DNA from: Chara braunii | Lineage: Eukaryota > Plantae > Charophyceae | Direction of reading: 5' to 3' | DNA length: 64,000 bases | Assembly (NCBI GenBank): GCA_003427395.1 | Contig: BFEA01000008.1 | Span: 2,543,157 to 2,607,156, forward strand | Part shown: piece after piece, positions 1 to 64,000 of the stretch | How the letters are laid out: every line of letters begins with the position of its first letter | Numbering within the stretch: the first letter of the stretch is position 1 | Notes under the pieces: generated by a model | Told to the model about the DNA's origin: nothing | The model's input: the letters and a program-made list of their open reading frames with translations, nothing else | The model's database searches: none | Position numbers and translations under genes: made by a program

Positions 1-88
<88 letters not shown>
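1..88. repeat. (TC)n microsatellite
   Basis: Pure TC dinucleotide run at the window start. Confidence 0.98.
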
Positions 89-90
<2 letters not shown>

Positions 91-1515
91 GTGTCTTTTA
101 CACAAGGTGACAAGGACCTAGCTCCCGCAAAGTTGAGCATTGCTCCTTTGAAGTTCCTCCGTTTCCGATCTTGTATGCGCTCCCCTCCCGATCTTACGTG
201 CGCTCCAAGCGCAAAGAGGGGAGAGCAAGGACTTGTTCAGCGTTCTTCGGTTCAGAAGTGTTCAAAAAAGTTCACAAGTGTTCGACTTGTTCGTGATGTC
301 GTCGTTCTCGATGCTGCCACCTGTTTGCCGCTCTGCTCCACAACTCCTGTTTGAAAACCCCATGTTGCCTGCCTCCCCTCCTTAGAGCGCCTGCCCACTC
401 CCTCCTCTCATAGTCTCAGCCTTGGACAAGCTAGTGTCTTTGTTGCTCGAGTTATCCCGTGTAGCTCGACCATTGCAAGACCCCCCTTCCCCGTGCTGCG
501 TGCTCCGGGGTGTGGTGGATAAGCTTCGCATGGTTATGGCTAACCCTAAAGACTGCCGCTCCCGTCATAGGAGCAGAGCGCTACGGCGTTGGCTTCCCGC
601 TTCGTCCCTCCACCGCCTAAAATGGATCGAAGTTTTTTTTTTGTTTTATATCTTAAATTTTGTTTCTTTTCATTTTTTGTCTCTTTTCAAAGCTCGCACT
701 CTAGCTTTCTGAGGTTTACTCACACAACGACCCCAAATCCCCAAAATATGTGGATTTGGGAAAGGGCGATTTGAGGTTTTGGGCATGGTTCACGACACAC
801 TATTGTACCTTTTCAGATGAGACAAGATGTTGGTCGTCTGGAGAAATGGGGATTTGGTACTTGGCTGGTCAAACGGTGCCATAGCTCGCGAGGAGAGTCA
901 AAAATGACGCGGTGCTGCTGCAGAGACGGCAGCGGAGCTCTACCAGGAGCGCTCCGCCACCTGGAGGTCTCTGCATTCCGGGACTGTGATTGTGACGCAG
1001 CGTAGGCTTTGCGGCGAACAGGAAAGTGCGGTGGTGGCCATCGCCTAGTGTGGCAAGAGCAAGCTATGAGGGTGCGGTGGGAGTTCTATTCGTGAATAGA
1101 GGTTGGCAAGGCGAGGGGTCATGGAATATATATGGGGTTGTTGATCTTTTCGAGGTCTACAACCCCATATTTTTATTTTTATTTTTTTAGCTTTGAATAT
1201 ATTTATAAAAAATCAAAAACATAAGCACAAAAAAAAAATAAAAAAATAAAATGACATGAGTTTTTTGAGGGGGGTTCACAAAGATTTTCTAAGGGCTAAA
1301 AGAAAAACAGAAAAAATAAATAAATAATATAGGGTTGTAGATCTTTCAAAGATGTACCACAACATTTTTTTTTTTTTTTTTTTAACTTCGTGTATTTAAA
1401 AAAAAATCAAAATCATAAACAACATATTTTTTTGCTTGCATTGCTTAGGTGATCCTGCTGGCCAGTGGCCAGTGCTGGGCAGACTCCCTGATTTGGGCCT
1501 GTAGAAGATTGCATG

Positions 1516-1832
1516 AGCCTGGCGTCCGAGGTCCCGTACGGCAAGGTTCGTCCGCTTCCGCTTCAATTAGGGCTGGGAGGTTGGTCCAGCCCCGCTGCTT
1601 GTCACTGCTGTCTGGTCCAAGTTGCCCTCAATACTGGTAGGGTGATGGTCCTTAGTGCTGGCCACACTGAGGTAGGATATTAGGGACAGGGGGTGTGCTG
1701 GGAGTATTAACGTGGGGATGGGTAGGGTAGGTGGCCTATCCTGTCAGGACAACCATTGGCTGCTTCTACCAGCAATCACCGCGGGTCTGGTCCTTGGCCT
1801 CTACAACACCCTGGGCTTTCAAAAAAAAAAAA
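1516..1832 (+). mobile_element. Poly(A)-tailed retroposon 3' end (SINE or LINE tail), copy 1
   Basis: Homologous to 25020-25333 (shared blocks gcctggcgtccga, caaggttcgtcc, cacactgaggtaggata, cctctacaacaccctgg); both end in an A run. Confidence 0.75.
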
Positions 1833-1955
1833 NNNNNNNNNNNNNNNNNNNNNNNNNNNNNNNNNNNNNNNNNNNNNNNNNNNNNNNNNNNNNNNNNNNN
1901 NNNNNNNNAAACGAGAAAAAACTGAAAAAAAATGAAAAAACAAAAAAAAAACGGG

Positions 1956-1991
<36 letters not shown>

Positions 1992-3439
1992 GAGAAACAA
2001 AAGAAAAACCTATGTTACCAATGGTCCGGAGATCGGATGTCTCCCCCGGACGTCTCCCCGGACGTAAGGTACCCCTGTCGTTCGGATTTCCGGACGACGA
2101 CTTTTTGGCCAAAAAAAAAAATAAAAAAATAAAAATTATAACAGTGTTGCGCATGCCATAGAGACCCCCCATAAATTTTTTTTGGTGATAGGGTGCTATT
2201 TGTGGTGGGAGGGGGGGGGTATGAGGGGTTTTGGCTGGGATAGGAGGGGTATAGGTGGGGATTAAAATCTTTGAAGATTTTTATATTTTTTCCTACTGCT
2301 CAAATGAGCCAAAATACATCTTATGCAAGGTAGAAGCCACATGATTTTTTTTCAAAATCCCCTGTCCGGTCCGACGTCCGACCAGACGTCCGATCGGACA
2401 TCCTGGACAGACGGGGGGGTCCCGAACGTCTGATAAAACAACCTAGAAAAAAACAAAAAAACAGAGAATTGGTGACCCATAACTGTGCTCCGTGTGATGC
2501 ACAGACCTGAATTCGAATCCAGAGTATATATTGTCGGCCTACGCAGACAGATTACAAGTCCAATGTCCATCTCTACTCCACGAGGGGTCCTTGCTAATAT
2601 GTAGGGGCCCTTCGGAAATGAGACTGGACGAATAGATTGGAGCATTTGGTATAAAAAAAAAAAAAGGACATGCACCCACATGCACACACATGTGCTCACA
2701 GTGTTCGAAAGGGAGGGGCATGTTTGGCCACCCCACGCTGTTAATAGGGGTCAATATTTTTTTTTTTTCCCGTTTTTAGTGTTTGGGCACTTAGGGCCAC
2801 GTGTCTGAGGCTCGACACGCCAATTCCGTTTTTCGGAAATCAACAGGACACCCCTGTTTTTCCGTTAAACGGGATTCAACGGGGGTCCTCGGACCCGTTA
2901 AACGGGTTGAACGGCGTTTAATTCCGCCCGTTCTCCGTTCATCGGCCACATAGTTCGTTGACACTTTTGCACTGCTTAATTATTGTTTCGGGGTGCCCTA
3001 TTAGATTCTATGTGTCGATTCCTTGTTTCTTAATTTTGTTTTCAAGCTACCTGATGTGATGGATGGCTTAATCTCGGTTTTCAAGTGAGCTGATATGAAG
3101 TACGACCTCAAAATTGTTGCTTATTTTCATCATCCGATTTTTCGTATAGTTCCTGTTAATTTGTAACAACATACTTTAGTTGATTTCGTACTTACATATC
3201 AAAAATAAATTTGAGTTCAATTCCTAATTAGTAATTACATATAATCATAACTTTCTGAAAGTTCAAAAGCCTTGCAACTTCGTTCTAAAATTCTCTGGTT
3301 CTAGTGGAGGTTCGACAATCTACTTTGGAAATCATTTTTGGATGACTAAACCTAAATTCGTATTTTTTTCTCTTAATTCAAGTTAACTGTATATATGTAG
3401 TTTTTGCTTTGCATTGAATTCCTACGGTTTTTGTGTCGA

Positions 3440-4535
3440 GATATGTTGATTTCCAAAATTTGACCTATTTCTTTTCATCAGAGTTTCGTCAGAATTTTGA
3501 ACAGGGGCCCATGGGGTGGTCGAGTGGAGCATCTTGTACGGTCTTGGGGGATTTGTTTTCAAGTAGGGGGCAAAGGGCATCAAATAATTCTTAGGAAGGA
3601 CGGAGAGGGGATGGAATAGGGTTTTTTAACGGGTACCGGCTAGGGGGAGCTCTTATCAGATGCGATTGGCGTTGGGTAGCTTAGGTTGTCCACTGGGTAC
3701 CGGCTGATAAGGGTGAGCTTTGGCGCGATTGGCGTTGGGAAGTGTTGTTTCACCCCCTTGAGGATAGAGACTGAAATTCTTGTGGGGGCAAGGAATTTCA
3801 GGGTGATCATGGTGTCCGCCCCCTGCTGAGAGGAAGTTCTCTGGACTCTTTACTAGGACGGAGTTTGGGAGGACGAATGAGGTTCTTCTTTTCGATGATG
3901 GAGGCAGGATTGTTCGGGTTGTCTGTTTCCGGGGTTGCTTGTTTTCCTAAACTTGTGCAATGTCCTATTCTTCGTCAGAGTCTCTTCAGGATCTTAACAA
4001 GGGCCCCATGGGAGAGTCAAGTGAAGTATCTTGTAGGGTTTTGGGGGATCTGTTTTGAAGTAGGGGGAAGGGGCATGGAATGATTCTTTTCAAGGACGGA
4101 GAGGGGGATGGAATAGGGTTGCTTGACAGGTACCGGCTAGGGGGAGCTCTTATAAGATGCGATTGGCGTTGGGTAGTTTAGGCTATCCGATGGGTACAGG
4201 TTGATGAGGGCGAGCTCTGGCGCAATTGGCGTTGGGTAGCACTAGTTCACCTCTTTGAGGACGGAGACTGGAGTTCTTATGGGGGTAAGGAACTTCAGGT
4301 GATGATGGTGCTCACCCCTGCTAAGAAGCGGTCTTCTGGATTTTTTTACGAGGGCGGAGTTAAGAAGGACGGATGAGACTGGGATGGAGGGAGTTGGGGT
4401 GGATGCAATCGGCACCAAGTATCGTGGCGGGTACCGACCACTTGCTACTAACTACACTTGGAACAACTTGAGTTTTTTCCTTTCGATGATGGAGGCAGGA
4501 CCTTTTGGGTTGATTGTTGCAAGGGTTGCATGTTT
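3440..4535. repeat. Diverged tandem repeat of about 500 bp (two copies plus a partial third)
   Basis: 3440-3860 aligns with 3940-4360 (e.g. gacggagagggg..atggaataggg, taccggctagggggagctcttat, gatgcgattggcgttgggtag). tttcgatgatggaggcagga recurs near 3890 and 4480. Confidence 0.8.
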
Positions 4536-4928
4536 TTTCCATATTTTCTCAAAAAAAGGTGAGCGGGATAAGTAGATGGTTGGATATCAAGCGTCCTACT
4601 AGTGAAAGGGCTAGCTCGTAGGATGGAAATAGGGTACAACAGCAGCGGAGATGCTGGCTCTGCTGCAGTAAGTCTTGTCGAAGTGAGGTAAAGGGGATTG
4701 ATGGAGGGTTCTGAGTTGTTTTATGAATTTTGCCTATTTTTGGAAAAAAAAAAAAAAAAAAAAAAAACAACGACGCCATCCACAAATTGTGCAAGAGTAT
4801 GAAAGGAATCAGTCTTGTTGCGAAAGCATGTAGACAAGTCTTCGAGTGCAGTTACACCCTTGACGAGTGCAATTACACCCTTGACAAATGCAATTAAGCG
4901 CAAAACAAACAACACATGGAATAGGCGT

Positions 4929-4971
4929 CCCCAACGCGTTTCAACGGAAGCCACGTCGTCATCTTCAGGGG
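4929..4971 (-). ncRNA. Minimal type I hammerhead ribozyme (PLE-type)
   Basis: Minus strand reads ccc CUGAAGA u GACG..CGUU GAA ACGCGU U gggg: intact core, stem II GACG/CGUU, palindromic stem III ACGCGU, stem I ccc/ggg, GUU triplet. Confidence 0.8.
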
Positions 4972-5626
4972 TTTTGACCACCTTCTTACCCGTACTAACC
5001 ATTCGATCCACTAACCCGCTTCCGTCCGCTCGTCACACCGGCGTCCGGACGCTAGTAAGAGTCACGGGACGTTAGTCCTGAAAGAGGCCGACCTAATTGC
5101 ATTAGCATCTTAAGTACTATTCCTAAGTAAACTGGTATAGGTCTCACGCCGAGACCGCCAACTGGTACTACTAGTACTAATGTCTAGGTACCCTGTGAAA
5201 TCACAGTTGGTGGTTCAAAAATCAAAGGGGCCCAGACCGTCCGGTCGACGGCCGGGCCCAAACCGGTAGCTACCCGGTGCCTCAAAACTGAATCTACAAA
5301 ACAAAGCAATAGGAGACAAAACAGATATGCTTAATAGGCCGAACTCATGTAAAACCGGCTTGATCCTCATCGAGGGCAAAATATGCAGGCTAGAAAGCAT
5401 GTATACCCTGTCCGAATATGCAGTGGGATCCACTACATCGAAAAGGCTAATACTTTCGACATTGATATGTGAAATACACAGCACAAACACAATAACCAAA
5501 AAAAGTCGGAAAAACAGAAAACGTAAAACAAGAAACCAGGTGCTCATTCTCTAACCAATCTGCTCAATCCCACAGGACAGAACTTATGAAAACAGAAAAT
5601 TGAAAAGGAAAAGAAACTTCGCACAT

Positions 5627-8500
5627 CTAGTTATCTAACAGTTCTATGGTGAATCGCCAGACATCGTCCTTGCGAGAGCCAAAATGTTTGAGTACTCTCA
5701 TGAAAAGTTCACATGGGAAGTCTTTCTTTGACAGTTCCCTTTTCAAAGTACTCACACGGCGAGGAATTTCGGACCTGATTGTAGTATTTTGTTCGATCCG
5801 ATGTAAGTAGTTGTTGATGACAACACTTTTCTGCTTCTTACAGCCCCAGGACAAGTATGATTGTCCGTTCTGGATTTGTAGCTCCCCGTCTGTCCATACA
5901 TTGTCTTCGTTCTTGAATAGTTGCAGGCAGCTAAGGTACGGGTACTTCTGCTTGGAGCGGACTTGGCATCCAAGGAATTCAAACGTTCTGGTCCCGTCGT
6001 CAGTGCGCTTGAGTGTGAGTGTTGCCGGATAGCAGACTTCAAATGCGGACAGCAATGCATCGCGCTTAGTTGTGCTCCTAGCTGCAATGGTAAGCGTGAC
6101 ATCATCTATCAGTCTGGTGTCGTGGATCAGTCGAGCATCGTTGCCAATCGCTTGAAGGAAAGAATACTCTGCATGGGCACATAGTATGCATGCAAGTGGT
6201 GGGATGGTGGTTTTTCCCATCGGGATCCCCACCAGTTGTTTCAGCAACACGCCAGTCGCGCATGTGTAGGTGTGTTCAAGCTCCAGATGTAGGAAGCACA
6301 ACATTGAATCGAACCCAAGATATCTCCAATGATCCGCACCGGTTGTCCTTCCAAAAGTAGCGCCCTTCCCTCTCGTATTCACCCTCACGTAGGTCCTCCC
6401 CTTCGATCGATGGTAACCAAACAGCCAGTCCAACGCTGTGCGAATATCGAAGTGCCGCAGGCGGCCAAACATCTCCTTAATATCATAGGAGACTGTTGTT
6501 ATAGTTGTTGTTCCCTTTTGCTTGAGTAGCTTCCCGTTCACCTCAGACAGTCTCCCTGCGAGGTCTGACACTGACATCAAGTTAAAGTGTCAGTTCTTCA
6601 GTAGTGTTCTCAGTGGATGGTCGAGACCCCGTGAGATAGCTCGTCCTGTCTGGATCATTGGCTCCATGTACGTGGGGCAGATCGGCCGGTACTTGTCCAG
6701 GTCCTTTTGCTTAGGTAATACATATGTCGATCTGAACCCTCCTCTCTTATCCCATCTGGCAAACTTGGTTAAGCCTTTCGCCGCTACCTCTTCCCTCACT
6801 TCTCTCAAAATCTCGCTCGCAGATACTTCCATCACTCCATACCCTGAGTTAAATCAGTTAAGCACAAACGTAGACATCATGGCCTTATAGTACACATACG
6901 GGCACATTGCAACAGTTTCACCGGGATTCCTGTCCAGGTGGGTCAGTACCAATCCTTCCAATTTCGACTTCAGGTCATGCACGTGGTGGGAGAGCAGATG
7001 CTCTCCTTTGGTTGCATACCTATCACTCAAACATTTAGTCAATATATCCGTGGAGAATGCCGACACTTTACACTTCCAGTTCTTACACTGCCTAAAGCCT
7101 TCGAACATCTCGCTCTGTAACAAACTCAGTCTGTCGTCACAGGGAACGCTCAGTACATTACGTGCGTTGTGCAAAAGTGGGTGTACACCCTCCATCTCAC
7201 TGATACAGAAGCGAACATGGCCCTCCGACCTGGGGAAGGGTAATCCTGCGCATTTGCAGGTGAGCACGTCACGGGTGGCGTACACCCGTTGATTGTGCAA
7301 CGTGTCCGCTATTGACGGGTTCTTCACCCATACAATGCGGACCTTTTTTCCCATCCTTTGTAAAAAACATCTAGGTAAGTTACCTTGCATCAACGCATCA
7401 TTCAACACCTTGCGCACCTCACCTACCTTAATCCTATCATCAAACTTCAATCGAAAAATCGGATCAGCTCCCATACACAGACCAAAACGAGAGCTAAAAA
7501 TTCTGGAGATAAGTCGACGCAAATACTTGCGAGTCACATTCCTGCTAAAGTCCTTAATCGCATTGTACAGTCGTAGCAGCGTTTTAATGTTTCACCTATA
7601 GCACTCATCAATCCTACCTGGGTTGCGTAAGATTCGAATTAGCACGGCTTTGAGGTATCTGCACTTCGGCTTCCACTTCCACCAGTGCACCACTTGAAAG
7701 ACACCCCCTCCTTCAAGATCGGGCTTCGCCTGCTTCAGTGCCTTGATCTTGTCGTCGCACTTCAGCTTCGTGTCGCCAAACGCCCTATTAATCTTCTTCC
7801 AACCTGGTTGCCAGATACTCCCTCCTTCCACGAAGATTTGCATGCCTTCCTGCCGTTCTATGCAGGCCGAGTCAAGAAGTTGATAGAAATCAACTCGCCA
7901 TGGCTCCACCGTAGAAAGCCGAAAACGTAGCGCTCTGTCGTCCGTAGCAGTGCTTCTTGTTTTCCCTTTGAGTTTCTCACGTTCTCTCCGTCCTGGTCTT
8001 GATTTCTTCTTCCCAGTACCTTGCTTCGCGCCGGATGTGTTTAGGAAAGGGCACCAACGACTGATGTACAATTTCTCCAGCTTCACCAGGTCCTGCCCTT
8101 CGATGTAATCTATAGGTAGCAATACATAGTTCTCACGGCCGTAGCTTAACAACCATCGATGTAAATGAGCAGGTTTCCTCGATTTGGTGACATATAAATG
8201 TTTGCGCCACCTTGTAATGACGTTACGTGAGGTCTTCCCTATGTACAACGATTTACAATATGGGGACAGCCCCACGAATACTGCATCCTTAAGGCGTAGG
8301 AAGTCGAATCTGTGTTTCTTGTACAGACGCAACCAATTACTGATACAACGTTGACTCCATCTAATCTCTCCCTCTAGTGATAGTCGAATCACAATGAGCT
8401 GCAGGATCTCTTCGAGCAGAGTATTCACTCCTTCAAACTCGCGTCGCAACTTAGTAAAGCATCTGTAGAGTTTCCACAGTATTGGAATCTCCCACCCTCC
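5627..8500 (-). pseudogene. PLE ORF2: GIY-YIG endonuclease plus reverse transcriptase, interrupted
   Basis: Fragments 7592-8449 (AVFVGLSPYCKSLYIGKT..R..H; LEKLYI..FLN), 6854-7537 (CKC..H, LDRNPG), 6590-6835 (KYRPI) and 5627-6580 (YDIKEMF, GIPMG, RLIDD, FLG). Confidence 0.88.
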
Positions 8501-9720
8501 TCATGCATCACGTTGCTCTTCCGGTGGTCCGCCTGAAGCACTGTCATCCACTGCGATAACCTCGGTGATGCCGGTGGAGTCTAAGTCGTACTTCTCTTTA
8601 GCCCGACTTTCAGCGGCAAAGATCGCATCGATCTTGCTGTCATACGAGACCCCCTCTTCCTTGCAGATGCGTTGCAGCTCGATCACGTCCATCATGCCGT
8701 CACGAAAGCGCAATCGTTGCAGCGCTCCCTTCGTTGTAGGTGTTGTGGCCGGCCCAGGTGTGCTTGGTGCCATATTCTTCTTCCGTCTGGCTGATAGAGG
8801 TGTCTTCACGGGTGATATCCGCTTGACAGATCCATGTGCCTTGACGATGGTCCTTGCTCTAGTCATGCGGCCAGTCAATTTGGTCGGCTTCAGAGCACCT
8901 TTCCTTGGCGTCCGCTTCGGTGGCAGCTCCATCGGTGGGCTATCATCAAATTCCGGCTCCTGTCCTCTATTCCTTTTCTCGGAGATACATAGATGCTCTG
9001 CTTGCGCGCTTTGTTCCTGCGTAACATTGGTGTCACTTTCTTCTTCCGATGCAGACGCACTCTCTGCAACGTATGTCACTTTCTTCTTACCGTGCCTGAT
9101 AATTTCCCTCAAGGGGCCGATAACGCTCTCCACTTGATGTGAAAAATTCTCCTCCATCTCGCTGAGCCGTATGGCGAGTTGGATGTCGTTGTCCTTCCTC
9201 ATTTCCTCCCGTCGTTGCGCCTCCAATTCCATCTCCTCTTTACACTTCTCCGCCTTCTTCTTAGCCTTCCTCTCGGCCTGTTCACATCCTGCCGCCTCGT
9301 GCTCCTCGGCCTCCTTCTTCTCTCGTTTCCTCTGCTCCTTTTCGTCTTTCTTCATCTTTGCTTCGTTGAAGAAGTCCGTCATGGCAGCGACGGATTTCCC
9401 CAATTTTTCAACCGTATCCTTGATGTCTCCTCCCTCCCTTGATGGTGATTCGTATCTCCTTAGGTGTTCGAATATTTGCGGCGCGCCCGACTGCCTGAAG
9501 TCTAAGGACGTGGAAGGACGGTCTAAGTGGTGACGCCGCCGATCTCTATCGGGGCACTGATTGGCACAGTGCCTAGGTTCGCCGCAGTTGAAGCATGTTG
9601 GTGGACGATAGTTCCTCCGGTCATACTCGCGACGCCCCTCCGTTCTTCATTATGTCTCTCGTTCTTACGGCGTGCATCGTTCCCTTACCGGTAGTCATCG
9701 CAATGCTCCGTGCCTAACAT
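8501..9720 (-). pseudogene. PLE-associated ORF1: CCHC zinc knuckle, charged coiled coil, possible SAP-like C-terminus
   Basis: Around 9553-9603 the minus strand encodes PTCFNCGEPRHCANQCP. ORF 8501-9403 is KE-rich and contains ELQRICKEEGVSYDSKIDAI near its end. Confidence 0.65.
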
Positions 9721-9830
9721 GGTGCTAGTTGATGAGATTCGAAGCGTCGGCTCAGAGGTCTCAGGTCTTCGGTCGAGCCTAAATGGTTCACTGCAATACA
9801 GCAGTCAGGTCGCTGTCCCTTCGACGACAC

Positions 9831-11092
9831 TGTGACGAACTAGCTTCTGTAATGCGCGACTTTCTGCGCGAAGTGCTAAGCGGGGTCCCACGTCGATTGG
9901 ACGGGTTGATGGAAAATTGCATGTGTGTCCTTGCTTTCTTCGTTGTTTCTTCGTTCGCACACGAGCCCCTGATGACAGTTGGGGACAATTCGGGAATGCA
10001 CGGGGAAAAGGGGGTGAAACTTGGTCGGATGGATGCGGAGTACGCGCCAAGTGCGCGATTAATAAACGTTGAAGTCGCTTCTTTTCTTTCGGTTCCCTTC
10101 TTTTAATTTTGTTTTGTTGAACTTTTGGGCGCGCAAACATCGCGTGGGAAGTTCGGTGTCTCTTTTTGAATTTCCTTCTTGAATTTTCGTTTCGAATCTT
10201 GGTCAGAGCCATACGGCCCTCGCAATTTTGATTTTCTTTTTCGGACCTTTTCATCGGCAGGCTAGCTAGGAATTTTGGAATTATGGAATTTCTGTTTTTC
10301 GGGGGCGCTGCTTTGCGTATTCGCGCGCTCTTTCTTGCTGCTGCGCCAGGACCTTGATTGATTGGCGCCTTAATCCTTTTGCAACTGTAATTTTGGGCGC
10401 ACACTTTTGTAACTGTATCTTTCTGTTTCTTGCTTCTTATTCTTCTCGCCTCCTTTCTTCCTCTCTCCCCTCCCTTGCTTGGTAGCCGCGTTTGCATGTT
10501 CGGATTGATGCGTGGAGTTGGGTACGTCCCCCACGCCGCGGCCCGACCGTGCAAACGTAAGCACTCCCTTTCTCTCATCTATCTACGTCCTTGTAATTCC
10601 GTGTTCTTCGCGCATGCATGCACACTATAAATTCCGGCTGCGCGATTAACCTTCTCTCTTAAGAGTTGCTGGAAGCTCGGGGTTGCGCGATTGAGAGGGT
10701 CGGCACACGAGCGAAGTAAGAGGTGAGTGAAGTGGGAGTCAGGCGACCTGACGAGCTGGTGCCGAATGCGCGGGGTTGACGCGGGCCACGACGGACTGTG
10801 GGCGCGGAGCGAACCTGACGGGCACAGGAGGACTAAGCGGGGTGACGGCTTCATGTGTTGATGCGCGACGACGGACTGTCGGCATCGGGGAGAGAGAGAG
10901 AGGAGAGAGAGTTGAAGTCGAAGATGGACATGGATTTACGCTTTTCTTTTCGGTCCATTTTTTATCTATGTATATAAATTTTGGTGTCGATTACGGGCAA
11001 CTCGCCCTTGTCTTTGCGGCCACATACTCGTCCTGTTGTTCGATTTGATTCTCTTTTTTTTTTTATCGATGCACCTTTGCATTTTCGTTTTT
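9831..11092 (+). repeat. Long direct repeat copy 1 (apparent LTR)
   Basis: Aligns with 19242-20504 at roughly 95% identity (hand count of about 60 differences). Confidence 0.95.
10002..10014 (+). promoter_or_regulatory. Polypurine-tract-like sequence inside the repeat
   Basis: GGGGAAAAGGGGG followed by TG; identical copy at 19412-19424. Confidence 0.5.
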
Positions 11093-11469
11093 GATCGTTT
11101 CCCTTCGAACCCTCGTGCATAATGAATGAGAATGGGGATTGCATGTTGGTGTGATCAGTAGAATGTGTTGGCTTGTCGAATCTTACGGGTAATCTGGAGC
11201 GCACCATTCGACGTGCCATATGGGCACCTGCAAGTGCGATCCGAATGGAGCGCGACGTATATATGTCCATACCACTCGGACTCGCCAATCGCGTCCTGAC
11301 TAACACCCGTAGTCAGCCCATCACTGAAGTAGGAGTCGACGTCAACCGGGATCGGGTTACCCATCACGCGTAAGTGCGCGTAAGTGCGACTTGTTCGCAT
11401 CTCTCTTACGCACTTACGAGCGGTGATCTCCCCGATTAACTTATCCCCCAAGGCGTGAGTGATGAAAGA

Positions 11470-11847
11470 ATGACGAGCTCACGGAGTTCCGACGTATCTT
11501 GGAATTCCGAGGATTACGAGTCGTATTTTAGGTACCGGGAAATCTGGGAAGAAGAGCAACTCCGATTGCGGGGAAATTTGAGAAACCCGGTGTTCCCCTG
11601 CCTCACGGAAAACGATAGATTTTGCGCTAGGGAATTCCATCTCGCCGTGCGAAGCGACCCACGGATACCCGACTACCCAAACACGTACAACACACAGTAT
11701 TTCATAACCCCCGGCTTCGTCCTTATCACCACTTATTTCCCGCCATACCACCTCCTCCTCCCCTATCATCAGCTTACGGTAGTACCGTGGAATCCCATAG
11801 CGCCTTATTGGCCCTTTCCCAGTGCTCTATTGCATCTCTGCCCCTGA
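11470..11847 (+). CDS. Accessory ORF upstream of the PBS and gag, unknown function (125 aa from the ATG at 11470)
   Basis: Uninterrupted, compositionally protein-like ORF (track 11455-11847); no recognised motif. Confidence 0.4.
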   Translation: MTSSRSSDVSWNSEDYESYFRYREIWEEEQLRLRGNLRNPVFPCLTENDRFCAREFHLAVRSDPRIPDYPNTYNTQYFITPGFVLITTYFPPYHLLLPYHQLTVVPWNPIAPYWPFPSALLHLCP

Positions 11848-11980
11848 ACTTGGCCACAGAAGATCCCAGTTCCGACCTGGGACTTCAACCCCCACTTTCC
11901 CAAAAATCCTTGGCACACCCCTCTTCGCACTTCCAGCCCCCCATCCCACTCCGATCAGGAAGTCGCATCGGGCGTAAGGT

Positions 11981-11993
11981 TGGTATCGGAGCC
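11981..11993 (+). promoter_or_regulatory. Primer binding site, tRNA-iMet type
   Basis: TGGTATCGGAGCC, one difference from the plant consensus TGGTATCAGAGCC, about 150 nt before the gag ATG. Confidence 0.8.
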
Positions 11994-12146
11994 CGACACG
12001 TGGCTAAGTGATAGGGTCTGTAGACCCAATATTGGCTAAGGCGAGGCAATCTAGCTCCACGTAGGCGCCCTTCAGCTGGGGATACACGCCGACGTAGTCC
12101 TGTAGTTACACGAAGCCGAACGTCCGCCACAAGGCGAGCAGGCGCC

Positions 12147-15100
12147 ATGGCTGCGGCCGCTGCTGCAGCAGCTGCTGCGGTGGTCAACCCCAACCAACAG
12201 CCTAACCCGCCTGCGCTGCCTGCACGAGCCCCTGCGGCTCCACCAGATCTTTATTTATTTGACCCAGCCCACCATCTCGCAGGAGCATGGTTAGCCACGC
12301 TTCGAGCTCAGCGGTATACGAACGATGAAGCTCAGATCAACATCCCCGCGCGGATGGGAGGGGACGCCCATCATTGGTATAGCACTTATGTATGGGTGGA
12401 TCTCCCCACATTCGAGCGGGATTTCATGAACCACTTCGATTATGTTCACCACGAACAAGCACTCTATATGATCAAGGATCGAGTCCAGAAACCACTCGAA
12501 TCCATTATCGAGTATCGGAACAGATTTCATCGAATGTTTGTAAAGACTGAGCGAGGCGAGCAGGTAGGCCGGGACCTGTTCATTGATGGACTACGTAACA
12601 GAACGATTCGGGGGAAGCTACGTAAAAACTTCTCTCCCATTAACCACATGCTGCAACAAATTATGGACGCTTCCGAAGAAATGGAGCGGAAGTTCGCAGC
12701 TAGCTTCTTAGAAAATGAGCATTATAATAGAGAAGGAGACTCGTCAGAACTTGTGAAAGCAAGGGCGGAACTGGCCGCACTGCAAAACAAATTCGAAAAC
12801 ATGGGATTCGTAGCTGGACCTGTTACGTATGTAGAACAGGTGACATCGAGGACCGCACCATGGGGAGCGACTGTAAACAACCAGATCCCGGTAATGGCGT
12901 CCCCAATCGTTACTCAGCCACCTCCACCGCCACCCACCATCGAGTCACCCGCAAGAGCGAATGAGTCTGCTGCTATCTTGGAGCTAACTAAAACATTGGT
13001 TAGTCTAATCCAAGAAAGCAAGAAGGAACAGCGAGAGCACAACGCCTGATTAGAAGCTATGATGCAGAATATGCGACCCGTTGCGGTGCGAGCACCAATG
13101 CAGGGAGGCATCGCGGCTGCACAAGTTGCAGCGGGGCCAGCCGGGACAGCGGCAAATGCATGTTTTACATGTCATCAACCGGGACACTTGGCCCGAGATT
13201 GCCCCCATCAGGCCATGCAGCCTCGTGCCGGGGTCGCGCCTGCAGCTGCAGCCCCCATACCTAACGGCCCGGGACGTGTAGGAGCCGTGATGGATGATCA
13301 GGGGGGGAGTAATGGAATGATGATTTTCAGTGAGGAAGCAGCCGAGCTTATCCCGCTGGAGCAGTATGTATCACTAGGATACCCGGGGCTGGGAATGATT
13401 GGGACAATCCGACCAGAACTCGAGTCCAGAGATGTCGCCGAATGGCGACCTTCGTCGAGCGAAATGGAGACGAGAGGCCCTACCTTTGTTACGGGGGAAA
13501 TCGATGTCCTTGATGTCACCCGAGCATTGGATCATCAAATCCCTCTCCCAATCGGCCACCTACTCTCCATTTCGGAACAGGCGAACGAACGTATGATGCA
13601 GCATTGCAAAGCGAACCGGAAGCGATTCGCCCTTGCACGCGCTCAGAAGGCCAAGGCGCCGACTTCGGAGAAAAAGGCGGACGTCGCCCTTGACCCCATC
13701 CGAGTCGGATTGATACAGAAAGATGAGCACTTTCTTCGGATCAAGCCGATTCCGTGGAAGTCAGCCGAATGTGATATTGAAGTCTGGGGAGTGCCGTATA
13801 GTGCGATCATAGATTCGAGAGCGGCTGTCCTAGCGATATCACTCCGAGTAGTCGAGAGAGCGGGTAGGAAGAATGATATGATTATGCTAACCGAGAAGGA
13901 CCATCTCGTATCGGTTGATGAGGAGAAGATCAAGACAGTAGGACGAATGACGAATGTCGCGTTCCGATTGGGAAAAGTGCATGCTTTAGGAGATGTTGTG
14001 GTGCTGGATGTGAATACGTATGACGTTTTTTTCGGGCTTCCTGCCTTGGTGGCGCCGCGTGCTAATTTAGACTTCGAATGCCGATCCGTCATTCTCCGAA
14101 ATACCGGGGGAAAACCATATGTAATACCCATGAGACTAACTCTTTGAACGCCGGTTAAGGTAGTACCCCGAATTTCTCCGCAAACAACGGGAGCGCTCTG
14201 CATGGTCTCCTGGAGTGCACCGGTTGACGGAGGCCAATCATCGAATGACGCGGGGAGCGACGACGATGACGATCCAGTCGTTACACGGTTAGTACGGCAG
14301 CAGATTCACTACCCGGCGCCTCGCACTATTGCGCGTACCATGCATCTAACCACATGGAATGCTCATATGATGATCATGGGAGAACCCCTCGTACAAATTT
14401 CGAGGCTGGTTGATTCCTTGGAACCCCCTCAGACCCTGTACGAAGGCGTATCTCCCCTTTTCCTTCGGTACTGTGACAAACGTTCCTTTTGTGATCTCAC
14501 TGGCTTACCTCGATCCCTGCTTCAGCCCGCAAAAGAGGTTCAGTTGTTGCGTCTGGGAGCCAAAGCAGGTTCTTTGGAACCCCCTCAGCGCACCGAGGCA
14601 AGATCCGATGAACTCGGGATCCAAATCTCGCCCAAAAGCGTGCCCTGGCGAGACATCTGCGACGGGATAACCCCCGAAGGTCATATAACGATCAGGGAAG
14701 AGGAAGCACAGATGGTGGCCACTGTGTTTTCTTGGAGATCGGATCACTCTTTTATATCTGCACCGCCTGACACTACTCGGCGTATACACACGAAGCAAGT
14801 TAATGTTCGGATTTTGGATCAAATGTATGAATTGCATGTGCCCCAGTATGTACCTGATGAGATCCATCGGCTGATCGCTGATATTTTAATAGAGTATCAA
14901 GGGGCGATTAGCATGTCCGATGCCGATATTGGGTTATCTGTGGTCGTTCAGCATGAGATTCAGACCGGGAATTATTCCCCGATCCACTGCAAGCCGTACC
15001 GATACTCGTTGACAGAGCGCAAGACGGCCTTGCAGCGAATCAGGGAATTTGAGGCAAACGGATGGATTGAGCCTGCCACCGGTTCCTGGTTGTTCCCAGT

Positions 15101-16391
15101 TGTATTGGTTCCTAAAAAGAACGGGTCGATCCGCATATGCATCGATTATCGAAAGCTAAATGATATTACGATTAAAGATGTGTATCCCCTTCCCCGGATT
15201 GATGATCTGCTTGATGTGATCGGGTGTGCTAACTACTTCAGCAAGTTCGACATTCGGCATGGGTTTCATCATATCTTGGTGAAAGAAGAAGATCGGCCCA
15301 AGACCGCCTTCGTTTTGTTTGAAGGCACGTGGCAGTGGGTTCGGTGCCCGATGGGAATCTGCAATGCGCCTGCCATGTTTCTGAGGGCGATGAACGTGAC
15401 TTTTCAGAATTTCGTCAATAAGACACAGCTGACTCAGGGGATGATTAACTTTTGCGTCATTGTGTATATGGATGACATTCTGGTGTACTCGGACACGTTT
15501 CACGGACACGCGCAACACATCGAATGAACGTTGGGTGCGTTGAGAGACGCAGGTTTCAAGATTGCGCTGGAAAAGAGCGAGTTTTTCCTCTCGGAAATCT
15601 CGTTCTTGGGGTATGTGGTGACACGAGGAGGCCTGCGGCCGGACTCTCGAAAAGTCGTGGCGGTCAAAGAGGCCCCGGTTCCGACCTCACTGACGCAGGT
15701 TCGAGCCTTCTTGGGCCTGGCCTCATATTACCGGCGGTTCATCAAGGGGTTCGCGGCTATAGCAAGGCCTCTGACAAACCTGCTGCGAAAAGAACAGCCC
15801 CTTTATTGGGATGACGAGTGCGACCAGGCCTTCGGGGCCCTGAAGGATGCTCTCGTCACGACCCCGATTCTGATTCGCCCGGACCCCTCTCGACAGTTTA
15901 TTCTCATTACCGACTGGCAGCCGGAGGCTATCTCGGCCATTTCGGCACAGAAGGGAAACGATGGGAAGGAGCATGTCATCGAGTACGCTTCCTGGACGGT
16001 GCCTGACGAGCGACGAAATAATTCCGCGCCACAAGGAGAATGCTATGCGGTAGTGTGGGGTATCCAGCACTTCCATCCGTATTTGTACGGTCAAAAGTTT
16101 ATGCTCCTCACCGACCATGAACCTTTGTTGGCTCTGAAAAAGCTAACCAACTACACGGGCACGATCGGACGATGGGCAGTGCGGTTGCAAGAGTATGAGT
16201 TTGACATTGTTCACCGAAGAACGAAGAGACACGGCAATGCCGACGGACTGACACGTTTGCACCGACCCGGTAAAGTACCAAAGGCGGAAGAAATCACACC
16301 GTGGAAGGACCCGAACCTCAATAACGGTCCAAAGTACGGAGAAGTCGTGGTCATTCCACGTGGCAAGAAGCCGGTGAAGGGCAATGGGTGA
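12147..16391 (+). pseudogene. gag-protease-RT-RNase H polyprotein in one frame with three premature stops
   Basis: ORFs 12147, 13059, 14202 and 15531 share a frame. Motifs: CFTCHQPGHLARDC knuckle, IIDSRA protease, IDYRKLN, YPLPRIDD, YMDD, LITDW, TDHEPL, NADGLTR. Confidence 0.95.
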
Positions 16392-18088
16392 CGGAGGTAA
16401 TGTCCAAAATCCCTCTTTTTCTTCCCCATCCTCTTCTTTCGCCTCCCTTCCTGACAAATTTTGTTGTTTCTGCGAGGCAATCTCTCGAGTCTATTCCGTC
16501 CACATGTGTCCTAAAGGGAGGGGATATGTTGAATGGGTAGACTGTCGGAAATGTGTCGCACGTGCTCATGGTGCGTGCATACAGTATCAGAGTAGTGATA
16601 AACCCTGGTTTTGTCCCTTATGTCACCCTGACAAGATTCCGACGGAAGCCCGATTCCTCGATGCCACGTCGTAAGGCCCTGACAAAATTCAAAAATTTAG
16701 AAGAGCGGAAGTCTGGACAGATGTCGCCTTGATAGCCACAGTGGTAGGGAACTCCCTCGAAACCTTCTCCAAGGAGGATCGAAGGAGGGCCAATGAAAGA
16801 GCACGGGATTACCGATGGGTGGACGGACGGTTAGAAAAGCGTAAAACAGACGGCAACTGGGCATGGTTAGTAGTTCCGCACCCGTTTATGTGGTACGACT
16901 GGGTACGGACAGCCCACGAGGAGACGGCGGCGCATTTTGCCGCTCGTATTACCGAAGCTGCGATTGATAGAAATCAATGGTACTGGTCCAATATCTGGGA
17001 TGACGTTAAATTCATCGTCTAACACTGCCAGGTCTGCGCTGCTGACAAGGCCCCAACCCAACCGCCTAGGTCGAGAGTCCCAACGGTGGCTGAACGGCCG
17101 TTTCAGAGGGTTAGTATGGATACTACTGATATAGGGGTGCCCCCCGGACCGAATAGTTGCGACTGTTCAATTCTGCTGGTTTTCGTTGACCACTTTTCTA
17201 AGTGGATCGAGGCCTACCCCTGCAAGACACGACAAGCCGTGGAAATCGCGCGGTACGTCAACCGTTTTCGAGGCATGCACCAGGACACCGAAGAGATCCT
17301 GACCGACAATGGGGTCGAATTTAGAGGAGAAGTCGAGAGGAACCTGGTCATACACGGTGTCTCCATACGGCACACGGCCCCGCACATGTCCCAGTCTAAC
17401 GGATTAGTGGAAAACGCGAATAGGGTGATAAAAACGACCTTGCGGTGGAATTACGTGACCCCCGACCCTGGCCTGATATTGTCGACCACATCTTGGCGAT
17501 CCATCGCAGAACGCCCCACGAATCGACGGGCCTAAGCCCCTTCCAGTTGCGGACCAATAGTGTTGCGTGTGTGTCGATATCGAGCCTCCCCGACGAATCA
17601 GGTCTCAAACGACGCCTTACAAGGGCCACCGCTCGGGACAAAGCCAAAAGGCACCTGGAACTTATGGAGCGGTCCCTACCTAGACTGGCCCGGAAGCGAC
17701 AACGGTCCACCAATTGGCCCATGGCCGACAGGTCCGGAGTTACGAGGCCTGGAACGGGAATGCGGGTCCCAGGACCCAGTATAAGTTAGGGGACATCGTG
17801 CAGGTAAGGAAATGTGCGCGCCAGGGTAAACTAGCGCCACGATTCTTCGGACAGTATCGAGTGATTGAACTCGGACCCAACGGCGTGGACACCGTGCGCC
17901 TNGCTCCNGAGGTTTCCGNCAGTCNATCGGCTCGCCCGATCACACGCCACGTGTCCTATCTCCGTCTTCTTCCCTCTGTTCCGTCTCCTTCTCCATCAAC
18001 CTCTGTCGACGACGACTCTATCTCCGCTGCATCTCCTTCTCCTTCTCAATCTCTGTTGGATACGCCGTCACCATCGCCGTCGCCATGA
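16384..18088 (+). pseudogene. PHD finger plus DDE integrase (stops and frameshifts)
   Basis: ORFs 16384, 16729 and 17086 share a frame. PHD-like CCFC..WVDCRKC....HGAC..WFCPLC; HHCC (AHEETAAH..HCQVC); catalytic VSMD, LTDNG, GLVE; GPY/F-like KLAPRFFGQYRV. Confidence 0.9.
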
Positions 18089-18561
18089 GCTTTATGGAGG
18101 AGAGAGCTCTAAGTGAAGAAGTGTTGGTAGCACGTGGGAATTTGACACTGCGGCAGGTATATCATCCTCGTCTTAGTCCGGACCTTCAGCGGCTTGCGCA
18201 ATTCTTCTGCTCGAGGGGCGTCTACGAGGCAGCAGAGATCCACGTCGACGGGAGGGCTGACGCGATCATATTGGCCGAAGCTGTCGGGTTGCGGCAGCGA
18301 GCATCTGCGGGCGTCGGCCGGATAACGGTGGTAGTTAATTTCAGTGGAGATCTCACGGCGATCCCCCCCTGCCGACACACGAGAATCAAGGTGGCGTTGC
18401 TGTTGTGGGTGCACAATCTTCAGAACGAGTGGACCCAGCTCCTGGCGCACCAAGGGGACGTGATCACACCAATCCGAGCGATCGAATACAACGGCCTTTG
18501 GCTGGATCGACGTGACCTGCCGACGCAATTACCCCCTCTCATCCCCTTCCATCCCCGATGA
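18085..18561 (+). CDS. Accessory ORF3 (158 aa), unknown function
   Basis: Intact ORF whose ATG overlaps the integrase-region stop (ATGA). Confidence 0.6.
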   Translation: MSFMEERALSEEVLVARGNLTLRQVYHPRLSPDLQRLAQFFCSRGVYEAAEIHVDGRADAIILAEAVGLRQRASAGVGRITVVVNFSGDLTAIPPCRHTRIKVALLLWVHNLQNEWTQLLAHQGDVITPIRAIEYNGLWLDRRDLPTQLPPLIPFHPR

Positions 18562-19074
18562 GCTCCTTCCCGATCTCTACTTTCGAGCTTCCTTCTTCCT
18601 CCCCCACCTTTTGGCAATCTGATCTTCATCCCCGCCTCTCCTTCTGCATTCCCCCGCGACACTTTTCGTCATTACTTCTCCATCCGTCTCTCTGTCACAG
18701 TCCATCCCCATTCATCCTCCCAGCGTGCTTCCCCTGAGTTCCCTCTCCATGTACTTCTTTTTAGCGTAGGATGGCGTCGTATCAACGCCATAGAGGTTTA
18801 TTGCCTCATCACGGGGTTAATCCCCGCATGCGCCGACTGCGATCGCTTTCGCGCGGCGCTTCTTAGAACCTTCACCACTCTCTATCCCGACTACCTCGCT
18901 TCTCTCCCCACTACTGGCCGCCGATTTCCCCGCTTCCATAGAATCGTCCATCATTGGAGCCTTCTGGAAACGGACGATGAGCTGGAACGTTTCCTCCCGC
19001 CTATCCCAACTCATCCCCCATCAACACCTTTGCCTGCCTATCGTCTTCCTTTTCCTCTTCCCCACGTCGAGTGA
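18558..19074 (+). pseudogene. Accessory ORF4 or ORF3 continuation (about 170 codons), probable paralog of ORF3
   Basis: The ORF3 frame stays open from 18562 to the TGA at 19072-19074 (..RINAIEVYCLITGLIPACADCDRFRAALLR..ELERFLPPIPTHP..). An ATG overlaps the ORF3 stop at 18558. Confidence 0.5.
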
Positions 19075-19241
19075 CAACGACCAGGATACGACTGTCGCGC
19101 AGCATGACTTCCACACTCGTTCGCACGGTATGCGGCAGAAAAGAAGATCAATCATCCACGGCCAATCAATTGAAGATGATCGACACGTCAGCTAGCAAGC
19201 AGGAGCTTGCTTACCTTTGGAACCCCACTGGGCGTCACATA

Positions 19242-20504
19242 TGTGACGAACTAGCTTCATAATGCGCGACTTTATGCGCGAAGTGCTAAGCGGGGTCCCA
19301 CGTCGATTGGACGGGTTGATGGAAAATTGCATGTGTGTCCTTGCTTTCTTCGTTGTTTCTTCGTTCGCAAACGAGCCCCTGATGACAGTTGGGGACAATT
19401 CGGGAATGCACGGGGAAAAGGGGGTGAAACTTGGTCGGATGGATGCGGAGTGCGCGCCGAGTGCGCGATTAATAAACGTTGACGTCGCTTCTTTTCTTTT
19501 GTTTCCCTTCTTTTAATTTTGTTTTGTCGAACTTTTGGGCACGCAGACATCGCGCGGGAAGTTCGGTGTCTCTTTTTTAATTTCCTTCTTGAATTTTCGT
19601 TTCGAATCTTGGTCGGAGCCATACGGCCCTCAGAATTTTGATTTTCTTTTTCAGACCTTTTCATCGGCAGGCTAGCTAGGAATTTTGGAATTTTGGAATT
19701 TCTGTTTTTCGGGGGCGCTGCTTTGCGTGTTCGCGCTCTCTTTCTTGCTGCTGCGCCAGGACCTTGATTGATTGGCGCCTTAATCCTTTTGCAACTGTAA
19801 TTTTGGGCGCACACTTTTGTAACTGTATCTTTCTTTTTCTTGCTTCTTATTCTTCCCGCTTCCTTTCTTCCTCTCTCCCCTCCCTTGCTTGGTAGCCGTG
19901 TTTGCATGTTCGGATCGATGTGTGGAGTTGGGTACGTCCCCCACGCTACGGCCCGACCGTGCAAACGTAAGCACTCCCTTTCTCCCATCTATCTACGTCC
20001 TTGTAATTCCATGTTCTTCGCGCATGCATGCACGATATAAATTCCGACTGCGCGATTAACCTTCTCTCTTAACAGTTGCTGAAAGCTCGGGGTTGCGCGA
20101 TCGAGAGGGTCGGCACACGGGCGAAGTAAGAGGTGAGTGAAGTGGGAGTCGGGCGACCCGAGGAGCTGGTGCCGAATGCACGAGGTTGACGAGGGCCATG
20201 ACGGACTGTGGGCCTGGAGCGAACCTGACGGGCGCAGGAGGACTAAGCGGGGTGATGGCTTCATGTGTTGATGCGCGACGATGGACTGTCGGCATCGGGG
20301 AGAGAGAGAGAGAGGAGAGAAAGTTGAAGTCGAAGATGGACATGGATTTGCGTTTTTCTTTTCGGTCATTTTTTTATCTATGTATATAAATTTTGGTGTC
20401 GATTACGGGCAACTCGCCCTTATCTTTGCGGCCATATACTCGTCCTGTTGTTCAATTTGATTCTCTTTTTTTTTGTATCGATGCACCTTTGCATTTTCGT
20501 TTTT
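19242..20504 (+). repeat. Long direct repeat copy 2 (3' LTR or start of a tandem second unit), truncated
   Basis: Matches 9831-11092, then switches abruptly to LINE RT sequence. Confidence 0.95.
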
Positions 20505-23500
20505 CGGCCTAGGAGTAACTACCCTGCTATATAAGAAAGGTGACAAGGACAACATAAGGAACTATAGACCCATCACCCTCCTTCCAGTCCCCTACAAGAT
20601 GGTTGCTAAAGTTCTGACTAAAAGGCTGTCGCCTGTCATGAATATGCTCATTCACCCGGACCAAACGGGGTTCATGCCCAATCGAACGTTTAGGATAATA
20701 TCCTGCTCGTCAACGAAACCATCAAATATGCCCGCCAAAGAAGAGTCCAAGTGGCGATCCTCTTCATAGACTTTGAAAAGGCATATGACCATGTTGACTG
20801 GGACTTTCTTGATATGTGCCTTCTCAAAATGAACTTCGGTCCGACTTTCTGCCAATGGGTACAACTCCTGTACAGATCAGCCACGACAAACATAATGCTA
20901 AACGGTCATCTCTCTCCACCGATTCGCCTCCACAGATCGGTGCGCCAAGGAGACCCCATTGCGCCGCTGCTGTTTGTTATTGTCATGGAGGCCCTGGCGT
21001 CAATGATCAGAGCGCACCCTGGTATCAGCAAAGTGCCTATTCTTGACCTGCCACATCACCTCATACCGGTGACATCACTCTTTGCGGATGATCTCACGGT
21101 GCTGATAAGCGCTGACTCGGACAGTATCCAAGCACTCACCCATGTCATTCACCTCTTCTCGCTTGCAGCAGACATGACGGTCAACTGGGATCTAAGACGG
21201 AGGGCTGGTGGCTTCACCCTCACGGACAACTTCCTCCACCCCAGCCGAGTGTAGCTTGGGCCCGCAAAGAAGATGCTATTAGGATACTGGGGGTCCGATT
21301 GACTGCGATGCGTCCCCCACCGGATCATGGGGACATGTTAGTCAACATGGCCATAGATCGACTGGCCAACTGGGAGGGGCTGCATACATCGCTGGTGGGG
21401 CGTGCTCTTGCAATTAATAGTGGTGTTCTGGCGGCTATCTGGTATAAACTGGCAGTCTGGCCGTTGAACAAACAGCAATACGCAAGACTGAAGAGAGCCC
21501 TCACGACACACCTATGGAAGAACAGCGCTAAAACTCAAGGCTGCCTCAACAGAGTAAAGTGGGACGTGCTGACGCAACCTATATCCAAAGGCGGATTGGG
21601 GATCTTGGACCCGGAGAGACAGGCTGAGGCGCTCATTTTTAAAGTCCTCGTCCGCCTCCTCATAGGGAATGACATTCCTTGGAAGCAGCTCGCCTGCCTT
21701 CAGATAACCAACCTGGCTCCCCAAAATGAGGCTCCGGGAAGGGTCCACCCGTTCCAATGGTTGACAAATGGCCATTGGACTATTCCAGGGCCTCCCAAAC
21801 AGTTGCATCAGCCGCACCCGCCTGACCCGTCCTATGATACAAAGAGGGACATAATGGCGGATCCGCTCTGGCCCTTTATGATTAAACTTTGGCGACGGCG
21901 GGGCCCCCGACAAAAACACCCTCCGTGCAGATGGCATGATATATGGAGACAACCCCTCTTTGGTAACCCACATATCCTGCAAGAATCGGGCCTGCCCTTC
22001 CCCCTGACAACCAACTCTCCCTGGCTGACCTAGGCCAAGAAAGGAGTGTTCATGGTTGGAGACTTGTGGGACCCAGTGGGGGGGGACTGGGCGACCCCTG
22101 CTCAATTACAGCACAAACTCACGTACGCCAAAAACGTCGAAGAAAGGGCTAGCCTGCTAAGAGAGGCCCTCCCCATTGCCTGGCATCTCACCCTTAGGGA
22201 GGGCCCAACAGTCCGCCGGGATGACTGGGTCGTCAGGTACTTGGACGCGCCAACCCACCTGGTCATATTTCGTGTGAAGGAAAACAATCACGGGAACTGC
22301 CAACTGGAAGCCTACGAACCACAATTGTCGGGGGCCACGCTCACCAAACTGGTTAGAAATGACAGCCTGGACACCACAGGAACATGGGCGGGACTGATAC
22401 AGGTTAGGGTGGTGGGGGACCGGGAAAGTGGATACTTTGCATATGAGACCTCCACTCCTGTGGCCAACCTCCCATTTGACCCGGCTGAATGGGAGTGGCC
22501 GNGGTCCAAACCGATGTCAATATGGAACTANACAGTCAAAGGTGGGTACCGAGTATCTCGACAAACAATGCCGATNAGCCAAACGCTCGCGAACAGATGG
22601 GAGCGTGACTCGCCGCTGGACCACAAGCTGACACAAGCATTTGACTGGNCCAGGTACGCAAGAATCATGCCAACAAACCACAGATCTCTCCNGTGGCAGA
22701 TCCTCCACCGCTGCCTCCCCACCCCCGACTGGATAGTGTCCAGGACTAACCTGGAGCAGCAAGGCAAGGTATCCCCAATCTGCGCATACTGTGTTAACAC
22801 ACCGGCCAGGGCGACTCTTGAGCATTGTCTCCTGGCCTGTCCAATGGTAACCCAACTATGGCGATGGTGGGATGCGGCTTTCCACGCCCTCACAGGTCAT
22901 CACATACCTTGGGACATAGGCCTGTTACTGCTCGGGAAGAATTGTAACCTGCTGGCCCGCTGGTCTCCGTTTGCGTCTAATCTTTTTTCATACACAAGAC
23001 TGAACATTCTTACGCTGGCTTGGAGAGCGAGATGCTCCTTCGAAAGGAAGGACCATCAATTTGGGCTGATGCAGGCTCAACAAGCGGTGGAAGAACAGAT
23101 TAGAACTAACACTCACGAAGCCTGGAAGGCTATGAAGCGGGATCTTCTGGAGGAAAAAGATCCTCCTGCCAGAGAGGTTATCCGACAAGCCTATATGCTC
23201 ACTTGGCAAGACCCTGGTAAATTGTTCTCAGAACTAGATATCGACCTTCGTATTACGTGGAAACCCTGGAGGAATGCGGAACCTGGCTGGCAGAGGAAAC
23301 CCCTTACCGACTTCCAGGTCCCTTACCTCCAACCCAACTTTGTGCTGCTCCCTCCCACAGGACCGATTGCCCAGGCGCACCATCTCTCCCAGCCTGTTCT
23401 GCCAAGCTCGTCGCTTCCCTCCCGTGCGCAGCCTCCCACCCCTGCACTCGCCCTGCCGCCTGCACCTGCACTTACACTTCACATCACTTGATTTCCACCT

Positions 23501-24300
23501 ACCTGCCTCTTGCTGACTGCGTTTGGCAGGCGGGCCCAGAGGGGATGTTGGAGGGACTGGCAATGGAAGACTGGAAGTGACGGAGCAATAATTCTCGAGA
23601 GGTCGCTACATGCCCGAATGAGCCGAGACTGTGGACGAACAGGGCAGCCTCATCATAAGGCGATGGCGTTGGGCTGCTGCTCTCACTCCCCTGCCCTGTC
23701 AGGTGGATGATCTGGGCAATGACAATCAGCAACAAGCCAGGTTCAGCCATGGATGGAAGCAGGGACTTGCATGAAGGATAACGGAAACGAATAGGTGGCG
23801 AAGACTGAGCAGCAGGGCATGCAGGGATCCAGAAGGGTAGCAGAGGATCGAAGAGCAGAAGGGTAAAAGGGATCTAAGCTTCTAAAGGCTGAAGGGTAAA
23901 GGGGTTTTAAGGATCCAAAGCCCAAAGGTTTTCGGAAGCACTGTGTTTTGTTTACGGTGAAAGGGGGGCTGCTGAGTATGGCTGTCCGAGGATGTAATGG
24001 GTGCCCCAACAGGGATTGGGAATCGTGTCAGCTCCGAGGGACTAAGGGGACACAGAGGGACATGGATACACATACAGCCATCTCAATTTTGTATGCTAAA
24101 ATTTTGTGTTCAAGATTGTATATATGGGATGCTGGACCCAGTTTCCAGCAGGTGTCGCTCCCCACCAATAGATGGAGCAGCCCGGACGACAAGCCCTCGA
24201 TTCTGATGGTTCTCTTACCACCATCAGGATGGAGAGCTTACACAAGGGCTATTTGTCAAAAAAAAAAAACAAAAAAAAAAAAAGAAAAAAAAAAAAGAAA
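20505..24300 (+). mobile_element. 5'-truncated LINE (L1/Tx1-like): decayed ORF2, 3' UTR and poly(A)
   Basis: LYKKGDK..NYRPITLL, DFEKAYD, RQGDPIAPLLF, FADD, GGLGI, C-terminal CAYC..EHCLLAC; A-rich tail at about 24258-24300. Confidence 0.92.
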
Positions 24301-24351
24301 CATCCAGAGCAAGATTTGAAAAAAAAGAAGGCGAAACTACCTCGGAGTAAA

Positions 24352-24475
24352 AAAAACGAGTTATAATTGCACTAGGGGACAAGATACAGTTTGCAATTGC
24401 ACTCCGGGCACCCTACCTGGGCAGAAAGCTGGGTTGTATACATTGCCACCCTTAGTGCAATTATAACTCGTTTTT
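24352..24475. mobile_element. Small MITE-like inverted repeat element
   Basis: aaaaacgagttataattgcactaggg ... ccttagtgcaattataactcgttttt. Confidence 0.65.
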
Positions 24476-25019
24476 GTGACTCCCAGGTAGTTTGCCCTTC
24501 TTTTTTTTTTATTTGCAAATACAGAGCAAGGGTGTTAAACCGCCAGCACCTTCTTTTTTTTTTCCTTCCAAACACAGGCCAGAAATTGGCCTGCGCGCCA
24601 CAGAAATACGTTTCCACACACGGATGCACCTGCCCGCCGCCGGCAGCCATTTGGCGGCGGGCAGTTACCTCTGTGCCAAGCATTTGTTTTTCAAGCGCGG
24701 AAAGGTGCTGGTGGTCTGGAAACTTGTGTATGTAACCTGTAAGCGGTATATAATTCGCAAGCTATGTGTGTATGCCCGAAAGCTATGTGTACTCTGTGAA
24801 TCATGTATCGATGAGAGAACGGGTCAGCTGGACAGATTCACAGAATATATACACAAAAAACAGGCTGGGGAGCTAGTCACTGGTGGGGTCTAGTGCCTGC
24901 AGTAGGTTCAGGTAGCCTGAGGTAGGTTGGATAGGGTGCCATGGTGTGCAGTTCCTACTGACATTCGGATAGAACTGTCTGGTGGCTATATATATATGGG
25001 GCCTTTAGTTCATTGTCTG

Positions 25020-25333
25020 GGCCTGGCGTCCGAAGTTCCCAGTCGACAAGGTTCGTCCTATTCCGCTTCCACCAGGGCTGTGCAATCTATCAGCCCTGGT
25101 GCTTATCGCTGCTGTTCGGTCCAAGTTACCTGGCAGTGCCCGTTGGTAGGGTAATGGTCCTGAGTGCTGGTCACACTGAGGTAGGATAGTCGGATAGGGG
25201 GTGCGCTAGGAGTATTGACGTGAGGATGGGTTGGGAGGTGGTCTCATATTCCAGGACACCCACGGCTCACAGTTCCAGGTGATCACTGTGCACACACTGA
25301 CCTCTACAACACCCTGGACTTAAAAAAAAAAAA
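25020..25333 (+). mobile_element. Poly(A)-tailed retroposon 3' end, copy 2
   Basis: Homologous to 1516-1832; ends in an A run. Confidence 0.75.
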
Positions 25334-27036
25334 GGTACTGATGGTCTAAGTGGCCGTGTCGAAAGATCGGGAGACTCCCATTAGTACCCAGACGGTCCCC
25401 TTGGCAGCCACCACTGACCATCCTCCTCGTAGCCTCATAGTTCCCAAGCCGCACTTGCCCATACTCTCATAGTTCCTGAATCCCCAGCCTCTTCATCTTT
25501 TCAGTCACCTCAGCTAGAATCAAGCCTACCATTTTATATGTACAGTTCAACTTTAAGTTATTCCCCCGTTGTTGCACAGCATGCCTTTTATGCCAGAAGT
25601 CCGACGGTCCTTAACCCACTTCCTTGATACGACTTGCCTTTGGTCTGTCCTGTGAGTGCTTCAGCCCAAGCACTCAGATGCCTACGGGTCCTAGGCTTGC
25701 CAAAATGCACGAAACCAGTATACGTGCATAGAACCATATCTAAGACGGCTGGGCTGCAACGGAATGCATTTTTTTATTTTTTTTTTGTTGTTGTTGTTGT
25801 TGAAAGGTTTATTCTTTTAGGCCGAACCAATTCAATTACCCTGTCGAATCTGGACAGGCCGTTTTTATTGTCATGATATATTAGGGGGAACCCGTAGCAG
25901 CCACATCATGCTCAAGCCTCCAAAGAGGGAACATGCGGGAGCTGCACCCACCAGCAGGTGTGATACCTGCAACAGCAGGCGGGTGATGCCGGCCAGGGGT
26001 CAGCCGGTGACATCCGGAAACCAGTATGTGTGCTGCAAAAAAGGAAAAAAGAAAAAAAAACGGCAACAGAACCCACAGCCGGCAGCGGCGGTTCATGTCC
26101 GACTTCTGGGTTGGTCTCCTCAAACGATGGGTCCATCTCTCAAACCGAGTTCAGCTTGCCGCGCATCAAACCGCACAGGTTCTTCTTCGCACTCTCATCG
26201 GTCCTGACCAAAAGGACTGAATTGAACCCAAGACCTCATAAATGCCACTTGCGTGCCTTACCAACCAAGATAGGCCACTGGATAACAGAATGTGTTTTCT
26301 TCTCACACTACGTGGCAGGAGAGGTATAGGCTAAGATTCTCATACACGAAGGACTGCATTCACAGATTGGACACGACCCAGAGGTCGTAGTCACACACCA
26401 AACACAATAGCTGTTTCAACAAAGAAAATTCTACTAGTTGCATCAGCTCGTCTCCTTACACATGACCCTCCGCCTTCCCCCAGGGCCTTCCCTTCTCGCC
26501 CTCTCCCTCGCGCGTCGCCTCCGTCTTACTCTTGCAAGCACGCAGAGGAGCTAGACTGACGTCCGCCAGTATTTTATCGCAAAGTCAAAGTCACGTCAAT
26601 GCATCTGCTATACATCGCTCGGGCCTGATAGCGCTACAAGCTTGGAGCGAAGTCCCGGGCTCAAAGTGCTACCTTCATCACCGAATACAGAGTACGATCA
26701 GTCTATAGCTGTATTTGGGGCATCTTTCAGTCTAGCTTCTTCAGCGGAATACAACGTGCAGTCATTATAGCTGAATTTGGGGCAGCTTTCAGTCTAAATA
26801 CAATAATGACCGTACGCTGTAGTCGGCTGAAGAAGGTAGGTACAGCAATAATTACTGTATTCGCGTGAAGAACGTAAGAAGGTAGTCCGTATTTTCAGTC
26901 ACGTGAAGCTTGAGCGCAAATAGTCCTGCAAGCAACTACCAATGAAAGGATCACAACAGAAAAATCAGCCCTACCCAGGTTCGAATACCAGTCGGTAGAG
27001 TCCCTGCCAATGGCTACAGGATAGCCCTTATTGTTA

Positions 27037-27136
27037 GGGCATACTCACACTAGCACTTTTTCACTTATTTCTGCACGGATGCATACAGGAATTGCGGCCA
27101 GACAGGTCCTGTGGTAAATGCGATCAGAGTATGCCC
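27037..27136. mobile_element. Tourist/PIF-Harbinger-like MITE
   Basis: TTA|GGGCATACTC...GAGTATGCCC|TTA. Confidence 0.75.
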
Positions 27137-27139
27137 TTA

Positions 27140-27245
27140 GGGCATCGTCACACCGCTCTACAAATGTGCGAAATGAGAATGAACTTCCGGCTCGAACATG
27201 GCCAGATGCACCCGCCACATTTGTCTTTTTGGTGTGGCGAGGCCC
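27140..27245. mobile_element. Tourist-like MITE (family also at 33962 and 60034)
   Basis: TTA|GGGCATCGTCACACC...GGTGTGGCGAGGCCC|TTA; internal homology to the other copies. Confidence 0.8.
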
Positions 27246-27248
27246 TTA

Positions 27249-28940
27249 GTCACCGTGAAGTCTCCGAACGAGCCGTGTTGGTCTTACGAACAACTGACAA
27301 TAAACCATAAAACAGCAAAACAAAGTCCAACCATATTTGTATCCCACTCCTGTAAATTGACTTCTTTCCACTATCCTACTGCTAATAATAAGCGTCTCAT
27401 CCCTCAGTACTTACGGTTAGTAAAAAGCTGCGTTTTGGCGCATCCCACAGTATTCCGATTTCGTAGGAGGTCCCTGTAGCTTCGGAGGAGAGTGGAAACA
27501 TTTGTAGTCGTGGCGGGCAGGGAATGAACGGCGCCGAAGGAGCTGAAGGGAAAATGCAAGAGAGCTCGGCCCGTACCCTGCCGCAAAAAATAAGGGGCAC
27601 TTTTCTTTTCTTTTTTCGTGAAATTGTATGTGTCCGTTTCGGTGGGCTGGTTTGTCCGTGGTTAGGTTTGCTGTGTCGCACGACGTAGGAGGTCCCGGTA
27701 GTGTCCGTGCAAGTGGACCGTTTTCCAACCCCAAAATCAACCCGCCCATCAAAAACCGCCTAAACCCACGTCAAAGCTGCGAACGAAACGGGCCAGTGGG
27801 GTCCCCATTTTCTTTTACGGCCCGACTGGAGCGGCCCCAGCTTTTTCATTACTTTTACGGATTCGTCTTCTGTAAGTAGAGCGGGATCAGACCAGTGCCG
27901 GCCCCGTGAACGTGACCGGCAACGGTCACCTGTCCGTGACCGGCCGGTCACCGGCCTAAAATCCGTGAACGACCGTTCACGGGGGCCGTTCATGGGTTTT
28001 CCGCCCACGGGGACGGCGGTACGGTCGGGATGGGGGCGNNNNNNNNNNNNNNNNNNNNNNNNNNNNNNNNNNNNNNNNNNNNNNNNNNNNNNNNNNNNNN
28101 NNNNNNNNNNNNNNNNNNNNNNNNNNNNNNNNNNNNNNNNNNNNNNNNNNNNNNNNNNNNNNNNNNNNNNNNNNNNNNNNNNNNNNNNNNNNNNNNNNNN
28201 NNNNNNNNNNNNNNNNNNNNNNNNNNNNNNNNNNNNNNNNNNNNNNNNNNNNNNNNNNNNNNNNNNNNNNNNNNNNNNNNNNNNNNNNNNNNNNNNNNNN
28301 NNNNNNNNNNNNNNNNNNNNNNNNNNNNNNNNNNNNNNNNNNNNNNNNNNNNNNNNNNNNNNNNNNNNNNNNNNNNNNNNNNNNNNNNNNNNNNNNNNNN
28401 NNNNNNNNNNNNNNNNNNGTCAGTCACTGTTTTTTGTAGGGCCCCAAAACACCCTCAGAATGGGGGTACAGCCGACGGAAGCTATAACAAACACATCCGA
28501 ACTCGGTTTCTTTTTTGATTTTTTTTTTTTTTTTCAATAAATTAAAAAATATGTAGTCTGATCATAATTTTTTTTTTTTTTTTTTTGGGCAGGTGCCCAT
28601 TGACATGGACCACACACCTATGTGAAAAAAACACCCCCCTACCAGCCAAAAAAAAAAAAAAAACGGAGTTCCTGCTCTGCGTGAACTCCATGAAGTACGA
28701 CCGGTCACGTTTTTCACCGGCCCGCGTTCACCGGGGCCGTGAACGGTGAACGGGGGTACGGCACTATTTCAGACACCAAGCATAGTCACGGTGACGTCAT
28801 TCTGAGTTTGGGCCGTGTTGGTCTTACGAACAACTGACAATGAACGATAAAACAGCAAAATAAAGTCCAACCCATATTTGTATCCCACTCCCGTAAATTG
28901 ACTTCCACTATCCTACTCGGACCTACTGCTAATAATAAGC
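27249..28940. repeat. Direct repeat pair of about 150 bp (27249-27392 and 28784-28940) flanking a GC-rich element and an N gap
   Basis: Shared gccgtgttggtcttacgaacaactgacaat...catatttgtatcccactcc.gtaaattgacttc. Confidence 0.75.
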
Positions 28941-29137
28941 ATAGATCCACACTTCGAATCACGTTCCATGCACTACTGCAGCTCAGCAATCGCTTCGTTA
29001 GCAGTGGGAATGGCCCAGCGGCCAGGACCCAACATTGCCCCAATCATGGATCAAGAGTCTACAACAAGCAAACTACTCTTTTTATCTCATCAACAACTCG
29101 TCACTCACATCATTCCGAGTCATCCATCACCCCGTAC

Positions 29138-29194
29138 CGGCCCAGCTAGCAGTTTGCACAGGTTTCCTTTGTCCCGAGTAAAGCTCCGGATTGC
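29138..29194 (-). CDS. Candidate second exon of the host gene (AIRSFTRDKGNLCKLLAGP)
   Basis: cag|...|gtacgg boundaries; 57 nt, phase 0, compatible with exon 30725-31447. Confidence 0.3.
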
Positions 29195-29259
29195 CTGACT
29201 GAAGAAGTGGCGTTGGGTACTTTCCCATGCGTAATTCCATTTTGAGAGGAATTAACCTC

Positions 29260-29548
29260 TAACCACCATTTCGTCAAAATGGACTTTTTTTTTGTTTTTT
29301 TGAACGAAATTGAAACCGAGTTTTTTTTTGCCCGAAAACTCGTCCAAATTTGCTGCTCCTGAGGGTCCGGCATTCCCTCCTGGATGTATCTGGTCTCAAG
29401 CTGAGTCCATTTACATCCAGGGGGTCCAGCATTTTAAGAACGCCGAACCCTCAGGAGCAGCAAATTGGATGAGTTCTCGGCCAAGAAACTCGGTCTCAAT
29501 TTTGTTCAAATAAATAAAAAAATGTCCATTTTGACGAAATGGCAGTTA
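29260..29548. mobile_element. MITE with long TIRs (family also at 39948-40290)
   Basis: taaccaccatttcgtcaaaatggac ... gtccattttgacgaaatggcagtta; inverted similarity extends over about 100 bp. Confidence 0.88.
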
Positions 29549-30139
29549 CTGTAACTGTTGTCTCACTCATGTAAGAGCTCGTCATCGGGTTGTGATGCAT
29601 TCTATGCAGGGCGATAACAATGACTGCCAGTTTTGCCTTCTTGCATGTCCAAGAATGGAAGTCTTGGGAAATCTTAGCGAAAGGTAAGTACTAAGTTCCA
29701 ATCCCCCACGCAAATCCTCCTCATTCTTCAGAAGATGGCAGCAACCCAGGAACAGAAACAATTCCGTAACGCTCAGTCCGCATCCAAGGAGCTCCCAATT
29801 CTCTCTCCCACTATAGGTCTTCTTCTACAAACCAGTAAATCCGCAATTTGCCGAATTTTTCCCTATGCATTACGACTCGAGCCTCACACAACGCAACAGC
29901 TGCAACACACCCTCCGGAACACACGGCTCCCTATGGGATGTCACCAACGGCAGAGCAGAGGCCCACACATTTTTTCTTGTTTTTTGACACTTTCCATTTA
30001 ATTTACTCGTGTGCTAGTGGAACCGTGGCCCCAGGGTGGGACTGGCCCAGTGGGGCTGCAGGGCACCCCCCTTACCGGACCATGGAATACAAATTGCAAA
30101 AGGATTTCTTTTTTTTTGAGCCGTGTCCAGGGAAAAAAG

Positions 30140-30209
<70 letters not shown>

Positions 30210-30724
30210 CTCGCACCACGGAATCATGCTGGATGCTTCCTGGACCAGCTGCATTCCGAGTCGGATGAGTTCAACAGGTCGAACGAGTAGACTCCAGAAT
30301 GCATCCAAAAGGGCTTTTGTTTTCCCATTTTCTCGCCCCCTAAAAAAAAAAAAAAAAAAAAAACATATTGGGAGGTTACCTGAGAGGTGCGCAACCCCCC
30401 TCCCAACTGTTATAGCCATAGCTTCATCTTCGTTGATTTTGCAATGGCTATTGTGGTGTCAACGTGATACCTACATATATTTTCAATGACTCTATCAGTG
30501 CCGGTGTCTTTCCTCCAGTACGAACAAGACAGCCTCATCAAGAAAGCCAACATTGTATTCTTCTTCTTCTTGTTCTTCTTCTTCTAACGTGGGTATCCCC
30601 TGATGTCACGGCATTGTATCTGTTTATTAACAGTTACGTGTGTGACCTTGTCAGCCACATGGACGTCACACTGATTTCGACGAAATGACTGGGACGGTTA
30701 GCAATGCGAGCTACGGAAGCTTAC

Positions 30725-31447
30725 CTTATTGATCACGTCTGCGATTACTGCTGCAGAGTAACTCTCAGATGAAGCACTGGAATTGCCATCCGAAAGCAAA
30801 TTCAACGAAGAGGAGGGCCATTGTCGTAGTTCTTGCTGTGCAGAAGTAGGGTCTTGCTCGCTGAGCTCGTTCACGGCCTGGCTGCCGCCCCCGAACTTGA
30901 ATGTTGACGGAAGACAAGGATCATGACCACCTTTACCGTGCAGATGCAGATCGCCATCCTGCACAGCTACTGCTGGTGGTGTGGTCGGCGACTGCTGCAC
31001 AGCCTGCACTCTCTGCAGCACTCGTCGCCCGCATGTCCTTGGAAGAGCGGTGTTGAAACAGCTGCGGCTGGCCAAAATCTCAGAGCAGCATCTCCGCTGC
31101 AGCTGCAGTGCCCGAAATTTGAAATCTACGCTCATTCGTGGCATTCGAACTTCTGTCCGGTCGGTGGCCGCAGGTGCATTCCGCATGTCACTAAACGTTG
31201 ACCTCCGGACACTGGCGATTGCAAGATTGGCGGTCATCTCACAAACTCGGCGAGTTGTGCAGTTCTTATCAAAATAGAAAGCCTCATCGGTCAGCAGCCC
31301 CCTCCTTCCCTCCCTCTCTCCATCAATCATCATCATCAAATTCAGAGATGGAGAATGCACTCCTTTTCCAATCTCCTGTCCAGCATGCCCAGCTCCCTTC
31401 ATTGTCACCTGAACAAGAGAGGTAACCTTCGCCATCGACATAGCCAT
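30725..31447 (-). CDS. Probable first exon of a host gene (241 codons), possibly including an organellar transit peptide
   Basis: ATG at 31447 after a (GA)n leader; open frame to a canonical AAG|GTAAGC donor; R/S/A-rich segment ending RVQAV; no transposon motifs. Confidence 0.5.
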
Positions 31448-31461
31448 CTTCGCAACGCAGG

Positions 31462-31496
<35 letters not shown>

Positions 31497-31498
<2 letters not shown>

Positions 31499-31569
31499 GT
31501 CTCTTATACACATCTAGATGTGTATAAGAGACAGAGTGGACCCAGCTCCTGGCGCACCAAGGGGACGTG
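31497..31569. other. Nextera mate-pair junction adapter plus chimeric read (assembly artefact)
   Basis: CTGTCTCTTATACACATCT+AGATGTGTATAAGAGACAG (31497-31534), then 35 bp identical to 18428-18462, then an N gap. Confidence 0.97.
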
Positions 31570-31593
31570 NNNNNNNNNNNNNNNNNNNNNNNN

Positions 31594-31624
<31 letters not shown>

Positions 31625-31633
31625 CTGTCTGTC

Positions 31634-31674
<41 letters not shown>

Positions 31675-32150
31675 CTCTCGGTTGCTCGCTCGCTATCTCG
31701 CTTGCACACACGTACACACATTTGTGAGTTCTGTGCCGTTCTTTACCACCAGTTCACGCCCCTGCCTGTCCCTGCTATTGCAGTAAACTGCAGCCGGTAG
31801 AGCTTTGGGGCAAAGGGCTGGTAGGCCAAAAAAATTTAAGGGGTACAATGGGTAGGCGGGCACCATATGTGAAAACAACAAACACGGCCAGACTCAGAAA
31901 GCTAGAGTGCGAGCTTTGAAAAGAGACAAAAAACGAAAAGAATTAAAACAACAAAAAGAACTTCTGAGGCCCGCCACTTGGCGCGTGGAAAAGGATTGTG
32001 AAGAGCCAGAACACATAGGGCAGACCCAGAAAAACAAAATACAGGCAAAAAAAGAAGAGGGGAAAGAAGAAAGAAAAAGAAAACAAAGTACGGCCCAAAA
32101 AAAAAAAAGAAAAAAAAAGAAAAGGAAAAAAAAAACTTAAAAATAAAGAT

Positions 32151-32548
32151 GGGATAATTTGCAAAATACCCCCATAAGTTGAGAATCTTGAGATATATGC
32201 CAAAATGCCCCTAATGGATGAGGGTAGAGCTAAGAGCGGAATACCCCTCTGACAAAAAAAAAAATTGTGAAATGCCCCTAGCGTCGGTTGGACCTCCATC
32301 TTTGCAGTATACCCCTACCGGGTACCGTCCAACTTTGCACCATGCCCCGGTACTTGCCAACTTTTCCTAGGCGCTATTGCAAAAGGCCAAGGCCCAAACC
32401 AGGCGGTCCAGATTGCAAAGTTGCACACCCGCCTGACAGGGGCACAACACAAAGATCTCGGCCCAAAAGGGCATTCGGCTCTACCCACATCTTTCAGGGG
32501 CATTTTGGCATAGATCTCAACTTATGGGGGTATTTTGCAAATTATCCC
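32151..32548. mobile_element. Mutator-like MITE
   Basis: TIRs gggataatttgcaaaatacccccataagttgaga / tctcaacttatgggggtattttgcaaattatccc; no clean TSD. Confidence 0.85.
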
Positions 32549-32601
32549 AAAAAAGAAAAAAGAAAAAAGATATGAGTGTGGGTAGTGCCGTAAGCCCATC
32601 C

Positions 32602-33738
32602 AGTGGCCTAGCTCAATTGGTTAGGCACGCATGTGGCATTCAGGAGGTTGTGGGTTCGAGCCCCAAAACGGCCTGCGGCGCACTTAGTACTAACCAGCGG
32701 TGATATGCCGCTTGATACCTCTGATCGGTAATAGCATGGTCCTTGGCCAACATGGTAATAGCATGGTCCTTGGCCAACACAGGTGTGAGTGTGAGTGTCA
32801 GTGGGTTGTGTGTGGTGTGTGGGAGAGTGTTGGCCCTAGACAGTGCTGTTATTCGGTTGGGGGCGGAGGACGATGAAAAGGGAGGCGCAGCTACTGGCAA
32901 AATGCTCGGTCTTTGCGTTCGCCGGACCCCCACAGGCAGCCCCACCCCATCCTTGACCACCATGGTTAGGGCGGGGCGCAGCATGCATCCCCTCTCAGAC
33001 TGATGGCTGGAGGGAGACAACAAAGCTAGGTTTGCAGGGGTCCCCTGTCTAAGCATTAGGAGTAGTGGTAGGTAGGTAGTGAAGGTGAATTGGAAGAATT
33101 TGAAAGAAGATGAAAGATACACCAGGCAGATGACTGCATGGTTGCATGGTTGCAAGGGGACTGTTCAAGGAAGGGCCGGGTGACGGGAGGACCCACTGGT
33201 GCCGCCCAATGGCTCCTCCCGGTACCCTGACCAGATGAAGGGTTGAAGAAGGAGAAGGGGATCAGCTGGACTCCTGCTCCTCGCCCACACATCTCAGGCA
33301 CCTTTCTGCATAAGGGCTGCTGTTTCCAGGCCCATGGCGTCTGCAGATTATGGAAAGCTGGTTTAGTGATTACAGTTAGAGAGCCTTCACAACCAGTTCT
33401 GGAGTCCAGAGCAGGCAATACTGGCAGGTTTCCTCCAGTTATTGTTCTAAAAATCGTTCTCCCAAGTTTTTTTTTCCAACGTCCTCCTCAGTCAATCCCC
33501 TGTAATCCAGGGTAATCAATGCTGGCAGGATTGTTTCTCTGATGTTCTCTGATTACATTCTGTAAAAGGGACGCTGGACCCGTTTTCCAGCAGGTGATGC
33601 TCCCCACCAATAGATGGAGCCTCTCCCCGAGTGGTAGTGGTGTCTGCTCATATCAGCACCACTAGCACCGGTGGGGGTTTCTTGAACAAAAAAAAAAGAA
33701 AAAAAAGAAAAAGAAAAAAAGAAAAAAATAATAATAAA
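32602..33738 (+). mobile_element. tRNA-derived SINE-like element with LINE-related 3' tail
   Basis: A box tagctcaattgg and B box ggttcgagccc; 3' block (33572-33620) shared with the LINE 3' UTR (24131-24178); A-rich tail. Confidence 0.6.
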
Positions 33739-33790
33739 AATATATATATATATATATTGCCTTAAGCCCGCCACTGGCGGGGACATAACA

Positions 33791-33938
33791 TCCCCTCAGT
33801 GATGTCAGGCGCCCTCCTGCCGTGATAAGGGGGAGGAAACAACAAGAAATCGCCAGTTTTTTTGTCCCCTCAGTGATGTCAGGCACCCTCCTGCCGTGAT
33901 AAGGGGGAGGAAACCACAAGAAATCGTCAGTTTTTTTC
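33791..33938. repeat. Tandem duplication of about 74 bp
   Basis: tcccctcagtgatgtcaggc.ccctcctgccgtgataagggggaggaaac.acaagaaatcg.cagttttttt twice. Confidence 0.9.
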
Positions 33939-33961
33939 CCTTTTTTTTGGTTTCTGTTTTA

Positions 33962-34082
33962 GGGCATCGCCACACCATTCTTGAGATGTGCAAAATGAGA
34001 ATGAACTTCCCGCTAGAACATGGCCAATGCATCCGCCACATTTTTGTCTTTTTCACATTTCGAGAGTGGTGTGGCTATGCCC
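33962..34082. mobile_element. Tourist-like MITE
   Basis: TTA|GGGCATCGCCACACCATTC...GAGTGGTGTGGCTATGCCC|TTA. Confidence 0.85.
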
Positions 34083-37000
34083 TTAGAAGCAACAAGCCTC
34101 TTGGCCTCGCCACACGGCACACGAACCGAAAACTTTCACGAGCTCGTACAGTGTTCAAGTTCACACCACCACACGGTCACACGAATCTCAATAGTGAAAA
34201 AGAACTCGCAAGGTGTCAGGTCCTCGTCGTAAGGAAAAGCAAACTGTGGTTCGTGGGGAGGTTGTGGCACCCCACCTGCAGCACCTCAATTTTCATGGGT
34301 CCTTGCAAGGACCCATGAATCCCCCTCCAACTCTCACGAATCCTCACGAGTGTGTCCAAGGCAGTCTATTGTCTTTCTTGACTTCTGATATCGATAGAGA
34401 CTTGTTTGTTTTTTTTTGACTTTTTTTTTCTTTTTTCGGTGCTCATTGGTGTTCGTTACGCGTGCTCCCTGGGGCCTGGAGGGGGATCCCACTAGCCAGG
34501 TATGTGGATTAGTGTGACGGGTGGGGGACGGGTGGGGGACAGGTGGGTGGCAGCGTGAAATAGGGAAAATAAACGTAAAAAAACAAGGGCAAGAGTAACT
34601 CCATACACCATTTGCTGTAGGTGAGGGGATCGAACCCTCCCAAACTCCTCCCAAAAAATAAGGGGGCACATGCATGTCAAAGGAAGAGGACAACAGCATT
34701 GCCCATGTGAAACATTTGCGGGGACTACAGACAACTTGGACGAGGGTCTAGCACGGACTGACATTCCCTCATGATGGGAAACACCGGAAAATTTTGTTTT
34801 CGGCCTCTCTTTCACGCATGGGCCACGACCCAAAGGTGAGTGAAAGGTGAGTGAAAAGCAACACAAAAAAAATGGGTCTGATTTTCACTCACGTTCGGGA
34901 CCCCCAGAGGAACACGGCAAGCAAAACAAAAGAAAGACCACCCAATGGGATGCTCCAAAAAAACATATATTTTCGAGGGCTAAAATACAGGAAAAACAAA
35001 ACCACCGATCCCCATTCCCATCGACGGCGGAGGCGGGTCACACACCCTCTACACTACTCCACATACAATGCTAGTGTAGCGAAGTATTCTACTATGTGTG
35101 ACGCAATTTTATGTTTTTTTGGAAAATACAGAGTGATTTTTTATTTGCATGAAAGGATCGTTTTTTTATTTAAAATGAATTGAAATAGCACATAAAACTA
35201 TGAAGAACAGCTGTGCCCCCGAATTCATTGGTTGGTACGATCTCCTTCACGTAAGTCTTCATACTGATGCACCGTGGCAATAAAATGTGTCTACGAACAC
35301 AGCCGAGGATAAACAAGTAATGGCTATAGGGATACATTCATCCCCATGTATCTCATGATGCCTCTAACAGGCCATCCGACAGACGCGGAAGCGTTCCTGT
35401 CAGATCCACCACGATATCGGAATTTCACATTTCAAGTTCTATTTCTCAGAGCAAAAAAAAAAAAAAAAGAGAAAACTACAGCGCAGTCAGGGTTTGAGTT
35501 TGTAATTGCACTTGAGGCAAAAGGGCTGGTAATGCTTGGTTGTGGTCAACGATAGTTGGTAATCCTAGATTGGTCGTGGGAGGAAAGGGAGAGATGTGGG
35601 GACGGCCAGCGCGCAGGATCTGTGCACCGTACATATCAGAATTATTACCCGATCAGGGGCTTTGCCCGCTGATTGTAGATACGTAACACTATCGTGTTGT
35701 GGCGGCGGACGCAATTTCATCCGAATGAAGAGCTGGAGATGAACGAAGAGAGTACATCGACAAGCGTCGACTTCCGGGAGACTAGATGATGGAATTCTCG
35801 CTGTGATTGGTATCGCCCAGAGCTGTTGGCGAATTGCTGACACAGGGCTTCAGCCTCGACCACGGTTTGTCCATCGTAGCAGATGCTCCTGCTTCGGACG
35901 TGGTGTTGCTCACGACTTCCTAGTCTTTGGATCTTTGACGGGTTATGACTGTGTTTTACGAACGTTACGATTTAGACTAATTGCCAGGCTATATAGGTTA
36001 GGAACGGGTTTCCAGTGGATACCGATTTTGGGTTTGTTTTGGGTTTTCTTTGGTTGTGATTTGCTGTCTCCTTGTGTGAAAATGTCGAATTCAAGTTTGG
36101 GTCGGACTTCGGCTGGCTTTGTGGAATTGGGCTGCGTACGTTGCCATTGCTGTCGACTCACTGCTTTAATTCGATATTCAGTGATGGTAACCTTGTCCAA
36201 CCTTGTCCGTTGGTTGTCTGTTTGGTTTGGGTGGTTTTTAGTTGCGATTTGCTGTTTCCCTGGGTGAAAACTTTGAATTCAGGTTTGTGTACGATTCCGA
36301 CTGGTTGTGTGGAATTCGGTGACGGCAATTTTGTCGATTGGTTGGAAGTGGGGAGAGAGAGAGAGAGAGANGAGTTACTACTCTAACTACGCGTTTGGTT
36401 TAGCAATTTGATTGGTTNGTTNAATTACGGCACAGTGGAACAGTGGAATTGAATTTTTTGAGCTGTGCTAGTAGCAGGATGCCTGGCTAGTAGTGGATAG
36501 GGTTGAGCAATAAATAGGGTTTGAGTAACTTTAGTTTTGGTGTTGGTTGTTTTTTTATCGTAATTACCGCTGGTTAGGGTTTGCGTGAATTGAGTAATCC
36601 TTCACTGGTTTTGGTCTTGGAACTTCAGATAGGATAGATTTGATCTTTACTGGATGGTAGCTTTCTCCCTTGTGTTTTTATTTTTGTTTTTTTAAGCAAC
36701 TTGACGCCAGATAGTGCTGGGGGGGACTGGGGTCTCGGTAGCTGGATGCTGTCGCTGGGGATGGGGTCGGCCGGGAGTGCCCTTCTTAGCCCGGATGGCT
36801 GCAGCATCTATGTGAGGGACGCCGGGCCCGTTTCCCGGCTTTTAACGAAGTTGAAATTTGTTTAAAAAAAAAAAAAAAAAAAAAAAAAGGGCCGGTAATG
36901 CTGAATGTATATGACCTACGTTTCGGGTCCGGTGGGGTCGAGTGGGGGTGTGTTGTATTCGCGGGATTGCCTGAAGTGCAATTACAAACTGTTTTCGTGA

Positions 37001-37899
37001 CTGCGCCAAAGTTACCCCAAAAAAAAAACAAAGTCTGGAAATCAACCCCCCCCCTTTAGAGCCCATAAAATCCAGACTTCCCGCCCACGCAAAGCCACGA
37101 GCTACCATGTCCAAGTTAGTCCAACTTTCTTTTGTTTTTTTTTCCGACGCATCTCGTTGGACGGAGGTGGGCATCCTTACAGTCCCCGCTCGGAAACTAC
37201 CAGGCCGTCCAGATCCTATCTATTCGACTGCCGTACTGTGTCACTCGAGCCCACACGTGATCGAAATCCTGAACGAAGTGGTAGAATACTTGGCTAATGG
37301 GTCCAGGCCCCTGCAGCAATGCAGCAGAAAATGAAACAAAAACGAACTTGCCCCCTCGCGAACCCTCACAAATTCTTTTTTTTCGTTTTGTTTTGTTTTT
37401 GCTGCCATGTCTGAATGTAGCAACAAACTCCAGAAATGTACACTGTATGGCAAAGAGTTACGGGCATCATTGTGGAGCAGATCGTAATTACGGCAAACTC
37501 ACTCTAGCACGGCAAACTCACTCTAGCACTTTCTAGAATGCATCTAACTGCGATTGCGCCCTGCTGCTACCACAATTTTTATTATTTTATTTTTTTCAGC
37601 CACGGCTTTGTTCAAATTTCAGCCCACGGACACCTAAAGGCGCTCCGACCGGCGCAATAGCGCTCGGTCCCAGTGCCGCTTGCCCGGGGGCAAGCCTAAC
37701 CGGCGGCAAGCACCTCCGTTGTGGTCGTGCTTCTGTGGGTAGTTTCCCTTCGCCTATTCACGTTGACGAAGGCCTACTATGGCGGCGGCCATAGTTGAGG
37801 ATACTAGCAGTTGTAGTGTTCGGTGCTGGTTCCCCTATTGAGTTTGTTCTTACGTTTCTAGAGTTGCCACTCTCTTCGGCAGTCGAAGATAGAGATAGG

Positions 37900-38390
37900 A
37901 GAAGAGTTCGAGATGGAAGCAGAGCCGGCCCCACAAGGGAAAGCACTGGTAGGGCTTAGGTTCCAGATGATTATCGCTTGGATGAAGAAAAAGTGAAAGA
38001 GTTGGTAAGGGCTTGTTTTGAGGATGGGATTTTGCCTACGGATATTGACTCAGCCTCACCCAGGTGCCATGGAAGTTGATGGAAGAGAAGTCACATTTAT
38101 CTTGAATTCATAGGAGGACGAAATCAAGGTTAAATGGCTGAGGGAGAGAACAGTTACGGTCTTCTTTCGTGATGGTGCCCATTTTGTACCTAAGAAAGTG
38201 AAGGAGGATATGGTGAGAGCATATGAAGACATATGGATCAGAGATGAGGTGTTTGGACAGGAGTTCAAGCGAGGCAGAATAAAGGTGGAGAGTCCCAACG
38301 TGGTCTCCTAGTACATCCCAAGAGCGCAGGAGATTACTGAATGGATGCTGACCAAGCGGGCAGACTTCATCGATCTTGCTGGAGTCACCG
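37900..38390 (+). pseudogene. Decayed coding fragment, probably a LINE ORF1
   Basis: Protein-like reading with stops (LDEEKVKELVRACFEDG..KWLRERTVTVFF..RIKVESPNVVS); family assignment from recollection only. Confidence 0.4.
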
Positions 38391-38729
38391 ACTCACCTAT
38401 CGAACAAAATCTGTGCTGCCACGCGTTCATTGAACGCGCGTTCCGCGTTCAGTTGATGAACGCATTGAACGTGCGTTCAATGAACGCAGGTGAACGCTCT
38501 GAAGAGTCTGAACGCGAACGCGCCTCGTACATCCCAAGAGCGCAGGAGATTACTGAATGGATGCTGACCAAGCGGGCAGACTACATCGATCTTGCTGGAG
38601 TCACCTATCGAAAAAAATCTGTGTTGCCACGCGTTCATTGAACGCGCGTTCCGCGTTCAGTTGTTGAACGCATTGAACGTGCGTTCAATGGACGCAGGTG
38701 AACGCTCTGACGAGTCTGAACGTGAACGA
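38311..38729. repeat. Tandem duplication of about 210 bp spanning an ORF/transposon-end junction
   Basis: 38311-38520 is nearly identical to 38527-38729. Confidence 0.9.
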
Positions 38730-39033
38730 GCAAAACGTCAACCCTGAAGGGGAGGCCTGTCGGGGGCGTTCCGTCGGGGTAGGGGCTCCCGACAACCATC
38801 CTGAGCGTGGTCCCAGCATGGAGTGGGTGCCAAGGGACCCAGGGAAGAAAAAAAAAACAAAAAAAACAAAAAAAAAAAGAAAAAACGAAGACTGAGGGCC
38901 GCTCGAACGGCCCTCTCACGTTTTTGTTACAAAAACGCGCGGGGCCCGTTTGAGCGGCACTCGTTACAGTGCTGCTCGGCGTTCGAATGCTGGATCGGTG
39001 CGTTCATACAGCGCATACGCTGTTGAGCACGGG

Positions 39034-39108
<75 letters not shown>

Positions 39109-39627
39109 TCTAGTTCGTCGTTCGAGGTAAGTTTTACAACTTCTTATTCTTCTTTTTATTTTTCATCATCTTTTTTCTTCATCTTCTTCTTCCTCTTCTT
39201 CTTCTTCTTCATCTTTACTCTTATTCTTCTTCTTTCTTCTTCTTCTTTCTTCTTTCGTCGTTTTTTTTTTTTTTTTTCAATTCATCTTCATCTTTAATTT
39301 GTTCTTTTTCGTCTTCTTCTTCTTCTTCTTCTTCGAATATCTTCTTCTTCTTCTACTTCTTTCTAGTTCATCTCTCATTCTTCTTCGTCTTCTTTCTTCT
39401 TCTTCAAGTTCTTCTTCTTCTTTTTCTTTCTTCTTCTTCTTCTTTTTTTTCTTCTTCTTCTTCTTGTTTTTTTTGACGTTTTTTTTTCTTCTTTTTTTTA
39501 TTTTTATTTTTTTCCATTCATCTACATCTGTCTTCTTCTACTTCCTCTCCTTCCTCCTCCTCTTCTTCTTCTTCTTCTTCTTCTTCTTCTTCTTGAGAGA
39601 GAGAGAGAGAGAGACCGCCGGAGCGCG

Positions 39628-39672
<45 letters not shown>

Positions 39673-39940
39673 CCGCGGTGGACAACCGACGGAAGACGAC
39701 GGCAATAGCGACGGCTGACGACGACATCCAGTGGGAGACGACGACGACGACAAGGACGCCCGCCGACGCGGCTGCTCGGTGGCGGCTCCTCTTCTGCACG
39801 CGCGGAAATTGAACGCGCGTCGGCAGGGGGGTTGTGCCCGCTTGGTGATGCTGTTCGGTTCTTCGGAGACACCGGCAGGCCCTGGGAGTCTCTAGGGCGA
39901 GTATTGGTCAGGCCGCGAAGGACTACGACGCACGACAAAG

Positions 39941-41379
39941 ATGCCGTAACGACCATTTTGTCAAAATGGACATTTTTTATTTTTTGAACGAAATTGAAAC
40001 TGAGTTTTTTGGCCGAAAACTCGTCAAAATTTGTTGTTCCTGAGGGTCCAGCGTTTTAAAAACGCTGGACCCCTGGCTGTACATGTACCTAGCTTGAGAC
40101 CAGGCACCTCCAGGCAGGACTGCCTAAAGGTACCTGGTCTCAAGCTAGGTCCATGTACAACCAGGGGGTCCTGCGTTTTACAAACGCCGGACCCTCAGGA
40201 ACAACAAATTTTAATGAGTTTTCGGCCAAAAAACTCGGTTTCAATTTCGTTCAAAAAATAAAAGATGTCCATTTTGACGAAATGGCAGTTCCGTGAGGGC
40301 AGGCGAGGGCATTCAAGGACGCCGGGGAAGACGAAAATCACAAGGCACAGAAGAAGTGTTGTGTGTACAAGTACATCCGCGTGGGTCAGAGTCTCGGCAA
40401 GAAGTTCCGTGGGAACCGCATGTTGAAGTGTCTGTTCTGCGGCCATGAGATCCAAAGAAACCATATGTGGCGGCACGCCATTTCAGGCAGGGAAAAGGGT
40501 GTCCGTCAGTGACCGCCGAGGCGCTGGTGGACATACATTACACCTCGGACTACAAGTTGGAGGGCAAGATCCTTGACCGGATGCTTCGGTTCGAGGAGCT
40601 TCACGGTCCAGCACCTGCGATGGATCCGCGCCAGGACGAGGGAGGGGCGGGACAGGCGAGGAGGGACGAGGAGGTGGTCAACGTTGACAACATTGAGGAC
40701 GAGGGTGCACGGGCTGGGCCATCGTCGAGGGACCAAGGGAAGGGCGTTGTTCACGAGCTGAGGGGCCAGCAAGGCCGATACTTCCAGGGTGCGCACGTAT
40801 CGGCTAGCACTCAGGCGCACCGCGATGCAGAAGACGACGCGGATCCTTTGGGGAAGAGAAAGAAGAGAGAGAAAGGGGCGAGGCAGGGTGGGAAAAAGCG
40901 GATGAGACAAAACACCATCACGAAGTCCTACTCTTTGCAATGGCAGTTGGAGTTAAAGAAGAAGTTCTTGAGGTTTGTCTACAGTCAACGTTTGTCGTTC
41001 AATGTATTCCGTAGCGAGTCGTGGAAGGACTTGGTCAAACACTTCAGGGACTTGCTGGGGCCGGTGAAGGTTTTGTAGTCGTCGCACAACGAGATCGCCG
41101 ACATAGAGATGGTTGTCCGCACAGCAGACGATGTGGCAGGTAATCTCGCAGAGGTCAGGGCTCCTTTCTATGTCACGGGGGCTACCATCATGTCAGACGG
41201 CAGGAAATCACGGGATGCTAGACCGATCTTTAACTTCCTTGTCGGCGGGTCGCGCAAAGTGATGATGGTGAGGACGATGAACAAGGAGGGTGAGCGGGAC
41301 CAGGCGCCTGATGTTTTGGCACGTTGGATCAAGGTGTTCGATGACTTCCCTCCTCGGTGGGTGAATGTCATCTGCACGG
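39941..41379 (+). pseudogene. hAT-family transposase (BED-type zinc finger plus DUF659-like core), interrupted by a MITE and truncated by an insertion
   Basis: LKCLFCGH..ARHF..GC finger; FVYSQRLSFNVFRS; GATIMSDG..RPIFNFL; ends at NVICT. GAACG-rich repeats at 38400-39030 resemble a subterminal region. Confidence 0.85.
39948..40290. mobile_element. MITE inserted just after the hAT start codon
   Basis: Same TIR family as 29260-29548; flanked by CCGT on both sides. Confidence 0.88.
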
Positions 41380-44029
41380 TGCCGGAGTTGATACCTTACA
41401 AGGGTATCCGCTCATGATTTTGTGGTCGACACATCGTTGGCGTCAACAGACATGCTGAAGACGGCTAAGACGGGAAATGAGGCAAATCCCTCGGCCGCTA
41501 CGGTCGAGAAAGTTTTGACAGCACAAGCGTCGAAACACGGCACGCATGAACTAGAGTCAGTGGTTAAAATTATTTTTCGAATGCTCGCCTGCCTTGTCGT
41601 GAAGGACGCAGAGACGGTTCAATGACCCTACGCGCCGCTTTGACCCACGCAGAGACTGGAGAAGGATTAATAAATTAAATCATCGACCACCGAGGCCGAA
41701 AGGTTAGTCTAGCAAAAAGGGAGTCGCACGGAAGGCGTTCGACGGCACACTGTGTTAGTAGGTTCCGGCTAAAGCAACAAGAATGTGTTAGTTGTGAGCC
41801 TACCTTGTGGCTAGGGCAGCCGAAAGGGGGCGTATTGCCTACCATAATAAGTAGCAAAAACCATGAAAGACCTAAACTAGCATTTGATAACAGGCTGAGG
41901 GCTTGTTACACCGACGGAACCAACCTGTACCTTACTTATAGAGAGGCTGCTCCTATCTTAACTAAGTTAGGAGCTAGCCCAGTAGGTATAGGTGCGGATT
42001 GATATGTTACGGATTCGGGGATCAAGTCCATCCGACCTCTCGAGCTAGCTCCTTCCCTTTTGCGAGGAGTTAGACTTCGTCCGACCATTATTTCGGCCGT
42101 AGTCGGGGAAGTGGGATTCGAACTCATCACCTGCGGGTTAGAATCAATTGGGACTAAAAGAATAAAGTCTCTTGTCGTGGAAGGAGCCCGACAGTTGCCC
42201 GCTCAAGGCGCATTGGAGGTAAGTACGGTCGGATCCCTTTTTTTTTTTTTCTTTTTTTTTTTTCTAAATAAATCTGAATGCTACCTAAAAAGGGTAGAAG
42301 ATACACCGTTCGTGAGGAAGAGGAAAACGAGACGGGCACACACCGTAACTTACGGAAGTTACGAACGCTGGAAACGCTCCCCAACGAATCAAACAAAGGG
42401 AATAAAATAATGAATGTTCAGCTGAAACATGGACTAATGCATTAGTTTTCTGAAGAACTGGATCGACTGCACGTATGAATCCGTTTGAGTAAGGTAAGAC
42501 TCGCAACTAATACGATAATTCCATGAATTTAGTTATAGTTGGTATTATTATTGAAATAACAGGAAATGAATCTGCCCTGCATTTAGGTGCAGATTCTTCT
42601 AAACGCCCGGCATTTAGTTACTAAACTAGACTGGGTACAGCGAGGATGCGAGATTCAACCAACATGTGCTCTATAGGGAAGACCGGAACATAGAGAAGGA
42701 GGGAAAGGAGGGCACGGGCGCCAATCCAACCAAGAGATCAGACGTGCAGAAGAGAAAATACGAGCGCTAGCTTGAACAAAACCTCTTTGCGCACAAGCAC
42801 GAAGCACAGGCTAAGAACATGCGAATGCGCAAGCGCGAGTCAAAGTCGACCAGCCAGTACGCGATCAGCGCGCGTGTGTAAGTTGACGACAGCACTTGGC
42901 CGCAAAGCAAGAGCTAACAAGGGAGGTGAGCGCGGACAGCAACAGTCAGTGCAAGCAAACGCGCAAGCAGGAAGAGGCACGAGGGAGAAGCTTGCAATAA
43001 CGAACGTGCGAGGGAAGCGAGAGGGAGAAACGTGCGAGAGGAAACAGGCGCGAAGGAAGATCGTGCATAGGAGCGAGAGAGAAGACGCGAGAAAGGGGAG
43101 GTAGAAAATAGAAGAAGAGGAGGAAGAGAAGGGGAGGAAGAAGGAGGAGGAAAGTGGTATAGAAGAAGAAGAGAAAGAAGTAAGGAGCGAAGACTCACCT
43201 TTGTGCGGGGATTGCATTACGAGGCGGGCAAGAGGCGGTCTCACGATCTCTCCCTTGGCGGAAAGGAGCACGAGCTACCACGCTGAGGTAAGTTTCGACT
43301 TTCGCAGTTAACCTTGTGGAACTTCCACCAAAGGGGGGGGGGAGTGAAAACGAATGAATCTCCCACTATAACGAGGGGGGATGCACCGTCATTTACAACT
43401 GCCTCAAGCGCGTTTTCACTCCCGCTCGCCAGTGCCGATGCTCCAGTTTTATCTTCAAGGTATCTGCACCACAGCGTCGACATCACGGGTTAATATCGGG
43501 CTCGTAGTTGAGAGAGAGAGTTCTTCTTCTTCTTCTTAGTCTGCCATCCCTTTTCTCTCCCTCTAACCATCTTGCTATACCGTATCTGCAGACTAAGAGG
43601 GAGAGAGAAAGTTCTCATTGATAGGATGAGCAATGCGCTGGCCAGCGGCCAATCTCGCGGCGGGTCTCATAGTACTTCCAACGAACTAGCAGTGTATGTT
43701 TCCCTGATCTAACGGTAGGTTCTGCTCAACTATGAGAGGGTGTGTTCCAAGCTCGCGGCGCACCTCATATTGCCTTCAGCGATGGGTGAGTAAAACCGAA
43801 TGGATCTACCTCTAAACACGGAAACGTGCATTGTCACTGACGTTTGCATATGTGTGTGTGCTAAAAGGAGACGACATTATGTGATAAGAAGGGAGAGATG
43901 ACTTGAAGAAAAAGAAAACTTACGAATCAAGATTGTCCACGGTCGTCGTCTGCTGCCATGCGAAGAGAAAGCCACACTCCTACAGGCATCGGACCGGAAA
44001 AGATCGATTATATACGTTCGTTATTCCTA

Positions 44030-49580
<5,551 letters not shown>

Positions 49581-50234
49581 TNTCGGTTGCTTTTGTTAAT
49601 TTTGAAACATCACAAGTGCGGAAAGGGCCAAAGAGTAAGGAAAGAAAAGGGGCATTGGAGAGGAGAAAGACGTTGTCACTGCACGATGACNCCTGCCTCC
49701 TCCATCCTTCCCCTATCCTTGTTTTGAGTTGATCCTCTCCAAGTACCTGTCTCTTTGACTGTGATTGGATGATGGCGTGTTTTGGTAAGGCAATATTGGC
49801 CTCTGCTAACCTTAACTACCGACAATTAGTTGCATAGTCCATACATCTCCAAATACAGTGCGATTGCGGGAGCTCTGCCGGAGTTCAGAAGGGACTCTGG
49901 ATGGAGGGAACCATGAGGTACGCATGACTATCCCCTTCCCATATACCTTTACAGGCTACGCCCTTCTATTGGACTGCTTGTATGATTGCATGATATATTG
50001 CTTGTACTTTCTTAAGGACTGAGACAATCAGAAGGGAAAAAGGATATATGATTGGAATAAGAATCTTGCCTGATGAGATGGAAGGAACCTAAATTAACTA
50101 AGGAGGAACCTAGACTGTTTGGACGAGAAGAATGAAGTAGGGCAATGGAGGTTCATGTGTGAGTCGTCGTGCTACTTGGGCATGCACTGACTTGACTAAG
50201 GGTTGACAATTAGGTACTCATGTGTGAGTCACCT

Positions 50235-51055
50235 TGCTCTCTGTCTGTCCGACTGTGGTCGTGATGGGAAGGGGGTCCTAATAATAACCTATAAACTAAT
50301 CTAAGTACTCTCAACCTGATCGGCTGTCGTCGTGAGGGGACGAGGGTACAAACAACTACTTACAAACTAATCTAAGTACTATCCGCCTGATCGGCAGTCG
50401 TCGTGAGGGGACGAGGGTAGAAACGACTACTTACGAACTAATCAAAGTGCTCTCTACCAGATCGGCTGTCGTTGTGATGGGATGAGGGTAAAATAAAAGT
50501 ATTTATAAGCTAGTCTTAAGTACTCTCTACCGGATCGACTGTCGTCGTGATGGGACGAGGGTACAAACAAAATACTTATAAGCAAATTTAAGTACTCTCT
50601 ACCTGAGTGGCTCGTGAGGCGGCGAAGGTACGAACAATAACTTATGAACTAATCTAAGTACTCTCTACCTGAGCGGCTGTCGTCGTGAGGGGACGACGGT
50701 ACAAACAACTACTTATGAACTAACCTACGTACTCTCTACCGAATCGACTTTCGCCGTGATGGGAGGAGGGTACTAACGATAACTTATAAAATAAAGTAGG
50801 TACTCTTTACCGTAACGACTCTCGTCGTGTCTGGAAGGGGGTATCTAACTATAACTTATAAACTAAATAGGGGCTCTCTCTCGGATCGACTGTCGTCAAG
50901 ATGGGACGAGGGTACAAACCCAAACTTACGAACTAATATAAGTACTCTCTACCGGATCGGATGTCGTCGTGAGGGACGGTACAAGCAAAATACTTATGAA
51001 CTAAAATAGGTACTCTTTACCGAATCGACTGTCGTTGTGACGGGAAGAGGGGTCT
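50235..51055. repeat. Tandem array of about 12 units of about 71 bp, each with a hairpin
   Basis: Approximate consensus gtactctctaccggatcgactgtcgtcgtgatgggacgagggtac-aaacaa.tacttatgaactaatctaa. Confidence 0.95.
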
Positions 51056-53099
51056 GACACTTATATAATAATAAAGGGAGACTCCAAGAAGGGTCGTCCT
51101 CTTCACACGCTTGAGTCTAAGGCTGACTAACAATCTGCAAAGAGTAAGAAATCACATTTCTACTTTTCCTTTCCTAGCTTACTCACCCTCTGATAGTCCG
51201 ACCACCAAACCGATAGTAGGGAGATTTCTGTAGAAGTCACCCTATTACTTGTTTAATGGATGGACTACTCATTACCCAAGGAAAGTAGTAGAGGGGCCTC
51301 TGTTGAGGTCTGTCTATTACCTACTTGATTTTGTACTAATTTATTGAGAGGGTGATCCTGTAGGAATACCCTAAACCCTCGTCTTCTGTCTAAGATAAAA
51401 CGGTCTCAGATCGGTCAGGTTCAAAAGGGCAACAGGATAGCCTTGTTAGGATTATCCTAATGCACTCTTGAAATGAGCCTCGCCACGTGATAGTAGGGGG
51501 CTCTTGTGCGGGTCGCCTATTATTCACGCGGACCATTATTAACCCTTGGAAAGGGATTGACATCCAAATTTTTCGGGAGTATACCTAAAGGAAGTAGTAG
51601 GGTGCTTCTGGAGTAGCCTCTACTATTTGTTGTATGAAAAGGATTCTCATGTGTGAGCTATCCTGCTACTCTGACCTAGATCCTATGTATACTTTGAGTG
51701 AGACTAAGTACAGAGTCAACTACTCATGAATAACTTACTCACCTGTCTGTTTGACTTACAGAGTGCTTGGTATTGATTAAGTAGTAAGAGATTCATGTTT
51801 GAATAGGCCTACTACTTGAGTGTGTTAGCACAAATAGCAGAGAAAGGAAGGAACAATGCTCCTGTTGGAGCAAGGTTTTCACATATCAAGAGAAAGAACA
51901 AGGAAAGAAGATAGGACCATGAGAAAGAGAATACTAGTAGAAAGAGAACCATCGCGTAATCCATAGTTGTCCGTGACTTTCAGGTAGAAGACCACAATGA
52001 TGAATGAATTATATCTCATCTACACGAGTACCAGAACGGCACGCTTATCTCCAAGAGAGAGAATGAAAGTACTGAGAGTAGGGTAAACACGAGTTTCCCT
52101 AAACGACGACCTAGGACACATGCGTGAGACTTCTCGAGAGAAAGGAGATAGTGACAGACGACTCAGGGTAGGGTTGTGAGAATAGACGTTAGGAGTTAGA
52201 TATGGGATGTCGATCCAAGAGCTCAGTACCCATGTCTAAGGGCTTGACCCTTAGATAATAATATGTGGGAAATCAAGTGGGGGTGTTGAATCTTTGTTGA
52301 CCTGTGTGTGTGCAGGTCCGGACTCATTTTACTATTGCATTTCAAGAAAGAGGTTCTACGGAAAGGACCCAAATTTTCTGTTATCTCTCGATAAGAGGTC
52401 GGTTGTTACCGATTGAACTTTTCCCCTTTGACTTGATACCCACCTCTAAAGTCAAACCCTGTGATCAGTACAACTGTCATATGTGGTCATTGCGTAAATG
52501 ATCCTAGTCACTCCCAAGGGTCCTTTGAAGAAATGTGAGGGGGTTGGGCTTACGTCTAAGGAAGGATAAAGCTGTCATACACGGTTTGGGAAGTGAGGGA
52601 CAAGGTCAATGGTTGATGGTTGACTTTGTTAGTGCATGACATGTGAACTATCTATGCATTATTCTGTGCAGGTCTGTTTTTTGCGTGATTTTGGATTGAA
52701 CTGGACCTGGTCTGTTGAAGAGTCTCGGACGCACAACACTTGTGAAAGTGGGAAGGGTTCTCGGCGGTAATATTTCCATATTCATCATATGTCCAACTTA
52801 ACTATTATAATGATTCAGTTAAGTCTTAACTTGTTAAGAAAGTTAGGACGCTCTTTGGTAGAAAGAAAATTTGATTAATATTGATCGAGAGGATAATACA
52901 TTACGTAGTAGTGCAAATAGACTGCCTTATTAAAAGTTCGACCTGAATATCTAACGGGTCAATGCGTCTTACCGTGCGTACCCCATTTTATGCTACAACG
53001 ATCGAGCAAATGCCCTCGACCGACCTACCTCTACAAAGGCATGTAAAAGCCTTTGCATGTGGGCCGGTAGCAAAGTGGAATACGCAGAATATAGGATGA

Positions 53100-54410
53100 G
53101 TCTTCATCCTAGCTCTAACCTGGTCTGGAGCCCAAGTAAGGAAAAATACTTATCTGAGTGAGATTTGTACTAATAGGAACATGCAGACATTTGGACAGAG
53201 CGACTAAAAGTCAAAGGAATTGCGTTTTATGATCACATGACCATAAACTATTTTCAGAAGCTACTGCTCAAACACTTGACTCACTTTTTTAGTGATCTCA
53301 CTCACCCCTTCTCACAAGACTTTCCACCTGCGTGAGATCAAAGTCAGTTGTGCACATATGTGCTCTATATTACGAGGACATCCTAACAACCACTCGCAAA
53401 GATCCTAAGAAGACATTACGGAAAGACCTTTCTGAGGGTTGTCAACATTGGGATACCTTCACGGACAGATTACGACTTCATGTTAAAATAGACCTTGACC
53501 GCCCAGTCACCACTGATGAAGTATTGAAGCCCTTCGTGTTATGGCAAAAGGTAAGGCCCCAGGAGACGATGGTCTCCCAGTCGAACACTACATCATTATC
53601 TCGGATGTGATTAAAGACGAACTGGTGGAGCTTTACAACCAAGTTTTGTTGGGAGGGAACCTTTCTGTGAGAATAAGGAATGGGATAATATTCCTGTTGT
53701 ATAAAAAATGAGACAGAGTTGAAATTAGGAACTGACATAGCAAGAAGGTTGGGTCAGTATTTATCATAGTTGGTTGAGATTGACCAGGAGCATTCATTCG
53801 GGGTCGTACGATATTCAATAATATTGTTACAACCATCAAATCTCTGGAATTGGTATATAATGAAAATACTAACACAACAACCCTGATGCTCGATCTAGAA
53901 AATGTTTACGATCGAGTAACTTGGACATATTACGTGCTCACCACCCTGCGCCACCTCGAATTTGGAGATAATCTTTGTAATTGGGTCGCTGCGTTGTACT
54001 CCCTCTCAACTGCATCGGTTATGGTAACAAATTGGAATCCTTACGTCTTACTCGCTCTCTTCGCCAGCGATGCCTCCTGACCCCATTACTATTCGTACTC
54101 CAAATGAGGAACTTACTTTGCAACATTTGTGACCACCCGCAAATCAAAGGAATCAGCCTGGGACTCTCCAGTGTAAAGTGAAAGCCTTAGTTGATGATTT
54201 ATTTGAACTATCTGAAAACTTGACAGGCTCCATGACCGCCCTGAAAACTTGCTTGGATGAGTATCCGATACTCTCAGAAGCTTCAGTAAACTGGTCAAAA
54301 TCCATGTTTTTCCTCCTCAATGAACATACACGTGCAATAAATTGCGGGATGAAACGAATTACTTGTGAAAACTCGAAGAGATTTTTAGGGGTGCAGGTAT
54401 CACTTTTATT
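53100..54410 (+). pseudogene. Heavily decayed LINE reverse transcriptase fragment
   Basis: LDLENVYDRV, LRQRCLLTPLLF, LVDDL, VNWSKS, RFLGV motifs across frameshifts. Confidence 0.8.
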
Positions 54411-54479
54411 ATGCACTGTAGACTTGGAGGGTATCTTGTTGCAATGTGCGTTACATAAGTCGCTACATGTGGCAAGCAG

Positions 54480-57030
54480 GAAGTTGCACCCGACATTTGA
54501 AAGTTCGTCTGGGATCATGTTAATGATCTCAGGAAAGTGTTTGATCTTCTGCAGGAGCACAACCTTACGACAGGTGGCGCTAAATCCAAGCATTGCATGA
54601 GAGAGGCGACCTTTCTTGGGTTTGTGTGTAACGAGCAGGGTCGTCGTCCGGATACCAAGAAAACAAACAAAATTTTTGAGTGGCCGACACCATTCAAGAA
54701 TATAGGTTAGGTGAGCTGTTTTGTTGAACATGTGGGTTCTGGAGAATATTCAGCAATGGGCTTGCCGCTAAGATTGAACACGTGAGGAAGTTAGTGGGAA
54801 AGAACCAGGAATGAGAATGGGGAGAGAAGCAGGAACAGGTAGTAAAAGAAGAAGGAATTTGAGGAAGGAGGTTTGGTACTTGGAGTTCCGGACTACGAAG
54901 CGATCTTAGAGCGCCCCTTCATAATAGAGACTGATGTCGGACCCACTGCCTTGGGAAGAGTCTTGATACAGGTGGATCATGAGGGCAAGAAAAGACCATT
55001 ACGCCTTGAGAGTCGAACTCTCAATTCCACTGAAAGGAATTACTCCCAATTCAAGAAGGAGGCATTGACAATATTACACTGCTTACGGATCTTCAGACAT
55101 TATCTCTTTAGGAGAAGATTCATTCTAAGAGTAGATCCGACAACCCTCACGTATTTCCTTAGGAACTTCTCTCCAGCTGATCCTACAGTTGCCAGATGGC
55201 TCACCTACATCTGGATATTTGATTTTGAGTTGGAGCGCATTCCGGGGAATAAGAACAAAGCAGATGGGTTGAGAAGGATAGAATGGATACAACTTGGGGA
55301 AGCTAAGGAAGAGACGCTGTCGGTAGACAGATTATTGGAAGAGGATGACATGCCACTTCACGTTAATGCGTGGGCCTTGAGAGTCGAGGATGATGGGGTG
55401 CGAGAGGGAAGACCTATGTGGTTCGCACCCGCGACTTTTATGAAGGATGAGAGGTTGATATTAAAACCTTTCGTCGAAAAGGATCCGTTGGGAGAAAGGA
55501 ATGGGGAATAGATGACAGAGTTAGCCTTGGCAGAGAGTTACCGATTGACAAAAGAGTCGGTCACGATTGAGGCAGGAACAGGACAGGTGGATCGACATTT
55601 ATTAACGGTAGGGAGAGTGCATTACCTTGTAAAGTCCCTCCTACAAATCCGGAACGAAGAAGAAAGAAGGACGGTAAAGGCGGATAAGATAATATTGGGA
55701 GATGGCCTCGAATTTGATGAGGAGAAGGAAGGTGAGGAATTTGAGCAGGGCGAAGTCTCATAAGACTTTCGGGAAAAAGAGTACGATGGATTCAATTTGG
55801 AAATGAGACTTCTTCTCTCCGGCGACAAGCGAGAAATGGAAGTTGGTGAGAAAACTCTCCGCATGAGGCACCATTATGTGGTAAGGGGTGGTCATCTCTT
55901 CATCAGGGATAAAAGAGGACCACCTAGGAGAGTTATCTGTGGTAGGAATCGATAGATTGATGTCATAGCTGCCCTCCACGACGGGCCTGTTGGAGGTCAC
56001 AGGGGTTTTGCCGCTACTCTCAAAAAGGTAACCCTCTATTTGTGGGAAGGAATGTACGGGATGGTTAGAAAGTACTGTGAGTCACGCGTGCCGTGCCAGG
56101 TCAGATCGCCAATCAGATATAAAGAACCCCTCCACCCGAGATATATCAAGGATGTGGGGGCAGTTGTCCACTTGGATTTGTTAGCAATGCCGATAGGACT
56201 TGGTGGGTACAACTACATCTTTGATGCTAGAGACAACCTCACAGGATTTATTGATGGAAAGGTCATCCGGACCAAGACTGGGGCGGTCTTGGCTAGATGC
56301 ATCAAAAAATATTACCTCCATTATCCTTTCGTGCTGGAATTCACGATGGATAGAGGATCGGAGTTCACGTGTGGGGAGGTTAAGGAGTTATTGGATGAAC
56401 TCGGAATAATCGCCAAGTACACCACCAGGGCACATCCTCAAGCTAATGCACCGGTAGAGAGAGGGCACAGCCCCATCACAAACTTACTGGCAAAATGGAC
56501 AGCGGGGAAACCAAATTTGTGGCCTAAGTTCCTACGGACAGTATTTTTCGTCGAAAACATCACGGTCAAGAAAACCACGGGGTATGCTCCTGCGACCTTA
56601 TGGTATGGGAGACACGCCACCTTTCCAATAGAAAGCTTCCTGAAAACCTGGCGGAGACAGGACCTTGAAAACGACCTGCCACTTGAAGAGTTACTCGACA
56701 TCCGAGCCAGACAGGTCAGTGTCACAGAAGAAAGGATTCAGGAAGCACTCGAGAATGTGGCTGACAGTCGGGGAAGAGACAAGGAAAGATGGGACCGACT
56801 TCCTCGCGTACGAACTGAGTCATTGGCAGTCAGGGACGGGGTAATGTTGTATGACTCGTCCTTGGAGAAACAATAGTTAAGGAAGCTGGATAAGAGATGG
56901 TTGGGGCCGTACAAGGCGAGACGGGGAATCATGGGGCGTATGAGCTGGAGGAAATGGATGGAACGCCAAGGCGAGACGGGGTTTCTGGATCCAGGTTGAA
57001 GAAATTCAGGACAAGAGATGAGGTGAGTCA
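54480..57030 (+). pseudogene. Ty3/gypsy pol fragment (RT C-terminus, RNase H, integrase)
   Basis: TFLGFVC..RRPD; IIETD, LRVDP, NKADGL; LHDGPVGGH, VHLDLL, MDRGSEF, PVERGH; KRWLGPY. Confidence 0.92.
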
Positions 57031-57189
57031 ATAACCTAAAGATAAGTCAATTCAATCCTCCTTAAAAACCCTTGTGATTGCATCATTTGCGAACCTAATA
57101 TTGTTGTCCGCCTGCTAACACCCCGTCGCACCTGCCACTCTCCTCGTCCTTTCTGCGTACAGGCCTAATCTTGTAAAAAGGAGCAGCGA

Positions 57190-58304
57190 TGACACGAAAG
57201 GGAGGAGTGGCGGGGCCTTCCAGGCCAACTTTGGCAGGGAATGGCGACAGGGATTACGGCGGGTGACCAGGGACGCAGATGAAATGCCGATCTACAAGAA
57301 GGGGGACAATTAGAGGTTGTTCCTGAGGGAGTTCGAAGACTATGCATTCAGGAGGGNGAAGGGGGACAATTAGAGGTTGTTCCTGAGGGAGTTCGAAGAC
57401 TATGCATTCAGGAGGGAGTGGGACACCCCAACCATGCTGCTGAGAGTGACAGCTTTGAGGGATTGTCAATTGAAGATTGAGGAAATTACCACCGACTGCC
57501 TAGGATGGATGACTTTCAAGACAGAGATGTGGGCTGAGTATGGGGACCTGAGAAAAGACGAGATCGAGGATGATATCATCTTTGATGGAACGAATGTGGA
57601 AGATTTTGAGGACAACCTCACTCTGTGTGCTGAAGAGAAAGGGTGGAAGGAGGAGGAGAAGTTGGAACAGGTAATGGCGAGAGTGGACCCTAGGGAATAT
57701 GAGAGTATGAGGAAGATCAAGGAGGAGTCAAATACCTAGGGTGAGGTTCTTGTCAAATTCAGGAGAACCTGCACTCTGGCGGTACAAAGACAAAAGAAAA
57801 GGCAGTTACTTTAGGAGCAGGGATTGTGGATCGGAAGGAGAGGGGACAAGCTAAAAAAGAAAGCTCAACAAAAAATTGACGAAGATGATGTGCCCCTCAG
57901 GCAGGTGCTTGTCAGGAAAAGGACAACAATTCAGAAGGAAGGTGGATCAGCAAGCAAGACCGCAGGAATGCAAGAGAAAAGAAGAGGCAAGGAGAAGAAG
58001 CAAAGCAAGGAAGAAGAGGGAGAGAGGAAACAGGACATGATGAGAGAAGACGAAGGGAAGAAGGAAGTGGAGGAGGTAGCAACAAAAAAAAAGGGCACAA
58101 AAGAGAAGAAGGAGAGGGAAGAAGAAGGAGAGAAGGAATCGGATACGATGAGTGGGAAAGAAGGGATAAAGGAGGTGGAGAAGATAGCAGAGGGGAAAGA
58201 GGGCGCAAAGGAGAATAAAGAAGAGGAAGAAGAGGAAGAAGAAAGGAATCAAACAGAAAAGGAAACTAGAATGGCCGCAGCTGAGAATCCTCTCAAGGAA
58301 CCGG
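57190..58304 (+). pseudogene. Gag/capsid-like ORF with KE-rich tail, downstream of the integrase
   Basis: Two helical repeats (LFLREFEDYAFRREW..; FDGTNVEDFEDNL..KGW..EKLEQV) resembling retrotransposon capsid N-termini; cut by element B. Confidence 0.5.
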
Positions 58305-59569
58305 TGTCGGGCCAAAAACCCTGACAAGGGTATTTGCCTGTGTTTTTGAACGTTGGACGTTGTCCGACTCTTGCGTTGAATTTAATGACTTGATGAGACT
58401 GACATTGCCAAACGTTTATTCAGACCAGCGCTATGACTGAGAGACCTAAACCTTTTTAGAACCTGAGGTTGTCAACGCAAGACGACATCGAGGTCCGCGC
58501 GGGATAGCGGGTATCAGCACTGTCATTCGAGGGTTTCTTCGACAAGGACATAGTAGTGTGCAGTCATGGAAAGACTAAAATTTGACCTATTCTATCTAAA
58601 AAATAATGTCGCGCGACTGCTAAGCCGCGCGATTCAGGGCCTAAGTGACTAAGGAGAGAGTTGCGTCGGGGTATGCGGCCACGACGCAGGAGGCGTACTA
58701 AGTTTTTAATTTCTCTAGGGCCGCGGGGTCTGATTTCGAGCCTGGGGGCCGATAGGCAAATGCCAAGGCTTACCCGGTTCGAAGGCCGACCAAGCAGCGG
58801 TCACGCGGCTAACTGGTATGGGTAGGCCACGAGCAGGAATGCCGGCAGACCACAAGTAGGACAGACCTGGTAGGCCACAGCCGGGGCAGGCCTGCTAAGC
58901 CACATACAGGCGAAGCCTGCAAGGCCGCAGGCAGGGGAATCATCTGGGCTAGCTCTTCATATTTTAGAGCAGCTCATGTTTAGTGTGAAACAGGAGCTAG
59001 CCCAGTAGGTTACGTCACGCGACTACTACCTAGCAGACACCAGGATCGAATCTGAGAGATTGTAACTACCGGGCTAACTCCTTTTGGAGCAGCCCAGCCT
59101 TTTGGGCACAGCCGATTTCGGCCGTCTGATCAAAAAGATCTCACGGCTAAGATTGGCCGCGCAGTGGTAGCATGGCCCTGCGCACAGAATGACACGCGCA
59201 AATCTAAATAGTAAAAAACTAAAAAATAAATAAAAATAAACAAAGAAAATTTTACATCACGCCACATGGCGCGCGAAGATGTGCCCAAAGGCACATAGCT
59301 GTTACCGTTGGTCTTTACTGCTACCCTACGATCCAACGCGCTAGATAACGCAGGAAGATGAGGTAGGGGACTGTAAGTTCCAGGAGGAATGACAGGCGCC
59401 CGTTTTCAACGGGCAACCATTTTCTATCCCAGGTAAGGTGGTTTTGTTTTTTCGATTTTTTTTTTAGATTTTTCCTAGATTTTAGTTTAGATTTTTCTTT
59501 TTTTCTTTTCTCCCTTTGTCTTCTTTTGTTAGGGCACCCGTTCGTTTTGAACGAACGCGTAGCTCTGTG

Positions 59570-59628
59570 CCAGGCTGTTTCGTCGGAATCTCACCGACTC
59601 ATCAGGAGGCTGAGCCTCAACAGTCTGG
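59570..59628 (-). ncRNA. Type III hammerhead ribozyme, intact core
   Basis: Minus strand: ccag a CUGU U GAGGC uca GCCUC CUGAUGA GUCGG ugagauu CCGAC GAA ACAG c cugg. All three stems pair; GUU triplet. Confidence 0.92.
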
Positions 59629-60033
59629 GCAGCAACTGAACGAGTAAAGCGCATGAACCTCGCGCTTATGGCGCCTAGGAACAGCTGCAAACTAGAGAAA
59701 AGGTAGGGGGTCACCTACCTCGTTGACCCCATGGGATTGCCATCTATAGGATGAGCAAAATTGAATGAATCTACCTCCGGAACGCGGAAGTATGAAGGGC
59801 AGTTGAGGGAAAGGCCACCCAGGTATGCATTTGTTTGCAACTGCAAGCGAACGAGGTGAGTTTTGCTTTTTTTTTCTATTTCATTTTGTTTTTCTTTTTC
59901 TTAGATTTTGCTTCAGATTCTTCTTAGATTTTATCTTTTTTTTTTTTTTTTTTTTTTTTTTTTCGTTTAGATTTTTTTTTTTTTTTCTTTTTATATACAC
60001 CACCCTTTCGTTTTGACGAACGGGTCGTGATAT

Positions 60034-60155
60034 GGGCCTAGCTGCACTACTCTAGAAATGCACAAAAGACAAAAATCTTGACGGTGTATCTTTCCATATT
60101 CTAGCGGAAGATTCGCTTTTATTTTGCACATTTCGAGAGTAGTGCGGCGATGCCA
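60034..60155. mobile_element. Tourist-like MITE inserted in the second hammerhead unit
   Basis: Reverse-oriented homolog of 33962-34082; flanked by TAT on both sides. Confidence 0.75.
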
Positions 60156-60159
60156 TATG

Positions 60160-60218
60160 CCAGACTGTTTCATCGGATTCTCACCGACTCATCAAGAGGC
60201 TGAACCTCTGCAGTCGGG
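60160..60218 (-). ncRNA. Type III hammerhead ribozyme, degenerate copy
   Basis: Minus strand: gacug CA GAGGU uca GCCUC UUGAUGA GUCGG ugagaau CCGAU GAA ACAGUC; substitutions C3U and U16.1C; exactly 590 nt from copy 1. Confidence 0.85.
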
Positions 60219-61690
60219 GCAACAACGAATGAATCTCCCCTACCATAGGGGACTGTGCACTACGCCTAGAGAAAGAGAGAGAGAAGGTATAGATACCTAC
60301 CTGCTACCTACCTACCTACGTGGCTTTGGANAACGCCACGCCCATCCATAAGGATGAGCAAAAAAACGAATGAATCTACCCCCATAGGTTTATACAGACG
60401 CCTATTCAAGGCGTTAGCAAAAACTGCAAGTAAGGTTTTTTTTTATATATTCTTTATCTTTTTGTTTGGTTTTTCTTTGCTTTGCGGTTTCCCCCGTTCT
60501 TGAGCCGTTGAGGCTCGACCAAACTGGGAAAACAAAGGAGGCTGAAACGAGAAAACTTAAAAGAGTACGAAGCAATTGCCTCGTGAAAGAAAGAACAGTC
60601 CTTTTGGACTGTGTGGGAGCACGAAGGCTCCCACTTCAGTTTTGAGAAAAACGACTGTGGCCACAAAATCTCAGATCTCGTGGCCCACACCGCGCGCGTG
60701 GAGATGGGACTGAGGGAGTAGAGGAGAGGGAGTGAGAGAGAGAATAAGGGTAGTTGGGAGGAGGAGGTCCTACTCCTCCCAACCTACCAACTGGCTTCTC
60801 CGTTTTCACGGGATGGCAGCAGAGGAAACGAAGGGGGCTGTTGCATAGAACAGCATGCACCTGGCCAAGGTAAAAGCCAGGTGTAGTAGAAATTAGAAAG
60901 TTAGTTTTTTTCTTTTCTTTTTCTTTACTTAGTGAGAGGACACTTGTCCTCACGTGGTGCTACCTCTGGCAGAAGCTGCTAGAGGTAACTATCAGGCTCC
61001 CGTTTTTGCTGGGAGCCTGAAAATTTAAAGGCCACTAAGGAAAAGGCTAGATGCAGACTTTTCCCCGATGTACCTGCCCTGGAAAAAGTGTCCAAACGCA
61101 TCAAACTGAAAAGGGTTGTATCTTTTCAACCGTTTATCAGAAAAATAAAAGAAAAACAGATTTGGAAATGGCAGAGCCCAGCTATCTCGCCAGGTTCCGA
61201 GATAGTTGGGGAAAAAGAAAAGAAAAAGAAAATAGGGCAGTTAAAGAAACTGCCCCACACTAAGGTTGTGGCTGTGGTGCGGTCAGAGTCTACCCTGGAT
61301 CTTGGCAGATCTAGGGCTCACAGTGAGCCCGCGATTTTGCCTGGGGGCTGGAGTGACGTCCAACCCTCCTCAACCAATATAAAAAAGGCAGCTGCCCCCC
61401 AACTGCCACACAATTGCACTCGTGCTGCAAGTGTGTGACGAGCACACTTGAGTGCTGGCTGCTGGAGCTGCTGCCTGAGGCAACGAGAGGAGAGGCTAGA
61501 GGACTGCAGAGGAGCGCAAGGAGGAGGAATGGGCAGCCATAGCCAAGGCAGGAAGCACTCTGCTCCCCTCACCTCTGGCTGGTGCTAGTCCCACGGGACA
61601 GACCCAGTAGTACTTCGGGACTGCGGCAGTGCGGCGCTGTGGGATTTGGGCCTGGGCCTAAATTCTACTAATTTTGACTTGCAATTTTTC

Positions 61691-62045
61691 CACTATAATG
61701 GGGAAGTGCTGCTAAAATTTTACAGCGGCGGCCCCGGGCTTTCCGGCGGTAGTACGTTGTGTCAGCAGGCCTGGTTTTTCAGCGGTGGTGCGGAAGCACT
61801 GCCGGTTTTTTGTGGCGGCAGGCCTGGTTTTTTAGCAGTGGTGCGGAAGCGCTGCCGGTTTTTTGCGGCGGCAGGCCTGGTTTTTCAGTGGTGGTGCGGA
61901 AGCGTCACCGGGTTTTTTACCGCGGCGGTTCCGGGTTTTCGGGAGTGGTGTGGTAGCGCTGTCGAAATTTTTCGAAGGTGACTGCGGTTTAACCAGTCGT
62001 GGTGCGATAGCGCTGCAAAAATCTTACGGCGGCGACGCAGGGTGT
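61691..62045 (+). mobile_element. Possible CACTA (En/Spm) terminus with subterminal repeats of about 52 bp
   Basis: CACTA at 61691 followed by repeats of gcggcaggcctggtttttcagcggtggtgcggaagc. Confidence 0.5.
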
Positions 62046-63167
62046 CGCGACAAGCGATCGTTCTGAGGAATGGTGTGGATTGTTTTGCGGGCGACTCATT
62101 GTGACAATCGTCTTCTCTAGAGTGTGATTTACACGGTCTTCCTGAGTGGGCCGTTTCTTCAATTTCACTCAAGGTCAGTCAGTTAAATTCACTCAGTTCC
62201 CTTAACACCTGAGTGAACCCACACTTGCTTTAACCTGTTTCACTGAATGTTCATTGAAAAAGGAAAAATAATGTGTGTGTTTGCGTGTATGACAGGGAGT
62301 CTGACAATCGAAAAGGATTGCATGGTGNNNNNNNNNNNNNNNNNNNNNNNNNNNNNNNNNNNNNNNNNNNNNNNNNNNNNNNNNNNNNNNNNNNNNNNNN
62401 NNNNNNNNNNNNNNNNNNNNNNNNNNNNNNNNNNNNNNNNNNNNNNNNNNNNNNNNNNNNNNNNNNNNNNNNNNNNNNNNNNNNNNNNNNNNNNNNNNNN
62501 NNNNNNNNNNNNNNNNNNNNNNNNNNNNNNNNNNNNNNNNNNNNNNNNNNNNNNNNNNNNNNNNNNNNNNNNNNNNNNNNNNNNNNNNNNNNNNNNNNNN
62601 NNNNNNNNNNNNNNNNNNNNNNNNNNNNNNNNNNNNNNNNNNNNNNNNNNNNNNNNNNNNNNNNNNNNNNNNNNNNNNNNNNNNNNNNNNNNNNNNNNNN
62701 NNNNNNNNNNNNNNNNNNNNNNNNNNNNNNNNNNNNNNNNNNNNNNNNNNNNNNNNNNNNNNNNNNNNNNNNNNNNNNNNNNNNNNNNNNNNNNNNNNNN
62801 NNNNNNNNNNNNCATGCCGATTCGGTGGAGACGGCCCGTCTTCTGAGATCCAAGTTTTGTACTCGGGCGAGGAAAAGGAGTATCCCAGACCACCTCTTAG
62901 GGTAATGGAAAAGGCATCCACACAGAAAAAAATTATTTCTTGACGCCTTGCGAAAAAGAAAGGACTGCCTTAGCAATCCTGTTTTGGGTCGTCATCCTAG
63001 GTACCACTAACGTATGGGGAACTGGTGCCACAAGCAGCTCAATTTGTGTCATTCTAGCCCAACGAGGTGTATTCAGACACTCAAGACGTGGTTGGCCATG
63101 TCATAAGAAGCACGGGCCAGAAGGAAGACAAATGTTTTAGTGATACTTAGTTTTAACTTAATCACAT

Positions 63168-64000
63168 TTGTCTTCTTTTTCTTTGAGATGGCTACGGGAT
63201 CCATTGGAATTATTCTTTTTCGACAATCGTGATGCGGCGGCAGAGAGAGTTGAACTCCAAAGGCATGATGGAGTGAGTGTAGAAAGCATAGGCCGACTTA
63301 TTTATAATCCGTCTGAATTATATTTTAAGGAGGACGTTCCACGATTTTGGGGTGGTAGTGCGCAAAGACCCCTCAGACGACTTATTTTCAGGAGTGATAA
63401 CGGCCTGGATATTCTTTATTACGAGTTTGCACCGCCATTGCCCAAACGTCACTTCGTTGATATGAAATTGGTGATATTGCAGCCATACGAACTCAATCCA
63501 CGGGTGGACGAGATCCCGGAAATAAGGTTGACGTACGTATGTTACGTGCTTTGGGTAAATGAGCGACAAGGCCAATTTTTTGACATATACTACGCGGAGC
63601 GGATACGTGCCAATAGGTACGCAATTATAGGAGCTGAAACATTATATGTGATGAATTGGAAAATGAAGCGGAAGAACTCGAGGAACTTTTACGTGACTTA
63701 TTTGGATTCGTTCTGATACGCAAATGCCTGAAGCACAAAGAAACTTGACGATCCCGATGTATATGCTGGTCCGTGATACACCCGAGGAGGATCTCATCAA
63801 GAGTGCAGCGCGACTTCTACAAGTACGAGATGGATCTCCTATCGACTGGTTTGACTTCGTTGGACTGCTTCGAAGTGGGGAGGGATTTGTCCCTAATACT
63901 CGCGCGGATTTCAGAGCCAACATGGTTCGAACTTCTGACGAGTTTTACGGTTATACTTTGTATTTCCACCGCGCGAGTAACCTCTCCGGATTCGGGACAC
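63168..64000 (+). pseudogene. Hypothetical protein fragment(s), possibly transposon cargo
   Basis: 182-aa open frame, then a protein-like continuation in another frame (TIPMYMLVRDTPEEDL..) to the window end; no recognised motif. Confidence 0.4.

Follow-up and report, generated by a model that had tools for sequence, protein, structure and literature searches.

A decayed Ty3/Gypsy retrotransposon of Chara braunii with a palindromic head-to-tail junction as a candidate integrase attachment site

The window analysed here is a 64-kb stretch of the Chara braunii assembly GCA_003427395.1 (contig BFEA01000008.1, forward strand, 2,543,157–2,607,156), and all positions refer to it. Judged by its coding sequence, the element in this window is a decayed Ty3/Gypsy retrotransposon with the following features.

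9831–11092, + strand: repeat 1, the portion present twice, identical to 19242–20504 at 1203 of 1261 letters
9831–9837, + strand: left terminus TGTGACG, resembling an attachment site, at the start of the repeat homology and abutting an unrelated Penelope-like element
10002–10014, + strand: polypurine tract (PPT) GGGGAAAAGGGGG, then TG, within the repeat; second copy at 19412–19424
10015–11979, + strand: inferred single LTR, TGAAAC...GGGCGTAAGG, placed from the PPT and PBS positions
11981–11993, + strand: PBS-like TGGTATCGGAGCC, with no CA directly before it
12147–16391, + strand: gag, protease, RT and RNase H in a single frame (Retrotrans_gag, zf-CCHC, weak aspartyl protease, RVT_1, RT_RNaseH)
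16384–18088, + strand: integrase in a separate frame (weak PHD-like finger with E 0.05, HHCC, DDE core, SH3-like tail)
18085–18561, + strand: extra ORF3, 158 aa, kept across the family (39–90%), of no known family or fold
18558–18650, + strand: an acidic extra ORF, of which the first 31 codons remain before the copy breaks off by internal deletion
18651–19239, + strand: 3' tail ending GGGCGTCACA, with a 140-codon open remnant (to 19074) and depth similar to internal DNA
19233–19248, no strand: palindromic junction CGTCACA-TA-TGTGACG, a candidate attachment site, perfect over 16 bp and coinciding with a depth step
19242–20504, + strand: repeat 2, with its PPT at 19412–19424, interrupted by a 5'-truncated LINE at 20505

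The domains followed the Ty3/Gypsy order of gag, protease, RT and RNase H, with the integrase last. The gag-pol frame was interrupted by stops at 13047, 14145 and 15525, and its protease match was weak (E 0.004). An ATG of its own opens the separate integrase frame, which is broken by two stops as well as by changes of frame near 17470 and 17710. Its HHCC motif and D,D(35)E core were present, with profile E values of 1.3e-9 for rve and 0.012 for Integrase_H2C2 (2.8e-7 in P0020). The fold model of ORF3 had a pLDDT of 65 and, at E 0.001, matched nothing in the viral and PDB libraries. No tyrosine recombinase was matched in any ORF scanned, the acidic ORF being scanned by Pfam alone. The inferred LTR contained TATAA at 10626 and a 128-codon ORF of no known family (11461–11847), and an Rfam scan of 9700–20600 detected no hammerhead ribozyme (one weak unrelated match). 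The internal deletion lies 590 nt upstream of the junction, and depth record 13 of the DNA run X2 is loose before 18652, at the break of the acidic ORF. Because most of this ORF was lost from the copy at 18650, 9411 bp is not the family length; the period of 9411 bp given in the first-pass annotation is correct as an offset, but as a length it belongs to an internally deleted copy.

The RT core was 38–47% identical to all 52 non-Chara matches, against 71–94% for 39 Chara-labelled ones, and the nearest proteins of the element were labelled Chara braunii. A quick tree using 25 of the 52 outside rows placed the family in a separate long-branch clade among the search matches (SH-aLRT 100). The RT-based locus search returned 0 loci from viral contigs and 20 from metagenomes; the only family member was L014 (67% nucleotide identity over gag-pol), and none of the 20 carried the PBS motif or a junction-like palindrome. 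The exact junction was absent from the metagenome, viral and prokaryote collections searched. No gene model mapped to the repeat or tail at an identity of at least 50%, and the 257-codon antisense frame of the repeat matched nothing among proteins of 141–450 aa. Same-strand neighbours of the family were seen in the gene models P0001 and P0026. Neither P0049 (452/452 identical repeat) nor P0001 (83% between its pol copies) was accepted as tandem evidence.

The two repeats were 95% identical, with 3 gap letters and an offset of 9411. In the pairwise alignment their homology began exactly at TGTGACG in both copies, and at 9831 this motif is a real boundary against unrelated DNA, observed in one copy. 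The junction is composed of CGTCACA (19233–19239), TA (19240–19241) and TGTGACG (19242–19248). The window held 7 perfect 16-bp palindromes including the junction, 3 of the 7 being TA microsatellite. The chance of the 9 letters before repeat 2 completing a palindrome was about 2e-5, or 6e-4 when any spacer of 0–6 is allowed. Alignment and palindrome scan thus bore out the TGTGACG start, CGTCACA end, TA spacer and 16-bp palindrome of the first-pass annotation. The next copy, which it placed after the TA, does begin there as repeat 2, but only 1263 bp of it exist, cut by the LINE at 20504. The right flank of the element is lost in the window, which shows neither a right-hand terminus nor a target-site duplication nor a monomer. 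A long inverted similarity of the element ends was rejected; 229–619 of 1000 shuffles reached the subterminal score. The repeats differed at 58 sites (4.6% divergence), with 25 of the 58 changes at CpG. At 7 of 20 listed sites where nearly all other depth differs, repeat 1 carried the letter of repeat 2, and because these rare letters are common to both, the repeats likely came from one template.

As a candidate for the canonical pair of direct repeats around the coding region, a 1.26-kb sequence occurs twice, the second copy being cut by the LINE. As noted in the first reading of this DNA, no PPT precedes repeat 2: purines account for 8/15 nt before 19242, compared with 14/15 nt before both 10015 and 19425. 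The PPT of the canonical layout, expected directly before the 3' repeat, lies at +171 inside it, and the PPT+TG motif, put earlier at about 170 nt, occupies 171–184 nt of each repeat as the sole such motif of the unit under a search pattern picked after the motif had been seen. The CA expected at the 5' repeat end before the PBS is likewise absent, again in agreement with the first reading; TGGTATCGGAGC at 11981 has GGGCGTAAGGT directly upstream (one copy only), with the nearest CA at 11966. The PBS-like TGGTATCGGAGCC probably matches the initiator-Met tRNA. The earlier claim that the DNA before the PBS does not match that before 19239 held at 40–150 nt (147–359/1000 shuffles reaching the score), but the hexamer GGGCGT is common to both at equal distance from the end (5/1000 at 20 nt). 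Homology of the pre-PBS ORF to the tail ORF was rejected, with 1279/2000 shuffles as high.

Read depth was taken over 17930–20650 from two DNA runs (X1 and X2) of a single sample, possibly the window's own source; by the warning of the depth tool itself, depth is not equal to copy number. All 30 bins were covered, and the junction was the local depth maximum in both runs. Contig depth jumped about 4-fold within 19224–19258. The summed values at 19223, 19227 and 19259 were 4853, 22707 and 897 for X1, and 7433, 27581 and 880 for X2, respectively. The extra depth records most likely cross the junction, because a flat plateau over 19224–19258 predicts 21.4k (X1) and 25.6k (X2) from bin means. The depth argument, built on five point values and one bin mean, suggests a high-copy junction with hundreds of copies genome-wide (about 180–1800, assuming a depth of 10–20 per copy and up to 5-fold overlap). 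From the depth step at 19224–19258, the junction is thus better conserved than each flank. The ratio of repeat to internal depth was 1.66 in X1 and 1.38 in X2.

Two further read sets were viewed as side observations on RNA. X6 comprised 372 reads, mostly less than 95% alike, with a sense-strand excess in 17/17 bins over 18385–19931. X5 comprised 51 reads, none left of 19386. As none of the X5 and X6 reads was shown to cross the junction, these sets were not counted as evidence.

We propose that integrase opens a one-LTR circle or multimer at the palindrome, with head-to-tail multimers acting as the replicating masters, and we give this proposal an even chance. The RNA would begin near the TATA at 10626 and take in the PBS, gag-pol, the integrase and the extra ORFs before crossing the junction into the next repeat. 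Synthesis primed by tRNA and PPT would yield a one-LTR circle, with the LTR at about 10015–11979, or alternatively a multimer via strand displacement or recombination. Integrase would cut this circular or multimeric DNA at CGTCACA-TA-TGTGACG and not at the termini that reverse transcription produces. Staggered cleavage behind each CA would give CA-3'OH ends with 2-nt 5' TA overhangs, for integrase to join to the target. Monomers of the form TGTGACG...CGTCACA would have no terminal redundancy and be dead ends, and the masters would be head-to-tail multimers joined by TA, as at the present locus. The palindrome itself likely goes back to the junction of an old two-LTR circle that became trapped within the element, and the true LTR ends (TGAAAC and GGGCGTAAGG) may have drifted afterwards. 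For the family, this would mean a charophyte Gypsy clade with the LTR uncoupled from the integration ends, in which a palindromic attachment site is cut and only head-to-tail multimers replicate; we regard this wider reading as evenly balanced between true and false.

Four oddities would be explained together by the circle model: the inverted repeat of 7 bp around a 2-nt spacer that is its own complement, the missing PPT before repeat 2, the internal PPT+TG, and the missing CA before the PBS. Also counted in its favour were the TGTGACG boundary at 9831, the depth step at the junction, GGGCGT, equidistant from PBS and junction, the integrase with DDE triad and HHCC, and the same-template repeats (7/20 rare letters). 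The high-copy junction and the common rare letters appear to remove one-off explanations. The circle-integration reading of the first-pass annotation is partly supported: the sequence features all fit and one-off origins drop away, but the repeat/internal ratio of 1.4–1.7x lies between the predictions of the circle model and a two-LTR model. The circle model would also need a regular source of multimers, and it expects some tail CGTCACA ends with unrelated flank, not TATGTGACG every time.

The main alternative is a two-LTR Gypsy element with non-canonical ends, its LTR at about 9831–11980 and a second LTR from 19242 LINE-cut. Plus-strand synthesis would then start at the palindrome and not at a PPT, perhaps from a hairpin or a nick, and there would be no CA at the right end. 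A same-template repeat pair around an internal region is the default layout, the 4.6% divergence with 25/58 CpG changes resembles an aged LTR pair, and one junction per full element accounts for the high junction depth without extra steps. A repeat depth 1.4–1.7x the internal depth also suits two LTRs, and exceeds the 1 that equal copy number in the circle model gives. The common junction and same-template repeats are equally expected of a two-LTR element. A further point against the circle model is that the 3' part of the copy, with its internal deletion, is not pristine. Against the two-LTR reading, a non-purine plus-strand primer (8/15 purines) and a CA-less end opposite a canonical TG end would be required, the PPT+TG inside the LTR and the perfect inverted repeat are left unexplained, and a mechanism of hairpin plus-strand priming was looked for and not found. 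We consider this alternative unlikely, though a serious candidate.

A mosaic origin is improbable. Here an ordinary family with LTRs of TGTGACG...GGGCGTCACA would have been fused by the deletion at 18650 to the end of another LTR, and a further copy would have landed at a distance of 2 bp, in a tandem or an end-targeted insertion. The deletion break is genuine, GGGCGTCACA presumably resembles a plant Gypsy LTR end, and P0001 and P0026 contain same-strand family neighbours. The 5' repeat should then carry the same tail before the PBS, but does not; tail depth equals that of internal DNA and not of an LTR, the 7/20 common rare letters are unlike independent insertions, and the junction contains no target duplication. 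Ginger-type and IS30/IS21-type elements excise as DNA at inverted-repeat ends. Excision of the TG...CA unit by integrase, also or mainly in this way, with dimers of abutted ends as the reactive intermediates and amplification left to reverse transcription, would suit the separate integrase frame with its own ATG and the ends abutted across 2 bp; it is very improbable, given an inverted repeat of just 7 bp without subterminal similarity (229–619/1000 shuffles) and the full set of gag, protease, RT, RNase H, PBS and PPT. An assembly artefact or one-off rearrangement, suggested by gaps and a mate-pair adapter chimera within the window, is scarcely credible with 58 differing sites, which the repeats would not show as a collapsed duplicate, and with 30/30 bins covered and the junction the deepest of its surroundings in both DNA runs.

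The circle proposal was compared with known systems. With Ty3/Gypsy elements, whose defining features were taken from Neumann et al. 2019 (PMC6317226), the element shares domain order, a tRNA-type PBS, a PPT, extra 3' ORFs and TG...CA motifs. It differs in that the PPT lies within the repeat and not upstream, there is no CA in front of the PBS, the CA end lies against the TG start of the following unit, and the integrase has a separate frame behind a PHD-like finger. The first-pass annotation knew of no described family with this layout, and our literature search also found no description of one, the closest being an engineered retrovirus of 1984. In that spleen necrosis virus construct (Panganiban and Temin 1984, as described in PMC11054761), an LTR-LTR circle junction was placed inside the genome, and integration was likewise suggested to occur at this internal junction with its twofold symmetry. 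The construct was artificial and, according to the same source, the circle-junction route of retroviruses was later displaced by linear precursors, whereas the present layout is natural and apparently high-copy; the predicted overhangs are 4 nt there and the canonical 2 nt for CA-TA-TG. Foamy virus and HIV-1 integrases cleave palindromic two-LTR junctions (PMC1180852, PMC2884000), and in the proposal too a DDE integrase would cut double-stranded DNA where two ends meet in a palindrome. Their junction joins real LTR ends on a side route, whereas the junction proposed here would lie apart from the LTR and serve the main route. Precedent for the proposal also comes from HMS-Beagle and IAP, whose dominant product is the one-LTR circle (10.1101/2022.09.25.509424). 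Tandem LTR-retrotransposon and TRIM arrays (PMC11899658) likewise consist of head-to-tail units that stem from a single insertion, for which one-LTR circles and read-through have been proposed as sources. Their neighbouring units share an internal LTR in the order PPT-LTR-PBS, a full LTR closes the array on either side, and there is no CA-TA-TG junction. This shared-LTR layout is not matched here, as the units meet at CA-TA-TG. Unlike retrozymes, which are non-coding with a hammerhead ribozyme in the LTR, the element is coding and no hammerhead was found in 9700–20600. DIRS and Ngaro elements, with split repeats and circular intermediates, rely on a tyrosine recombinase; DDE integrase, protease and tRNA PBS are missing from them. 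Integration from a circle and a circle junction copied within the element are points that the proposal has in common with them, but here a DDE integrase is present and no recombinase was matched in the ORFs scanned.

New in this analysis are the roughly 4-fold depth step at the junction, the 7/20 rare letters common to the repeats and the loss of the acidic ORF at 18650. To our knowledge, integration is assumed to use the ends of linear cDNA in every well-studied LTR retroelement. In some systems one-LTR circles outnumber every other product, and they are viewed as by-products or templates. If the proposal is true, a family integrating from one-LTR circles would change this rule, and its junction would be a naturally occurring substrate for DDE integrase cleavage. 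LTR finders expecting PPT-TG...CA-PBS would miss or mis-bound such elements. The family would form a bridge between Gypsy elements and circle-integrating retroelements, and it would be a natural retroelement on the circle-junction route that was given up for retroviruses in the late 1980s.

Homology between the two repeats of the decayed Ty3/Gypsy copy started exactly at TGTGACG, and the positions in the first-pass annotation were correct: 9831–11092 recurred at 19242–20504 with 1203 of 1261 letters identical. Directly 5′ of repeat 2, CGTCACA and then TA completed a perfect 16-bp palindrome (19233–19248). The chance of nine letters completing it was ~2e-5, given the local base composition. No polypurine tract (PPT) preceded repeat 2, as had been claimed (8 purines in the preceding 15 nt). 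The PPT was located inside the repeats, where GGGGAAAAGGGGG followed by TG occurred once each (10002–10014 and 19412–19424) and nowhere else in the unit, a pattern picked after being seen. The PBS-like TGGTATCGGAGCC at 11981 came after GGGCGTAAGGT, so it had no preceding CA. The DNA before the PBS had been said to lack any visible match to that before 19239, and this held except for GGGCGT, which lay equally far from the end in both. Against the canonical layout features in the available text of PMC6317226, the element showed neither a PPT before its 3′ repeat nor a CA before its PBS. A 5′-truncated LINE interrupted repeat 2 at 20504, and no continuation of the element or of its left neighbour was found later in the window; the right terminus and target duplication are therefore unreadable.

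Summed contig depth over 17930–20650 was analyzed in two DNA runs (X1 and X2) of one sample, which may be the window's own source. Internal DNA showed ~1100–1500. At 19223, 19227, and 19259, the depth was 4853, 22707, and 897 in X1 and 7433, 27581, and 880 in X2, respectively. If the extra depth were flat over 19224–19258, bin means predict 21.4k and 25.6k, near the observed values; ending at 19241 instead, it would require 40–48k from matches of <20 letters. Short high-depth pieces are expected because records averaged 72–77 nt. On the simplest reading, many records span the junction (~180–1800 copies, with per-copy depth and overlap assumed), and it is conserved across subfamilies with diverging flanks. 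This reading uses few printed depth values; 12 of 62 indel, 40 of 627 substitution, and 24 of 675 loose-end rows were listed, with no loose end at the junction among those 24. The junction feature is genuine, probably extends to the whole family, and does not conform to the standard LTR layout. Of the 20 listed positions at which almost the whole depth disagreed with repeat 2, repeat 1 carried repeat 2's letter at 7, and these shared rare letters suggest that both repeats were likely copied from one template. Repeat-to-internal depth (1.66 and 1.38) was compatible with one or two LTRs per unit.

The TATA-containing repeat part at 19932–20295 (matching ~10520–10885) reached a summed depth of 34k–93k, against 1–3k around it, and appears to be common to far more copies or families, perhaps including non-autonomous ones. 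On the minus strand, an open frame of 257 codons with an ATG start spanned 9805–10578, and it was also open over 238 codons in repeat 2; a search among proteins of 141–450 aa found no match to it.

By its predicted proteins, the element is Ty3/Gypsy. The coding features were as follows.

12147–16391, one frame, interrupted by three premature stops: gag, CCHC knuckle, weak protease match, RT, and RNase H
16384–16674: PHD-like finger (Pfam E 0.05), ahead of the separately framed integrase
ATG at 16384, frame other than gag–RNase H: integrase, disrupted by stops and frame changes, with HHCC, DDE core, and SH3-like tail
3′ of the integrase: ORF3, 158 aa, no known family or fold

The PHD-like finger may have a role in guiding target choice. 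The best 46 protein matches to the RT region were all labelled Chara braunii gene models (70–93% identical). In a quick RT-core tree, a long branch (0.66, SH-aLRT 100) separated 39 Chara-labelled rows from 25 of the 52 outside rows; RT cores of outside rows were 38–47% identical. A further acidic ORF was present in 48 of 65 Chara-labelled models, nearly always downstream of pol. The window copy retained only the first 31 codons of this ORF, breaking at 18650, which indicates an internal deletion and a family unit of >9411 bp. The noted 9411-bp period is accordingly that of the deleted copy and not of the family unit. One contig of the DNA runs likewise diverged from the window just before 18652. 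The family gene model P0049 contained a perfect 452-residue duplication, either an assembly duplication or a very recent tandem. A metagenome locus (L014:16-2387) was a gag-pol fragment of the family (67% identity), and host DNA is therefore mixed into that collection.

To the left, a broken Penelope-like element (5627–9830, minus strand), whose 5′ part stops at the Gypsy start, carried a CCHC ORF together with a GIY-YIG-like domain at the N-terminus, seen by eye with no Pfam match. It fits the description of Chlamys-2_cBra in the available part of PMC8557442. The LINE (20505–24300; RT, zf-RVT) had an A-rich tail near 24255–24300, and 50188–51058 was a tandem array of ~11 copies of a 71-bp unit. 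At 31497–31569, a palindromic adapter-like motif, which we take to be a Nextera mate-pair junction, was followed by 36 nt identical to 18427–18462 of the element and an N gap; this is a library chimera incorporated in the assembly.

A circle opened at an internal attachment site is the best single explanation of the layout, although unproven, and we give it about an even chance. Taking the PPT and PBS at face value, reverse transcription would bound a single LTR at 10015 and ~11979, with ends (TGAAAC and GGGCGTAAGG) that resemble drifted forms of TGTGAC and GGGCGTCACA. At the junction, an intact pair stands back to back. If the palindrome were cut in a staggered fashion 3′ of each CA, the products would be CA-3′OH ends with 2-nt 5′ overhangs. 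Retroviral integrases use such processed ends, with a 2-nt extension described in the text available from PMC11054761.

The main rival, a two-LTR element starting at TGTGACG, is a good deal less probable. It explains the same-template repeats and the common junction at no cost, but it requires a non-purine plus-strand primer and an end without CA, and it leaves the internal PPT out of place and the palindrome with no function. A mosaic produced by deletion is improbable, DNA-level movement somewhat more so, and an artefact very improbable; each fits more poorly than either the circle or the two-LTR element.

The full-text literature searched yielded neither a natural family with this element's layout nor an account of how Chara Gypsy elements are structured; prior annotation may exist. 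In the portions available, the Penium preprint (10.1101/835561) states of C. braunii only that Gypsy dominates. Described tandem LTR elements share an LTR (PMC11899658, in part), unlike the Chara element, and KolobokP (PMC9587614, in part) is a DNA transposon, whereas this element is Gypsy. The nearest published idea is a 1984 construct carrying an internal circle junction, as summarised in PMC11054761.

For the circle model, the cut substrate would be a one-LTR circle or a multimer. In HMS-Beagle and IAP, the one-LTR circle predominates among the products (10.1101/2022.09.25.509424), and foamy virus integrase cleaves palindromic LTR–LTR junctions (PMC1180852; PMC2884000), according to the sections available. 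We infer the circle, its cleavage, the monomers, and the source of multimers alike. As a monomer would lack terminal redundancy, multimers such as the window locus would be the masters.

What the first reader, a model, noticed from the sequence alone, without database searches (positions are those of the whole stretch)
16384..16674. PHD finger placed N-terminal to a gypsy integrase
Seen: the C4-H-C3 pattern CCFC..EWVDCRKCVARAHGAC..WFCPLC lies between RNase H and the HHCC domain, in the integrase frame, and no chromodomain follows the GPY/F motif. Established: PHD fingers read histone H3 tails, and chromoviruses target chromatin with a C-terminal chromodomain. Inference: an alternative chromatin-reading module for insertion targeting.
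Basis: partly seen in the sequence, partly recalled or inferred. Interest (0 to 1): 0.72.

Follow-up and report, generated by a model that had tools for sequence, protein, structure and literature searches.

The report
Separately encoded PHD-led gypsy integrase
A family of jumping genes in a stonewort-type alga carries a divergent PHD zinc finger at the front of its integrase, and that integrase sits in its own reading frame whose start codon overlaps the stop of the gene before it, so it is likely made as a separate protein that the finger may help tether to chromatin.

Summary
The C4-H-C3 finger is real (16462-16623), lies between RNase H and the HHCC domain in the integrase frame, and no chromodomain follows. 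It is a family trait: the finger is covered by many divergent copies, its second half is kept in a 53%-identical Chara family, and a 34%-identical relative has it too. PHD-bearing gypsy Pol is already known (Chlamydomonas Gypsy-7a_cRei, same targeting idea), and five unnamed relatives carry RH-PHD-HHCC-rve in one chain. Two things differ here. (1) PHD-integrase is not in the RNase H frame: its ATG (16384) overlaps the RNase H stop (16389-91), other copies keep this junction without indels, and none of 16 Chara gene models with both parts reads across it. Integrase is therefore likely a separate protein made by stop-restart translation (a +1 frameshift is the rival). (2) The finger lacks the H3K4me3 cage tryptophan and the acidic patch of unmodified-H3 readers and is net basic, so histone-mark reading is doubtful. 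This copy is dead. Verdict: new variant of a known kind.

The parts
9831..11092 (+). Left direct repeat (begins TGTGACG); may extend to the primer-binding site near 11980
   Evidence: 95.2% identical over 1264 nt to 19242-20504; start motif
11981..11993 (+). Primer-binding site of the tRNA-iMet type (type recalled from memory)
   Evidence: motif position
12147..16391 (+). ORF1: Gag, zinc knuckle, protease, RT, RNase H in one frame; three in-frame stops in this copy (13047, 14145, 15525)
   Evidence: ORF list; Pfam Retrotrans_gag, zf-CCHC, RVT_1, RT_RNaseH; ATG context
16384..16391 (+). Start/stop overlap ATG-GG-TGA: ATG of the PHD-integrase frame 5 nt before the RNase H stop, frame offset +1
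   Evidence: no listed variant in 16376-16391 and no indel in other copies, gap-free bridging contigs
16462..16623 (+). Divergent C4-H-C3 PHD-type zinc finger, residues 27-80 of ORF2
16672..16674 (+). In-frame stop peculiar to this copy (a second one at 17020-17022)
   Evidence: Chara models read through
16903..17037 (+). Integrase HHCC zinc-binding domain
   Evidence: Pfam Integrase_H2C2 E=0.012 on the broken ORF; above cut-off in 7 of 8 related models
17092..17385 (+). Integrase catalytic core (rve); frame breaks follow near 17440 and 17700-17790
   Evidence: Pfam rve E=1.3e-9; frames
17777..18088 (+). GPY/F-like motif with SH3-like module, then a Ser/Pro-rich tail and stop; no chromodomain
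   Evidence: Pfam MLVIN_C, SH3_Tf2-1 weak; matches to Chara models
18085..19074 (+). ORF3 of unknown family; its ATG overlaps the integrase stop (ATGA); one in-frame stop at 18559
   Evidence: 37-47% identity to four Chara models; no Pfam, Atlas best 0.83
19233..19248 (.). 16-nt palindrome joining an LTR-like end (CGTCACA) to the start of the right repeat
19242..20504 (+). Right direct repeat, cut at 20504 by a LINE-like RT sequence

Best explanation
The segment is a divergent C4-H-C3 PHD-type zinc finger that opens a second reading frame, PHD-integrase, whose ATG overlaps the RNase H stop codon in a Chara-type Ty3/gypsy retrotransposon family; the integrase is likely made as its own protein by stop-and-restart translation, and the finger likely helps tether it to chromatin, though probably not by reading methylated H3K4. 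Steps: (1, shown) finger, position, frame offset and overlap. (2, shown) they are shared by other copies. (3, inferred from trees and domain order) the finger descends from the PHD that relatives carry between RNase H and integrase in a single polyprotein; the split fell in front of it, so it belongs to the integrase. (4, inferred) ribosomes that stop after RNase H restart at the overlapping ATG, giving less integrase than RT; ORF3 would be made the same way at ATGA. (5, inferred) the finger keeps its zinc ligands but has turned basic, so it would contact DNA, the nucleosome surface or a partner protein rather than a methyl mark.
For: Pattern unique, 0 of 60 shuffles. Atlas: 10 of the ten best hits with a family share the PHD family or clan, top score 0.91. 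Alignment-based model: all 48 listed Foldseek rows are PHD or PHD-bearing chains. All 30 bins of 16150-17100 covered in X1, X2, X4, mostly by contigs under 95% identical (987 of 1168 in X1). No listed change alters a zinc ligand; 7 of 14 listed changes in the finger are silent, expected 0.26, p=0.05. Second Chara family keeps C3, C4, H5, C6, W, C7, C8 in frame with integrase. Junction: no variant listed in 16376-16391 and no indel at 15% (1 row hidden); gap-free bridges 16353-16500 (X3) and 16311-16449 (X2); a soil-metagenome contig end shows the same overlap with different upstream letters; 31 RNA reads of other copies in X8, no joint. 0 of 16 Chara models with RNase H and integrase read across the junction, and none of 36 holds ORF2 residues 1-53. 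P0096 (34%) is a PHD-integrase without RNase H, finger at residue 27, finger-to-HHCC spacing 97 against 98 here, sister to the Chara integrases at 0.999. All three ATGs have a purine at -3. RNase H tree puts Chara in a 24-leaf clade (0.968) with all 11 PHD-bearing hits that were kept in that tree.
Against: Pfam PHD is below cut-off; a profile of 11 canonical element PHDs does not score the finger (-0.1 bits; 135 of 500 shuffles as high), so descent from them is not shown by sequence. The single-sequence model found no PHD; the alignment-based model was fed canonical PHDs, is weak (pLDDT 61.5) and no match reached E 0.001 or Z above 2.6. Runs X1-X4 are one sample; X5 does not cover the finger itself. 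Low-depth contig joints skip part or all of the finger, the letters between not known. No DNA of the second family or of P0096 was seen: gene models may skip the junction for other reasons and P0096 may begin at a contig edge. No UGGGA motif (recalled TURBS core) and no unusual RNA fold at the junction. The ORF3 ATG is seen in this copy only; model P0058 has another residue there. No binding or targeting datum exists.
Confidence: 0.55

Rival explanations
1. Same finger and same conserved junction, but a programmed +1 ribosomal frameshift at or before the stop (GGG-UGA-C) makes a full Gag-Pol-PHD-IN polyprotein at low frequency; the ATG is incidental.
For: The offset is +1 and a slip at the last sense codon stays compatible with the sequence; the second frame is open further upstream in many copies (variant at 16375 in 252 of 449 depth units); it would solve packaging of integrase; five relatives have one chain. 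Shifty-stop frameshifting exists in eukaryotes (PMC5009743 passages).
Against: ATG in good context and no listed variant at its letters; a second start/stop overlap at ORF3; P0096 has Met residues before its finger; no stimulatory structure after the stop (z -0.75).
Confidence: 0.25
2. The finger is a genuine histone H3 tail reader that targets insertion.
For: PHD fold and a Trp three residues before Cys3; canonical relatives resemble unmodified-H3 readers such as WSTF, KDM5 PHD1, UHRF1, PHF21A; Gypsy-7a_cRei inserts 2.6 times more often between genes than expected.
Against: Arg stands where SHPRH has Trp two before the His, Lys in the second family, Val in P0096; no acidic cluster before Cys1; 7 K/R against 4 D/E, whereas four of five canonical relatives are net acidic; criteria from PMC3241642.
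Confidence: 0.2
3. The finger works in packaging: because integrase is no longer part of Gag-Pol, the basic finger binds the element's RNA or Gag and brings integrase into the particle.
For: Loss of reader residues and the stand-alone ORF coincide in the Chara/P0096 branch; basic charge.
Against: Two data points only; no binding evidence; P0096's independence from RNase H is unverified.
Confidence: 0.15
4. The frame offset is an old mutation amplified in a non-autonomous subfamily, and the finger is a decaying relic.
For: This copy is dead; the silent-site excess in the finger is only marginal (p=0.05); copies laid are limited to 80% likeness.
Against: Integrase downstream is under selection (12 of 17 listed changes silent, p=0.00025); ligands kept in a 53% family and a 34% relative; models of the second family also never cross the junction.
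Confidence: 0.1

Closest known systems
Gypsy-7a_cRei of Chlamydomonas reinhardtii (PMC9940879; section 13 and Fig. 6 legend read, figure not seen)
   Same: Gypsy element with a PHD finger; legend lists RT, RH, PHD, INT in that order; LTR in subparts; targeting already proposed.
   Different: There the PHD is inside the Gag-Pol polyprotein; here it heads a separate frame and is degenerate. Sequence kinship not tested.
KnitGypsy-Dnmt3 of Klebsormidium nitens (PMC5890265, passages)
   Same: Charophyte gypsy with an accessory chromatin domain in Pol and DIRS-like repeats; DNMT-bearing proteins are the sister group in the RNase H tree.
   Different: No methyltransferase here; those relatives put the PHD after the integrase; the paper has no mention of PHD.
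Chromoviruses (REXdb, PMC6317226, passages and Additional file 5)
   Same: Ty3/gypsy with a chromatin-type domain attached to integrase.
   Different: Chromodomain at the C-terminus; absent here. Listed two-ORF layouts split after GAG or GAG-PROT, never between RH and INT.
Termination-reinitiation in caliciviruses, influenza B and the non-LTR element SART1 (PMC10275272, passages)
   Same: Out-of-frame start and stop within 20 nt, sharing or nearly sharing letters.
   Different: Not described there for an LTR-element integrase; no TURBS-like motif found here.
REM1 of Chlamydomonas (paper not held; content recalled) and Ginger1-9_HM (PMC2836005, passages)
   Same: PHD finger in a gypsy or gypsy-integrase-related element.
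   Different: REM1: in an antisense ORF (recalled); Ginger1: at the C-terminus of a DNA transposase.

Membership tests
Ty3/gypsy LTR retrotransposon | Domain order Gag-PR-RT-RH-INT | tested here: met
Ty3/gypsy LTR retrotransposon | Primer-binding site before gag | tested here: met
   11981, (tRNA type recalled)
Ty3/gypsy LTR retrotransposon | Two complete TG..CA LTRs, target-site duplication, polypurine tract | tested here: inconclusive
   95% direct repeats start TG, right one cut by a LINE; no purine tract directly before it; palindrome instead
Chromovirus | Chromodomain at the integrase C-terminus | tested here: not met
Chromovirus | RT/RH/INT group with named chromovirus references | not tested
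   no named reference set in the trees (REXdb FASTA too large)
PHD finger | C4-H-C3 ligands, aromatic residue two before Cys7 | tested here: met
PHD finger | Pfam PF00628 at gathering score | tested here: not met
   14.2 of 24 bits
PHD finger | Cross-brace PHD fold | tested here: inconclusive
   PHD rows dominate but E above 0.1 and Z at most 2.6; model fed with PHD rows; single-sequence model no match
H3K4me3-reading PHD | Invariable cage tryptophan | tested here: not met
   Arg aligned to the Trp of SHPRH; criterion; position in other readers recalled
Unmodified-H3K4-reading PHD | Acidic cluster before Cys1 | tested here: not met
   one Asp in the six residues before Cys1, net basic finger; criterion
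Any histone-reading PHD | Binding to H3 tail | not testable with these tools
   needs peptide array or ITC
Gypsy-7a_cRei-like PHD elements | PHD between RNase H and integrase | tested here: met
   order in Gypsy-7a taken from a legend
Gypsy-7a_cRei-like PHD elements | PHD inside one Gag-Pol polyprotein | tested here: not met
   frame offset and stop shared by copies
KnitGypsy-Dnmt3-like | Cytosine methyltransferase in Pol | tested here: not met
   no such Pfam hit in the element's ORFs
KnitGypsy-Dnmt3-like | DIRS-like split direct repeats | tested here: inconclusive
   repeat-internal-palindrome-repeat seen; the last part is lost to the LINE insertion
TURBS-type termination-reinitiation | Out-of-frame start within 20 nt of the stop | tested here: met
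TURBS-type termination-reinitiation | 18S-complementary motif upstream | tested here: not met
   no UGGGA (motif recalled) in the 110 nt before either stop

The most novel reading that the evidence does not exclude
A streptophyte gypsy lineage has broken Pol between RNase H and integrase and runs as a three-cistron mRNA by stop-restart translation; its stand-alone integrase uses a repurposed, basic PHD finger in place of both polyprotein packaging and a chromodomain.
Probability: 0.3. Interest if true: 0.75.

Novelty: new variant of a known kind. Interest (0 to 1): 0.52.

Why it matters
LTR retrotransposons normally make integrase as the tail of Pol, which fixes its amount and carries it into the particle. 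A family that encodes PHD-integrase apart needs another way to translate and package it, and offers a short, testable eukaryotic reinitiation or frameshift signal. It also shows that a PHD can ride at the integrase N-terminus in a broad, poorly catalogued algal-type clade, explains why Chara gene models miss the finger, and warns that the finger need not be a methyl-lysine reader.

Tried and rejected
No whole genome is held, so copies were seen only through laid contigs and gene models. Finger alone against longer proteins: 0 of 31 candidates scored. Metagenome scan gave 8 distant integrase loci, none with the finger pattern; viral contigs gave none. Single-sequence fold: no PHD match. No Rfam family in 7000-24000. 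No unusual fold at either junction. No RNA holder was listed in the run index; X7 laid 0 reads and X9 one: no test of expression level. X5 has no cover over the finger (no evidence of absence). Splicing across the junction: no joint in 31 reads, low power. Paper searches for a split between RNase H and integrase gave 0 papers, 0 for REXdb+algae+PHD and 23 listings none on point by title and abstract; subscription journals, Repbase and Craig's thesis are not covered. REM1 and the Sanchez and Zhou review are not held. PMC3286476 was irrelevant. RING was considered: His is the fifth ligand, which fits PHD. A lone sequencing or copy-specific frameshift was rejected. In one search P0011 and P0059 'reach 287' only by alignment overshoot into integrase residues (sequences). 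Trees left out 20 of 185 and 37 of 184 proteins with short matches and are midpoint-rooted FastTree runs; the wide integrase clade has only 0.778 support.

Full report
Observation. The stretch 16384-16674 is a 96-codon ORF from an ATG to a TAA. It holds eight ligands in C4-H-C3 order with a Trp two before Cys7. The pattern occurs once in six frames of the window and in 0 of 60 shuffles. Pfam PHD is the best family but below cut-off (E=0.047); the Atlas gives PHD clusters at 0.91; the nearest solved sequences are the SHPRH PHD, ATRX ADD and ZMYND11, all at E above 0.5. A single-sequence model matched nothing. A model from an 8-row alignment that included canonical PHDs (pLDDT 61.5) returned PHD or PHD-bearing chains in 48 of 48 listed Foldseek rows and 26 of 29 VIA rows, none significant (that KDM7A, p300/CBP, ZMYND11 and ATRX hold such a finger is partly recalled). 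It is a PHD-type finger, but a divergent one.

The element. Gag, knuckle, protease, RT and RNase H lie in one frame from 12147 to 16391, then HHCC, rve and a GPY/F-SH3-like tail; no chromodomain. Direct repeats of 1264 nt, 95% identical, flank it; the right one is cut by a LINE-like RT. A primer-binding site lies at 11981 and a palindrome at 19233-19248. The closest proteins are all Chara braunii models: 15 of 52 hits and 21 of 29, in two families at about 80% and about 55% identity. This copy is dead, with several stops and frame breaks.

Family trait. Contigs of runs X1, X2 and X4 (one sample) cover all 30 bins of 16150-17100, and 987 of 1168 laid contigs of X1 are under 95% identical, so they are other copies. 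The stops at 16672 and 17020 are peculiar to this copy. None of the listed differences alters a zinc ligand; the non-ligand second Cys is the one that differs in nearly all copies; 7 of 14 listed changes in the finger are silent (p=0.05) and 12 of 17 downstream (p=0.00025) (tables were cut, 101 rows hidden and 1). The second family keeps the last six ligands in frame with integrase. Against this: X5 does not cover the finger and a few low-depth joints skip it.

The split. The RNase H frame ends at 16389-16391; the PHD-integrase frame is offset by +1 and has an ATG at 16384. One search lists no variant in 16376-16391 and no indel at the 15% level, while 16317-16375 carries 16 listed variants; contigs bridge the junction without gaps (X3 16353-16500, X2 16311-16449); one bridging contig has two gaps at unknown places. 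Divergent contigs stop matching at 16356 and 16400, leaving the junction as a conserved island, and a soil-metagenome contig end shows the same overlap. Thirty-one RNA reads of other copies in X8 cover 28 of 29 bins, in both orientations, without a joint. Of 36 Chara models, 16 have an RNase H-frame part before integrase and none crosses the junction; five touch the finger ORF, never before residue 54. The integrase stop at 18086-18088 overlaps the ATG of a third ORF that has relatives in four models, although that ATG is seen only here.

Relatives. A search of all representatives with P0004 gave 140 new proteins; 13 carry the finger pattern, 5 of them between RNase H and integrase in one chain with canonical Pfam PHD scores, 7 after the integrase, and one, P0096, as a PHD-integrase without RNase H. 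P0096 is sister to the Chara integrases (0.999), has an equally degenerate finger and the same spacing to HHCC. In the RNase H tree the window groups with the PHD- and methyltransferase-bearing proteins (0.947, 0.968). These records are unnamed. A profile of the 11 canonical fingers does not score the Chara finger, so descent is inferred from position and trees only.

Function. By the criteria of PMC3241642 (passages) H3K4me3 readers have an invariable cage Trp and unmodified-H3K4 readers an acidic cluster before Cys1. The finger has Arg at the Trp position, one Asp before Cys1, and 7 K/R against 4 D/E, whereas four of five canonical relatives are net acidic and resemble unmodified-H3 readers. 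I therefore put mark reading at about 0.2 and a looser chromatin, DNA or partner contact higher. For expression I put stop-restart at about 0.55, a +1 frameshift at 0.25-0.3, the rest on splicing or an amplified mutation. No TURBS core and no special fold were found.

What is known. PMC9940879 (section 13 read whole; figure and supplement not seen) describes Gypsy-7a_cRei with a PHD in Gag-Pol, a legend order RT-RH-PHD-INT, intergenic bias and the targeting idea. PMC8557442, PMC6673714, PMC2836005 and 10.1101/2021.11.30.470311 (passages) call PHD a common accessory of transposons. PMC5890265 (passages) gives the charophyte gypsy with DIRS-like repeats. PMC6317226 (passages and Additional file 5) has no PHD mention and no RH/INT split among prevailing layouts; its large supplements could not be read and may hold such cases. 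PMC10275272 and PMC5009743 (passages) give the recoding background. Searches found no paper on a split between RNase H and integrase. Earlier AI notes of this scan report such splits in other gypsy groups and permuted repeats in algal ones; they are leads, not support.

Verdict. Observation confirmed; interpretation partly supported. The PHD-integrase pairing is a known kind; the stand-alone frame with a start/stop overlap and a degenerate basic finger make this a new variant. Interest 0.52.

Noticed in passing
window 19233-19248 with repeats 9831-11092 and 19242-20504: An LTR-like end abuts the start of the right repeat as a perfect 16-nt palindrome, and the left repeat is not closed by CA before the primer-binding site; fits a permuted (split) repeat layout, last part lost to a LINE.
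   Followed up: partly
window 18085-19074 (+): Third ORF of unknown family, conserved at 37-47% in Chara models, with a probable counterpart after integrase in the second family; no Pfam or Atlas family.
   Followed up: partly
window 7592-9646 (-): ORFs with a CCHC knuckle and a GIY-YIG-like motif (seen by eye, no Pfam hit) into which the gypsy seems to be inserted; possibly a Penelope-like element of the Chlamys type.
   Followed up: partly
window 20461-23491 (+): Decayed LINE-like RT and C-terminal cysteine motif that truncates the right repeat.
   Followed up: partly
window 11470-11847 (+): 125-codon ORF upstream of the primer-binding site, no Pfam hit and no match in fetched models.
   Followed up: partly
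proteins P0122, P0138 (Dam) and P0151, P0152, P0169, P0193, P0197 (cytosine methyltransferase): The sister clade carries DNA methyltransferases in Pol, with the PHD before or after integrase: the RH-INT slot is a hot spot for accessory domains.
   Followed up: partly
window 50188-51071: Tandem array of about 71-nt units; long inverted repeats at 29260-29548 and 39945-40293 are related to each other.
   Followed up: no
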